Of a DNA stretch of 64,000 nt, positions 1-64,000 are shown piece after piece (the stretch's first letter is position 1; every line of letters begins with the position of its first letter). The position numbers and the translations under genes are program-made. This DNA comes from Candidatus Gastranaerophilales bacterium (GTDB lineage: Bacteria; Cyanobacteriota; Vampirovibrionia; Gastranaerophilales; Gastranaerophilaceae): assembly GCA_017560095.1 (NCBI GenBank), contig JAFYOU010000025.1, forward strand, positions 28,435-92,434. The letters run 5' to 3'. Below the pieces are notes generated by a model that did not search any database, was not told where the DNA came from, and saw only the letters and a program-made list of their open reading frames with translations.

Positions 1-942
1 AGACAATTCAGATATCGTTGCTCTGTCTTTTGCGTCAAAAACTTCCATAATTTTTGCAGAAACCTCAGGTAAATCCAAATTTGTTTGAACAGAAGTGTTA
101 GCGTATTCTATTTTATATTCAAGCCTGATTTTTTGCTTTTGCAAAGTTTTTAAGAAAAACATTAACCAAGGCTCATAATTTGGTTCTATGTTTAAAGTTG
201 TTTGAGTTTGTCTTAACGCTCGATAATAGCCTTCTTTATTATCTTCAATAATTGATTCAGTTGAACTATAAGGAACATAAACATATCCTGATTTTAATAA
301 TAGAAGATTTGTTAATGCTCTTGATAGCCTACCATTCCCATCTTGGAAAGGGTGAATTGCAAGAAAATTAACAACAAAAACGCCAATAATAATTAGTGGA
401 TGATAATACTTATCAGCTAAATTCTTATTTGTCCAATCAATTAATTCTTGCATTTTTAAAGGAGTTTCAAAAGGTGTTGCTGTTTCAAAAACAACACCTA
501 GTTCCTTGCCTTCACTATCATATGCTGCAACCGCATTAGAAATTTTCTTGTATTCACCTTTATGCTTTTCATCTTTTGATGAATATTCCAACAAAATCTT
601 GTGTAATTGTTTTATATAATTTTCAGATAGTGGAATAACTTCCCAATCTTCAAAAATAGTATCAGCAAGTTTTGCATAACCTGCAACTTCTTCTTCATCT
701 CTGTTTGCAAAAGATTGTTTTTTTATGCGAGATAAAAGTTCTTCTACTTGTTTATCTGTTAGTTTGTTTCCTTCTATACGGTTTGAAGATCCTACACTTT
801 CAATTGTCGCAACTTTTTTTAAAGCTCTTAATTTTTCTGGAGCCATTTTGCCTAATAATTTCCAAGAGCCTTTAAATTCATCAATCTCTGAAATTATTGA
901 CAACATTTGATTAGTGATTTTTATATCTAGATTTTCTAACAT
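1..942 (-). CDS. Fic/DOC family protein (AMPylation-type fold); 3' end runs off the left window edge
   Basis: Not in the ORF track because it is open at the window edge. My reverse-strand translation from the ATG at 942..940 reads MLENLDIKITNQMLSIISEIDEFKGSWKLL... and contains the Fic signature HPFQDGNGRLSR (approx nt 322-356). Confidence 0.85.
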   Translation of the reverse strand, partial: MLENLDIKITNQMLSIISEIDEFKGSWKLLGKMAPEKLRALKKVATIESVGSSNRIEGNKLTDKQVEELLSRIKKQSFANRDEEEVAGYAKLADTIFEDWEVIPLSENYIKQLHKILLEYSSKDEKHKGEYKKISNAVAAYDSEGKELGVVFETATPFETPLKMQELIDWTNKNLADKYYHPLIIIGVFVVNFLAIHPFQDGNGRLSRALTNLLLLKSGYVYVPYSSTESIIEDNKEGYYRALRQTQTTLNIEPNYEPWLMFFLKTLQKQKIRLEYKIEYANTSVQTNLDLPEVSAKIMEVFDAKDRATISELS

Positions 943-948
943 AATAAT

Positions 949-975
949 ACCTAATTAGACCTAATATGACCTAAT
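949..975. promoter_or_regulatory. Three ACCTAAT direct repeats at exact 10-bp phasing, just upstream of the fic start codon (candidate operator)
   Basis: ACCTAAT occurs at 949-955, 959-965 and 969-975, read directly from the sequence. Function is inferred only from position. Confidence 0.3.
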
Positions 976-1051
976 AATACATTATTTTTATCTAATTGTC
1001 AATTTAATTATAAACCCTTAAATATTAAGACCATCAATTTGTTAAATGACT

Positions 1052-1400
1052 AACTACTCCCAAGCAGACTCGAACTATGAGGCAAATTGCAGAAACTCTT
1101 GTGGTATCTGTATTATAAGAGGACTCTTTTAATTTGGCGAAAGAGAATATACCTCAAATAACAGAGAAATTCTCTCAAAAATGAAATTTAGAGAATTTTA
1201 CCAAGCGGCTAAAGCCCACGTGGTGCGCGATTTTTGCATAAAAAAAGAGATCTGCAATAGATCTCTTTATTATTATGGTGGAGATTAGAAGATCCAAATT
1301 CTAGGTCAGATTTGTTCCAGTTTACCATCCTATGTCAAGTATTGCTTACATTTCGACTATTATCAAGTCGTTTCTTGTTTATTGAATCATTTCGACACAA
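1052..1400. repeat. Array repeat R1 (~349 bp): left arm with conserved hairpins, bidirectional terminator hairpin, degenerate tRNA-Ala 3' end, ~100-bp right arm
   Basis: Aligns by eye along its whole length with 2248-2595, 3668-4015 and 5343-5691. The pseudo tRNA 3' end TGGTGGAGATTAGAAGATCC starts at 1276. The terminator stem is AGAGATCT/AGATCTCT. Confidence 0.9.
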
Positions 1401-1491
1401 TTAACCTAATAGAAAATTAAGTGTATAATAATGATATTCTTTTACTAAAGTTTTAATCTGCAAATTATATTTAGATAAGGAGAGAATCTTA

Positions 1492-2217
1492 ATGAATGAA
1501 TTTAAAAATAAGGTTGCAATAGTTACTGGTGGTGCATCAGGTATTGGTAAAGCAATTGCAGAAATGCTTAATGCTAATGGAGCTAAGGTTGTTATTATTG
1601 ATCGTGATGACAATACTACTAACTGTGATTATTTTTATAAAGGAGATTTAACTCAAAAAGAAGTTCTTGAAGATTTTACTTCCAAAGTTAAAGAAAAATA
1701 TACTAATGTAGATTTTATTATAAATAATGCAGGATTAACTAAAGGTGGACTTTTAACTTGTGATTATGAAGATTTTTTGTATGTTCAAAAAACAAGTCTT
1801 GCTGCACCATTTATGCTAACTAAATTATTAATGAATAATTTTAATCCAAATGCATCAATAGTTAATATTTCATCAACTAGAGCTTTTCAATCTCAACCAG
1901 ATTGGGAGAGCTATGCAGCAGCTAAAGGAGGAATTGTTGCATTGACTCATTCAATGGCTGTAACATTAAAAGGAAAGGCTCGAGTTAATTGTATTTCTCC
2001 AGGTTGGATTGATACATTAAACTCAGATTTTTGTACAGAAGATTTATTACAACATCCTACAAATAAAGTTGGAACTCCAAATGATATAGCGAACTTAGTA
2101 TTATTTTTATGTTCTGATAAAGCTCAATTTATTACAGGTGAAAATATTACTGTTGATGGAGGTATGAGTAAGTTGATGATTTATCACAATGACTACGGAT
2201 GGAATTATAACTCATAA
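1492..2217 (+). CDS. Short-chain dehydrogenase/reductase (SDR) family oxidoreductase
   Basis: ORF track 241 aa. It has the TGGASGIGKAIA cofactor motif, the NNAG motif and a YAAAK catalytic motif. A GGAG RBS lies upstream. Confidence 0.9.
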   Translation: MNEFKNKVAIVTGGASGIGKAIAEMLNANGAKVVIIDRDDNTTNCDYFYKGDLTQKEVLEDFTSKVKEKYTNVDFIINNAGLTKGGLLTCDYEDFLYVQKTSLAAPFMLTKLLMNNFNPNASIVNISSTRAFQSQPDWESYAAAKGGIVALTHSMAVTLKGKARVNCISPGWIDTLNSDFCTEDLLQHPTNKVGTPNDIANLVLFLCSDKAQFITGENITVDGGMSKLMIYHNDYGWNYNS

Positions 2218-2247
2218 TTTTTTGGGCATCACTTTGCATGTTCCTAT

Positions 2248-2595
2248 TACTACTCCAAAGCAGACTCGAACTAGAGGCCAAATTGCAGAAACTCTTGTGG
2301 TATCTGTATTATAAGAGGACTCTTTTGAATATGGGAAAGAGAATTCGTCTCAAATAACATAGAATTTCTCTAAAAAATGAGATTTGGAGAATCTCACCAA
2401 ACGGCTAAAGCCCACACAGTGCGGGATTTTTGCATTAAAAAAGAGACCTTAATCGGTCTCTTATTTTTAATGGTGGAGATTAGGAGATCCAAACTTGAGG
2501 TCAGATTTGTTCCAGTTTACCATCCTATGTCAAGTATTGCTTACATTTCCACTATTATCAAGTCGTTTCTTGTTTATTGAATCATTTCGACACAA
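2248..2595. repeat. Array repeat R2 (~348 bp)
   Basis: Same architecture as R1. The pseudo tRNA 3' end starts at 2471. The terminator stem variant AGAGACC/GGTCTCT is at 2442-2461. Confidence 0.9.
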
Positions 2596-2699
2596 CTATT
2601 TTAACCTTAAGATCACTATGTCCATTTTTGACGTATTGGTGTTTTAGAATAAAATAGTAAATCGCATAGACATATAATTATCCATTAAGTTGTTTAAAA

Positions 2700-3095
2700 T
2701 ATATGTTTGGAGTGATTTACAAACAGCTTTGGTACTGTAAATATCGCGACAGAGCCAAAATGGGCGACAGGGGTTTGATGCGAGTCCCCTTATCAAAGCT
2801 TCATAATTCTAATAAGGGACCAGCTTATTAGTGAGAATGTAGTTCTGACAGGAGTACAACTACAGATTATGAAAATACCAATTAGTATCTGCTCTCGGTT
2901 TGGGTACCGCTCGTTTAGGACGTAAGGCAGGGGCTTGTTGGGAAACAAAAGAGTTCAAGAATAGAATAGGAGCCTTTTCTTGAAGTAATGTCTGAACCGG
3001 GTACATAAGACGAACAGACGCTCTTCCTCAACTACACCGACCTTAGGGAGCTTTTGCCCTAAGTGTCGTGGTGGCTGGGGTAATGTAAGGATTTA
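2700..3095 (+). ncRNA. Candidate structured RNA or long structured 5' leader; class not recognised
   Basis: No ORF on either strand. The region is visibly more G+C-rich than its flanks. Several clean local hairpins are present: AGGGG..CCCCT, GTAGTT..AACTAC, TTCAAGAA..TTCTTGAA and CTTAGGG..CCCTAAG. Strand is assumed from the cassette orientation. Confidence 0.3.
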
Positions 3096-3098
3096 ACA

Positions 3099-3632
3099 AT
3101 GAAACTAGAAAACTTTCCAGAAATAAAATGGATAATAAGTAAACAAGATTCAATGAATAGGTGTATGTCTGTTTATAGACAAGACCATCCTTATTTTAAA
3201 TGTTTTGATTTTCCAAGATATTTTTATTTCAAAATTTATAATGATAGATTAGTAATACATTGGGCCGTAATACGTAAAGAAGAAAATTGGTCAGTATATT
3301 TTATAAGTATGCGTGGCCGTGCTTTCGATAAGCTAGAGTTTAAAACTAAAAAACAAGCACAAAGAGCGTTGCGTCGAAACAAATTTTATTTTTCTACAAA
3401 TAAATATTGTCCCTATAAACCAATTTCACCAATTTATATAAACCTTGGCGAAGGTAAAAAATCAGCACCTTATTCAAAAGGAAATTTATGGGATTTTGGA
3501 AAAAAAGCCCAAGACAATGTTAAAAAGATTAGCAATAAACATATCGAATATAAAAGCAACTATATAAAATTACTAATAAAACTTATACAATGGATTGTTA
3601 TTATTTTGATAATAAAAGCTATTTCAAATTAA
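3099..3632 (+). CDS. Hypothetical protein with C-terminal hydrophobic helix
   Basis: ORF track 177 aa. No motif recognised. The C-terminal LLIKLIQWIVIILIIKAI looks like a TM anchor. Confidence 0.55.
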   Translation: MKLENFPEIKWIISKQDSMNRCMSVYRQDHPYFKCFDFPRYFYFKIYNDRLVIHWAVIRKEENWSVYFISMRGRAFDKLEFKTKKQAQRALRRNKFYFSTNKYCPYKPISPIYINLGEGKKSAPYSKGNLWDFGKKAQDNVKKISNKHIEYKSNYIKLLIKLIQWIVIILIIKAISN

Positions 3633-3667
3633 GTTTAAAATTAGGACCACCAATTTGTTTGATTGAT

Positions 3668-4015
3668 TACTACTCCAAAGCAGACTCAAACTAGAGGCCA
3701 AAGTATCGAAACACTTATGGTCTCTGAATTACAAAAGGACTCTTTTAATTTGGCGAAAGAGAATTCGCCCCAAATAACAAAGAAATTCTCTGAAATTTGA
3801 GTTTTAGAGATTTTCACAAAATCGCCAAAGCCCGCACAGTGCGGGATTTTTGCATTAAAAAAGAGACCTTAATCGGTCTCTTATTTAAAATGGTGGAGAT
3901 CAGGAGATCCAAACTCGAGGTCAGATTTGTTCCAGTTTACCATCCTATGTCAAGTATTGCTTACATTTCCACTATTATCAAGTCATTTTTTGTTTATTGA
4001 ATCATTTCGACACAA
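3668..4015. repeat. Array repeat R3 (~348 bp)
   Basis: Same architecture as R1. The pseudo tRNA 3' end starts at 3891. The terminator stem is AGAGACC/GGTCTCT. Confidence 0.9.
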
Positions 4016-4103
4016 TTATTTAAAATTCAAATTTCTTACGTCCATTTTTGACATATAAGATTTTTATAATAAGAATAATAATACAATAAAGGAGTAACTT
4101 TAA

Positions 4104-5318
4104 ATGAAAGAAGTTGTTGGAAAATTTAATACTGCAAAGATTTTTACTGATAATATAGATACCTTTTCAGTATCCCAAATACAAACACTATGTGATCAAG
4201 AATTTATTAGTGATAGTAAAATCAGAATTATGCCAGATGTGCACGCCGGTACAGGTTGTACGATTGGAACAACAATGACTATTAAAGATAAAATAGTTCC
4301 AAACCTAGTCGGTGTTGACATCGGTTGTGGTATGGAAACTATTGAACTTGCTAATGATTCTGTGGATTTGGAAAAGTTCGATAAATTTATCTATGACAAT
4401 ATTCCGAGCGGCATGAATATTAGAACAACTCCACACAAATACGTAAATGAAGTTGAAATTAATAATTTGAGATGCCTTAAAATGATAAATCAGCATAGAG
4501 CAATTCACAGTGTTGGAACACTAGGTGGTGGTAATCATTTTATTGAAATTGATAAAGATTATGAAGGTAAACTTTATATCGTCATCCATTCAGGAAGTAG
4601 ATATTTAGGTAAAGAAGTTGCCGAATATTATCAGGAAGAAGCATATAACCAGTTAAACAACTGTTCTAAAAAAATGCTTGATGATGTTATTGCGGATTTA
4701 AAAGCACATGGCAGACAGTCTGAAATTCAAACTACAATTGCAGAATTAAAAAAACAAATCATAACAGATATTCCTAAAGCTCTTGCTTATGTAAGCGGTT
4801 ATCTATTCGATAATTATATTCACGATATGAAAATCGTACAAAAATATGCAGTTATGAATAGAAAAGCTATGGCTGATGAACTTATAAAAGGTCTTGATTT
4901 AAGTGTAAAAGAAGAATTTACTACTATTCACAACTACATAGATACAGATTCAATGATTCTTAGAAAAGGTGCCGTATCAGCAAAAAAAGGTGAAAAACTT
5001 TTGATTCCTATAAATATGCGTGATGGAAGTTTAATTTGTATAGGCAAAGGAAATGAAGACTGGAATTGTTCAGCCCCTCATGGCGCAGGAAGATTATTCA
5101 GTAGAAATCAGGCAAAGAAAAATTTTACTGTTGACGAATTTAAAGCATCAATGAGCGGGATTTATACAACTTCAATTAATGAAGAGACACTTGATGAATG
5201 TCCAATGGCTTATAAAACAATGGATGATATTGTTAATAATATTTCTCCAACTGCAGAAATTATAAAAATTATAAAACCTATTTATAACTTTAAAGCTGGC
5301 GAAGGATTTAAAAAATAG
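4104..5318 (+). CDS. rtcB: RNA 3'-phosphate/5'-OH ligase RtcB
   Basis: ORF track 404 aa. RtcB hallmark motifs are present: PDVHAGTGC, GGGNHFIE, HSGSR, HNY and APHGAGR. An AGGAG RBS lies upstream. Confidence 0.93.
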   Translation: MKEVVGKFNTAKIFTDNIDTFSVSQIQTLCDQEFISDSKIRIMPDVHAGTGCTIGTTMTIKDKIVPNLVGVDIGCGMETIELANDSVDLEKFDKFIYDNIPSGMNIRTTPHKYVNEVEINNLRCLKMINQHRAIHSVGTLGGGNHFIEIDKDYEGKLYIVIHSGSRYLGKEVAEYYQEEAYNQLNNCSKKMLDDVIADLKAHGRQSEIQTTIAELKKQIITDIPKALAYVSGYLFDNYIHDMKIVQKYAVMNRKAMADELIKGLDLSVKEEFTTIHNYIDTDSMILRKGAVSAKKGEKLLIPINMRDGSLICIGKGNEDWNCSAPHGAGRLFSRNQAKKNFTVDEFKASMSGIYTTSINEETLDECPMAYKTMDDIVNNISPTAEIIKIIKPIYNFKAGEGFKK

Positions 5319-5342
5319 GTACATCAGTTCGTTTCTCCCAAT

Positions 5343-5691
5343 TACTACTCCAATGCAGACTCGAACTAGAGACCAAATCGCCGAAACACATATGGTCTCT
5401 GAATTACAAAAGGACTCTTTTAATTTGGCGAAAGAGAATTCGCCACAAATAACAGAGAAATTCTCTAGAAAATGGAATTTAGAGAATTTTACTAAACGGC
5501 TAAAGCCCACACAGTGCGGGATTTTTGCATAAAAAAAGAGATCTGCAATAGATCTCTTTTTTATTATGGTGGAGATTAGGAGATTCAAACTCGAGGTCAG
5601 ATTTGTTCAAGTTTACCATCCTATGTCAAGTATTACTTACATTTCCACTATTATCAAGTCATTTTTTGTTTATTGAATCATTTTGACACAA
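5343..5691. repeat. Array repeat R4 (~349 bp)
   Basis: Same architecture as R1. The pseudo tRNA 3' end starts at 5567. The terminator stem AGAGATCT/AGATCTCT matches R1. Perfect hairpins AGAGACCA..TGGTCTCT and AGAGAATT..AATTCTCT lie in the left arm. Confidence 0.9.
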
Positions 5692-5895
5692 ATGAATATT
5701 AAGCAAAATTTTTACAAAAAATTTGTAAATTCTTTGAAATTTACTCGAGTTTTTGAGCTGAAAACATCTTGTAACAAGGAAAGTCCTGTCAATTAGCCGA
5801 ATGGCCTACGTAAAAATACGGACTTGTTGGCCATTTTGAAAATTATTATAATGTGAATATTTTTAAGATTTACACAATTAATAGGAGAAATTAGA

Positions 5896-6840
5896 ATGGC
5901 AAATTTAAGAGATTTTTTCAACAAAATATCTAATGATAATCGAATTTTTACAGCAGAAGATATTGGGGAGATGTCTAGTAGTGAATTTTCACAGAATGAA
6001 AAAGCAATTGATTATCAATTAGCACATTTAGGTGTGCCTAAAAATTCTGATATTGCTCAATCGGATGATGTTATTTATGTTAATGCCTATGTTCGAGATG
6101 ATGGAACTAAAGTAAGGGCACACTACAGATCTAAGTCAAATAAGCAAAATTTTAACAAGGCAACGAATTTTACAAATCAAAAAGTAGTTGATAAAAAAAT
6201 TTTTTCAAACACTAGAGGCACTATCGATGATTATTCTTCATCTATAGAAAATATTTCTATTGGAATAATTAACAAAAAAATACTTGATTTAGGCATAAAT
6301 ATTATTGGGAGAAAAGGTCAAGAAGATGCTATGACTTTTTGGAACATCGCATCCAGACCATTTTGGATTAATAATGAAGATTATATAAATAAAAACGGAA
6401 AAATCTATAATAATATAAAAAATTTAGGTATAGAATATGATCAATATAAGCCAAAGATTATAGAAAAAGTAAAATCTCAATTTGGAAATGTAAATGTACT
6501 TGGAATTGTTTTTCATGAAAATAGTACTGTTTCAAACGCGATTAATCAATCACAAGAATTAAATAATTTTGTTCTAAAAAATATTACTGCATTAAAATCA
6601 GGAAAAGAAATAACAGGTTCAATATCTTTTACTAATGATAAAAATTTACACAACACATTTGGTAAAGTTGATATTTTATCTGCGAAGTTGAATAGCAATA
6701 ATATTGATGTTATATTACTAGATACATATGATTTTAATCCCAATGAAAAAAATTGGATAGTACAAATGGGATATAATGCACAAAAAGTAGGTTTGCTAAA
6801 TCCATACTTTACAATTGTAAGATGTAGATATAAATTATAA
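5896..6840 (+). CDS. Hypothetical protein
   Basis: ORF track 314 aa with an AGGAG RBS upstream. No recognisable catalytic motif. Confidence 0.6.
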   Translation: MANLRDFFNKISNDNRIFTAEDIGEMSSSEFSQNEKAIDYQLAHLGVPKNSDIAQSDDVIYVNAYVRDDGTKVRAHYRSKSNKQNFNKATNFTNQKVVDKKIFSNTRGTIDDYSSSIENISIGIINKKILDLGINIIGRKGQEDAMTFWNIASRPFWINNEDYINKNGKIYNNIKNLGIEYDQYKPKIIEKVKSQFGNVNVLGIVFHENSTVSNAINQSQELNNFVLKNITALKSGKEITGSISFTNDKNLHNTFGKVDILSAKLNSNNIDVILLDTYDFNPNEKNWIVQMGYNAQKVGLLNPYFTIVRCRYKL

Positions 6841-6851
6841 AGGATATATAA

Positions 6852-7307
6852 ATGAATAGCATAGAATTTTACATTCTTTTTTGTATTTTTAATATACTAC
6901 TAATTGGATTGATTTTAGCTTGTTATTGCCTATTTGCTGTACTATTAGTTCTAGATGTGGAAGATATATGGTTTGGTGTTAATGTTTTCTGTGCTTTTAT
7001 ATTTTTAATAATATATATTACATTAAAACTATGCTTACCTAAAATAATTGTAAATTTTTCAAATAAACATAATGGTTCAATAATTAATAATTTCATAGAA
7101 TATTTGCAAAGTAAGAAAACAAATAAAACGAAAATCTTATTTTTAGCTTTTTGTTTTGATTTACCATTTATAACGCTTTCTATAATTGGATATCCTAGTT
7201 TAGTATTATTAATATATTTTCTTTTCTATGCAGGAGGAATATTTGTTTTTTATATAATGTTATACCAAGAATGTGAAAAAAATATAAATAAAGAAAGTTT
7301 TTTCTGA
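6852..7307 (+). CDS. Hypothetical multi-pass membrane protein
   Basis: ORF track 151 aa with about four hydrophobic segments. It starts 12 nt after the preceding ORF, so the two are probably co-transcribed. Confidence 0.6.
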   Translation: MNSIEFYILFCIFNILLIGLILACYCLFAVLLVLDVEDIWFGVNVFCAFIFLIIYITLKLCLPKIIVNFSNKHNGSIINNFIEYLQSKKTNKTKILFLAFCFDLPFITLSIIGYPSLVLLIYFLFYAGGIFVFYIMLYQECEKNINKESFF

Positions 7308-7337
7308 TTTAATTAAGGACATTTTTTGTTTGTTAAA

Positions 7338-7561
7338 TTACTACCCAAAAGCAGACTATAACCAAAGGCCAAAACGTCTAAACACTTATGGTCTCTGAAT
7401 TACAAAAGGACTCTTTTAATTTGGCGAAAGAGAATTTGGCAAAAAGAACGGAGAAATTCTCTAAAAATTACGATTTTGAGATTCTCATAAAACAGCTAAA
7501 GCCCACACAGTGCGGGATTTTTGCATAAAAAAAGAGACCTTAATCGGTCTCTTTTTTTTAA
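7338..7561. repeat. Array repeat R5: left arm and terminator only, abutting the genuine tRNA-Ala
   Basis: Matches the left ~224 bp of R1-R4, including the AGAGACC/GGTCTCT terminator. Where R1-R4 carry the pseudo 3' end and right arm, the intact tRNA-Ala follows here. Confidence 0.85.
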
Positions 7562-7637
7562 TGGTGGAGGTTAGGAGATTCGAACTCCTGACCCCCTGCG
7601 TGCAAAGCAGGTGCTCTACCAGCTGAGCTAAACCCCC
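7562..7637 (-). tRNA. tRNA-Ala (anticodon UGC), CCA encoded
   Basis: The reverse complement GGGGGTTTAGCTCAGCTGGTAGAGCACCTGCTTTGCACGCAGGGGGTCAGGAGTTCGAATCTCCTAACCTCCACCA folds as a 76-nt cloverleaf. It has the G3:U70 Ala identity pair and anticodon loop TTTGCAC. Confidence 0.95.
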
Positions 7638-7780
7638 ACATTTGGGTATTTTTTTGTCATTGCAACCAAAATTATTTCGGCTACATTTTTTATTTTACAT
7701 GCTAATTTTTTTTTGTAAACCCCTTTTTTAAAAATTTTTATTTATTTTCCTGTTTCACTTTTTATGCTAATATTATTCCT

Positions 7781-8560
7781 ATGGTGATGAAGTTTTTACT
7801 TATTTTTCTTGCATTATTTGTGGTTTGGATTGCTTTTGTCGAACCATACATTCTTACCACTAATTATGGGCAAATTAAAGACAAAAACCTTGCAGGGCTT
7901 CGTGTAGTCTTCGTTTCAGACTTGCACTACAAACCCTATGAAAAATTTCGCCTAATTCGTGATGTTAAAAAAATTCAAGCCCAAAATCCTGACATAGTCC
8001 TTTTTGGTGGAGATTTTGTCAATGGTCATAAAAAACACTCATCTCTTAATCCCGCTGTTATAGCCGAAGAATTGGGGAAAATTAAGTCAAAATATGGCTC
8101 TTTTGCGGTTTTAGGTAATCACGATGTCTGGCATGATGCCTACGGTATTTCAAAACTTCTTAAGAAAAACAACATCACAGTCTTGAAAAATTCAAATAAA
8201 AAAGTCGGTGATTTCACCATTGCAGGCGTTGAAGATATGCAAACCCAAAGCCCAAATGTCGAAAAAGCCCTCAATAACGTCGAAACTCCGGTTATTCTTT
8301 TAAGTCATACTCCTGATATCTTTGAACAAGTTCCAGATACTGTTAACCTTACTCTAGCGGGTCATGTTCACGGCGGTCAGGTCAAATTACCTTTTAAAGG
8401 TGCTGTTTTTGTGCCCTCTAAATTTGGAACAAAATACGCTGAAGGCTATTTTAATGACATGGGTCGCAAAATGATTGTCACAAAAGGTGTGGGCACAAGC
8501 ATTTTGCCTATCCGTTTCTTGTGTTTCCCTGAAATTGTCCTTATAGAATTCGTTGATTAA
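7781..8560 (+). CDS. Calcineurin-like metallophosphoesterase with N-terminal membrane anchor
   Basis: ORF track 259 aa. Motifs: VSDLHY, GGDFV, GNHD and GHVHGGQ. Confidence 0.85.
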   Translation: MVMKFLLIFLALFVVWIAFVEPYILTTNYGQIKDKNLAGLRVVFVSDLHYKPYEKFRLIRDVKKIQAQNPDIVLFGGDFVNGHKKHSSLNPAVIAEELGKIKSKYGSFAVLGNHDVWHDAYGISKLLKKNNITVLKNSNKKVGDFTIAGVEDMQTQSPNVEKALNNVETPVILLSHTPDIFEQVPDTVNLTLAGHVHGGQVKLPFKGAVFVPSKFGTKYAEGYFNDMGRKMIVTKGVGTSILPIRFLCFPEIVLIEFVD

Positions 8561-8667
8561 AAACAATTGTAAAATTTTTGTAATATTTAATTTTTTATCC
8601 TAAAGTTTTTTTTCAAAAATCCGATAAGCTAACTTGTCAGAGGTTAGTTAATAAGGAGAATTACTTT

Positions 8668-8802
8668 ATGTACAAATATTCTATTTGGCCAGGTGTTTAC
8701 AGTTTTAAAGAGGAAGTTTCTCTATTTCTTTTGTATATAAGAGACTACCTTGATGGATTAGTGAAAGAGATTAACAAAGCAGAAGCAGTTATTGAGGAAT
8801 AA
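8668..8802 (+). CDS. Possible small ORF (44 aa), hypothetical
   Basis: My reading: AAGGAG RBS followed by ATG at 8668, encoding MYKYSIWPGVYSFKEEVSLFLLYIRDYLDGLVKEINKAEAVIEE, stop at 8800-8802. Below the ORF-track size cutoff. Confidence 0.25.
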   Translation: MYKYSIWPGVYSFKEEVSLFLLYIRDYLDGLVKEINKAEAVIEE

Positions 8803-8883
8803 CTCGCTGTTGATATGAGGATTTGTGTGAAGTGCCTTGTGGCACAATTAAGAGAGAGCGAATATTTTCGCTCTTTTACTTTT

Positions 8884-9612
8884 TTAATCCCATTCAATAT
8901 TCATAACACATAAGTCATCGCCAGTTTCAGCGTTTTTAAGCAGATGAATTGTGTGGGTTTCGTCTACAATTTCAATTTGTACCAAAACCTTATGCCCAAA
9001 CTTGATCTCCTTTTTGTAAATGATATCAACAGTTTTAAGGTGGTGGTGGGTTTTAAAATCGAAACTTAAAGGTTCTAATGCCCAAATGATGTAGTTACAG
9101 TTGTTTACGTGTTGGTTTACGTCGATGTCGTCGTATCTAATTTCAAAGACTTTTTCAATAGTAATATTTTGTGGCATTTGAATTTTTGAGAAAGTTAAAT
9201 CATTTTCACGTTTTTCAAAGTTTGGCATTTTAGGATTGTTAGCAAGTGCCTCTCCAATAAGTGAAAGTTTTCCGTTCTCCAAATTCACCAAAGCCCAACT
9301 GCTGGTTGCTCTTGCAAAAGTTTTTTCACCGTTGCAAAGTTCAAAATCACGGAATGCAAAAAGTTTTTGATAACCTCTTGGTTCTGTTTTTACAGTTAAT
9401 TCGTATTCTCCAATAGGATATTCACTAAATTCAATGTGATACTTCAACAAAAACCAAGCAAGATTTTTTTTGACTATATATGAGTAGCCAAATCCGAAAT
9501 TCTCTGCATTTTCGCTCGCCATATCTTGAAAATAGTTTAACAAAGCAGATGGCTTGAGAGCCAATTTGTAGTCCATTTCGGAATATCTAACGTTAATCTT
9601 CTTATCAAACAT
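8884..9612 (-). CDS. Acyl-ACP thioesterase
   Basis: ORF track 242 aa. It shows a double hot-dog pattern typical of the FatA/B-like acyl-ACP thioesterase family (RYSEMD..., NQHVNN). Confidence 0.75.
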   Translation of the reverse strand: MFDKKINVRYSEMDYKLALKPSALLNYFQDMASENAENFGFGYSYIVKKNLAWFLLKYHIEFSEYPIGEYELTVKTEPRGYQKLFAFRDFELCNGEKTFARATSSWALVNLENGKLSLIGEALANNPKMPNFEKRENDLTFSKIQMPQNITIEKVFEIRYDDIDVNQHVNNCNYIIWALEPLSFDFKTHHHLKTVDIIYKKEIKFGHKVLVQIEIVDETHTIHLLKNAETGDDLCVMNIEWD

Positions 9613-9635
9613 AAGTAGATTTTAGCACAAAAATT

Positions 9636-10013
9636 TTATTCAAATAATTTTTTGTAACTGTCAATGAGTTGGCACATTCCTTTTGGAATATAATCAACAT
9701 TGTATTTTTCAGCAATTCTTCGGATATCAGGTGCGGCAGAAGCGATTATAATTCTTGTGTTTGAATATTCTTTGTAAGTTTTGATTTGTTTAATGAACCA
9801 TTCGCCTGCATATAATGGCAAAAAGTCGCTTTCCATCTGCATATCAGTAAAAATTATGTCATAAGGTTCATCTATATTAAGAGTAATTTTGTCCAAACCT
9901 TCTTTTGCCCAGTTAGCAGTTTCAATAATGGTATCTTCAGGCAGAAAAGACTTGAGACATTTTACGTGATGTTTAATCCAGTTATTTGAGTCGTCAGTAA
10001 CTAAAATTTTCAT
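9636..10013 (-). CDS. Stand-alone response regulator receiver domain protein
   Basis: ORF track 125 aa. It has an N-terminal acidic pair (LVTDDS) and a phospho-acceptor-like FTDMQM. Confidence 0.7.
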   Translation of the reverse strand: MKILVTDDSNNWIKHHVKCLKSFLPEDTIIETANWAKEGLDKITLNIDEPYDIIFTDMQMESDFLPLYAGEWFIKQIKTYKEYSNTRIIIASAAPDIRRIAEKYNVDYIPKGMCQLIDSYKKLFE

Positions 10014-10017
10014 TATT

Positions 10018-10443
10018 TTAAATCAAATCCTTGTAATTCTTGATAAAATCTGGGTTTTTAGCACCGAAATCTTTTATATATTCAGAAAACTTCACAAAAT
10101 TAGTGAAAAAAGTTTCGCTACCTACGTGTTCCATACGACAAGCGTTGATGGAAGCTTCTTCTGCAGACAAATTCAAAACATTTTCAAAAAAGTCACAAAG
10201 GAGTTCGTGTTTTTTGAGGATTTTTTTAGCAGAAATTTCGCCTTTAGAGGTCATAGTGATTTTTGAGTAAGGTTCGTAGTTAATCAGATTTTTTTGAGCA
10301 AGAGCGTTCAAAGCACCTGTAACAGAGGCTTTTTTGACGTTTAGAGCATTAGAAATTTCTGTAACTTTTGCAAACCCATTTTTCAATACTTGCTTGTAAA
10401 TTTCTTCTAAATAATCTTCTTGGCTGTGAGAAAGTTCTTCCAT
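10018..10443 (-). CDS. DtxR/MntR family metal-dependent transcriptional regulator
   Basis: ORF track 141 aa. The N-terminal SQEDYLEEIYK wHTH signature is characteristic of MntR/DtxR. Confidence 0.8.
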   Translation of the reverse strand: MEELSHSQEDYLEEIYKQVLKNGFAKVTEISNALNVKKASVTGALNALAQKNLINYEPYSKITMTSKGEISAKKILKKHELLCDFFENVLNLSAEEASINACRMEHVGSETFFTNFVKFSEYIKDFGAKNPDFIKNYKDLI

Positions 10444-10533
10444 AAAACTCCTTTTTAACTGATTATAGCTTATTTATAGAAAATAAGCAAACAATGGGAA
10501 TAAAATTGATTTTGTGTAAAATGAATAAGTTAT

Positions 10534-10881
10534 CTATTGTTTATTTTGTTTTTCAACAAGTTTGAGAAAATGTCTGTAACCCTCGCCCCAATCTGCCATT
10601 GAATCTAGTACAGATGCCAAACTATAACCTACATCTGTGAGAGTGTAATCAACTCTTGGTGGTACTTCGTTATAAACTTCTCTTGTGACAAGTCCATCTT
10701 CTTCCATCTGACGAAGGTTTGTTGTGAGAACTTTTTGAGAAATCCCTTTTACTGCGGTTTTCAGCTCTCCAAAACGCATTGTGCCTGTTAAAAGTTCTCT
10801 CAAAATTATGATTTTCCACCTCTTGCCAATCATTTTTAAAGTTGTCTCTACAGGGCATTTAGGTAGGTCTTTTAATCTCAT
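10534..10881 (-). CDS. HxlR family transcriptional regulator
   Basis: ORF track 115 aa with CPVETTLKMIGKRWKIIILREL, typical of HxlR. Confidence 0.85.
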   Translation of the reverse strand: MRLKDLPKCPVETTLKMIGKRWKIIILRELLTGTMRFGELKTAVKGISQKVLTTNLRQMEEDGLVTREVYNEVPPRVDYTLTDVGYSLASVLDSMADWGEGYRHFLKLVEKQNKQ

Positions 10882-10957
10882 AGTCTGGGTTTCCTTTGGT
10901 TACCAAAATATACTATTATTGTTTTATTCTATCATAAGCCCATAAAAATGTAAAGAA

Positions 10958-12091
10958 TTGCCTTTGAGTATAAAATCAGTTAATATAAAATGTATGAGTG
11001 ATTTCAATTTAGGACATATGATTGCAAGATTTGTTAGATATCAGCCTCAAAGCAAGATATTACAAGATGTTACACGTACTCAATCTTATGAGGTTAATAA
11101 GTTGAATTCTAATCTGCAATCTTCTACATCATCAACAACGTCTTCAACTCCTACTACTCCGCAAGGATCTACGCCTGCAAGCTCTTTTTCAGGAGCTGAT
11201 AAATCAGTTTACGTGAAGGATTTGATGAAACTTCCACGCAATATGAACGAATTGATGGTTAAAATTCAGCAAAATCTATCACAAGCAGAGTTGAACAAAT
11301 TGCTATCACAACACGCTGCTGCAAGAAGAAACCCTCTTTCTCAAACTCAAGCTCAAATATTGGCGCAACTTCAAGGGTTGAATACTGCAGAAATGCAGGC
11401 GGTAATGAAAGCTCAATTGGCGTCAGGTCAAACTTCTTCGGCAATAAAAAATTTGCAAATATCAGCTTCTCAAATGATTAATCTTTCTGATATTTCGGTA
11501 TTAATTCAGTCAAACGGAAAAGAAGCCGTTACGAAATTAATTTTAGCGATGGCGAATGCTGCAAAACAAGGTAATGGTGATATTCACCAGCTAAAAGAAA
11601 CTGCAAAATTAATCAACGCAAGTGTTGCAATGGCGTCTTCTGACAATCCTGCGCAAACATTGAAAACATTAATGTTATTATATTTGCCTTGGTTGCCGTT
11701 GCATGAGGGTGCAGATTTTGATATAGATGTGGAAGTTGGTGGAAGTGGTTCTCCAAGCGATAGTATTTTAATAGTTACCATAACCACGGTTAATTACGGA
11801 ATTTTGACGGCAACATTGCTTTTGGAAAACCAAAATGCCGTGCATATTAATATAGAATGTTCTGAAAAATTCCCTAAAGATGAGTTGTTGAAAAGGATGA
11901 CCGAAGATGAAAATCATTATTCTATGCAATCAATAATTTCTGTTGATACAAAAAAGGTTTCGGATAATATCCAAAAACCAGAATCTACAAATGCAAAAAT
12001 AAATATGTCGCATACAAATGAAATCAGTCCATATCTTCTTTTGGCTGCGCATTCTTTAATACGTTATGTAATCGAATTGGATAGAGGTTAA
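10958..12091 (+). CDS. Hypothetical Ser/Thr/Gln-rich protein
   Basis: ORF track 377 aa starting at a TTG. An in-frame ATG at 10994 is a more likely start. No motif recognised. Confidence 0.5.
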   Translation: MPLSIKSVNIKCMSDFNLGHMIARFVRYQPQSKILQDVTRTQSYEVNKLNSNLQSSTSSTTSSTPTTPQGSTPASSFSGADKSVYVKDLMKLPRNMNELMVKIQQNLSQAELNKLLSQHAAARRNPLSQTQAQILAQLQGLNTAEMQAVMKAQLASGQTSSAIKNLQISASQMINLSDISVLIQSNGKEAVTKLILAMANAAKQGNGDIHQLKETAKLINASVAMASSDNPAQTLKTLMLLYLPWLPLHEGADFDIDVEVGGSGSPSDSILIVTITTVNYGILTATLLLENQNAVHINIECSEKFPKDELLKRMTEDENHYSMQSIISVDTKKVSDNIQKPESTNAKINMSHTNEISPYLLLAAHSLIRYVIELDRG

Positions 12092-12171
12092 AAAAGACAG
12101 AAACACCACATTCGACCTATTTGTTTGTAGGTCGTATCAAGTTTTGTTTAATTCATTTACCCCGAGAATTT

Positions 12172-12360
12172 TTAGTCTAATAGATTTTCTAGAATTTTAG
12201 CGTTATCTTCTGCTTTTTGAATTTGTTGAGCGCTAGTTCTACGCATATACGATCTTAACGCTTCACGAATAAGTTCACTTCTTGTTCTTTGTTCGTCGTT
12301 TGCAAGACCATCTACACGACTTAAGAATTCATCAGGCATAGTTACTAGAATTTTAGCCAT
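12172..12360 (-). CDS. Ribbon-helix-helix (CopG/MetJ-type) DNA-binding protein
   Basis: ORF track 62 aa. The pattern KILVTMPDEFLSRVD...RSELIREALRSY is an RHH pattern. Confidence 0.7.
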   Translation of the reverse strand: MAKILVTMPDEFLSRVDGLANDEQRTRSELIREALRSYMRRTSAQQIQKAEDNAKILENLLD

Positions 12361-12501
12361 TCTACATTAACCCTCCGATATCATATTAGCACGCGTTTCA
12401 ATTTTTGGCAAGGCTATATGCGAATTAGCCTGTATGTCTAATGGATATTTCTTAATAATTCGAAATAATATAACTGTTATATCAGAAAGGAGTTGTGTTT
12501 T

Positions 12502-13053
12502 ATGGATGAAAATAATCAAGAACAACATCACAACCATCACTATCACAATGGAGAATGTTTTTTGTGTAAACATCCTTGGTTAAAATTGTTGTTAACAGGT
12601 TTGATGACTTTAATTGGTGCTTATCTTGCGTTTTATTTTGTAACGGATTGGCATTTTAAAAGGATGTTAGACCCAGTTGTGCAAATGAGAAAAATGGATA
12701 GGATGATTCAAAAAGAAGAACATCAAATGCACAAGTTTTTTGACAAAGAAATGCGCAAAGAGAAAAACCTTGAGCGCAAAGCAGGTGAGATTATTCATGT
12801 TGAAAAAACAGAAGATGCCTACAAAATAGTCATCGACTTAAAACCGTTTAATAATGACGAAAAAAATGTTACGGTTACCAGAGAGGGGGATTCTCTAACA
12901 GTGAATATGGCAGGTGAAATAAAAAAGCAGAAAAAAGAATTGACAGTATCTTTGACGCAAAAATTTATTTTCCCTGATGATGCTGATTTAGATGATATAA
13001 GTAAATTCAAAGATGGTAATAAGTATTTTATAGTTGTGCCGATTAGGGATTAG
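12502..13053 (+). CDS. Membrane-anchored Hsp20/alpha-crystallin-like protein with His-rich N-terminus
   Basis: The ORF track frame starts at 12493 (TTG). I prefer the ATG at 12502, which lies 9 nt after AAAGGAG. Features: HHNHHYH, one TM segment, and a C-terminal beta-rich domain resembling the ACD fold (YKIVIDLKPF...LTV...FIFP). Confidence 0.5.
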   Translation: MDENNQEQHHNHHYHNGECFLCKHPWLKLLLTGLMTLIGAYLAFYFVTDWHFKRMLDPVVQMRKMDRMIQKEEHQMHKFFDKEMRKEKNLERKAGEIIHVEKTEDAYKIVIDLKPFNNDEKNVTVTREGDSLTVNMAGEIKKQKKELTVSLTQKFIFPDDADLDDISKFKDGNKYFIVVPIRD

Positions 13054-13067
13054 TTGTAATTAGAAGC

Positions 13068-13099
13068 AAGCGCCGAACTTTAAAAAAAGTTCGGCGCTT
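13068..13099. terminator. Bidirectional intrinsic terminator between convergent genes
   Basis: AAGCGCCGAACTT-TAAAAAA-AGTTCGGCGCTT forms a perfect 13-bp stem flanked by A/T runs. Confidence 0.8.
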
Positions 13100-13113
13100 A
13101 ATGTGTGAACAAA

Positions 13114-13455
13114 CTAATTATCAGAGCCTATGCTGTTTAAGCCTATTCCAAGAATTGATAACAGTAAAGCTCCTAAAAATGCACTCAAAAAGTTTTCTAC
13201 ATCAAACCCTGGTGCAATAAATCCTGCGAACATAAATAGCAAGGCATTTATTACAAAAGTAAAAAGTCCTAATGTAAGGATATTTATAGGCAGAGTTATT
13301 AAAATTAGTATTGGCTTAATGAATACGTTAATCAAAGCAATAATGACAGATACGATTAAGGCGTTCCAAAATCCGTCTACCGAAATTCCTGGTATAATCC
13401 AAGATATAAACATTATTATTAAGGCAAAACCAATCCAACGTAAAAATAAATACAT
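13114..13455 (-). CDS. Phage-holin-family-IV/DUF360-like small membrane protein
   Basis: ORF track 113 aa with four hydrophobic helices and the family-typical layout (ALINVFIKPIL..LTLP...L). Confidence 0.6.
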   Translation of the reverse strand: MYLFLRWIGFALIIMFISWIIPGISVDGFWNALIVSVIIALINVFIKPILILITLPINILTLGLFTFVINALLFMFAGFIAPGFDVENFLSAFLGALLLSILGIGLNSIGSDN

Positions 13456-13527
13456 AACTAAATCTCCTTTAATTATGTATTTATTATAGAAAATATTTAA
13501 ACCAGTTACATTAGACGAAAAGACAAG

Positions 13528-13884
13528 TTATTTTCTGTCAGTAACTTTGATAATATGCCATCCGAATGGAGAAAATACAGGTTTTGAAACTTCTCCAACA
13601 GGAAGTGAGAACGCTTTTCTTTCGAATTCAGGAACCATTTGACCACGTCCAAAAAATCCTAAATCGCCACCGTTTTTGCCAGATGGGCAGATAGAATAAA
13701 GTTCTGCGTATCGTTCAAAACTGCCACCTGCGTCAATATCTTTTTTAATTTGCAATGCGTCTTGAGCTGATTTTACAAGTATGTGGCTTGCACGAACTTG
13801 TGTAAATCTTTCTGCACAAAACCCTACATTTGCAGACATTAATAGAACAAATGTTAATAAAATTTTTGTAAAAGTTTTAATCAT
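13528..13884 (-). CDS. Parvulin-type peptidyl-prolyl cis-trans isomerase with signal peptide
   Basis: ORF track 118 aa. Motifs: ASHILV, GGDLGFF and GWHIIKV. Confidence 0.88.
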   Translation of the reverse strand: MIKTFTKILLTFVLLMSANVGFCAERFTQVRASHILVKSAQDALQIKKDIDAGGSFERYAELYSICPSGKNGGDLGFFGRGQMVPEFERKAFSLPVGEVSKPVFSPFGWHIIKVTDRK

Positions 13885-13935
13885 ATAAATAATCCTATAT
13901 AAAATTTTCCAAAGAATAATCGCCTAATAGACTAA

Positions 13936-15360
13936 TTATTTTATTACTTCAATAAAATCGTAATCTTGTAAATAAGGCATATGAGCTTCTGTGATTAATT
14001 CACCAGGTAAAAGAATTGCAATTCCTGGAGGACATTCTGCAATAACTTCTGCAGCAATTCTACCAATCGCTTGAGATTTTGGAATTGTTTCTTTGGGTGC
14101 ATAAAAACTATCACGAAGATTCATTTTTATGATTGGTGTTAACATTGGCATATGTTTTTTATTTTCAAGATAACAAATGTCAGAGTAATGAGTTTTATCA
14201 ATTTTGTGTAGGCATTCAACTAAATATTTGATATCGTTTCTTGTGTTGCCAAGGTTTGAAAGAAGTAACAATCCAGCGTCAGAAGCACTTTCAACTTCGA
14301 TATTAAAATCAATTTCTAAAATTGATTCAAGACGCTTTCCTGACAAGCCATCTGCTTTAATGAACACTTTTGTAATATCTGTTTTGTAACCAAAATCAGG
14401 TTTTAGGTGGTGAATGTGTTCCATTGTATCAATTTCTTTGCGAAGATATTTTGCATTCTCGATAGCACGAGCTAGTTGTTTTTTACCTCTTTGACTATCT
14501 AAATTTGCACGAGCAGCGTCTAAACTTGCTAACAAAAGCATTGATGGGCTTGTTGTGTGCAAAAGTTTTAGAGATTTTTCAATCGCATCAATATCAAGCA
14601 TTGAATTTTCTGCAATATGAAGCATAGAGCTTTGGCTCATAGAACCACCCGTTTTGTGAAGTGAATGAACAACCGCATCAGCACCTAATTGCAAAGCTGG
14701 TGTCGGTAAATGTTTGTTAAAATTCCACAAACAAGCGTGAGCTTCGTCAACAATCAATGGAACTCCATATTTTTTACAAACGGCAGAAATTGATTTGATA
14801 TCAGAAACAACACCTTCATAAGTTGGGTTTGTAATCCAAACCATAGAAATATCATCGTGAAGTTTTAGTTGTTCTTCAACACTTTCAGGACTAATGTTGC
14901 CCCAGATTCCCCAATCTTCAAAACGATTTGGGATAAGCCAAAGCGGTTCAGCTCCTGAAATAATCATACCTGTTAAAACTGAACGGTGACAATTTCTATT
15001 TGTCAAAACTCTTTGACCTTTTCTTGTGCAACTCATTGCAAGAGCAAGGTTACCCGCTGTTGAGCCGTTTAACAAGAAGAAAGTTCTTTTTGCACCAAAA
15101 GCTTTTGCTGCCAATTCTTGAGCTTCTTTAATCGGGCCAGTTGCTGGATGAAGTGTTCCTAATCCGTCAAACTCATCTGTTGTATCAAGCGAAAGAGCTT
15201 TTGTACCTACTAATTTTCTAAAATCAGGCAAAGCGCCATTTCCCTTTGTATGTCCCGGGATATGAAACTGGTATGTTGGGTTTTCATAAGCACGTTTGAG
15301 AGCATCTACAATTGGGGTTTTTACTTTTACAATTCTATCAATTTTTGTTACGTTTGTCAT
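13936..15360 (-). CDS. PLP-dependent Orn/Lys/Arg decarboxylase family protein
   Basis: ORF track 474 aa. It has a SLHKTGGS PLP-lysine motif and overall family-like length. Confidence 0.8.
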   Translation of the reverse strand: MTNVTKIDRIVKVKTPIVDALKRAYENPTYQFHIPGHTKGNGALPDFRKLVGTKALSLDTTDEFDGLGTLHPATGPIKEAQELAAKAFGAKRTFFLLNGSTAGNLALAMSCTRKGQRVLTNRNCHRSVLTGMIISGAEPLWLIPNRFEDWGIWGNISPESVEEQLKLHDDISMVWITNPTYEGVVSDIKSISAVCKKYGVPLIVDEAHACLWNFNKHLPTPALQLGADAVVHSLHKTGGSMSQSSMLHIAENSMLDIDAIEKSLKLLHTTSPSMLLLASLDAARANLDSQRGKKQLARAIENAKYLRKEIDTMEHIHHLKPDFGYKTDITKVFIKADGLSGKRLESILEIDFNIEVESASDAGLLLLSNLGNTRNDIKYLVECLHKIDKTHYSDICYLENKKHMPMLTPIIKMNLRDSFYAPKETIPKSQAIGRIAAEVIAECPPGIAILLPGELITEAHMPYLQDYDFIEVIK

Positions 15361-15423
15361 ATTTTATAATATACAATAAAAAAACCATGAATTTCAACAT
15401 GTTTTGTGATATAATTAATATTT

Positions 15424-16728
15424 GTGAACGGAATTTTTAAAATAGCTGTTATATTAAGTTTAATATTTTCTCTGAATTGCGCATCAGTTCAAGCACAGAC
15501 CCCTATAACAGAAAGCGAAAAAAATGAGATTATACATCTTGATGTGCATAAAACAGAACAATTTAAAGCTGATGTAAAGACTTCTTTGACCGAAAAAGAA
15601 ACAGATGAAGATATTAAAAAAGATACTGTTAGCGATAATATCGACCCTGAATTCTCTGTTTTTGATGAAATTTTAGACACAGATAGAAATGAAGAACATC
15701 CGTTCAAAATAGAAGAAGAATCGCTTTTTGGTAAAATTTATAAGAAAAAATTAGAAAGAACCTCAATACCATCTTATTTATTGAAAGATGAGCTAACTTT
15801 TAGATACAAAAAAGGACCTGTTCACAAAGCTCAATTTTATGGTGCATATCAGGGGAGTTTGACTGGAACTTTTGAACCTGGTGATTTTGATAGAGGTTAT
15901 GAATTTGGTATAGCTGAAATAGGTGTTGTTGGTGCATTTAAGAAAGAAACAAAAACCGATTTTAAAGTACAGATGAACTTCAAACCTGTTTCAGGGCAAA
16001 GCTATTTACACAGCTTGTTTACTGACGTTTATGTTATGAATACAGCAATTCCAAATCACAAGGTTATTGTTGGTAATTCAAGAAACCAAGTTGGTATAGA
16101 TGGAGGTGCTAGCTCTTACACATTACCTTTTGCAACTCGTTCACAAATTGGTAGAAATTTTGGTAACGTAAGGGTTTTGGGGGTTCGTGTGGTTGGGAAT
16201 TACCCATTAATTGACTATCAGATGGCTGTAAATAGTTCAGACAGATATTTTCACGAATTTTTCCCTGGAGCAGAGTTCACAGGTTGGATAAACTTCAAAC
16301 CTCTTGGAAAAACAGATGGTAAATATGGGAATTTAACAATAGGTACAGGCGTAAATACAGGTCGCAGACACGGAGATTATTCCGTTGGTGGTGCTTATGT
16401 TGGGTATTCGTATAAGAAATTTGCTGTAAACGCTGAATATGCTATTGCGGATGGTTATAATGGAAAGGTTTATAGCGATAAAAAAGCGACAGGTTTTTAT
16501 ACAACAGTTTCTTATCGTTTGACAAAAAGACTTCACGCACTGTTAAGATATGACCAATTTGACCCAAACCGTGAAGTTAGTGGAAATCTAAAAAGAGAAT
16601 ATACTGCAGGTTTGAACTATTTTATCAAAGGTCAGGCGTTGCGTTTGATTTTAAATTACGTCTTTTGTGAGAACCAAAATGCGGACGATAGCCACAGAAT
16701 TATTTTAGGTACACAAATTGTCTTGTAA
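15424..16728 (+). CDS. Outer-membrane porin (phosphate-selective porin O/P-like)
   Basis: ORF track 434 aa with a GTG start. It has a signal peptide, alternating beta-strand pattern and an aromatic-rich C-terminal strand. Confidence 0.6.
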   Translation: MNGIFKIAVILSLIFSLNCASVQAQTPITESEKNEIIHLDVHKTEQFKADVKTSLTEKETDEDIKKDTVSDNIDPEFSVFDEILDTDRNEEHPFKIEEESLFGKIYKKKLERTSIPSYLLKDELTFRYKKGPVHKAQFYGAYQGSLTGTFEPGDFDRGYEFGIAEIGVVGAFKKETKTDFKVQMNFKPVSGQSYLHSLFTDVYVMNTAIPNHKVIVGNSRNQVGIDGGASSYTLPFATRSQIGRNFGNVRVLGVRVVGNYPLIDYQMAVNSSDRYFHEFFPGAEFTGWINFKPLGKTDGKYGNLTIGTGVNTGRRHGDYSVGGAYVGYSYKKFAVNAEYAIADGYNGKVYSDKKATGFYTTVSYRLTKRLHALLRYDQFDPNREVSGNLKREYTAGLNYFIKGQALRLILNYVFCENQNADDSHRIILGTQIVL

Positions 16729-16830
16729 TTGACTATTGCACAATCTTAAAAAATACGATATAATTAGTAGAATAAGAGGAATTTAGCAATAGGTTTTTCT
16801 TAAAAAGTACAAAATCAGGAGAACACAAAA

Positions 16831-17109
16831 ATGTACCAAGATGAAAAATTAGTATGTGAAGATTGCGGCGCAGAATTTGTCTTCACAGCAGGCGAACAAG
16901 AGTTTTATGCAGAAAAAGGTCTCGTAAACAAACCAAAAAGATGTCCAGATTGCCGCAAAAATCGTAGACAAAACAACAGAAGACACGGAAGAAAATTGTA
17001 CGATGCAACTTGCTCAAAATGCGGTGCTCAAACACAAGTTCCGTTTAAACCAATTCCAGGTAAAGAAGTTTATTGCAAAGATTGTTTCGCATCGATTAAA
17101 GCAGAATAA
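16831..17109 (+). CDS. Zinc-ribbon domain protein (two CxxC pairs repeated)
   Basis: ORF track 92 aa. Cysteine pairs: CEDCG...CPDCR and CSKCG...CKDCF. Confidence 0.7.
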   Translation: MYQDEKLVCEDCGAEFVFTAGEQEFYAEKGLVNKPKRCPDCRKNRRQNNRRHGRKLYDATCSKCGAQTQVPFKPIPGKEVYCKDCFASIKAE

Positions 17110-17130
17110 AATTAAATATAGATATTTTAG

Positions 17131-17158
17131 AAAAGTGAGGTCAAAAGCCTCACTTTTT
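17131..17158 (+). terminator. Intrinsic terminator
   Basis: AAAAGTGAGG-TCAAAAG-CCTCACTTTT followed by a T-run. Confidence 0.8.
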
Positions 17159-17237
17159 TAATTTAATGAAACAAAATAAAATATATGCAATTATATTAAA
17201 TCTTTACTTATATTTTTTTTCATGACAAACTACAGAT

Positions 17238-18572
17238 ATGGAAAGAAAACCGATAGTAGCAATAGTTGGAAGACCGAATGTTGGCAAATCAACCTTCGTA
17301 AATCGTCTTTTGGGTTCAAGAAACTCAATTGTAGACGATTTGCCAGGTGTTACTCGTGATAGAATTTATTTTGACGTTGAATGGCAAAACAAACAATTCA
17401 CTGTAATCGATACTGGTGGTATTATTCCTGGTGATGAAGATGAAATTATGGTTTCAATTTTTGATCAGGCAAGAATTGCTACTGAAGAAGCTGATAAAAT
17501 TATTTTTATAGTTGATGGCAAAGAGGGTGTAAACCCAGTTGATTATGATATTGCAAACATTTTAAGACAGTCTAAAAAACCTGTAACTATTGCCGTAAAC
17601 AAATTGGATAACCCTCAATCTTTGATGATGGTTAATGATTTTTATTCACTTGCACTTGGCGACCCTGTTGGAATATCAGCTTTGCACGGAAGTGGCGGTG
17701 TAGGTGATTTACTAGATATAATAACTGCAGATTTTCCAGATGAAGTTGTTGAAGAAGAAGAAAATGTTATCAAAATTGCTATTGTAGGTAGACCAAATGC
17801 TGGTAAATCTTCTATCGTAAACAGTTTATTGAACGAAAATCGTGTAATTGTTTCTGATGTTTCAGGAACAACTCGTGATAGTATTGACAGTAGAATTACT
17901 TACAAAGATAAAGAATTTGTGATTATAGACACTGCAGGTATTAGAAAAAAATCTAAAGTTGAATATGGTGTTGAAAAATTTGCAGTAGATAGGGCTATTC
18001 GTTCTATTAGAGATTGTAATGTAGCGTTGTTAGTATTGGATGCGAAAGAAGGTATTTCTGATCAAGATAAAAAAATCGCCTCAATGATTTTGGAAGCTGG
18101 GAAAGGAATAATTATTGCTGTAAACAAATGGGATTTGATTGAAGACAAAAAAGCTAATACAATCAATCAGTTCGACAATAATTTATCTAATGAAATCCCA
18201 TTTTTGGAATTTGCGCCAAAAATTTACATAAGTGCTTTAACAAGACAGAGATTACCGCAAATTTTTGAAAAAGCGCAAGAAGTATGGGAACAATGCACAA
18301 AACGTGTTTCTACAGGTTTGTTGAATAAAGTTATGAAAGAGCTTTATGCTCTAAATCCGCCAGCGTCTGTAAAAGGAAAACGTTTAAAAATAATGTATAC
18401 AACTCAATCGAATATTTGTCCTCCAACGTTTGTGATTTTTGCAAATAATGCAGATTTGATGAAAGATCATTACAAACGTTATATTGAAAACAAACTTCGT
18501 GAGGCTTTTGGTTTCTTTGGAACACCGATTAGAATTGCTGTTCGTGAGAGAAGTGAAAAAGATAAAAAATAA
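17238..18572 (+). CDS. der: Ribosome-associated GTPase Der (EngA), tandem GTPase domains
   Basis: ORF track 444 aa. Two P-loops are present (GRPNVGKS and GRPNAGKS), with DTGG/DTAG, NKLD/NKWD and a KH-like C-terminus. Confidence 0.95.
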   Translation: MERKPIVAIVGRPNVGKSTFVNRLLGSRNSIVDDLPGVTRDRIYFDVEWQNKQFTVIDTGGIIPGDEDEIMVSIFDQARIATEEADKIIFIVDGKEGVNPVDYDIANILRQSKKPVTIAVNKLDNPQSLMMVNDFYSLALGDPVGISALHGSGGVGDLLDIITADFPDEVVEEEENVIKIAIVGRPNAGKSSIVNSLLNENRVIVSDVSGTTRDSIDSRITYKDKEFVIIDTAGIRKKSKVEYGVEKFAVDRAIRSIRDCNVALLVLDAKEGISDQDKKIASMILEAGKGIIIAVNKWDLIEDKKANTINQFDNNLSNEIPFLEFAPKIYISALTRQRLPQIFEKAQEVWEQCTKRVSTGLLNKVMKELYALNPPASVKGKRLKIMYTTQSNICPPTFVIFANNADLMKDHYKRYIENKLREAFGFFGTPIRIAVRERSEKDKK

Positions 18573-18601
18573 GTCTGATACAGCACGGCAAAATGTGTAC
18601 C

Positions 18602-18812
18602 TGTCATCCTGAATGAATGTGAAGGTTTAAAAAAAACGAGATTCTTCAACTCTATCGAGTTTCAGAATGACAGAGAAAAGTAAAATTTTACCAAAACTTG
18701 TCATCCTGAACGAAAGTGAAGGATCTCAAATAAAAGAGATTTTTCAGTACTTTGTACTTTTAGAATGATGTAAATAGGGATTCTTCTTCGCATTCGCTCA
18801 TCAGAAGGATGG
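18602..18812. repeat. Cluster of REP/MITE-like ~27-35-nt palindromic units (GTCATCCTGAAYGAAWGTGAAGGAT family), in both orientations
   Basis: Units by eye at 18602-18628 (forward), 18638-18672 (reverse), 18699-18725 (forward), 18736-18770 (reverse) and 18777-18812 (reverse). The same family recurs at 49001-49172. Confidence 0.75.
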
Positions 18813-18922
18813 ATAAAAGTAAAATTGTACCAATTAGCATATTTACTCCAAAACAAAAACATTAGCAAATAAATTTTTGTCTATGTTTTAATGTTAAAAA
18901 GTTATATATAAAGGTTTTTTTA

Positions 18923-19258
18923 ATGCAAATACAAAAAGTTCAATCTTCTCAAAATTTCGGTATGGCAATAACGATTACCCCTGCTGCCAAAAAATATATT
19001 GAATGCCGTTCTTCTCGTGCAAATTTGGAACAAATAAAAATTTTAATCAAAGAACAAAAAAAGAATCCTTTTGATATTGAAGTTTCTTATGTAGAAGATT
19101 TAAACAAAAATTTACAAAGTAAAGATTGTAATTTTTGTATAAAAGTTGGTTCAACAATACGAAAAAAAGGGTATAATCAAACGCTTTACAATTTTATTCT
19201 TTCTGCTGTTGAATATGCAAACAAATTGAATGCAAAATTTGCTAAAATTGAGAAGTAA
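18923..19258 (+). CDS. Hypothetical small protein (N-terminal MQIQKVQSSQNFG motif)
   Basis: ORF track 111 aa. No known motif. Confidence 0.55.
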   Translation: MQIQKVQSSQNFGMAITITPAAKKYIECRSSRANLEQIKILIKEQKKNPFDIEVSYVEDLNKNLQSKDCNFCIKVGSTIRKKGYNQTLYNFILSAVEYANKLNAKFAKIEK

Positions 19259-19934
19259 TAATTTCCAAAATTTGCTTTGGAGAATTTGCGAGAAATTCAG
19301 CATTATTTTTACGTAAAAATTCTTCATTTTTATAACCCCAAGTTACAGAAATACATTTGATATTAGCATTTTGGGCTGTTTGAATATCGACTTCTGAATC
19401 CCCGACAAAGTAAGTGAAATTTTTGTTAGAATTTAAAATTTCCATAACTTTTAAAATGCTATCAGGAGCTGGTTTTTTTCGAATATTTTCACTTTCTCCG
19501 ATAGCAAGTTCAATTTTTTCTGCGAAATATTTTTCACAAAGTTTTTTTGTTGCAGAATCAAACTTGTTTGAGACAACTGCGGTCTTAAACCCTAGTTTTA
19601 GCAACTTTTCTAACATTTCGATTATGCCGTCATAGGGTTTAGTTTTGTTAAACATATTTTGAGTATAATGTGTTTTAAAAATTTCCAAACATTCTTCAAA
19701 ATTTTCATTATTTTTTCCATTAGGAATAGAAAGTTCCATCAAAATTTTTACGCCATTCCCAACAAAACTTTTTATTTCAGGCAGAGTTTTTTGAGGGTAA
19801 TTAAATTTAGACAGTGCGAAATTCACACTGTCTTTTAAATCTTCTAATGTATACAAAAGAGTTCCATCTAAATCAAAAATAATTGTTTTAGATGGAGTAT
19901 TATTTTTTAGCGAATTGTCCATATAATTCTTCAC
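19242..19934 (-). CDS. HAD-superfamily hydrolase (phosphoglycolate phosphatase-like)
   Basis: ORF track 230 aa. Motifs: FDLDGTL motif I, VSNK motif II and GDSEVD motif IV. Confidence 0.85.
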   Translation of the reverse strand: MKNYMDNSLKNNTPSKTIIFDLDGTLLYTLEDLKDSVNFALSKFNYPQKTLPEIKSFVGNGVKILMELSIPNGKNNENFEECLEIFKTHYTQNMFNKTKPYDGIIEMLEKLLKLGFKTAVVSNKFDSATKKLCEKYFAEKIELAIGESENIRKKPAPDSILKVMEILNSNKNFTYFVGDSEVDIQTAQNANIKCISVTWGYKNEEFLRKNNAEFLANSPKQILEIITSQF

Positions 19935-21528
19935 GTTTTTTGATTACTGTAGGGTTTGTAAGATATTCATCATATTTGTTGCGCATGTTAATATAACCGT
20001 TTGGAGTTACTTCAATAATTCTATCGGCAACAGTTTGGATTAATCTATAATCTTGTGAAGTGAAAAGGATTGTTCCAGGATAGTCAATCATCGCATTATT
20101 AAGTGCAGTGATAGCTTCTAAATCCAAGTGGTTTGTAGGTTCATCAAAAATCATAACATTTGCTGCTTCAATCATCATTTTTGCAAACAAGCATCTAACT
20201 TTTTCACCACCAGAAAGAACTTTCACTTTTTTGTCCGCATCTTCACCTGTAAACAACATTCTACCTAAATATCCACGCAAATAATTTACGTGTTGGTCAA
20301 GTGAATATTGCGCTAACCATTGCATAATAGTCATATCATTTTCAAAGAAATAATTATTGTGCATAGGGAAGTATGAACGAGTTGCAGTTACACCCCATTT
20401 ATATTCACCACTATCGGCTTCAGTTCTTTCATTTAAGATATCAAAAAGAGTAGTCAAGATTAGTGGGTCTTTTGCAATAAAAGCAACTTTTTCTCCTTGA
20501 TAGATTTCGAATGAAAGACTTTTAATTAATTGTTCACCATCAATAGCTTTGTTTAAATTTTTAACAGTTAATACATCTCTTCCAGGTGGTTTTGTGTAAG
20601 TAAATCTAATTCTAGGGTATTGTCTTGAAGATGGTTTGATGTCTTCAAGTGTTAATTTATCAAGCATATTTTTTCTAGAAGTAGCTTGTTTAGCTTTAGA
20701 TGCGTTAGCACTAAATCTTGCGATGAAAGCTTTCAATTCTTCCATTTTTTCTTCAGTTTTTCTATTTTGTTCTTCTTTTTGTTTTTGAATTAACTGGCTT
20801 GCTTGTGACCAGAAAGTGTAGTTACCTGTATAAAGCGTAATATTTTTGTAATCAATATCTGCCATATGGGTACAAACATTGTCCAAAAATTTTCTATCGT
20901 GCGAAACAACGATAACCGTATTTTGGAAATTGATTAAAAATTCTTCTAACCAAGCAATTGTATTCAAGTCCAAGTGGTTTGTAGGTTCGTCTAAAAGCAA
21001 GATATCAGGGTTTCCGAATAGAGCTTGAGCCAATAATACACGGACTTTTTCACTACCAGAAAGTTCGCTCATTAGTGAATAATGAAATTCATCAGAAATA
21101 CCAAGTTCTGATAACAAACTAGCTGCCATAGATTCAGCTTGCCACCCGTCAAGTTCTGCGAATTCTGTTTCTAAATCTGCAACACGCAAACCGTCTTCGT
21201 CATTGAAATCAGGTTTTGCATAAAGTGCATCACGTTCTTTCATTATATCGTACAATTTTTTGTGACCCATAATTACAGTATCAATTACAGAATATTCATC
21301 AAATTCAAAGTGGTTTTGTTTCAATACAGCAATACGTTGACCTTTAGCAATATGAACTTCGCCTGAAGTTGATTCAATATCGCCAGATAGAACTTTCAAA
21401 AATGTTGATTTACCAGCGCCATTAGCACCAATAAGCCCATAACAATTTCCTGGGGAAAATTTTATACTTACGTTTTCAAATAAGGTTTGTGAACCAAATC
21501 TTACGGTTAATTTCTCTGTTGTTATCAT
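19900..21528 (-). CDS. ABC-F family ATPase (two ABC domains, no TMD)
   Basis: ORF track 542 aa. It has two Walker A motifs (GANGAGKS and a second domain), LSGGEKVR signatures and a charged linker. Confidence 0.9.
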   Translation of the reverse strand: MITTEKLTVRFGSQTLFENVSIKFSPGNCYGLIGANGAGKSTFLKVLSGDIESTSGEVHIAKGQRIAVLKQNHFEFDEYSVIDTVIMGHKKLYDIMKERDALYAKPDFNDEDGLRVADLETEFAELDGWQAESMAASLLSELGISDEFHYSLMSELSGSEKVRVLLAQALFGNPDILLLDEPTNHLDLNTIAWLEEFLINFQNTVIVVSHDRKFLDNVCTHMADIDYKNITLYTGNYTFWSQASQLIQKQKEEQNRKTEEKMEELKAFIARFSANASKAKQATSRKNMLDKLTLEDIKPSSRQYPRIRFTYTKPPGRDVLTVKNLNKAIDGEQLIKSLSFEIYQGEKVAFIAKDPLILTTLFDILNERTEADSGEYKWGVTATRSYFPMHNNYFFENDMTIMQWLAQYSLDQHVNYLRGYLGRMLFTGEDADKKVKVLSGGEKVRCLFAKMMIEAANVMIFDEPTNHLDLEAITALNNAMIDYPGTILFTSQDYRLIQTVADRIIEVTPNGYINMRNKYDEYLTNPTVIKKREELYGQFAKK

Positions 21529-21658
21529 TATTATTCCTTGCTTAAAATTTTAGTACATATTTCGACTAATACAATTATAATATAAATATTTTACTTTATC
21601 CTGTTGGTTAATGTTTGGTTTTTAAAAGCGGGTTATAAAATTTTTAGAGAGGTAAAAA

Positions 21659-21874
21659 ATGAGAATTAATCCGATACATACAACCCCAAAGACTCAATTT
21701 AGAGGGAAAAATCCTGTGAATATTATTCAAAAAGAACCAACTAAAACCCAACAATTTTGGGAAGGAGCTGGCGTTGTCGCAATGACATCTTTGCCGATGT
21801 TTCTGTTTATATATTTGCAAAATCTGTTCAGACAAACCTTTGGGAATAAAGGTAATAACAAACCTCAAAACTAA
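21659..21874 (+). CDS. Hypothetical small protein (N-terminal MRINPIHTTPKTQFRGK motif, C-terminal hydrophobic segment)
   Basis: ORF track 71 aa, preceded by GAGAGG. The competing antisense ORF at 21644-21868 lacks an RBS. Confidence 0.45.
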   Translation: MRINPIHTTPKTQFRGKNPVNIIQKEPTKTQQFWEGAGVVAMTSLPMFLFIYLQNLFRQTFGNKGNNKPQN

Positions 21875-22482
21875 AACTTTTTGAGAAGTTTAAACATGCA
21901 ATTTGCAATTTTGTTGTGTTCTTCAATTTCATAATGCAATCCATCAATTTTTGATGGCGTTGCAATTTTGTTAAGGTCTAAAATTTCGCAATTATTTTTA
22001 TTCGCAATTTTTTCATAAATAGATGAAAGAAGTTTTGATTTTTCTATTGATTTTTCATCAAAAAGATTTGCAAAAAAACCATTTAAAATATTTTCAGAAA
22101 TTTCTGATGGAGATAGTAGAATAATTTTTGCGTTAGGCAATTTTTCTTTAACGATATTAATCAATCGTTCAATACCGATTTCATAATCGGAGATTTTTAC
22201 ATCGTAACTAAATTGCAAATCATTAATTCCTACAGCAATTATTACGATATCAAAGTTATCAGTGAGGCATTCAGGTAGAATTTTAATTCCTGTCATCATT
22301 TTGCCTGCTGGATTTTCAGAAAAAGCTGTTCTGTTGTTGCAACCAGCTTCGACTATTTGAAAATCACCTTTTGTTAAACCTTGCAAAATTCCGCTCCAAC
22401 GCTCTGATTTTGCGTATCTTGTACCGTTAATAGGGTTGAAACCGTATGTATTACTATCTCCAAAACATAAAACTTTTTTCAT
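21871..22482 (-). CDS. SGNH/GDSL family hydrolase
   Basis: ORF track 203 aa. It has FGDSNTYG block I, GINDL block III and a DGLH-type block V. Confidence 0.85.
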   Translation of the reverse strand: MKKVLCFGDSNTYGFNPINGTRYAKSERWSGILQGLTKGDFQIVEAGCNNRTAFSENPAGKMMTGIKILPECLTDNFDIVIIAVGINDLQFSYDVKISDYEIGIERLINIVKEKLPNAKIILLSPSEISENILNGFFANLFDEKSIEKSKLLSSIYEKIANKNNCEILDLNKIATPSKIDGLHYEIEEHNKIANCMFKLLKKF

Positions 22483-22667
22483 AATATTTATGATATCTGG
22501 ATTTCAGGTTAATTCAAATATGTTAAAACTTGTTAAAAAAAGCTTAAACACCGCCAAAATATGGGAATACTCATTAATATAGATGATTTTATGAGAAACC
22601 CCAATTAAAGTTTTAATAAAACGTGCCGTAAATAAACCTAGGTGAGACTCTGAAAGGTTATTTTGTC

Positions 22668-25600
22668 ATGAGTGATATTAGGCTCGGTAATTCGGGCAAA
22701 ATAAACATAAATAACTTAAAAGCTGGAATTAAAAAGGAGCAGATTCAACACGATGAGAAACTGCAGAAACTTTTTGATGCCGTTGACACGCACAAAGACG
22801 GAGTCTTGGATGATAACGAAATTGAGCAATTCAAAAAACAAATTTTAGAACAAGCTGGCAATGACAAGCTTTCAAATAGGGAAGCTAATAAATTCCTCAA
22901 AAATTTAAAAATGGAACATATTACAAAAGAGGATTTGTTTGAGTTTATTGAAACGTTGTCGCAAGAGGGCGAAAACATTACAGAGTCATTGTGTGTATCA
23001 GACAAAAAAGGCAATAAAACCTACAAAATCACCTATAAAGATAATTCAACAGAGCTTATTAACGATGATTTGAGCCGAGATGTTGTCACAAAAGGCGATA
23101 ACGGCGAAACTATCGTCAAGCATTTCAAAAAAGATGCGAATAAGCCTTCGACCATTACGGTCAAAAAGCAAGATGGTTCAACCGAAACAACCAAAATGGA
23201 TGAGGATGGCAAACCAATAGAAAAAGTTGTTGTGGATAAAGATGGCAATACTACAACGACAGTTATTGGTGAAAAAAATCTTCCTACAATGCAAAAGGTA
23301 ATTCCAAAGTCAGGAACACCTATCGAAATAATTATTATGGATGAAAAAGGTAAACCTAAATCAAAAACGGTTGAAAATGGCGCTACTATTGAGGAATATA
23401 CCTATGATGAAAAAGATAACCCTGTACTAAATACCAAATCTGAAAATAAAGGTATTCCTGCAAAAGAAAAAATAACCACATACACCTACAATGAAGATGG
23501 CACAACCATTGCCACGACAAAAGAAGCCAATAAACAAACAGAGTTAATCACTAAAGGCGGAGATTTTATTTCTGAAACCGTGACTAATGACAAGGGACAT
23601 AGATTGTCACAGACTAAAAATGTTGATGGTCAATTGTACACAAAATCTTATGACGGCAACGGCAACACTTTGGGCGTGATAGTCCAAAACGGTGAAAGCA
23701 TATCTGCACTTGCTGAAAAATTTGGTTGCAGTGTTGATGATATTATCAAAGCAAACAAAGGATTGGTACAAGGCAAGGGTAAAGACGCATATTTCTTGGT
23801 TGGTACAGAGATAAAAATTCCACGAGAAATTGATGCAGATGACAAAGTTTTTGAAGGCAGAACCTCTAGCGAAGAAGCGATAGAGGGTTATTCTGCGTAT
23901 ATGCAAACAAAAGCTGCCGAAGAAGCTCAAAAAGCGCAAGAGGCACAACAAGCTCAAGAAACACAGGAAACGCAAGAGGCACAAGAAAAAACTCAAAAAG
24001 AATTGCAAGAAAAACAACGTGAAGCAAAAGAGATTGCTGAAGGTATGTATAATGCTTGTACTGCCAAACGAATGGGCAGTATAGGACATGAAGATTTTCA
24101 AACTCCTTTGAAGAAAATAAATGAACAAAACGCAAGTGCTGTAATTTCTCAACACAATGCTGCACATCCTGAAGAGAGCCTTGTTGCTTTGATTTGCAAT
24201 GAAAAAATGTCGTCTAACGGAGATAGAAAAGAGGCACTTACTCACATAATGAACCAATTGGCAGCGGAAGCTAGAGCCAAAGGCATTCCAGAAGCTGATA
24301 TTAAAAAATATGTTAATGAATTCAATATTTCAATGAAAGCTGAATTCAAAAAAGTAGGCGCAATTTCTCCAAACAAAATGGAAGCTTGCATGAAAGCTTT
24401 GCATGGTTTAGTTTTAAGTGCAGATGTCAAGGCAGATGAAATTACTGACCAAGAGGCGATTGAAAGCTTTAATGAAACTGCAAAAGGCGAATATGAAAAT
24501 GCCGAAACTCAATATAACACAGCACGAGAAAAAGAAGGTTGGACTGCTAAAACAGGTGACACTGTTTTAGGTTGGTTTGGATGTATCACAAAAGAAGATA
24601 TGGACGGCAAATTGGCGGCATATAAGGGTGATATTGAAAAGCTTCAAAACTGCAAAACCGAAGCAGAATTTAAAAAGGCATACGAAGAAGTTTTTGGAAT
24701 ACCGTTCGATAAGAAAAAAATAGCGGCATACGAAACTGCAAAAGCCGAAATGCAGTTGGCGGCTGGTGCGAAAGCCAGTGCAGATTCAATGCAACAACTT
24801 TATAATGAAGCACGAGGATTAGATTATGAAGCTTATAAAGCAAAAGTTGCGGATGCATTCAAGGGTAATCCTTCAGAAGATGGAAAACCAACAGGGCTTA
24901 CACCAGAAGATATTGACGAAATTGTAGATGCTTTGTCTGTAGATTATATGAAAAAACATCCACATGCTGATAAAAAGGATGTTCTTCGCCACTTTGTGGA
25001 TATGCAAAAGCAAAAGCAAATGGAGATATACAATGACGTTACAAAGGGCAGAAGCATTGAACAGATGGACAAAGAGCTTGATTCAATCAGGCAGAGCGCT
25101 TTTGGAACAAAAGATATCGTAAATGATGTAATCCAATATAACCAAAACCAAGAAATGACAGGCATGGCAGTAGAAATGGCTGGAGAAATTGCGGCAACAG
25201 CTGCATTGCAAGCTATTCCTGGTTTAGGACAACTAGCGGCTGCAAAATTAGCAGTAAGCGCAGCAAAATGGGGTACAAGAGGTGCTAAATTCCTTAAGTA
25301 TGCCAAAAATGCAAGTAATATAATGACAAAAGCCTCAACTTCATTGGAAAAAGGCGCTAAAGGTTTAGAAAAAGTTAACAAGGCAATAAATTCATCAAAA
25401 GCTTCTCGTATAGCGACAAACACAGGTGCAGCGTTTGTCGGTACTACAGGTGTAGACTTGTCAAACGGTAAATCTGTAAAAGAAGCATTGCAAAAAGGTA
25501 TGCAGAATGCTGTATTTGCGGGCGCAGGTGGTTTTTCAAATGAATTTGCACCAATATTGTCAAAAACATTAGGTCTTCCAAACAAGGTGTCTAAAGAATT

Positions 25601-28600
25601 AGCAGACGAAATTGCAGAAGCAGCATTAGACTTATTAACAAGTTCAGGTGCTTCTGTTGCAATGCTAGGAGAATATACTTCAACAGATGCATTCATGGAT
25701 TTGGCGACAGGTATTATTATGAACCGACTTGGTAAAGTTGGTGTAAAAAATGCAGGTCAAAAACCTGAACAACCTCAAACTCCTGTTACTGATAAGGCAT
25801 CTTCAAATGGTTCAGCTCAACCTTCCAGTGTAAAAGTTGGAGAGGCAAAAGCTGAAAAAATTGCAGATGAAGTTGATGCAGTGGTCTCTAATCCTGAAAC
25901 TAGTGGAGAAGAATTGGCACGAGTCAGACAAGAAGTTGACGGATTACAAAATCGTGATTTACGTCGAGACGCTGAACAAAAAATTGATAATGCCGCTGAA
26001 AACTTAAGCCCTGAAGAAAAAGCTAAATATGAAGCTGCTAAAAAAGCAAATGCTGAAAAGAATATTAACCATATTTTTGAAAAACATAGTGAGTTAACTT
26101 CAGCAGATGCTCGTGTTTTGAGTGAATATATTCAAAATACTGATGATATTGAAGTTTTGAACAAATTAAGACAACAATTAGCAGACAAAGAACACTCTTA
26201 TGGCGGAATTACTGCGAATTATGACAAGTTGCGTGGTGCAATTGACAAGAAAGTTGCTGAACTACAACCAACACCAGCTAAAATAAATACAGAACAACGT
26301 GAAAATGTTGTTAATATGTTGAAAGAAAAAGCGACAACTGGCAAAGGTTTGAATGAAAATGAGTTTAAAGAATTGACTGCATACATCTCAACAATAACGA
26401 GTGATGATGATTTAAAAGAAATCAAAAATTTAATTGGCGGAAAGAAAATGACATCCGCTCAAAAGAAAGAGTTGAAAGAACTTTTAGCTACAAAAACTGA
26501 TTCAATAAAAGCTCAATCTGCGTCAGCAGAAACAAACACAGCCGCAAAAACAGAAGACTCAAAACCTGTAACAAAATCAACAGAAAAAGTAGAAGACATA
26601 AATCCTGCAAACAGTGAAATTACTGCAGGTTCATTATATGATATAAAAAATCCTGAAGAATTTGTTAACCAACTTAAGCAAGCGCTTCCAGATGCGGAGT
26701 TGGCAAAAACTTTGGATGGTTTATCTGCAGAAGATGCTGATATATTAAAAAGAGCATACAATGATATTTTCCCTAATGGTGGAGATGAATTTGCACTGAA
26801 TGATTTCAATGAACTTTTACAATCTTTGCAAAATCGAAGCAAGAAAAATAACACAAAATTAGCTGATGAACTTCAATTAATAGATAAAATCTTAAAAGCT
26901 CCTTCTGCTAAAAATGGAGAGATAATAGATTGTGTTTTAATGTCTAGAATACCGACAGAAGAAAAAGTTCTAGACAATATTGAACGTTTACTAAAACTTA
27001 AAGAAACATGTGACAATCCATTGTTGAATATCGACAATATAATTGTTATATCTGGAAAATTCAAAGATATAGATGATATTGAAGTTTTGGTGAAAAGATT
27101 TGAAGCTAAAAATCCAGATGGTTCATATAAATATAATGTCGATGAATATGACGAATTTTCTGTGGATCCAACTGCTGTGAATAAATTAAAACAAAACATG
27201 TTGGATAGTTATAAAGATAAACCTGAAATTCATAAAGGGATATCAGAGTTTTTTGAAAATGCGGATTTAGAGTCTATAAAAGACTTTAAGACATTTATAT
27301 ATAATAGTGATGAGAAAAAGTTTTTATACAACTTACGCCAAAATACACCTAAAACAATAATGTCTGATATAAAAATGGGTCTTGATTCAATATCTGACGT
27401 TGATTTTAAAAAGATGATTGATGAAATGATTGCAGAAATTGAAAATTCTGATATGTCGCAAATCACGAAAGCTAAAAAATTAAGAGAACAACGTCAATTA
27501 GTAGATTCATATAATAATTTGACTGATAATTACGCCACAATAGAAGCTGGAGAACACCAAATATGGGGTTCTTATTGGAAAGATTATTTAAATTATATTA
27601 AACAAAATGATTCTGCTTTAGAAAAACTAATTAAAGGTCAAGGCAACTCTAGAGGTGGAATAGCGGCAAAATTTGAAAATTTTGTGAAAAAACGCTACGA
27701 AGACTTGAAAGATATTTTCATTACCGATAATAAAAATCATAGAGAAATTTTAAATTCTATGGTAAAAGAGTTTGAAGAATCTCAAAGAATAGAACTTTTT
27801 GTTGATTATTGCAAAAATAATAATGATAAAGCTTGTAATAAAATATATAAAGATGTTTATTTGAATCGTAGTGATTTTACTCCTGAAATTAAACAAAAAT
27901 TATCAGATATTTCTGATAAATTTGGTGTGAAAGTATTTTTGGATAGTAATATAACTGCAGATACAGACAAATGTCTTCAATATATTGAAAAAGAACTAGC
28001 GGAATGGAAAAAAGCAAGTAATGGTAGTGCAAAAATGCCACCTGTTTTGGATTTTACAGGAGCTAAAAAAGATTATTATGACAATACGAGTGCTTATGGA
28101 CATGGTAAAACCGCTGGTTTTAGTGAAAGTGCATCTAGTGGTGCTATTTCAATGTACGGTTGCACATTAGAACAATTAGAATGGAGTTTCAGACATGAAA
28201 TGACACACTCAAATGATTTGAAGCGTTTACACAACTTCCCTGAAGGATTTTTATCTAAAGCAGGGGACACTACTATTGCGCAAGACAGCAAATTCTTTGA
28301 AGAATTAGTAGAAATAGGTGTAGACCCAAGCCATGCTCCGTATGCATATAATAATCCTGAAGAATTTATTGCAGTAGCATCAGAGGGTGATTTGAGTAAA
28401 TGTTCACCTGAATTAAGACAAACTTTACTAGATTTTGGTATGCCAGAATGGCAATTTAATATGAAATCAAAGGCAGATTTAGTCCAAGAAGTTGTTGATT
28501 TAAAAGCAAACAAAATTGCTGATGATGCAAAAGATTTCAAACTTTGTACTTCTGTTAAAGAAGCTGAAAAATTATATGACAAATTAATCTCAAAACGTTG

Positions 28601-31600
28601 GATTGGTGAAGCAGATTTAAAAGATGGTGAACCAATTTATTGGTCACCAAACGGATGGGCACAAGCTATGTATAAAAATGACCATCCACAAGGTACACCT
28701 TGGAAAATGCACATGTACGCAAATTCTCCTGAAGAATGGGCGAATGTTGCGCAATTAGCAATGCCTTATTTACATAAAAATGAAGTTGTTTACAAAACAG
28801 TGACAGATTTAGATGACCATTTTAATGTTCTACGAGAGCCAATTGAAGGGCAAAGCATTAGCACGCAAACAGGTAAAGCATTTACAATATATTTTGAAAG
28901 TGAAGAGCAATTTTTGCAAGTTGCAAAAGATTTAGAAAAAATCTTTGACGCAAGTGGTTTAAAATCTTCTGGCAAAACTTATGGTGAAGCTCAAATTGGT
29001 GAGAGCGGCTTCCTTTCATACAGGCATGAATATGCAGAGCGTGGTACTCAATACAAACCAGATAATATAGACGACCCTTATTTGAATAGTAAAAATACGA
29101 ACAATCTTGATTCTAAAGATGTAGAATTTGGAACAGGTGTTGCCCGTCCTCAATACAAGGCAGGCGTTGATTATGAACAACCTGCTCCAACGTTAAAACA
29201 ATATACGGATGATGAATTGTTATCACAGTTTGATAATAAAGAATTAAACTCAAACGATTTTTATAAGATTAAAGAAGATATTTATAACGATATTAGATTA
29301 TCAGGAAAATATTCTGCTGAAGAATCTTTAAATTGCAAATTTGAAGATATTGAAGATTTCAATTCTCCATACGGCAAAGTTTATTATACAGATGGGTGGT
29401 TAGTTCACTCATTTGATAACGGTTGTAAAAATCTTGCGGTAGATAGGGTTTCATTATCTGTGAAAGCTGACCCAAAAATGCTTGAAGAATTAGACCGATT
29501 GTTAGCAAAAGGTGAATACCAAGATGCAACAGGAAAAACTCACAAACTTTCTGATGAAGCCTTTACCAAAGGTTCATATAAAACTGATACAAGTGCTGAA
29601 GAATGGATGACTCGTCATGATCCAATAACTATGTATTTTGACGAAACAGTGTCAAAAGAAATGTTAGATGCAATTGCAGTTGTGACTGATAAATATAAAC
29701 GTATTCCATCGAAAGAACTTTCAGGAGCTGTAGAGGGTTGTCCTTGGATTGCGAACGAACCTTATGTAACTCCAGAACAAGTGTATGATTTAATTACTAG
29801 AGCAAATCATATTAACAAAGAGCTTGGAGATATGATAAATAAAGAAGCAGGTTCTTATTTAGACCTTTCTTCTGGCGATTATTTAGCATGTAAAAAAGTT
29901 GTTGATGATTATGAACGATATTTAGAAATTAAATCGAAAATTGATAATGAAAAAATCACAAATCCTCAACCAATTGAAGATACTCCTGCACCTGAACTTG
30001 GAACTTCTAATATTAAAGCAGTAAAAAATGATGCTCCTGATAATTCTATTGAAATTGCAAAACAACGAGCAACAAGAGAATTAGAATTAGAGAAAGCAGA
30101 ACAGGTTGCATTACAAAAAGAACAAGAATATATAGACAAAACTTATAATAGTAAAAAATCTGCAAGCGAAAGTGCCGATGTGTTTAAAGCAGACTTCGCT
30201 CAAAAAGAAGCTGCTGCAAAAGCATTAAATCAGGTAAAACTTGAAAAAGCAGAACAAGCTGCTGTTGAAAGAGAACAAGCGTATATAGATAGAACTTATG
30301 GAACAACTCACAAATCCGCAAGCGAAAGTGCTGATGTGTTCAATGCAGACTTTGCCCAAAAAGAATCTGTAGCAAAAGCTTTACATCAGGCAAAACTTGA
30401 AGAAGCAAACAAAATGTTAGCGAGTTTGCAAGAAAAAAATTTCAATAGGTTTCAAGTAGAATCTTTAAAAGAAGCAATAAACAACAATCCTGATTTAGCT
30501 ATTTATTTTATGAAACAGATAGATGAAAAAGGTCTTAAATACAGTATTGAAGATATAACAGAATTTTGTAGTGCAAAAGAGTTGAATGTTACTACTTTTA
30601 AAAATTATTTAAAATTTTATGATGATATTAGTAAAATATTACCAAAAAATTATGATTTAAAATTTAATGACATGGTATTAACGTTGTCTAAACATTCCAT
30701 TAGTGATATGAATAATTTTATTTCATATATGAAAAATATTGATTTAACTCAAATACAAAATATTCTTCCAAATTTGTCTCGTGGTTATAAAGAACATTGG
30801 TTACTTGATTTTATTTCACATCATTACAACAAGGGTACGGTTGAATTTACACCGAATAATCTTACATTTTCTGAAGATTTAAGTGTATATTTAGAAAATA
30901 ATTTCTTGAATATAGATAAAATAGAAAGTTTATTAATATATTATCCATATACAAATCGAAATATTGGTTCATTGCCAGAAAATTGGTTAAAAGGTGTATC
31001 TGAAATAAATAAGACAACTATTTCTGACAAAGTTCAAGATGTAATTACACCATTTGTTAAAAACCGTTGGTGGGACGAAGGTGTTGATGAATTTCAAAAT
31101 GGTTTAGCAAAAGTCTTGAATAAAAATGTAAAAGTTGAATATTTAGGTTCTGGACAATATTGTAGTGCATACAAAATTTCTGTAGAGGGTAGTGAACCTG
31201 TTGTTATAAAAAAATATCAACTGCACGATGATTCTAATGCAACAACCAGAGGAGGACTTCATGGCTCAAAAATTGAACCTCAGGCAGGTTGGTTTGCAAG
31301 TAAAAATACAAATGAAACTGTTAAATATTATTGTGGCAGAGTCGAAGGTGTAATAGACGCAGATGCTTATACAATTACAGAATATGTTTCACAAGATTCG
31401 TCGATGAAAGATTCAGGAAGAGTTAATAATTCAAAATACAACATTAAATTTACAGATCATGCATCTGGAAATAAGATTAATGGACAATATGTTGATTTTG
31501 GTGCAATAGTTGTAGAAAACAGTAATGGCACCCCTGTAAATATTGAATTAGAAAAACCACGAGATATAAACATACGTGAAGAAGTTTCAGGTAGTGCAGA

Positions 31601-37982: not shown

Positions 37983-40325
37983 ATGAAAATAACTAATAAT
38001 TTTAATATTAATACTTATTCATTTCAGGCAAAAAAGAAAAATCCGCCTGAAGTTGTGAATGCGCAAACTCCTATTGAGCAAGAAGTTTCGCCATATCCTG
38101 TAGAATCTTTGAAAGAAATTTATAATGTTAAACCCAAAAAAATGGATGTGGATGAAGCTAAAAGTAAGTTATTAAGACAACTAAACGAAGTTTTGCATGC
38201 CAATAGGGATATTGATGAACTTTATAATGACTATGTGCGTCAGTTTACAATTCGTGAACAAGATTTTCTGAAAAGAATCGCAAAACTTTATGCAGAAAGA
38301 GATGAATTGATTGAAAATCTTCCTTCTGATATCAAAGGATTAGAAGTAAAATTTAAAGATATTGAATCTCGTCGTGTACAGTTAGAAAAAGATATGAGAA
38401 AGAAATATGAGTTTGTTCTTCCTGAAAAACGTGACGACAAAATTGATTGCGCATTATTAAATAAATTTAAAAATTCTGCGTTAGAAGATAATTTTAATTT
38501 TGAAAAAGTTTACCAAGATTATTATCAAGATTTGAATAATGTTGAAACTGTTGAAGAATTAACCAAACGTTATCCAAAAATAAAAATCCCGACACCAGCA
38601 CATATAGTAATTGCTAAAAAAATAGAAGATTGTTTAACTAGAGATTTTTATCAAAAAATGGAAAGACTTATTGCTCCGGATAACAATTCTGAATTGATAG
38701 GTTTTTGTGAAAGTCAAGTAAAAGAAATTTGTCCAAAATCTTCAAAACTTTCTGATGAAGAATATGAAAGAGTTGTTCAGATAGCAGTATTAAATATTGG
38801 GTATGCTTTTCAAAAAATATATGACAATGACAGTATAAATAGTATTCCAGAAATTAGAAAAAACAAGAAAGTTCAAATTACAGATTTAGATGCAAGACTT
38901 TTAAATATGGAATATCAAGATTTTGTATTATCAATTATGCGTCAAATGTATTTTGAACACAAAAATCCAAGCGCAGTAAAATATTCTGATGGCATAAACA
39001 CAGTTTCACTTTCAGAGTTGCAAGGAACTCCGTATAAAGTTGAAAAACCATCTGAAAAAATAAAACCTTTTATAAGAGCGGGTATTGAGATTGAAAGAGC
39101 AAGAAGAAGTTATGGAATATTTAAAGATGAACAGCTTCGAAATAGACTAGAATTTTTTGTCAATAAAGGAATTGCAAATAGTGATGAAATTTTTGAAAAA
39201 ATAGTTGAGTTTGCATCTTGTGACCTGTCAACAAAGGATAAAGATAATTGTATAAAATTTTTGCGTATACTTGATGCCGTTGCTGATGGCAAGATTTCTG
39301 AAAAAGAGGCTTTGGCGATAATTGAATCAAATGACCTTAAGCCACATGAAACAAATAAAAAACGTGCTGCTGAAAAATTAGAAATTATAGAGGCAATGAA
39401 ACTTGAACAACAAAAAGCTAATGAATTGAATGATTTAAGGTCAAATTTCGATGATACAATAAATAAACTTTATATGAATGATATGAGCGGACTTGCCTCT
39501 ACTTGTTCAAAATATCGTCCAGAAAATCTTGATGAAAAAAGTATAGAAAAAGCGAACTTTATTATTGATGTTATTAACAGCAATTGTTCAGAAGATTTAG
39601 AAATTATTGCAAAGGATAAAGTTAAATCAATAATAGTAAACAGAGATGCTTATTATTATTACAAAGAAAACGATAGTGAAAATCCAATTTATAAAAAAGC
39701 AATTGATTATGCAAAAGATTACGACGGAAATGTAGATATAGACAAAGTTGGTGAATATTTACGTAATGCCGAAATAATTCAAAACGCTCCAAAAAGTTTG
39801 GAATATGTTGCTGACAAAGAAATTGTTGAAGGTATTATAAATAGAGCAAAAACTTTGGATGAGCAAGTAAAATATCTTTGTAGATTTGATGAATATAGTC
39901 GACTTTCTGACAAGCAAAAAACAGAGATTAACGAGATTTTAGACTTATTTTATTTAGATGACAGCGTTGAAAAATATATACTAAAACAGATTGTAGAAAC
40001 AAAATATGTAAAAAAAGATACCTTTGCTAAAGCCAAAATAAATGAAAATGGTGACACTGTTGATGTTACAATCACGGCGAATGCAAAGCAACAAATTCTT
40101 GATAAATATAAATTCCCAAATTGTTTGACATATATGCAAGCCTTTGAAGATGGTATGAAATCATTTGCTTCTGATTGGGGTTCTACTGGTATCAAAAAAA
40201 CAGGAACAAATAACAAGGCTTTAGAATACAAATTAGAAATTAAAATTATGGGACATGACGATAGGTTATTCTCAAGAGATAATGATTATTACTTTGATGT
40301 ATTTTCAGATAGAGGATTACATTAA
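37983..40325 (+). CDS. Large hypothetical, predominantly helical protein (~780 aa)
   Basis: The ORF track frame starts at TTG 37926. The in-frame ATG at 37983 gives MKITNNFNINTYSFQAKKKN, matching the shared N-terminal motif. No catalytic motif recognised. Confidence 0.6.
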   Translation: MKITNNFNINTYSFQAKKKNPPEVVNAQTPIEQEVSPYPVESLKEIYNVKPKKMDVDEAKSKLLRQLNEVLHANRDIDELYNDYVRQFTIREQDFLKRIAKLYAERDELIENLPSDIKGLEVKFKDIESRRVQLEKDMRKKYEFVLPEKRDDKIDCALLNKFKNSALEDNFNFEKVYQDYYQDLNNVETVEELTKRYPKIKIPTPAHIVIAKKIEDCLTRDFYQKMERLIAPDNNSELIGFCESQVKEICPKSSKLSDEEYERVVQIAVLNIGYAFQKIYDNDSINSIPEIRKNKKVQITDLDARLLNMEYQDFVLSIMRQMYFEHKNPSAVKYSDGINTVSLSELQGTPYKVEKPSEKIKPFIRAGIEIERARRSYGIFKDEQLRNRLEFFVNKGIANSDEIFEKIVEFASCDLSTKDKDNCIKFLRILDAVADGKISEKEALAIIESNDLKPHETNKKRAAEKLEIIEAMKLEQQKANELNDLRSNFDDTINKLYMNDMSGLASTCSKYRPENLDEKSIEKANFIIDVINSNCSEDLEIIAKDKVKSIIVNRDAYYYYKENDSENPIYKKAIDYAKDYDGNVDIDKVGEYLRNAEIIQNAPKSLEYVADKEIVEGIINRAKTLDEQVKYLCRFDEYSRLSDKQKTEINEILDLFYLDDSVEKYILKQIVETKYVKKDTFAKAKINENGDTVDVTITANAKQQILDKYKFPNCLTYMQAFEDGMKSFASDWGSTGIKKTGTNNKALEYKLEIKIMGHDDRLFSRDNDYYFDVFSDRGLH

Positions 40326-40344
40326 AGTAGTTTAAAAGGTAAAT

Positions 40345-41259
40345 ATGCAGATAAATAATATACAATATACCCCTAAACAAAACGGATTTACTGGTAAAAT
40401 TAATCATAAAAAAATGGCAGATATTGCAAAAGAAACATTAAATTTGCCAGAAGAATCTTTGATAAACATTGAGGATTATAGAAATTATTTTGTTCCGATA
40501 AGATACAAAGCCAAAATGGATACAAAAGAGTTGAAACAACTTTTCAGTATTAATGAGGAAGCAAATAGCATCTATTTTTTAAATGAATGCTATCAATATT
40601 TTAAAAAGCAATTGAATATTCCTGAAGAAATTGCACCAACATTTAGTTCAATTGCACAGAACACGCCATTTTTGTACGCTTACGATTTTATAACAAACAC
40701 AGTTGTAAAAAATATGGCTTTTTATAATGCTGATTTATCCAAAAATGATGTTTTTGTTTATTTAAGACACGAATTCCAGCATTATTTACAGAATATGGAA
40801 ATTTATCGTCATGAAACTTTAGGCAAAGAATGGTTAGAACACAACATCACTACATTTGTTCAAAAAGATAAAGAAGATTTGAAAGATTTTCTAACAACCA
40901 AACCAGTTGAGGAATGGGGAAGCGATATAAATACGTTGAGATTTTATTATACGTTAAGAGAATGCTTGCGCAACAATGACGAAGATTTGTTCAATAAGTT
41001 GTACCAACCATATGAAAACGGAATCAGACAATCTCTGACAGCGTTTAGAGAGCGTATAATTAAAGCAAAAGGTATGATTCCTAAAAATCACAAACTAACT
41101 GAACGCATAAAAAATTACATGGAAGGCTTTAAAGCGACAATGCAATACTGTGAATCTAGTGGCGCAATTAAGATGAATGAATACAAAACAAACTTCAACG
41201 AAGGTGAGGCCTTTGCAGTACAACTAAACACTTTGGATGAAATCGAAGCAATTGTCTAA
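40345..41259 (+). CDS. Hypothetical protein with HExxH motif (possible metallopeptidase)
   Basis: ORF track 304 aa with LRHEFQHYLQN. The N-terminus MQINNIQYTPKQNGFTGK resembles that of ORF 21659. Confidence 0.4.
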   Translation: MQINNIQYTPKQNGFTGKINHKKMADIAKETLNLPEESLINIEDYRNYFVPIRYKAKMDTKELKQLFSINEEANSIYFLNECYQYFKKQLNIPEEIAPTFSSIAQNTPFLYAYDFITNTVVKNMAFYNADLSKNDVFVYLRHEFQHYLQNMEIYRHETLGKEWLEHNITTFVQKDKEDLKDFLTTKPVEEWGSDINTLRFYYTLRECLRNNDEDLFNKLYQPYENGIRQSLTAFRERIIKAKGMIPKNHKLTERIKNYMEGFKATMQYCESSGAIKMNEYKTNFNEGEAFAVQLNTLDEIEAIV

Positions 41260-41270
41260 AATATTGTGAT

Positions 41271-43181
41271 TTATTTATACATGCTACCGATGACGTCTTC
41301 ATATTTTTCAAAAACCTTGTTGCGTTTAACTTTTTGAGTTGCACTCATCAAACCGTTTTCTACGCTGAAAGATTCGTTAATAACAGAGAATTGTTTAACT
41401 TTTTCGAAAACTCTCAAATTTGGTTTGTGAACAATATGAGTGTTGATTTCGTTTTTAATCAACATCTGTAGTCTTGCATCTTTCAAAACTTTTTCATTAT
41501 CTTTGTAGCTTTGAAGGTTTTTCATACTTATTCCGCATTTTTCCAAAGCTTCTTTTGATGGAACAACCAATGCTCCAACTCCACTTCTATCTTGACCTAC
41601 AAGGACAATTTGTTCAATATATGGACTTAACAAAATAGCTTCTTCAATAGGCACAGGTTCAACGTTTTCTCCGCTTGAAAGAACAATAGTTTCTTTCAAA
41701 CGTCCAACAAGAACAAGATTGTTTTCTTTTGTTAGCCAACCCAAATCTCCTGTTATAAAATAGCCATCTTCAGTCATAACTTTTTTAGTAGCTTCTTCGT
41801 CTTTGTAATAGCCTTTCATAATTTGTGGACCTTTAACAATAACAAGCCCTTTAGAGAATATTGGCAGTTCTCTGAATGTTTTTGGGTCAACAATTTTTAA
41901 ATCAGTACCAATCAATGGTGAACCTGCAGAACCTAGAAAATTCTTATCTCCAACATTTCTTAATGTTAAAACAGGAGCTGTTTCGGTTAATCCGTAGCCG
42001 ATTCTTAAGTTAACTCCGATTGCATCATAGAAAAGTTCGTCTTGCATTGATAATGCTCCGCCACCTGAAATTGATGCTCTGATATTTGACAATCCAACTG
42101 CTTTTTTAATTTTTTTATAAAGTGTTCTTGAGAATAAAACGTGCAATGGCTTGTAGAAAGAACGAATTATTCTGTGTCTGATTGTAGAAAGAGAGTTGTA
42201 GCTCCATTTGTTTGTAATACGTCTTTCGCCGTACATTTTGTGAGTTTTGTATGCAATAGATGTTTTTACTGCAAAATCAAAAATGTTATGTAAAATTGGC
42301 GATGTTTGCTTAAGTTTTTGGTAAACTCCTAAACGAATTGATTCCCAAATTCGTGGAACTGACATAAATGTATTAATATCGTAGTTTGCCAAATCATTTT
42401 TTAAACCACTCAAAGTTGTGTAATGAAGATGACATCCACGTGAAATATAATAGCATTGTCCAATTCTTTCGTAAGCGTGCCAAATCGGAAGAATTTGGAG
42501 AGTATTTTCTCCAGGTTGAGCTAAAAATCCTTCGTGAACAATCTCTAATTGATAAATAGAGTTTTCGTGGCTTAAAAGAACGCCTTTGGGGTTACCTGTA
42601 GTACCTGAAGTGTAAAGGATTGAGCAATCGTCATCCCTTTGCATAGCAACAGGAGTGAATTTATTTTCTTTACCAAGATTAATTATATCTTTGTGGGTAT
42701 AAACTTTTGACTTAACATCTGTTGTATCTACGTTTCCTGCTGAATATGTAATGATAACAAAATCAAGACGGTATTTTTGAAGAAAAGGTTTCATTGCATT
42801 GAAAAGTTTGTCGTCACGTAGAATGATACCTTTGCAATCAGAATGAGCAGTAATGTAGTGAAGTTCTTCGATAGGTGCGTTAGAACCTCTTATAACGTCA
42901 ACAGCACCACACTTTTGAATAGCAAGTGAAGTTGCCATCCAAAGCCCGTTACTTTCTGCGAAAATTCCGACTTTATCGCCTTTTTTTACTCCCAAAGTTT
43001 GTAAACCGCAGGCAAAAAGGTTCATTTCTTCCCTTAATTCGCCATAAGTTAAAGATATATTGTTATACCTGTCAGTGATGGCATCATAATTAGCGTATTT
43101 AGCCATACAATTTTCTAAAACATCTGCTAGAGAATGTAATCCCGCATAAGAAACCTTTTCGTGTTTTTTAATCTTTTCCAT
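41271..43181 (-). CDS. Long-chain fatty acid-CoA ligase (AMP-dependent synthetase)
   Basis: ORF track 636 aa. Motifs: YTSGTTGNPKGV, GYGLTE and TGD..W. Confidence 0.88.
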   Translation of the reverse strand: MEKIKKHEKVSYAGLHSLADVLENCMAKYANYDAITDRYNNISLTYGELREEMNLFACGLQTLGVKKGDKVGIFAESNGLWMATSLAIQKCGAVDVIRGSNAPIEELHYITAHSDCKGIILRDDKLFNAMKPFLQKYRLDFVIITYSAGNVDTTDVKSKVYTHKDIINLGKENKFTPVAMQRDDDCSILYTSGTTGNPKGVLLSHENSIYQLEIVHEGFLAQPGENTLQILPIWHAYERIGQCYYISRGCHLHYTTLSGLKNDLANYDINTFMSVPRIWESIRLGVYQKLKQTSPILHNIFDFAVKTSIAYKTHKMYGERRITNKWSYNSLSTIRHRIIRSFYKPLHVLFSRTLYKKIKKAVGLSNIRASISGGGALSMQDELFYDAIGVNLRIGYGLTETAPVLTLRNVGDKNFLGSAGSPLIGTDLKIVDPKTFRELPIFSKGLVIVKGPQIMKGYYKDEEATKKVMTEDGYFITGDLGWLTKENNLVLVGRLKETIVLSSGENVEPVPIEEAILLSPYIEQIVLVGQDRSGVGALVVPSKEALEKCGISMKNLQSYKDNEKVLKDARLQMLIKNEINTHIVHKPNLRVFEKVKQFSVINESFSVENGLMSATQKVKRNKVFEKYEDVIGSMYK

Positions 43182-43374
43182 AATTTAACCCCAATTAGAT
43201 ATAAAAATATCTTATATTAATAATAAAAATTGGGCAACAAATTAATTGCCATATTGTAAACTTATCTGTGAAAATTGTAATATATTACTCAAAATTAATT
43301 CAAAACGTTAACCAAAAAATAAGAGAAATACTTTTTTTAAGTATTTCTCTTAAAGTTTCAATATTGTAATCTAC

Positions 43375-45048
43375 TTATTCAGCGACTAATTCTTTAACTT
43401 TTCTTCTTTGAATTTTTCTTGTTGCAGTTCTAGGAAGTGGTTGGTTAGTTATTTTTATATTAATTGGTCGTTTATAGCTTGCAAGTTGTTTAGAAAGTCT
43501 TTTAACTTCGTCGTTTATAACTTTTTCTAATTCAGCGCCTTGATATTCTGCGTTAATATGCTCCGCAGGGACTACAACTAACATAATTTCTTCAGTACCA
43601 TCTTTTGCGCCACCTTTGCGTTCCATACCGAAAACACAAAGTTCTGCAAATTTGTCACTTTTTTCTAGTACAGCTTCAACTTCTTCAGGGAATACTTTTT
43701 TACCGCCAGATAAAGCAATCATATTTTTAATACGGCCTGTAATATAGATATTTCTGCCTTCGATTCTTGCCTTGTCACCTGTGTGGAACCAACCATCTTT
43801 GTCAATAGCTTCTGCAGTCAATTCAGGTTGATTGTGGTATCCTTTCATAATTGAATCGCCTCTCAATAGCAATTCACCTGTTTCAGAGTCAATTTTTCCC
43901 TCAAAACAAGGAAGCATTTTACCAACTGAACGCAAATCTCTGTTCCAGCCACAGTTGAACGAAACTACAGGGCTTGTTTCTGTTAAGCCGTAACCTTCAA
44001 AAACTTCAATACCGATTCGGCGGAAGAATTTTGCTGTCTCAAAATCAAATGGAGCGCCACCTGACATGAATGAACGGAAATGTCCACCAAAAAGTTTGTG
44101 TAATCTTCTAAATAAAAGTTTTTTAACCCATCTAAAAGGCAAAAATTTTGCTGTGTAATGGAAGTTAAAATCAAACAATGCTTGGTAGAATTTTGGAGCT
44201 TTTTTGATTTCTGACTCAAGAGTTGTACGAAGTAGTCTTAAGAAAGCAGGAACTGAAATCATGAAGTTAATATTTTTATCTTTCATAATATTCAAGCAAT
44301 CTTTTGGTTTCAAACTTTGAGTGTAATATACCGAAAATCCCATATTCAAGAAAGTTGAGAACCCAACTGTTAATTCAAAAAGGTGGTTCATAGGTAATAT
44401 TGACAAGATTTTAGTATCTTTTGACGTAAATATAGGACCCATAACTTCAGATAATTCTTTAAGTTGAGTAAGAATATTTCCGAAAGTTATTTCAACACCT
44501 TTAGGGTTACCAGTTGTACCTGATGTATAAATGATTAGTGCAGTAGAATTTCTTGCACGATGTCTCCATTTTTGTACGGAATTATGTGGGATTGTGTATA
44601 AACTTGGGAATTCACTTATTGAAGACAATTCATCCATAACAATAATATGTTTAAGAGATGGAATTGCTTTTTGTAATTCAAGAGCTTTATCCAAATAATT
44701 TTGAGAAACCAACATAACAGAAGGTTGGCAATCTGTAAGAATAGAAGTTAGTTCGTAAATAGTCAATTTAATGTCTAAAGGTACAGTAATCATACCAGAA
44801 ATAACTGAACCAAATACACTAACACCAAATTCTGGTTTTGATTCAGAAAGTATAGCAAGTTTTTCACCTTTTTGAATTCCTAAATCATTTATAAGATAAG
44901 ACGCTAAACGTCTGGCCATCAAGCCTAGTCCATCGTATGTTAATTCTCTCCAGCCGATAGTAGTTTTCATACCAAGAGCTGTTTTGCGAGCATAGTCGTT
45001 AGTTCTATCTTCAAGTACTGAAAGTACGTTTGTCTTGTATTTTTTCAT
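43375..45048 (-). CDS. AMP-dependent synthetase/ligase (acyl-CoA ligase)
   Basis: ORF track 557 aa. Motifs: YTSGTTGNPKGV, GYGLTETS and HTGDKA. Confidence 0.88.
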   Translation of the reverse strand: MKKYKTNVLSVLEDRTNDYARKTALGMKTTIGWRELTYDGLGLMARRLASYLINDLGIQKGEKLAILSESKPEFGVSVFGSVISGMITVPLDIKLTIYELTSILTDCQPSVMLVSQNYLDKALELQKAIPSLKHIIVMDELSSISEFPSLYTIPHNSVQKWRHRARNSTALIIYTSGTTGNPKGVEITFGNILTQLKELSEVMGPIFTSKDTKILSILPMNHLFELTVGFSTFLNMGFSVYYTQSLKPKDCLNIMKDKNINFMISVPAFLRLLRTTLESEIKKAPKFYQALFDFNFHYTAKFLPFRWVKKLLFRRLHKLFGGHFRSFMSGGAPFDFETAKFFRRIGIEVFEGYGLTETSPVVSFNCGWNRDLRSVGKMLPCFEGKIDSETGELLLRGDSIMKGYHNQPELTAEAIDKDGWFHTGDKARIEGRNIYITGRIKNMIALSGGKKVFPEEVEAVLEKSDKFAELCVFGMERKGGAKDGTEEIMLVVVPAEHINAEYQGAELEKVINDEVKRLSKQLASYKRPINIKITNQPLPRTATRKIQRRKVKELVAE

Positions 45049-45209
45049 ACTCTTCTCCTCTCTTTAATCATACTAACATTGCATTATATCATAAAAATAC
45101 ATTTTTTTGTAATTAAGTGTTAGTAAAGATTTTGCACCAAATTATTTTTTTGAATATCGGTGTAATAGAATAGTAGGTTGGATTTACTAATCCAACCTAC
45201 ATTTATAAT

Positions 45210-45578
45210 TTATTGATGTTTCCAGATATCACGTTTAAGAGAATACTCACTCATACCTTCTACTTTGATTCCATAACCATCTTTAACAAGAGCGATTAAA
45301 TCTTTTACTTTTTGAGTCAAAAAATGTCCTTTTATATCAAAAGCTTCCATGTAACTAATACCTTTTTTCCCTTGGTCAATAGTTGTTCTAATATAACCAA
45401 TACCGTGTTTTAGTAGAGGATGGTCACCTTTAAAAGCATATTCTTTGCAAACTCTTGCACCATTGTCACCTGTGTGAATAGATTTTGTTACATTAACTGT
45501 TTTAAATATTTGTTGCGACAACTGTTTGTAACCTGCTGGGATAACTCCTGCCATTTTTCCTACTTTCTGTGTATACAC
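45210..45578 (-). CDS. Hypothetical protein
   Basis: ORF track 122 aa. Hairpins built on GTAGGTTGG..CCAACCTAC flank it on both sides. Confidence 0.5.
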   Translation of the reverse strand: MYTQKVGKMAGVIPAGYKQLSQQIFKTVNVTKSIHTGDNGARVCKEYAFKGDHPLLKHGIGYIRTTIDQGKKGISYMEAFDIKGHFLTQKVKDLIALVKDGYGIKVEGMSEYSLKRDIWKHQ

Positions 45579-45700
45579 ACTATTACTTCACCTACATAGT
45601 TATATAAAGTCATTTGCTCATAGGAAATTGCTTTTTGTTATGAAATGTTAAGAACAAGTAGGTTGATTATTTTTGTTGGGTGAAACCCAACCTACTTACT

Positions 45701-47041
45701 TTATAATGGGCTTATTTCAATATTTTTTTCTTTACTTGGAATATATATAATTTCATCAAAAATTTGTTCATAAAAACTTTTGTTATTACTATAATTAGGT
45801 TCATCAAAATGCAATCTTATTGATTTTTTTAAATTTCCATTATTATCGTATTCATGATAAATGTTGTCTAAAATAAACCGATCATCATGATTTGAATATT
45901 GGTATTTTTTTATTTTATTATTGTATTTATCATATTCATATTCTATAAATAAAATGTCATAAACAAATTTTCCATCTCTATACACTGGATCGAAAAATAT
46001 TTCTTTTATAATGTTACCTTTATTATCATATGTTCTTGATAAAACTGGATATTTTTCAAAACCTTCAATCTGTCCATATTGAAAAACTTTAACCAATTTA
46101 CCTTCAGTATTATATTCATTTTCATAAATATCATAACAATTTTTGTTATCAGCATTGATATAACGTCTTTTACTGTTACCGGTTTTTAAATCTTTTAAGA
46201 AATGTTTTACTAATACATTACCTTTTATTTTTTTATACTCAATTATTTCATTATCATCTCCATATATCCATTCTTCTTGGCTTATTAACTTATCATTAAT
46301 ATATGTTTTTGCTTCTGTTTTATTGCCTTTATCGTTATACTTGTAATTTATTTTTGTATTACCTTTTTCGTCAATTATATTTTCTTCTAATTTGTTATTA
46401 TTTTTGTCATATACATATTTATATATACTTCCGTTACTTCCGTCTTCAAAATATTCTTTATTAGGATAATAAGTTTCTTCCCTAATATAACCTCCATTTA
46501 TGTTATATGTTATATTAGTTTTTTCTTTAATTTTATCATTTCTATATACCAATTTTTCCGTATTGCGATCTAAATTATCATATTTATATTCATAAATATA
46601 TGAATTATTGATAGTATTATCTTTGTTATACCAAGTTTTTACAACTTTTGTTTTATTATTATTTAAATCATACTTTGCGTCATAATTATACCGAATCTCT
46701 CCCGTAGCATCGTAATTATTTGCTTTTAACAAATCTCCATTTGCGTTATATTCCCAAATCTTAAGTTCTCTATGTTCAATATTTGTTATTGCTTTTACAA
46801 CTACACTACCATCATCATTATATATACATTCGACAGTAACAATATTTGTATCATTAGGGGTTTTAACAATTTGTTTAATTAACCTATCATTATAATCATA
46901 TACTAAATTTTCTACTAATAAAAGATCTCCTTTATAATCATATATATTATTGCTTTTTGTATTAATACTTTTATCTATTCCAAATACATTATTAGTAGTC
47001 AATAATACAAAAAGAAAAAAAAACAAAAATTTTTTCATCAA
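45701..47041 (-). CDS. Secreted YD/RHS-like repeat protein
   Basis: ORF track 446 aa. It has a signal peptide (MMKKFLFFFLFVLLTTNNVFG) and many Y-x-Y-D/N-x-x-G-x-L type repeats (YNDDGSVV, YNANGDLL, YDNKGNII). Confidence 0.7.
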   Translation of the reverse strand: MMKKFLFFFLFVLLTTNNVFGIDKSINTKSNNIYDYKGDLLLVENLVYDYNDRLIKQIVKTPNDTNIVTVECIYNDDGSVVVKAITNIEHRELKIWEYNANGDLLKANNYDATGEIRYNYDAKYDLNNNKTKVVKTWYNKDNTINNSYIYEYKYDNLDRNTEKLVYRNDKIKEKTNITYNINGGYIREETYYPNKEYFEDGSNGSIYKYVYDKNNNKLEENIIDEKGNTKINYKYNDKGNKTEAKTYINDKLISQEEWIYGDDNEIIEYKKIKGNVLVKHFLKDLKTGNSKRRYINADNKNCYDIYENEYNTEGKLVKVFQYGQIEGFEKYPVLSRTYDNKGNIIKEIFFDPVYRDGKFVYDILFIEYEYDKYNNKIKKYQYSNHDDRFILDNIYHEYDNNGNLKKSIRLHFDEPNYSNNKSFYEQIFDEIIYIPSKEKNIEISPL

Positions 47042-47676
47042 TCACCTTTATATTAAACTATTTATTCTATAATAATGCTATGTTAAATTTATAAATTTTT
47101 CAATTATTTTATAAAAAATAATAAAATTAATAAAAAGTTGGTCTTATTTACTGAGCCAAGAAAAATTATAATGTTGGCTTGATAAAACCAACTTATAATT
47201 GATGGAAAGCAAGCAATCGGTGTGAGTAAATAATGAGTAAGTATGAGTAAATCGGTTTTTGGGGTATTGTTGTACTTCCGGCCAGCAAACCCCCTACAAC
47301 GAGCGAGTTTCAGGAAATAAAATAGTCAAATTTACAAAACCGAACTACTCGTCTAACTACATTTTTATCAAACTGCAAGACAATTTATAAACCTAACAAT
47401 ATATGCTCATTAAAATACGGTAATAATTAGAAAAGCCCGAAACCTTTATGGTTTGGGCTTTTTAAATGGAGGAGGTGGTGGGATTGTCTTGCTCGGTGGC
47501 GTTAAACGGCGTTTCGTGTTTTGACTTCGTGATTTCATCACTTGTCAAAAGCACTCCAGCCTCTGCCACCTCGCGCTCGAACCTATGACAAGGCTGCGCC
47601 TTGTGTGGGTTCGGCAAATCTCAACGTTCACGCAAAATAAAAAGCAGATAAGACGTATGTCTATCTGCTTTTTATC

Positions 47677-47763
47677 AGGAGGAGGTGGGATTCGAACCCA
47701 CGGTACGCTCGCACGTACGACGGTTTTCAAGACCGCTCCAATCAACCGCTCTGGCACTCCTCC
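47677..47763 (-). tRNA. tRNA-Ser (anticodon UGA), class II with long variable arm, CCA not encoded
   Basis: Reverse complement GGAGGAGTGCCAGAGCGGTTGATTGGAGCGGTCTTGAAAACCGTCGTACGTGCGAGCGTACCGTGGGTTCGAATCCCACCTCCTCCT. Anticodon loop CTTGAAA. A terminator hairpin follows at 47641-47673. Confidence 0.9.
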
Positions 47764-47915
47764 ATAAGGTTCATTAGATGTAATTCAATTCTAATATATC
47801 AAAATTTTTTGTCAATATCTATTTTTATATTTTGTTTATATCCTCGCCTTTTGCCTTTATGGCTAATTCGGTTTTTCTTTTATTTTCGGTTTAATTCTTC
47901 TCAAAAGGAGAATTT

Positions 47916-48491
47916 ATGATTAAAACTGTTTTGAATGTCGTTGCTTTGTCTTTATTAATTTCCCTCTCTCTCGCTTGTGCCGCTGATGCTAGTGATGAAA
48001 TTATGTTTGACAACAAAAGCTTTGTCCTCAAGTCTACTGCGCAATCTCTTGATTTGCCAAATGCGATGAATGAATATTTCCCTAAAGGCGAAAGTCAATA
48101 CAATTGGACTCAAATGCTTGGCGTATACCATATTCCTGAAGCTAATGACCCTATCAAATATGCTCAAGAATTTGATGAAAAAATTGAAAAAGACGAAACT
48201 TGCCTGCTACTTAAGTTTGTTAAAAATAAAAAAATCGACCAAGCTGTCATTAGCTATCTTGAAAATGGCAACGTTAACGGCAAAAACTTCTTTACCTACA
48301 ATGTCTACAAATACGAAAAAAATCCAACAAAAGGTATCACCGAATTCCGTTATGCTATAAAATATTTCTTTAAAGATAAAGCTGAAATTGTAAGCATTGC
48401 AAACACTGTCCGTGATGAAAACGACAAATATATGACTATGCTTATCTCATCTTCTATTCCACCAATCGTAGAAAAAGAATTATCACCCTAA
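47916..48491 (+). CDS. Hypothetical secreted protein
   Basis: ORF track 191 aa with a signal peptide and a GGAG RBS. Confidence 0.6.
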   Translation: MIKTVLNVVALSLLISLSLACAADASDEIMFDNKSFVLKSTAQSLDLPNAMNEYFPKGESQYNWTQMLGVYHIPEANDPIKYAQEFDEKIEKDETCLLLKFVKNKKIDQAVISYLENGNVNGKNFFTYNVYKYEKNPTKGITEFRYAIKYFFKDKAEIVSIANTVRDENDKYMTMLISSSIPPIVEKELSP

Positions 48492-48492
48492 A

Positions 48493-48897
48493 TTAGAACG
48501 GCATACTATACATTTGTTGCATTTGGTTTTGTAGCATAAACATCTGTTGACTGCTGTCATAATTTTGAGGGAATTGACTATAATTCATTGGTGCAGATTT
48601 CATTTTTCCGTCCGAATTCTTTTTGATTTCGTGTGGAATTAATTTTTTAGCATTTTCTTCTTTTTTCTTCTGCAAAAACTTTGGTAAAGGCATTGCGTAA
48701 TCTTCGTCATCTTCATAATCGTAGTCATCTCTAAACCCACCGCTACCGCTTCTGTGGTAATTTTGGTACATATAACTATTAACATCACCACCATAACCCT
48801 CTGGAGGAACGTAGGTGCTGTCAGGTGTTGATGTAAATGCAAACGCCATCGGAGATGCTAACGCTAAAACTAAAATTAAACCGAAAATCTTTTTCAA
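48493..48897 (-). CDS. Hypothetical secreted protein with acidic D/Y/E stretch and Q/M-rich C-terminus
   Basis: ORF track 134 aa with signal peptide MKKIFGLILVLALASPMAFA. Confidence 0.55.
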   Translation of the reverse strand: MKKIFGLILVLALASPMAFAFTSTPDSTYVPPEGYGGDVNSYMYQNYHRSGSGGFRDDYDYEDDEDYAMPLPKFLQKKKEENAKKLIPHEIKKNSDGKMKSAPMNYSQFPQNYDSSQQMFMLQNQMQQMYSMPF

Positions 48898-49000
48898 AAC
48901 ATTACCTCCATTAGTCTTTTCAACATAATAACAGGAATGAAATTAATCTTCAAGAGTTATCTTCTGTCCTAACCCTCTTCCACAACGAGGCGAGGGAAAT

Positions 49001-49172
49001 CTGTAATTCTGATGAGCGAATGCGAAGAAGAATTTCAAATGATGTCATTCTGAAGCACAAAGTGCTGAAGAATCCCAATCAATTGAGATCCTTCACTAAT
49101 GTTCAGGATGACAGATGTCGGTCTATTTTTATTTACCCCTGTCATTCTGATGAGCGTAAGCGAAGAAGAAGC
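49001..49172. repeat. Second cluster of the REP/MITE-like palindromic units (GTCATTCTGA...GAAGAAT family)
   Basis: Units by eye at 49001-49033, 49044-49075, 49086-49114 (reverse) and 49139-49172. Confidence 0.75.
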
Positions 49173-49220
49173 TAATTTTACATAACTCAATACAGGGAAC
49201 TTATTTATTCAAAGAAAACC

Positions 49221-50027
49221 TTATAGGTAGCATTTTCTTTCTTCGCCTTCAACGCCAGCGTAAAGTTCAACGTATTCTTTTGCAGGGCTCACGTCGATTT
49301 TGCTGATTAAAACTTCTTCGATTTGGAAAAATCCAACTTCGGCTTCCATTTCAATATCTATTTTAATTGGTTTTCTTTCTCCGTGATGAATGCCAATACG
49401 ATTGATGGCGTTAGCAGAATATTTGTGGATATCGCCTACTTTTGGAGTTTTGTTTATTGATAGAGGAATTCTTGCTCTGCCTTTTGTCATATCGCAACCA
49501 TCTGCAATCAAGATTACGCCAGCTTCGATTGAATGGATTTTTCTTGATGCCATATGCCCGATTATTGCCTCTGTTGCAAGTGATTTGATAACGACTCTTC
49601 TGTGTAAGTCATCAGGCAAGACGTGTTGGAGAGTTCGCTCTATTATTGGCTGTGCAAGTATCGCAGACATTTCTTCGTGACCTTGTCTGCCAATCATCAT
49701 TCCTAAATCGTGGGTTAAACCAGCAATAATTACTGCGCACATACTGTCTTCAAATGTGCCGATTTCTTCTCTTTCCAAAGAGGTTTTTATACCTGCATCT
49801 TGTAGGATATTTAGCATTTTGATTGCATTACCTGCAACTTGGCGCATGTGAACAGGACCGTGGTCGTTAAATCCAAGTCTTCTGATTGAAACATTGTTTG
49901 CGTATTCTTGCATTTCTTGAAGTTCTTCATCATTGAACATATAATTGACCAACTTCAAGCATGTTGGACTGTTTTCTAGCCTACGCAATATTTTTGATTC
50001 GATAGAAACTTCTTTGATTGATTTCAT
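49221..50027 (-). CDS. HD-domain phosphohydrolase
   Basis: ORF track 268 aa. It has an H...HD pattern (GPVHMRQV..., LTHDLGM). Confidence 0.7.
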   Translation of the reverse strand: MKSIKEVSIESKILRRLENSPTCLKLVNYMFNDEELQEMQEYANNVSIRRLGFNDHGPVHMRQVAGNAIKMLNILQDAGIKTSLEREEIGTFEDSMCAVIIAGLTHDLGMMIGRQGHEEMSAILAQPIIERTLQHVLPDDLHRRVVIKSLATEAIIGHMASRKIHSIEAGVILIADGCDMTKGRARIPLSINKTPKVGDIHKYSANAINRIGIHHGERKPIKIDIEMEAEVGFFQIEEVLISKIDVSPAKEYVELYAGVEGEERKCYL

Positions 50028-50117
50028 TTATTTGTCCTGTGTTTTTAAATCCTGCTATTTACATGATAACCTATTTTTGCAAATTTTTAAAGTGGGATGT
50101 GAAATATAAATGCTAAA

Positions 50118-51347
50118 TTAACTTACTTTTTTCAATATGATTGAAGTATTAATTCCGCCAAACGCAAAATTGTTTGTCATAACGTACTCGGCATCAAGAT
50201 TTCGTCCATCGCCTGTTATGTAGTCAAGTTGTCCGCATTGAGGGTCTATGTTTTTTAAATTTAGTGTTGGGCAGAACCAATTTTTATTCATCATCTCGAT
50301 TGTCAATATTGTTTCGATAGCTCCACAAGCGCCTAGAGTATGTCCTGTGTAGCTTTTGATTGAACTTGTCGGGATAGCTCTGTTGAAAGCCTCAAAAGTT
50401 GCATTTGTTTCGGCAATATCGCCGTTTAGAGTAGCTGTCCCGTGAGCGTTTACGTAGGAAATCTCATCAGGAGAAAGGTTTGCGTTTTGCATAGCCAAAA
50501 TCATTACTTCTCTCATCATATCTTTGTTTGGATTAGTGATGTGAGTTCCGTCAGTATTGGTTGCAAAGCCTACGATTTCTGCCAAAATTTTTGCGCCACG
50601 AGCTTTTGCATGTTCGTATTCTTCTAGTATTAATGTTCCTGCGCCTTCGCCTATTACAAGCCCGTCACGGTCTTTGTCAAAAGGTGATGGTGTGATTTTG
50701 GGAGTTTCGTTTTTAGTGCTTGTTGCATAAAGCGTGTCAAAAACTCCAACTTGTGTTGGGTGAATTTCTTCTGCTCCACCTGCTATCATAACCGTTTGGT
50801 AACCGTTTTTAATCATTTCGTACGCATAACCTATACCCATTGAACCTGAAGTGCAGGCTGTTGATGTAGGGATTAGTCTTCCGTGAGTTTTGAAATGGAG
50901 AGAAAGGTTTACTGCGGTTGTTTGTGGCATCATTTTGATATAAGAACCTGAATTAAGGGTTTTTACTTCTTTGTCAATGCACATTGAATAAAAATCTAAA
51001 ATAGCGTCAAGTGAACCTGATGAAGAACCATAGCTGACACCTGTTTTGCCATTAGTGATAATTTCATCGTTAAATAATCCAGCGTGAGTTAAAGCTTGTT
51101 CTGCGGTCGCTGTTGCCATAACTGAAACTGGTCCCATTGTGCGTGTAACTTTTCGGTTAAAATGGGCAGGTGCTTCAAATCCTTGTACTCTTGCTGCTAG
51201 TCTTGTATTGAGTTTTTCATATTCGTCTAAAATATCCCAGTGTTCAATACAGTTTTCAAATATTTTCAGTCTATTGAATGCGGTTTCTACAGTAGAACCT
51301 AGAGGTGATGCTAGTGCCATTCCTGTTATTACAACACGTTTTGTCAT
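50118..51347 (-). CDS. Beta-ketoacyl-ACP synthase (ApeR/FabF-like KS)
   Basis: ORF track 409 aa. Active-site Cys (TACTSGS) and His motifs (NAHGTAT, GHTLGACG). Confidence 0.9.
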   Translation of the reverse strand: MTKRVVITGMALASPLGSTVETAFNRLKIFENCIEHWDILDEYEKLNTRLAARVQGFEAPAHFNRKVTRTMGPVSVMATATAEQALTHAGLFNDEIITNGKTGVSYGSSSGSLDAILDFYSMCIDKEVKTLNSGSYIKMMPQTTAVNLSLHFKTHGRLIPTSTACTSGSMGIGYAYEMIKNGYQTVMIAGGAEEIHPTQVGVFDTLYATSTKNETPKITPSPFDKDRDGLVIGEGAGTLILEEYEHAKARGAKILAEIVGFATNTDGTHITNPNKDMMREVMILAMQNANLSPDEISYVNAHGTATLNGDIAETNATFEAFNRAIPTSSIKSYTGHTLGACGAIETILTIEMMNKNWFCPTLNLKNIDPQCGQLDYITGDGRNLDAEYVMTNNFAFGGINTSIILKKVS

Positions 51348-52066
51348 AGATAAAGCCCTCCGTTTACTGAAATAACTTGACCTGTAATATATCCTGCATC
51401 TTCGCTCATAAGATAGTTAACAAGACTTGCAACTTCTTTTGCTGTGCCCATTCTTTTTAGTGGAACTTGTTTAATTGCTTCTTCTGGAATATTTTCTGTC
51501 ATGTCTGTTTCAATAATTCCTGGAGCGATACAGTTTACTGTAATGTTTCTTTTTGCAACTTCTCTTGAAAGTGCTTTTGTTGCGCCTATAATACCTGCTT
51601 TTGCAGCGCTATAATTTACTTGTCCTCTGTTTCCAGTTAGTCCTGAAATTGATGACATTGCTACAATTCGACCTTTTCTTGACTGAATTAGTGGCATAAT
51701 TAGTGGTTTCAAGATATTATAAAACCCGTCTAAATTGGTGGTTAAAACGTCATCCCATTCACTATCTTCCATTGCAGGGAATGGGTTGTCCTTTGCTATT
51801 CCTGCGTTTAGGACAATACCGTAGTAAATACCGTTTTCATCAATGTCTTTTGTCAAAATCTCTGCCACTTGCGCCCTGTTTTTAGTGTCAAAAGCTAATG
51901 TGCGACAGTTTACTCCTTTTGAGAGAATTTCTGATTTTAAGTCGTTAAGACGTTCCACGTTGTTTGAGCAATGCAAAACTATGTCATAGCCGTTGTCTGC
52001 AAGATATAATGCTGTTGCTTTGCCAATTCCTCTGCTTGAACCTGTGATTAAAACTGATTTACCCAT
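51344..52066 (-). CDS. 3-oxoacyl-ACP reductase (ApeQ/FabG-like KR)
   Basis: ORF track 240 aa. Motifs: TGSSRGIGKA, NAG and YSAAK. Confidence 0.9.
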   Translation of the reverse strand: MGKSVLITGSSRGIGKATALYLADNGYDIVLHCSNNVERLNDLKSEILSKGVNCRTLAFDTKNRAQVAEILTKDIDENGIYYGIVLNAGIAKDNPFPAMEDSEWDDVLTTNLDGFYNILKPLIMPLIQSRKGRIVAMSSISGLTGNRGQVNYSAAKAGIIGATKALSREVAKRNITVNCIAPGIIETDMTENIPEEAIKQVPLKRMGTAKEVASLVNYLMSEDAGYITGQVISVNGGLYL

Positions 52067-52514
52067 TTGTCTTTAAAAGCTCCTCTACATTGTCGCCTTG
52101 ATATGTGTTTACTGTTGAACTTGCAAGTTCTTCGCCTGCTTCATTATAAATTATACAATCAAATGCCACAATTTCGTTATTTGTAAAGACTTCTTTAGCT
52201 TTGATTGTGTAAGTTTTGCCATTTTCAAACTTGTCTATTGCGCAGTTCATAAGCCTTGCACCTAATAAAAAGCCGATTTTTGGAGGTTCTTCATTGTTTC
52301 TAAAATATGCGTAACATCCGATTGTTTGCGCCATAAATTCTATCCCTGTAGAGGATGGCACGCCGTTAATTGATTTGTCAAAAAATAGCTTTTTGTCGTG
52401 AATTGTTACTTTAGAAGTCAAACTTTGTTCTTCTGCGTTGTATTCGACAACATCGTCGATTAAAATCATAGGAGGTTTGTGTGGAAGTATTTTTTCCATA
52501 TCAAAATTAGGCAT
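52059..52514 (-). CDS. Hot-dog fold 3-hydroxyacyl-ACP dehydratase (ApeP-like)
   Basis: ORF track 151 aa. The LPHKPPMILIDDV N-terminal signature is characteristic of APE-cluster dehydratases. Confidence 0.75.
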   Translation of the reverse strand: MPNFDMEKILPHKPPMILIDDVVEYNAEEQSLTSKVTIHDKKLFFDKSINGVPSSTGIEFMAQTIGCYAYFRNNEEPPKIGFLLGARLMNCAIDKFENGKTYTIKAKEVFTNNEIVAFDCIIYNEAGEELASSTVNTYQGDNVEELLKTNG

Positions 52515-53643
52515 TATTTCTCCTTAAAATCATCGCTGTATTTGTTCCACCAAAGCCAAATGATGTGTTTAGGCAGGTTGTGATTTTTGGAACTGTGCAA
52601 TTTTTTGGAACAAGTTTTATTTTTGGCAAATTTTCATCATAAATGTTGTCGTAAATATGAGGATAAAGTTTGCCATCATTTTTTTCTAAAAGTTTGCAAC
52701 ATAATGCTGTTTCAATAATAGCGGCTGCTCCTAAACAGTGACCAGTTAATGGCTTTGTTGAGCTGGTGTAGACTGTGTCTTTGAAAATAGTAAAAATGGC
52801 TTTTGATTCCATAATTTCGTTTGCACCTGTTCCTGTGCCGTGGAGATTTATGTAGTCAATTTCTTCTGGTTTCAAGTTTGCATTCTCAAGTGCTTGTGAG
52901 ATTGTATTAATTGCTTCTTCTGCGTTCGGGTCAGGTGTTGTTGCGTGATAAATATCTGTTGATTCACCAATCCCGCAGATTTCGATACCATCAAGAGTGT
53001 CTTTTTCAAGAATGAAAATCCCAGCACCCTCGCCGATGTTTATTCCATTTCTGTTTTTTGAAAATGGAATTGTTGGAGTTTGTGAAAGGATTTCTAATGA
53101 GTCAAATCCGAATATTGGAACTTTTGCAATTGGGTCAACGCCAGCAACTAGTACGGCTTGAGCGATATTGTTTTCTAAAAGTTCTTTTGCTATTGAAAAA
53201 GCTTTTATTCCAGAAGAACAAGCTGTTGAAACTGATGTGTAAAAGTTTTTTAATCCAAAATGTTCTTTTAAAAATTTTGCAGGATTTCCAATTTCAGAGT
53301 GGTGGAAATTTTGAGTTTTTTCATATTCTTCAACACCTGAATTTGTTGTGGCAACGAGGACTGCGACATTTTCTTTTCCGTATTTATTGAGAGTGTTTTC
53401 TATATCATTTTTTATTGGTTCACAAGCTTTTAGTAGCAATTTATTGCATCGTAAATCGAAATCAGGGTTTGGGATTTCTGGCAAACTAGATTTTACTGTT
53501 GCGATACGGACAGGTTTTTCTTTAATCAAATTCTCGGTAACTTCAAAATTTGTTGAAGTTCCGATTATAGCATTTTTGTAAATATCTTCTATATTGTCGC
53601 CCAAATTGCACAGAGCATTATATTTTGTAATCTTGATTATCAT
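52507..53643 (-). CDS. Beta-ketoacyl-ACP synthase (ApeO-like KS)
   Basis: ORF track 378 aa. Motifs: TACSSG Cys, NLHGTGT and GHCLGAAA. Confidence 0.88.
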   Translation of the reverse strand: MIIKITKYNALCNLGDNIEDIYKNAIIGTSTNFEVTENLIKEKPVRIATVKSSLPEIPNPDFDLRCNKLLLKACEPIKNDIENTLNKYGKENVAVLVATTNSGVEEYEKTQNFHHSEIGNPAKFLKEHFGLKNFYTSVSTACSSGIKAFSIAKELLENNIAQAVLVAGVDPIAKVPIFGFDSLEILSQTPTIPFSKNRNGINIGEGAGIFILEKDTLDGIEICGIGESTDIYHATTPDPNAEEAINTISQALENANLKPEEIDYINLHGTGTGANEIMESKAIFTIFKDTVYTSSTKPLTGHCLGAAAIIETALCCKLLEKNDGKLYPHIYDNIYDENLPKIKLVPKNCTVPKITTCLNTSFGFGGTNTAMILRRNNA

Positions 53644-53672
53644 AACACCTGACTTTATTGTATAATAATTTT

Positions 53673-54281
53673 ATGAAAAATACCAGTAAAAATTTTTATA
53701 TAAAAAAGTTTTTTATTCCAACTGCTGAAAATATGGATTTGAGTGATATTCCGATGCTTGTGAGAAGAAAAATGAGTAGTTTGGATAAAATCGCTTATTC
53801 TGCAGTTAAAGAGGTTTATGAAGATGGAGTGCAAGAAGTTGTATTTTCTTCGCGATATGGCGAGATTGATAGATTAAAATCTATAATTGAAAGTTATTTG
53901 GCTTGTAATGAGGCTTCGCCAGCGAAATTTTCGGCGTCTGTGCATAATTATTTTGTTGGATTTTTGTGTCAGTTAAAAGGTTTGACGATTTCTTATAATT
54001 CTTTGTCTGCAGGTGAAAATACCCTCTCTATAGGGTTAGTTAAATCTATAATTTCTAAAAAATCAAAAGTTTTGTATTGTTTTGCTGAAAGTGTTCCTGA
54101 AATGAAAGGTTGCGCTTGTGTGATTGGCGATAAAGAAGATGCTAATTCCATTAAATGTACTTTTACTCAAGGTTCTTTTGATATTGAGGAAAATGAATTA
54201 GAGATGTTCAAAAAGTTTTTGCAAGGCGAGGTTTCTTTGTTCAAAACTCCTTGTGGGTTAATCGAAAGGGTTAAAAAATAA
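53673..54281 (+). CDS. KS-N-terminal-like chain-length-factor protein (ApeC-like)
   Basis: The ORF track frame starts at TTG 53658. The ATG at 53673 is preferred. SRYGE and SVHN motifs are present and there is no active-site Cys context. Confidence 0.65.
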   Translation: MKNTSKNFYIKKFFIPTAENMDLSDIPMLVRRKMSSLDKIAYSAVKEVYEDGVQEVVFSSRYGEIDRLKSIIESYLACNEASPAKFSASVHNYFVGFLCQLKGLTISYNSLSAGENTLSIGLVKSIISKKSKVLYCFAESVPEMKGCACVIGDKEDANSIKCTFTQGSFDIEENELEMFKKFLQGEVSLFKTPCGLIERVKK

Positions 54282-55024
54282 TGTTGAAGTATTGGCGTTC
54301 TTTTTTGACTTTGTTTTCTTTTTTGATTTTTGGAATTGGCGCTTGTGTCGTTAATTTTACGGTTGTGCCATTGGCAAAATATTTTGTTAAACAAGAAAAT
54401 TTGTTAGATTTTTATTCAGATGTTGTCCACAGAACGTGGAAATTTTTTGTGGGGTGGTTATGTCTAATAAGGCTAATCAGGCTTGATATAAAAAATGTCG
54501 ACGAGATAAAAAATATTAAAAACAAGATTATTGTTGCAACTCATCCAAGCTTTATTGATGTTGTGATTTTGGTTGGTTTAATCCCAAAAACAACCTGTAT
54601 TGCCAAAGAAGCTTTGAGTCAAAATCCTATTATGTCTAATATTTTGAACACTATTTTTATTACAAGCGAGGCAAATATTGAAGAATTTAAGACTCAAACA
54701 AAATTTATGCTAGATAACGGGTTTAATTTAATTATATTCCCATCGGGAATTAGGCACAGAAAAGGTGAATACCCTAAAATTAAGAAAGGTGCGTCTACTA
54801 TTGCCCTGAATGCGAAGAAAAATATTGTGCCAATTCAGTTTTTTGCAGATGGAGATTTTTTGTTTATAAACCAACCTGTGTGGGCAGCAGATAAAAAAAT
54901 GGTGACTTTTAGTCTTGAAAAACTTGATGAAATAGATGTTTTGGCTGAAATTGAAAAGGGTGAAACTGAAATCGTTCAAAAAAGAAATATTACAAAAATG
55001 ATAGAAAATTCACTATATAAATAA
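54281..55024 (+). CDS. Lysophospholipid/1-acylglycerol-3-phosphate acyltransferase family (ApeD-like)
   Basis: ORF track 247 aa. It has the HPSFID (HxxxxD) and FPSGIR motifs and an N-terminal TM. Confidence 0.8.
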   Translation: MLKYWRSFLTLFSFLIFGIGACVVNFTVVPLAKYFVKQENLLDFYSDVVHRTWKFFVGWLCLIRLIRLDIKNVDEIKNIKNKIIVATHPSFIDVVILVGLIPKTTCIAKEALSQNPIMSNILNTIFITSEANIEEFKTQTKFMLDNGFNLIIFPSGIRHRKGEYPKIKKGASTIALNAKKNIVPIQFFADGDFLFINQPVWAADKKMVTFSLEKLDEIDVLAEIEKGETEIVQKRNITKMIENSLYK

Positions 55025-55044
55025 TTTATGGTATATTAAGGATT

Positions 55045-55302
55045 ATGGAATTAAAAGAAGAGTTAAAAAATTTAATTATTGAATCATTGGAATTAGATGA
55101 GATTACGCCTGATGATATTAAGGATGATGAGCCTTTGTTTATCACTGGTTTAGGATTGGATTCTATTGATGCCTTGGAACTTGGTATGGCATTGAAGAAA
55201 AAGTACAATATTACTATGGGGTCTGACAAAGAAGAAAATAAAAAATATTTTTATTCTGTTAGCACTCTTGCAGAATTTGTGAGGTCAAAGATTGATGGCT
55301 AA
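55045..55302 (+). CDS. Acyl carrier protein (ApeE-like)
   Basis: ORF track 85 aa with an LGLDSIDALEL phosphopantetheine-attachment motif. Confidence 0.88.
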   Translation: MELKEELKNLIIESLELDEITPDDIKDDEPLFITGLGLDSIDALELGMALKKKYNITMGSDKEENKKYFYSVSTLAEFVRSKIDG

Positions 55303-55555
55303 ATTCACAAAAGAAGAAATTTTTGAAGAATTGAAAACCATTTTGGTTGAAGAATTAGAAATAGCAGAAGCTTCAGTTACTGGAGAAGCGAATTTGTTTG
55401 CGGATTTGGATTTGGACAGTATTGACGCTGTTGATATTGCTGTTCGTATGCAAAAATTTACTGATAAAAAGCTTACTCCTGAACAGTTTAAAGAAATTAG
55501 AACCGTAAATGATGTGGTGGATGCTGTTTTTGCTTTGTTAAGTGAAGATGATTAA
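55292..55555 (+). CDS. Acyl carrier protein (ApeF-like)
   Basis: ORF track 87 aa with an LDLDSIDAVDI motif. Confidence 0.88.
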   Translation: MMAKFTKEEIFEELKTILVEELEIAEASVTGEANLFADLDLDSIDAVDIAVRMQKFTDKKLTPEQFKEIRTVNDVVDAVFALLSEDD

Positions 55556-55955
55556 AAATATAAAAGTATTTTTGCCAATAATTTTTACTATTTTGATAAT
55601 AACTCTTTTTCATTTTACGCATTGGATAGTGGTTAAGTATTATCCTGCGGTGATGAATTTTTGTATATTTATGATGTTTTTTGTGTCGTCATTTCAAAAA
55701 GAAACTATTATTCAGCGATTTGCAAGAATGATGGAACCTGATATAAAACCAAAAGCGCTTGAATATACTAGGAATTTGACTTATATTTGGGCGGTGTTCA
55801 CGTTTTTGAATTTTTTGGTGTCGGTGTGGACAATATTTTTGCCTGAAAAGATTTGGGCGTTGTATAACGGTTGTGTTTCGTATGTTTTGATTGGATTATT
55901 TTTTGCGATAGAATATATTGTGAGGATTAATTTCAAGAGGAAATATGACTGCTGA
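55542..55955 (+). CDS. Small integral membrane protein (ApeG position)
   Basis: ORF track 137 aa with four hydrophobic segments. Assigned by synteny position only. Confidence 0.55.
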   Translation: MKMIKNIKVFLPIIFTILIITLFHFTHWIVVKYYPAVMNFCIFMMFFVSSFQKETIIQRFARMMEPDIKPKALEYTRNLTYIWAVFTFLNFLVSVWTIFLPEKIWALYNGCVSYVLIGLFFAIEYIVRINFKRKYDC

Positions 55956-57534
55956 TTTTTTGGAATATTTTTATACTGAAAAATTTGACGAAAAAATTCT
56001 TTTAAAGAGTTTTGGCAAAAGTTTTTCTGTGGCAGATGTTAAAAAATTAGTTGCTTTTAAGATGGATTATCTCAAATCTATCGAAGACAAAACAGTGTCG
56101 CTTGATGGAGAAAATTGTTTTGAATTTATTATAAACTTTTTTGCTTGTATTTTTTCTGGTAAAGAAATTGTGTTAAATAACAATCAAAAAAGCAGTGAAT
56201 TCTTTGTTTTGGGCACTCAAACTGGGAATAATGTTTGTGAATTTCCTAAAATTAATTCAAAAGATGTTTATGTTCAGTTTTTTACTTCAGGAAGTTCCGG
56301 TTTAAAGAAAAAAGTTGTTAAAAGCCTTTGGAATTTGATTAAAGAAGGACAAGATTTGGCTGATGAATTTGGTTTTGTTAAAGGACTAGAATTTGTTTCT
56401 ACTACAACTTTGAACCATCTTTTCGGGATGACTTTTCATTTGATGTTACCTTTGAATTCTGGTGGAGTAATAAATACAGACAGAATAAATTACCCTGAAA
56501 ATATTAATGATGAAAATTTGGTCTTGGTTAGTAGTCCTTCGTTTTTAGATAAAATGGCAAAATATGCAGAAACTCCGTCTGTTAAGCTGAATACGGTATT
56601 TACTGCGGGTGCAAAATTGAAAGACGCAACTTTTGATTATATGTTAGGACTTTCAAAAAATGTTGTTGAAATTTATGGAAGTACAGAAAGTGGGGTAATT
56701 GCATTTCGCCAAAATCCGCAATATAATTTAAAGATATTTAAGAATGTTAGAATTGTTTTGCTGGGAAATTCGGCAGAAATCTCAACTCCATATTCTTTTG
56801 AAGAGAAAAATGTTGTAAATGATGAAATAGAACTTTTAACAGGTAGAGAAATGAAAGTTGTAGGACGTACTGATAGAGTTTTAAAAATTATGGAAAAACG
56901 TATTTCGGCAGAAGAAGTTGAGAAAGAACTTGCTCTGAATAGTTTTGTGCAAGACGCTTATTGCTTGAAATATGGTGAAAAACTTGCATGTCTTGTTGCT
57001 TTGACTAGAGAAGGCAAAGAGTTTGTAATTTCTTTTGGAGTGTCAGAGTTAAAGAAAAATTTAAAAACTTTTTTGGATAACAAATTTGAGATTATTCCGC
57101 AAAAATGGAAATTTATTGATGAAATCCCTAAAAATATTAATGGAAAAATTGATAAAGTAAAAATTGAAAATTTATTCGATATAAATTTATCTTTACCTTT
57201 GATATTAGACAGAAAATATTCTGAAAAAGAAGCAGTTATTCAGTTGTATTTTTATCATAATTGTAATTTTTTCAAGGGGCATTTTGAAAATTATCCTGTT
57301 TTACCTGGTGTTGTGCAGTTGTATTTTGCAAGCTTTTTTGCAAAAGATGCATTTAATGTTGAGTGTACTTCTGGGCAGTTTCGTAAAATAAAATTTTCTA
57401 ACTTGATTAAACCCGACAAAGTTATATTTTTAAGGCTGGAACATACTGAACGTGGGGTTGTTTATAGTTATTTTGATGAAGAAAATACTTATTCTTCAGG
57501 GCAGTTGCCAATTAGAAATTATTGGAGGGAATAA
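55945..57534 (+). CDS. Fusion of AMP-dependent ligase (ApeH-like) and hot-dog dehydratase (ApeI-like)
   Basis: ORF track 529 aa. The N-terminal part has FTSGSSGLKK (P-loop of adenylating enzymes), YGSTESG and a GKIDK terminal Lys. The C-terminal ~110 aa has FKGHFENYPVLPGVVQ (FabZ/ApeI motif). Confidence 0.75.
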   Translation: MTADFLEYFYTEKFDEKILLKSFGKSFSVADVKKLVAFKMDYLKSIEDKTVSLDGENCFEFIINFFACIFSGKEIVLNNNQKSSEFFVLGTQTGNNVCEFPKINSKDVYVQFFTSGSSGLKKKVVKSLWNLIKEGQDLADEFGFVKGLEFVSTTTLNHLFGMTFHLMLPLNSGGVINTDRINYPENINDENLVLVSSPSFLDKMAKYAETPSVKLNTVFTAGAKLKDATFDYMLGLSKNVVEIYGSTESGVIAFRQNPQYNLKIFKNVRIVLLGNSAEISTPYSFEEKNVVNDEIELLTGREMKVVGRTDRVLKIMEKRISAEEVEKELALNSFVQDAYCLKYGEKLACLVALTREGKEFVISFGVSELKKNLKTFLDNKFEIIPQKWKFIDEIPKNINGKIDKVKIENLFDINLSLPLILDRKYSEKEAVIQLYFYHNCNFFKGHFENYPVLPGVVQLYFASFFAKDAFNVECTSGQFRKIKFSNLIKPDKVIFLRLEHTERGVVYSYFDEENTYSSGQLPIRNYWRE

Positions 57535-57951
57535 GTGAAAAATATTTCTTTTGAAACAAAAATTACAGTTCCTTTTTGCGATTTAGATCCTATGAATATT
57601 GTCTGGCATGGGAATTATTTGAAGTATTTGGAACTTGCTAGAGGGCAATTTTTTGATTATTTAGGGTATGGTTATATCGCTATGCACGAGGATGGTGTGG
57701 CTTATCCTATTGCAAAAATGGATTTGAAATTTATTTCTTCTGCAACTTTTAACCAAAATCTTGTTGTAAAATGTGTTTTAGAAGAAATTGAACCTGCAAT
57801 AATTATTAAATATGAAATTAGGGACGAGAAAACAGGAGAAAAACTTTTCAAGGCAAGTTCTATGCAGATGTGTGTTGATTTGAAAACAAAAACTACATTG
57901 TATACTGCTCCAGAAAAGTTGTTGAAAGCTATAAAGGATTTTGATGTTTAA
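57535..57951 (+). CDS. 4HBT/YbgC-type hot-dog thioesterase (ApeK-like)
   Basis: ORF track 138 aa with a GTG start. It has VPFCDLDPMNIVWHGNY with a catalytic Asp context. Confidence 0.8.
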   Translation: MKNISFETKITVPFCDLDPMNIVWHGNYLKYLELARGQFFDYLGYGYIAMHEDGVAYPIAKMDLKFISSATFNQNLVVKCVLEEIEPAIIIKYEIRDEKTGEKLFKASSMQMCVDLKTKTTLYTAPEKLLKAIKDFDV

Positions 57952-58459
57952 GAAGATTTTATTAATATTTTTTATAATTTTTGGTGTTAATACTTGCGGT
58001 ATTGCAGGTGTGTTTGATAACCCCAAAAAACTGGAAGAAATCGCTCCGAACTTGCCTGAATTTAGTAGTATAAAATGCAAGTTCGAACAAGAAAAAACTA
58101 TGCCAAATTCTCAAATGGTTTTGAAATCTTCAGGAGATTTTGAATTTATAAAAGGTGAAGGTATAATATTTAAAACTACTTTCCCTATAGAAAGCACTAC
58201 AAGCTATAATTCTACAGAGTATAAGCAAATCAACGATATTGTGAATGCAATTTCAAATAAAAATTATGGGAAAATAGAAGCTGTTTTCGACTTTTATTTT
58301 GACAAAGTTGGCGACAAATGGACGTTGGGACTTGTCCCAAAAAAATCAAAACAGGTAGCTAAATACCTAAAATCAATCGAAATCGAAGGGATAAATGATA
58401 TTTCAAAAATGAAAATTACGACACAAAATTCTGTTGTAACGTTAATCAAATTTTTCTAA
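57941..58459 (+). CDS. LolA-like lipoprotein-carrier fold protein (ApeL position)
   Basis: ORF track 172 aa with a signal peptide. Size and synteny fit. The sequence-level call is weak. Confidence 0.5.
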   Translation: MMFKKILLIFFIIFGVNTCGIAGVFDNPKKLEEIAPNLPEFSSIKCKFEQEKTMPNSQMVLKSSGDFEFIKGEGIIFKTTFPIESTTSYNSTEYKQINDIVNAISNKNYGKIEAVFDFYFDKVGDKWTLGLVPKKSKQVAKYLKSIEIEGINDISKMKITTQNSVVTLIKFF

Positions 58460-58463
58460 AAGT

Positions 58464-64000: not shown

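Follow-up and report, generated by a model that had tools for sequence, protein, structure and literature searches.

The array of small gene cassettes found at a tRNA-Ala(UGC) gene of a gut Melainabacteria (Gastranaerophilaceae) appears to have arisen, with a probability that we put at about 0.6, through tandem accretion of recombinase-less mini-islands at the tRNA gene, mobilised in trans by a CcrB-like serine recombinase. This reading draws on the anatomy of the repeats, the variable position of cassettes between genomes, the use of two target genes and the association of the recombinase with the repeat arms. The window analysed is the whole 64,000-nt stretch from Candidatus Gastranaerophilales (GCA_017560095.1, contig JAFYOU010000025.1, positions 28,435-92,434, forward strand).

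A repeat search recovered a ~350-bp family with five direct copies, starting at 1050, 2246, 3666, 5341 and 7337, which have a mean column identity of 85% in a MAFFT alignment and set apart four unrelated cargo units, with the intact tRNA-Ala(UGC) as the array terminus (Table 1). R1-R4 each contain TGGTGGAGATTAGGAGATCCAAACTC, which matches the tRNA-Ala 3′ end TGGTGGAGGTTAGGAGATTCGAACTC at 23-24 of 26 positions, the mimicked stretch being the 3′ ~26 nt of the gene, and a right arm of ~100 bp with the terminal sequence TTCGACACAA lies 3′ of this pseudo-core. R5 consists of a left arm and terminator that run directly into the tRNA, with no pseudo-core or right arm between. An earlier note on this DNA had described five same-orientation repeats, unrelated cargo, a tRNA-Ala(UGC) anchor and these junctions, all of which the repeat search, MAFFT, ARAGORN and Rfam bear out, and the B-core-P′ and P-core-P′ topology that it proposed likewise holds. 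Its statement that the cargo ORFs stop 25-36 nt before the next repeat stands as regards the distance to ATTACTAC, which is 22-33 nt, but in the alignment the similarity begins ~20 nt before ATTACTAC, nearly at the cargo stop codon.

Table 1 Features of the cassette array and its flanks, in window coordinates.
Feature	Position	Strand	Details
Fic/SoFic-like gene, 5′ 314 codons	1-942	-	Pfam Fic 6e-18; PADLOC SoFic 2.7e-47 (full protein)
R1	1026-1400	+	left arm 1026-1243, bidirectional terminator 1244-1268, pseudo-tRNA core 1276-1301, right arm 1302-1400
Cargo 1	1401-2217	+	promoter-like site 1401-1429; SDR oxidoreductase ORF 1492-2217, Pfam adh_short_C2 1.5e-51
R2	2222-2595	+	left arm 2222-2440, terminator 2441-2462, pseudo-core 2471-2496, right arm 2497-2595
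Cargo 2	2596-3632	+	500-nt leader, promoter-like site 2628-2655; 177-aa ORF 3099-3632, no family
R3	3640-4015	+	left arm 3640-3860, terminator 3861-3882, pseudo-core 3891-3916, right arm 3917-4015
R3 left arm: GCCC hairpin and T-run	3831-3855	+	
Cargo 3	4016-5318	+	promoter-like site 4048-4076; RtcB RNA ligase ORF 4104-5318, Pfam RtcB 4e-64
R4	5320-5691	+	left arm 5320-5530, terminator 5531-5562, pseudo-core 5567-5592, right arm 5593-5691
Cargo 4	5692-7307	+	promoter-like site 5869-5897 (leader); 314-aa ORF 5896-6840; 151-aa membrane ORF 6852-7307
R5 (attL-type)	7310-7561	+	left arm 7310-7526, terminator 7527-7559, abuts tRNA
tRNA-Ala(UGC), intact	7562-7637	-	ARAGORN; Rfam tRNA 70.9 bits

The cargo identities given earlier (SDR, RtcB and the 177-, 314- and 151-aa proteins, with Fic at the left edge) match the Pfam and ORF results, two or three of the cargo proteins in the array having no Pfam family, and a promoter scan placed a promoter-like site in each cargo unit. 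The leader of cargo 2 is slightly higher in GC at 2700-3098; the structured RNA suggested there finds no support, as Rfam matches nothing in 2700-3100 and folding of this region gives a z-score of just -1.4. The full-length Fic protein, seen in the leftward-extended contig (L001), has 351 aa and is encoded by the final gene of the unit preceding R1.

The repeat is not scattered. Neither 30- and 50-nt arm probes (up to three mismatches, with zero matches expected from shuffled sequence) nor profile HMMs of both arms detected further copies in the 64-kb window, and no arm copy away from tRNA-Ala, tmRNA or the arrays was seen in the remaining 56 kb or in related loci totalling over 200 kb. An ordinary dispersed REP/MITE-like repeat, clustered here by chance, would share the short non-coding nature and the inverted-repeat motifs of the family; with all copies tied to tRNA-Ala, tmRNA or arrays, and none in the phage collection and viral contigs, this reading is effectively refuted.

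The cassettes differ in position and content between genomes. The SDR cassette, internal here, abuts tRNA-Ala directly in L006, where the SDR protein is identical and has the same flanks while the DNA beyond the tRNA differs and leads to another gene, and also in L014, a separate species bin. A pyruvate-kinase cassette is tRNA-proximal in L026 and distal in L012, other cargo sits against tRNA-Ala in L028, a homologue of the 151-aa membrane protein is the tRNA-proximal cargo in L015, and the Fic gene with its promoter region recurs in L012 and L031. Same-strain contigs all share one cassette order, and no circles, empty sites or within-population polymorphism were seen.

A second target is evident as well. 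In L013 a complete left arm and terminator are joined to the 3′ end of tmRNA, and shorter homologous arms are joined to tmRNA in L011, L025, L031, L045-49 and L050/51. At the internal junctions of such arrays a degenerate tmRNA 3′ end takes the place of the tRNA-Ala mimic, while the right arm is still homologous to the tRNA-Ala type (76%). Most likely, the cassettes form part of a serine-recombinase island family that targets tRNA-Ala or tmRNA and is unusually miniaturised here. Repeated insertion at the tRNA 3′ end, as the earlier note had it, is supported by the variable cassette position, by the tmRNA target and by the continuation of the array to the left.

This continuation past Fic, also anticipated, consists of a truncated sixth repeat (R0) followed by a DUF2924 gene and a gene for a 526-aa recombinase. 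The pair belongs to the distal unit of the array, and its end lies 5.3 kb to the left of window position 1. A serine recombinase is present just outside the window, a correction to the earlier note, which had seen none within it. The protein has Resolvase/Recombinase domains and is a CcrB-like large serine recombinase; among NCBIfam models CcrB matches it best (6e-47), with a score under the curated cut-off (160 vs 900 bits), and phage serine integrases share 45-50% identity with it, among them that of AcaML1, which integrates at the tmRNA gene (PMC3826726). In seven of the nine homologue lineages examined, the recombinase gene has a left arm 0.03-5 kb downstream, and in four of these seven tmRNA comes after the arm, directly or past further cassettes; the two remaining lineages (L030 and L042) have no left arm within 10 kb of the recombinase. 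The recombinases of tRNA-Ala arrays are 96% identical among themselves and those linked to tmRNA 76-88%, with 66-71% between the groups, so that two clades track the two targets, a correlation with few loci behind it. It is by association only that the recombinase would be assigned to the cassettes. The distal end of its island (a tDNA fragment with a right arm) was not found in any locus.

Each cassette comprises a right arm of ~100 bp, one or two genes with a promoter of their own, a left arm of ~220 bp that closes with two terminators, and a copy of the tRNA 3′ end. In the mechanism that we propose, such units would stack against the 3′ end of tRNA-Ala(UGC) on the Gastranaerophilaceae chromosome. 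Each insertion would restore the tRNA gene and thereby the target, leaving an attP-like junction of left arm, pseudo-tRNA core and right arm. The integrase of the family would be the CcrB-like enzyme, probably translationally coupled to the DUF2924 protein, which from the distal unit of the same array would move cassettes in trans, presumably catalysing exchange via circular intermediates with a crossover within TGGTGGAG or immediately to its left.

For large serine recombinases, sites of ~50 bp usually suffice and only attP and attB are recombined, so a conserved 350-bp block and insertion beside an attL-type site are unexpected for a textbook enzyme. A tyrosine integrase encoded outside the loci examined might be the real recombinase, with the 350-bp block as a classical attP, AGAGA/TCTCT as its arm-type sites and the serine recombinase as a bystander. 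Established hallmarks of such enzymes are crossover within the tDNA 3′ end and a long attP in which arm motifs recur (PMC4383910), and AGAGA/TCTCT motifs are dense in the left arm, at 4-8 per 225 nt against 0.4 expected, a 10-20 fold enrichment. This density describes the left arm better than the two conserved hairpins reported before, which lack compensatory changes and, in R1 and R2, are partly disrupted. We nevertheless consider a tyrosine integrase unlikely, since the serine recombinase consistently adjoins the arm and about 20 non-redundant loci have no Phage_integrase domain on their island side; the sole match, a 283-aa Xer-like gene in L050/51, lies 4.5 kb past tmRNA on the side of the chromosome.

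Homologous recombination also has to be weighed. The left arms are mosaics: in the arm that follows SDR, 60 nt resemble R2 and the part after them resembles R4 in L006 or R3 in L014, so recombination is not limited to the core, and the pattern shows that homologous recombination also reshuffles the arms. It could even be the main engine: with the arms as homology arms, arrays would swap, gain and lose cassettes by RecA-type exchange or by gene conversion, for instance once DNA has been taken up, while no site-specific enzyme would act on the small units and the serine recombinase would move its own large island alone. The arms, 84-100% identical to one another and of ample length for RecA, are clearly mosaic within and between genomes, and the sharp outer boundaries of all cassettes (right arms ending in TTCGACACAA, left arms from the stop codon) fit fixed-flank exchange. 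We find this role doubtful, however, because it leaves unexplained the tDNA 3′-end copy at every junction, the switch of the mimic to tmRNA between still homologous arms and the origin of the first arm pair at two different tDNAs. The process is compatible with site-specific accretion, in which the arms are likewise homogenised and shuffled by homologous recombination.

Finally, the repeat could primarily be a module for expression or insulation, or a gene for a small RNA, composed of a minus-strand promoter in the right arm, a tRNA-3′-half mimic and a terminator and duplicated locally with its genes, so that the array would not consist of mobile units. The bidirectional terminator stem does exist in two covarying versions, as claimed before, C:G versus T:A (4/10 sequences), and the minus-strand hexamers TTGATA-17-AATACT are kept in right arms of both the tRNA-Ala and the tmRNA type, even though 8 of the 17 spacer positions differ. 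Yet cassette content and order vary between genomes, one arm is joined to two different tDNAs, and the repeat has no Rfam match and no covariation except in the terminator stem, which makes this reading very improbable. In the accretion model the arms would double as insulators, because the terminators face both cargo and tRNA.

The earlier suggestion of something neither integron nor normal island overstates the novelty, as close precedents exist in Dehalococcoides ssrA islands, SCC elements, CIMEs and tycheposons, and the array represents a known kind of system. In Dehalococcoides, tandem arrays at ssrA that include integrase-less islands are run by CcrB-like serine recombinases, the integrase DsiB being a CcrB homologue (McMurdie et al. 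2011, PMC3146451). The likeness extends to a large serine recombinase of ~530-540 aa beside the att site, integration at the tmRNA 3′ end whose direct repeats delimit tandem islands, additional conserved sequence flanking the repeat, islands without an integration module that were read as cis-mobilisable, and a backbone with a ParB-domain protein and a DNA-modification gene (PMC3146451), compared with ParB_N-N6_N4 methyltransferase, DUF5681 and Terminase_6C in the loci related to ours. In contrast, the ssrA islands are multi-kb (here 1.2-2.0 kb with one or two genes), their conserved junction is ~85 bp (here ~350 bp) and the recombinase partner is a second small serine recombinase, DsiA, instead of DUF2924; here a true tRNA gene is used besides tmRNA, and the host phylum is Melainabacteria.

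SCC/SCCmec elements at rlmH/orfX, source of the best family match of our recombinase, are well established (summarised in PMC3146451). They too restore their target on insertion at the 3′ end of a conserved gene and form tandem composites with recombinase-less pseudo-SCC units, whereas here the target is an RNA gene, the CcrA/CcrB pair is absent, the score is far below the 900-bit CcrB cut-off and the cassettes are one order of magnitude smaller. CIMEs (cis-mobilisable elements), a concept cited in PMC3146451, accrete site-specifically with ICESt1/ICESt3 of Streptococcus thermophilus as att-flanked units lacking recombination and transfer genes, with sites related to those of the autonomous element with which they stand in tandem; they differ in the tyrosine integrase, the fda locus and the usual one or two units, compared with a run of at least five here.

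Prochlorococcus tycheposons, in hosts related to the present lineage (Cyanobacteria sensu lato), are tRNA- or tmRNA-anchored islands of successive cargo-bearing integrative elements with detected tandem junctions, and 27 of 937 carry a large serine recombinase, but their hallmark is a deep-branching tyrosine recombinase with replication genes, and neither a 350-bp modular junction nor single-gene recombinase-less cassettes are described for them (Hackl et al., bioRxiv 10.1101/2020.12.28.424599). Tandem tDNA islands of the Islander type are similarly marked by an intact tDNA and displaced 3′ fragments in direct orientation, although Islander needs a tyrosine integrase per island, while the cassettes here have none and the integrase family differs (PMC4383910). 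Integrons share cassettes that mostly hold one gene, lack a recombinase and end in a recombination-site-like repeat from the stop codon, as well as the single recombinase gene at one array end. Here, however, IntI (tyrosine), attC and attI are all absent, the repeats, 350 bp long and in direct orientation, contain a core derived from a tDNA, every cassette has its own promoter-like site and terminators, and new units would join at the end far from the recombinase gene.

The array in the window is concluded to have arisen by tandem accretion of recombinase-less mini-islands at the tRNA-Ala(UGC) gene, and its cassettes are concluded to belong to a Gastranaerophilaceae island family that targets either tRNA-Ala or tmRNA. 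A repeat search recovered one block in five direct copies, R1-R5 (see table), with a mean column identity of 85% across the aligned ~350-bp copies, in agreement with the same-orientation repeats anchored on tRNA-Ala that an earlier note had described from the sequence alone. In R1-R4, read on the plus strand, a left arm of ~220 bp starts ~5-10 nt past the stop codon of the preceding ORF and is followed by a GCCC..GGG hairpin with a T-run and by an A-run/hairpin/T-run bidirectional terminator. Next comes the core, TGGTGGAGATTAGGAGATCCAAACTC, identical at 23-24 of 26 positions to the reverse complement of the tRNA-Ala 3′ end and therefore the degenerate tRNA copy that the note had seen, and finally a right arm of ~100 bp ending in TTCGACACAA. 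R5 consists of the left arm and terminator and then, as also noted, runs into the real tRNA-Ala. The tDNA part of the Islander signature is accordingly present, with an intact tRNA-Ala and four displaced 26-nt copies of its 3′ end in direct orientation, each with 2-3 mismatches. An ordinary scattered MITE or REP element, the alternative that the note had named, is ruled out as a dispersed repeat by pattern and HMM searches, since arm probes and profile HMMs located no further arm copy across the remaining 56 kb. A viral origin was likewise rejected, as IMG/VR contains neither arm pattern and GenBank phages lack the repeat.

Positions of features in the window and in related loci (~, approximate; window position = L001 position - 8509)
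Feature	Locus	Positions	Strand	Remark
R1, start	window	1050	+	
R2, start	window	2246	+	
R3, start	window	3666	+	
R4, start	window	5341	+	
R5, start	window	7337		partial
tRNA-Ala(UGC)	window	7562-7637	-	ARAGORN and Rfam
Leader of 177-aa ORF	window	2700-3098		GC 0.35-0.40 vs ~0.30 around
RtcB	window	4104-5318		
Right arm with TTGATA-17-AATACT	window	5593-5691	-	equivalents in R1-R3
Leader with common blocks	window	5700-5895		first ORF after it, 314 aa
4208-aa single ORF	window	22668-35294	+	
Recombinase	L001	1668-3248		526 aa, Resolvase + Recombinase; start overlaps stop of DUF2924 gene
R0, sixth repeat	L001	5668-5772		just first ~105 nt of left arm
Fic/SoFic-bearing module	L001	5773-9535		to window 1026
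Core after terminator	L012	2600-2680		TGGTGGGGGGGAGTTACAAAGTCGAAC..CAATGTG
Fic/SoFic-bearing module	L012	5381-7866		
GC-rich stretch, ~160 nt	L013	7504-7685		between 21-nt tmRNA 3′-end copy and intact tmRNA
Left arm, then TGGTGGCGGGGACAGTCTCTCGAGC	L027	3650-3700	-	
Inverted repeats, 62 bp	L031	8379-8440 and 9603-9664		90% identical
Right arm with TTGATA-17-AATACT	L031	12181-12268	-	
Fic/SoFic-bearing module	L031	12269-13424		
Leader with common blocks	L031	13541-13770		first ORF after it, 80 aa
RtcB	L042	2466-3587		adjoins terminase gene
Right arm with TTGATA-17-AATACT	L050	12600-12690	-	

The left arm is dense in AGAGA/TCTCT motifs (4-8 in 225 nt, where 0.4 would be expected). Across ten left-arm copies RNAalifold placed a compensatory change in one of 49 pairs, located in the terminator stem, and the arm is therefore not called a structured RNA; the covariation reported earlier for the terminator stem held, as the only stem that covaries, and the two conserved left-arm hairpins of the same report had no compensatory changes. 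Rfam, applied to the whole window at gathering thresholds and to positions 1-8000 at E<=1, returned tRNAs only and left the arms and 2700-3100 unmatched. A structured RNA upstream of the 177-aa ORF, also proposed from the sequence, is unsupported, with a folding z-score of -1.4 and a GC content just slightly raised.

The cargo is as first described, namely an SDR, a 177-aa protein, RtcB and a 314-aa with a 151-aa protein, and a Fic gene at the left edge. Among the cargo proteins, Pfam, NCBIfam and PADLOC revealed no recombination or transfer genes; PADLOC matched only Fic (SoFic) and the DuOB protein (PDC-M45A), and by this tool the four window cassettes are not recognisable as defence genes. 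The unique leader of every cassette holds a 10/12 sigma-70-like match, by consensus match only, and the left arms carry two terminators per cassette. Two leaders, one in the window and one in the related locus L031, have in common the blocks AAAATTTTTACAA..TTTTGTAAATT, ACGTAAAAATACGGACT and TTTTTAAGATTTACAC, which have no Rfam match and may be a conserved 5′ regulatory element. RtcB is also found in the recombinase-island backbone of L042 and may be a recurrent cargo of the element family.

An exact look-up of the SDR protein led to a 111-kb metagenome scaffold, L001, which holds the same locus. Leftward from the window it carries, in order, the rest of Fic, a 708-aa ORF, the truncated sixth repeat R0, further genes (two small ORFs, two DUF488 genes and a DuOB-domain gene), the recombinase and, beyond the DUF2924 gene, a type I restriction-modification methylase. 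The array thus extends past Fic as the earlier note had expected; of what it proposed to look for there, a serine recombinase was found, its gene ending 5.3 kb outside the left edge of the window, but a terminal junction carrying only the right arm was not. No distal end of the recombinase island (a tDNA fragment with right arm) was found in L031 (10 kb leftward), L032, L042, L045 or L051. The recombinase combines the domains PF00239 and PF07508 with an N-terminal YTRKS motif, and its best NCBIfam family is CcrB at 6e-47, although the 160 bits lie far below the equivalog cut-off of 900. Over two thirds of its length it is 45-50% identical to phage serine integrases such as that of AcaML1, a phage for which integration into the tmRNA gene, with 10-bp repeats, is reported (PMC3826726). 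This CcrB-like serine recombinase in the distal unit is most likely the integrase of the island family, an assignment made by association.

The surroundings of seven recombinase homologues (66-96% identity) were scanned for arms and tDNAs, and in seven of nine lineages an arm lies 0.03-5 kb downstream of the recombinase. In L011 and L045-49 the recombinase gene is followed by one gene, an arm and tmRNA. Two tmRNA arrays have internal units: in L031 the single gene is followed by a junction, a Fic-gene unit, a unit of 80-aa, M23 and 186-aa genes, an arm and tmRNA, and in L050/51 by a junction, one more cassette, an arm and tmRNA. L029 has five genes, an arm, a tRNA-Ala-type core and a right arm; in L001 the truncated R0 comes next, ahead of the window array; L032-41 have one gene and a truncated arm; and in L030 and L042 there is no arm within 10 kb. 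The cassette junctions and the arms after the recombinase in L029, L011, L031, L045 and L050 have in common a ~160-nt core-proximal left arm reaching to the core. The genes between recombinase and arm are mutually unrelated, and since the 95-, 128-, 151- and 227-aa proteins are unrelated, the idea that a small ORF beside the recombinase encodes a conserved directionality factor was rejected. The recombinases of the tRNA-Ala arrays (L001, L029) are 96% identical, those linked to tmRNA and their relatives in L032 and L042, where the target is not seen, are 76-88% identical to one another, and identity between the two groups is 66-71%.

In every locus the gene upstream of the recombinase, translationally coupled to it, encodes a DUF2924 protein (104-131 aa). 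The recurrent backbone comprises Terminase_6C, DUF5681, a ParB_N-N6_N4 methyltransferase and DUF2924, and its defence-type cargo includes type I R-M, HipA, a ZorA-like protein, SIR2, SoFic and DuOB/PDC-M45A. No tyrosine integrase was found on the island side of any locus, and PF00589 is absent from the called genes of L001 and the other arrays; the sole Phage_integrase match, from L050/51, is a Xer-like gene (283 aa) that lies beyond tmRNA, on its chromosomal side. In L031, inverted repeats immediately upstream of DUF2924 and the recombinase surround an Mrr restriction gene and a 48-aa ORF, a segment that may be invertible or inserted.

The second target is evident in L013: there TGGTGGAGACGGTGGGACTCG, the 3′ end of tmRNA, adjoins a left arm of full length whose terminator is of the R1/R4 type, and the intact tmRNA gene follows ~170 nt further, past a second copy of that end. 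The intervening stretch is GC-rich in an AT-rich host and was probably left at this site by a different, foreign element. A shorter homologous arm (~160 nt) abuts tmRNA in L011, L025, L031, L045-49 and L050/51, and the internal junctions of L031 and L050/51 are likewise built of left arm, terminator, core and right arm. Their core is a degenerate tmRNA 3′ end that retains the T-loop (AGTCGAA) and GTCCA, with AT-rich sequence in place of the stems, and their right arm matches that of the tRNA-Ala type at 76% identity. Common to both targets are TGGTGGAG, which reads TGGAGA in genes that do not encode CCA, and, 10 nt further inward, a TCGAAC T-loop; as the identity between junction and target ends directly past this block, the crossover probably lies within it or just to its left. 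Also conserved in both types are GGACTCTTT-N10-AAAGAGAAT (stems invariant, loop variable), AATTCTC motifs, the GCCC hairpin, AAAAAAGAG-stem-CTCTTTT and, in the right arm, ATCCTAT, AGTATTGCT, TATCAAG and TTNGACACA. The distal 65 nt of the cassette-type left arm were considered as a decayed tmRNA fragment for a common GACTCGAAC, and this was dropped as the similarity is too weak. One core of L012 resembles a tmRNA-type pseudo-core, the other junction of that array being tRNA-Ala-type, and the core in L027 could mimic a third tDNA. On the minus strand each right arm of either type carries TTGATA-17-AATACT, though 8 of the 17 spacer positions differ; transcription from such a promoter-like site would pass through the pseudo-tRNA core as far as the bidirectional terminator and yield a ~90-nt RNA ending in a tRNA-3′-half mimic.

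A left-arm pattern scan of one genome per species matched four Candidatus Gastranaerophilaceae MAGs and, as a fifth match, a contig binned as Methanobacteriaceae, which is bacterial given its tmRNA and SmpB, the latter read from ORF translations. Comparison of cassette order, as the note had suggested, places different units next to the tRNA. In L006, from another sample, an identical SDR protein lies directly against tRNA-Ala with its leader unchanged and a right arm upstream, and the DNA past tRNA-Ala differs, save for the conserved tRNA promoter region, before a different gene. In L014, from another species bin, the SDR cassette also abuts tRNA-Ala, preceded by a response-regulator gene and a histidine kinase; no right arm is detectable upstream, and the cassette looks like a decayed terminal unit. 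A pyruvate-kinase unit of opposite orientation is tRNA-proximal in L026 with a full junction before it, and distal in L012, where terminator, core and right arm precede it without a left arm, making this junction a candidate terminal one. With a homologue of the 151-aa protein adjoining the tRNA in L015 and other cargo in L028, at least four different cassettes occupy the tRNA-proximal slot across genomes. Contigs of the window's own strain show an identical order throughout, with no polymorphism seen within one population, and exact look-ups of RtcB and the 177-aa protein returned just same-strain contigs in unchanged order. The same cassette at different array positions in different genomes is indirect evidence for mobilisation, presumably in cis or in trans. 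In several metagenome assemblies of this strain a contig ends within R4 (contig ends L002, L004, L018, L022), and short contigs hold one cassette between partial arms; since the repeats fragment short-read assemblies, such arrays are probably under-represented in MAGs.

The main rival to site-specific accretion, not exclusive of it, is that homologous exchange or gene conversion between the arms alone could shuffle the cassettes. The arms are indeed mosaic within and between genomes: the first ~60 nt of the arm after the SDR are R2-like in all three genomes, and past this point the arm is R4-like in L006 (46/49, 28/29) and R3-like in L014 (46/49, 58/60), which indicates that such exchange is active. 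Truncated arms with the Fic-bearing module behind them are not a neat fit for accretion by insertion at the tRNA; the module breaks the arms at differing positions, after left-arm position ~105 in L001 and ~135 in L012, and in L031 it lies within the right arm and is accompanied by a duplication of 88 bp. The first ~470 nt of the module (GGGGTTTATTTAGGACATTTGAATTG...) are non-coding and conserved, as is its promoter region, and the module looks like an independently inserting or recombining unit.

Under tandem accretion, putative circular intermediates would insert at the presumed crossover point, and the copy of the 3′ end that each element brings would make the tRNA complete again. The restored tRNA would be a usable target again and later arrivals would stack beside it, which would account for the constant position of the recombinase island as the unit farthest from the tDNA. 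The double terminator of the left arm faces the cargo, and its second hairpin would also terminate the tRNA or tmRNA, so that the arm may insulate an essential RNA gene from convergent transcription. Serine integrases normally need sites of ~50 bp and do not use attL. The conservation of the left arm over ~160 nt and of the right arm over ~100 nt across lineages whose recombinases are just 66-71% identical, together with sharp outer arm boundaries common to all cassettes, does not fit this neatly; the arms may bind an accessory factor, possibly DUF2924, or serve expression or insulation.

Integrons have an IntI-type tyrosine recombinase beside attI at the array head, promoterless cassettes with a common Pc, and attC sites, imperfect palindromes of ~60-140 bp that close each cassette. 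In contrast, the array has no IntI, its sole recombinase being of the Resolvase + Recombinase type, and its repeats, judged by their anatomy, are direct copies of ~350 bp, 85% identical and built around a core that derives from the tRNA. The array is therefore not an integron, and the absence of intI and of attC-sized sites asserted from the sequence stands; the cassettes may also differ in their expression, given the promoter-like site and the terminators that each of them carries. Islander-type arrays likewise have an intact tDNA with displaced 3′ fragments in direct orientation; their signature, however, includes a tyrosine integrase per island, whereas the four window cassettes have none and the one recombinase of the array is a serine enzyme. 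SCC and the Dehalococcoides ssrA islands are similar in that they insert at the 3′ end of a gene that is conserved and single-copy and regenerate their target, and in tandem arrays that include recombinase-less units (the window; L031 and L050/51), but here the second serine recombinase (CcrA or DsiA) is absent and DUF2924 is found instead. The ssrA islands are the closest described system: a CcrB-like 540-aa serine recombinase adjoins the att site, the 20-bp tmRNA repeats have extra flanking conservation and form tandem arrays, and islands without the integration module were interpreted as cis-mobilisable (PMC3146451). As in CIMEs, the att-like junctions are related to the arm of a co-resident recombinase element (L029, L011, L031, L045, L050) and the cargo units have no recombination or transfer genes of their own. 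The hallmarks of tycheposons, a deep-branching tyrosine recombinase and a replication module, occur in no locus; a large serine recombinase is present in 27 of 937 such elements (bioRxiv 10.1101/2020.12.28.424599). SCC composites, CIME accretion and tycheposons have parts of their logic in common with this array; what appears to be new is the miniaturisation to single-gene units, the modular junction of 350 bp, a true tRNA gene as the target of a serine-recombinase family, and the pairing of tRNA-Ala and tmRNA variants with matching cores. A literature search found no paper on such a system in Melainabacteria.

A more far-reaching and rather doubtful reading is an integron-like platform for gene capture, operated by a large serine recombinase, with single-gene cassettes, an exchangeable core, factor-binding arms and a junction RNA. 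Each cassette would carry the ~350-bp block as a modular attachment unit, and exchange of the target-mimic core (tRNA-Ala, tmRNA, possibly a third type in L027) would retarget the whole cassette family. The arms would bind an accessory factor such as DUF2924, through which the enzyme could reuse the regenerated attL-type site repeatedly, which to our knowledge canonical serine integrases do not do; a short tRNA-3′-half mimic may be expressed from the right-arm promoter at each junction.

Tandem accretion by a serine recombinase, if true, would be a defined single-gene acquisition route for Melainabacteria, uncultured gut relatives of cyanobacteria, with cargo that includes RNA repair, Fic toxins, metabolism and defence, and a true tRNA gene would join the few RNA genes listed as targets of serine integrases. 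The closely related recombinases at 66-71% identity are a natural pair with two well-defined targets and matching attP cores, useful for studying or engineering target specificity, and should the conserved arms be necessary for recombination, the requirement would be unusual for the family. As a separate observation, the window also contains a single ORF of 4208 aa (see table).
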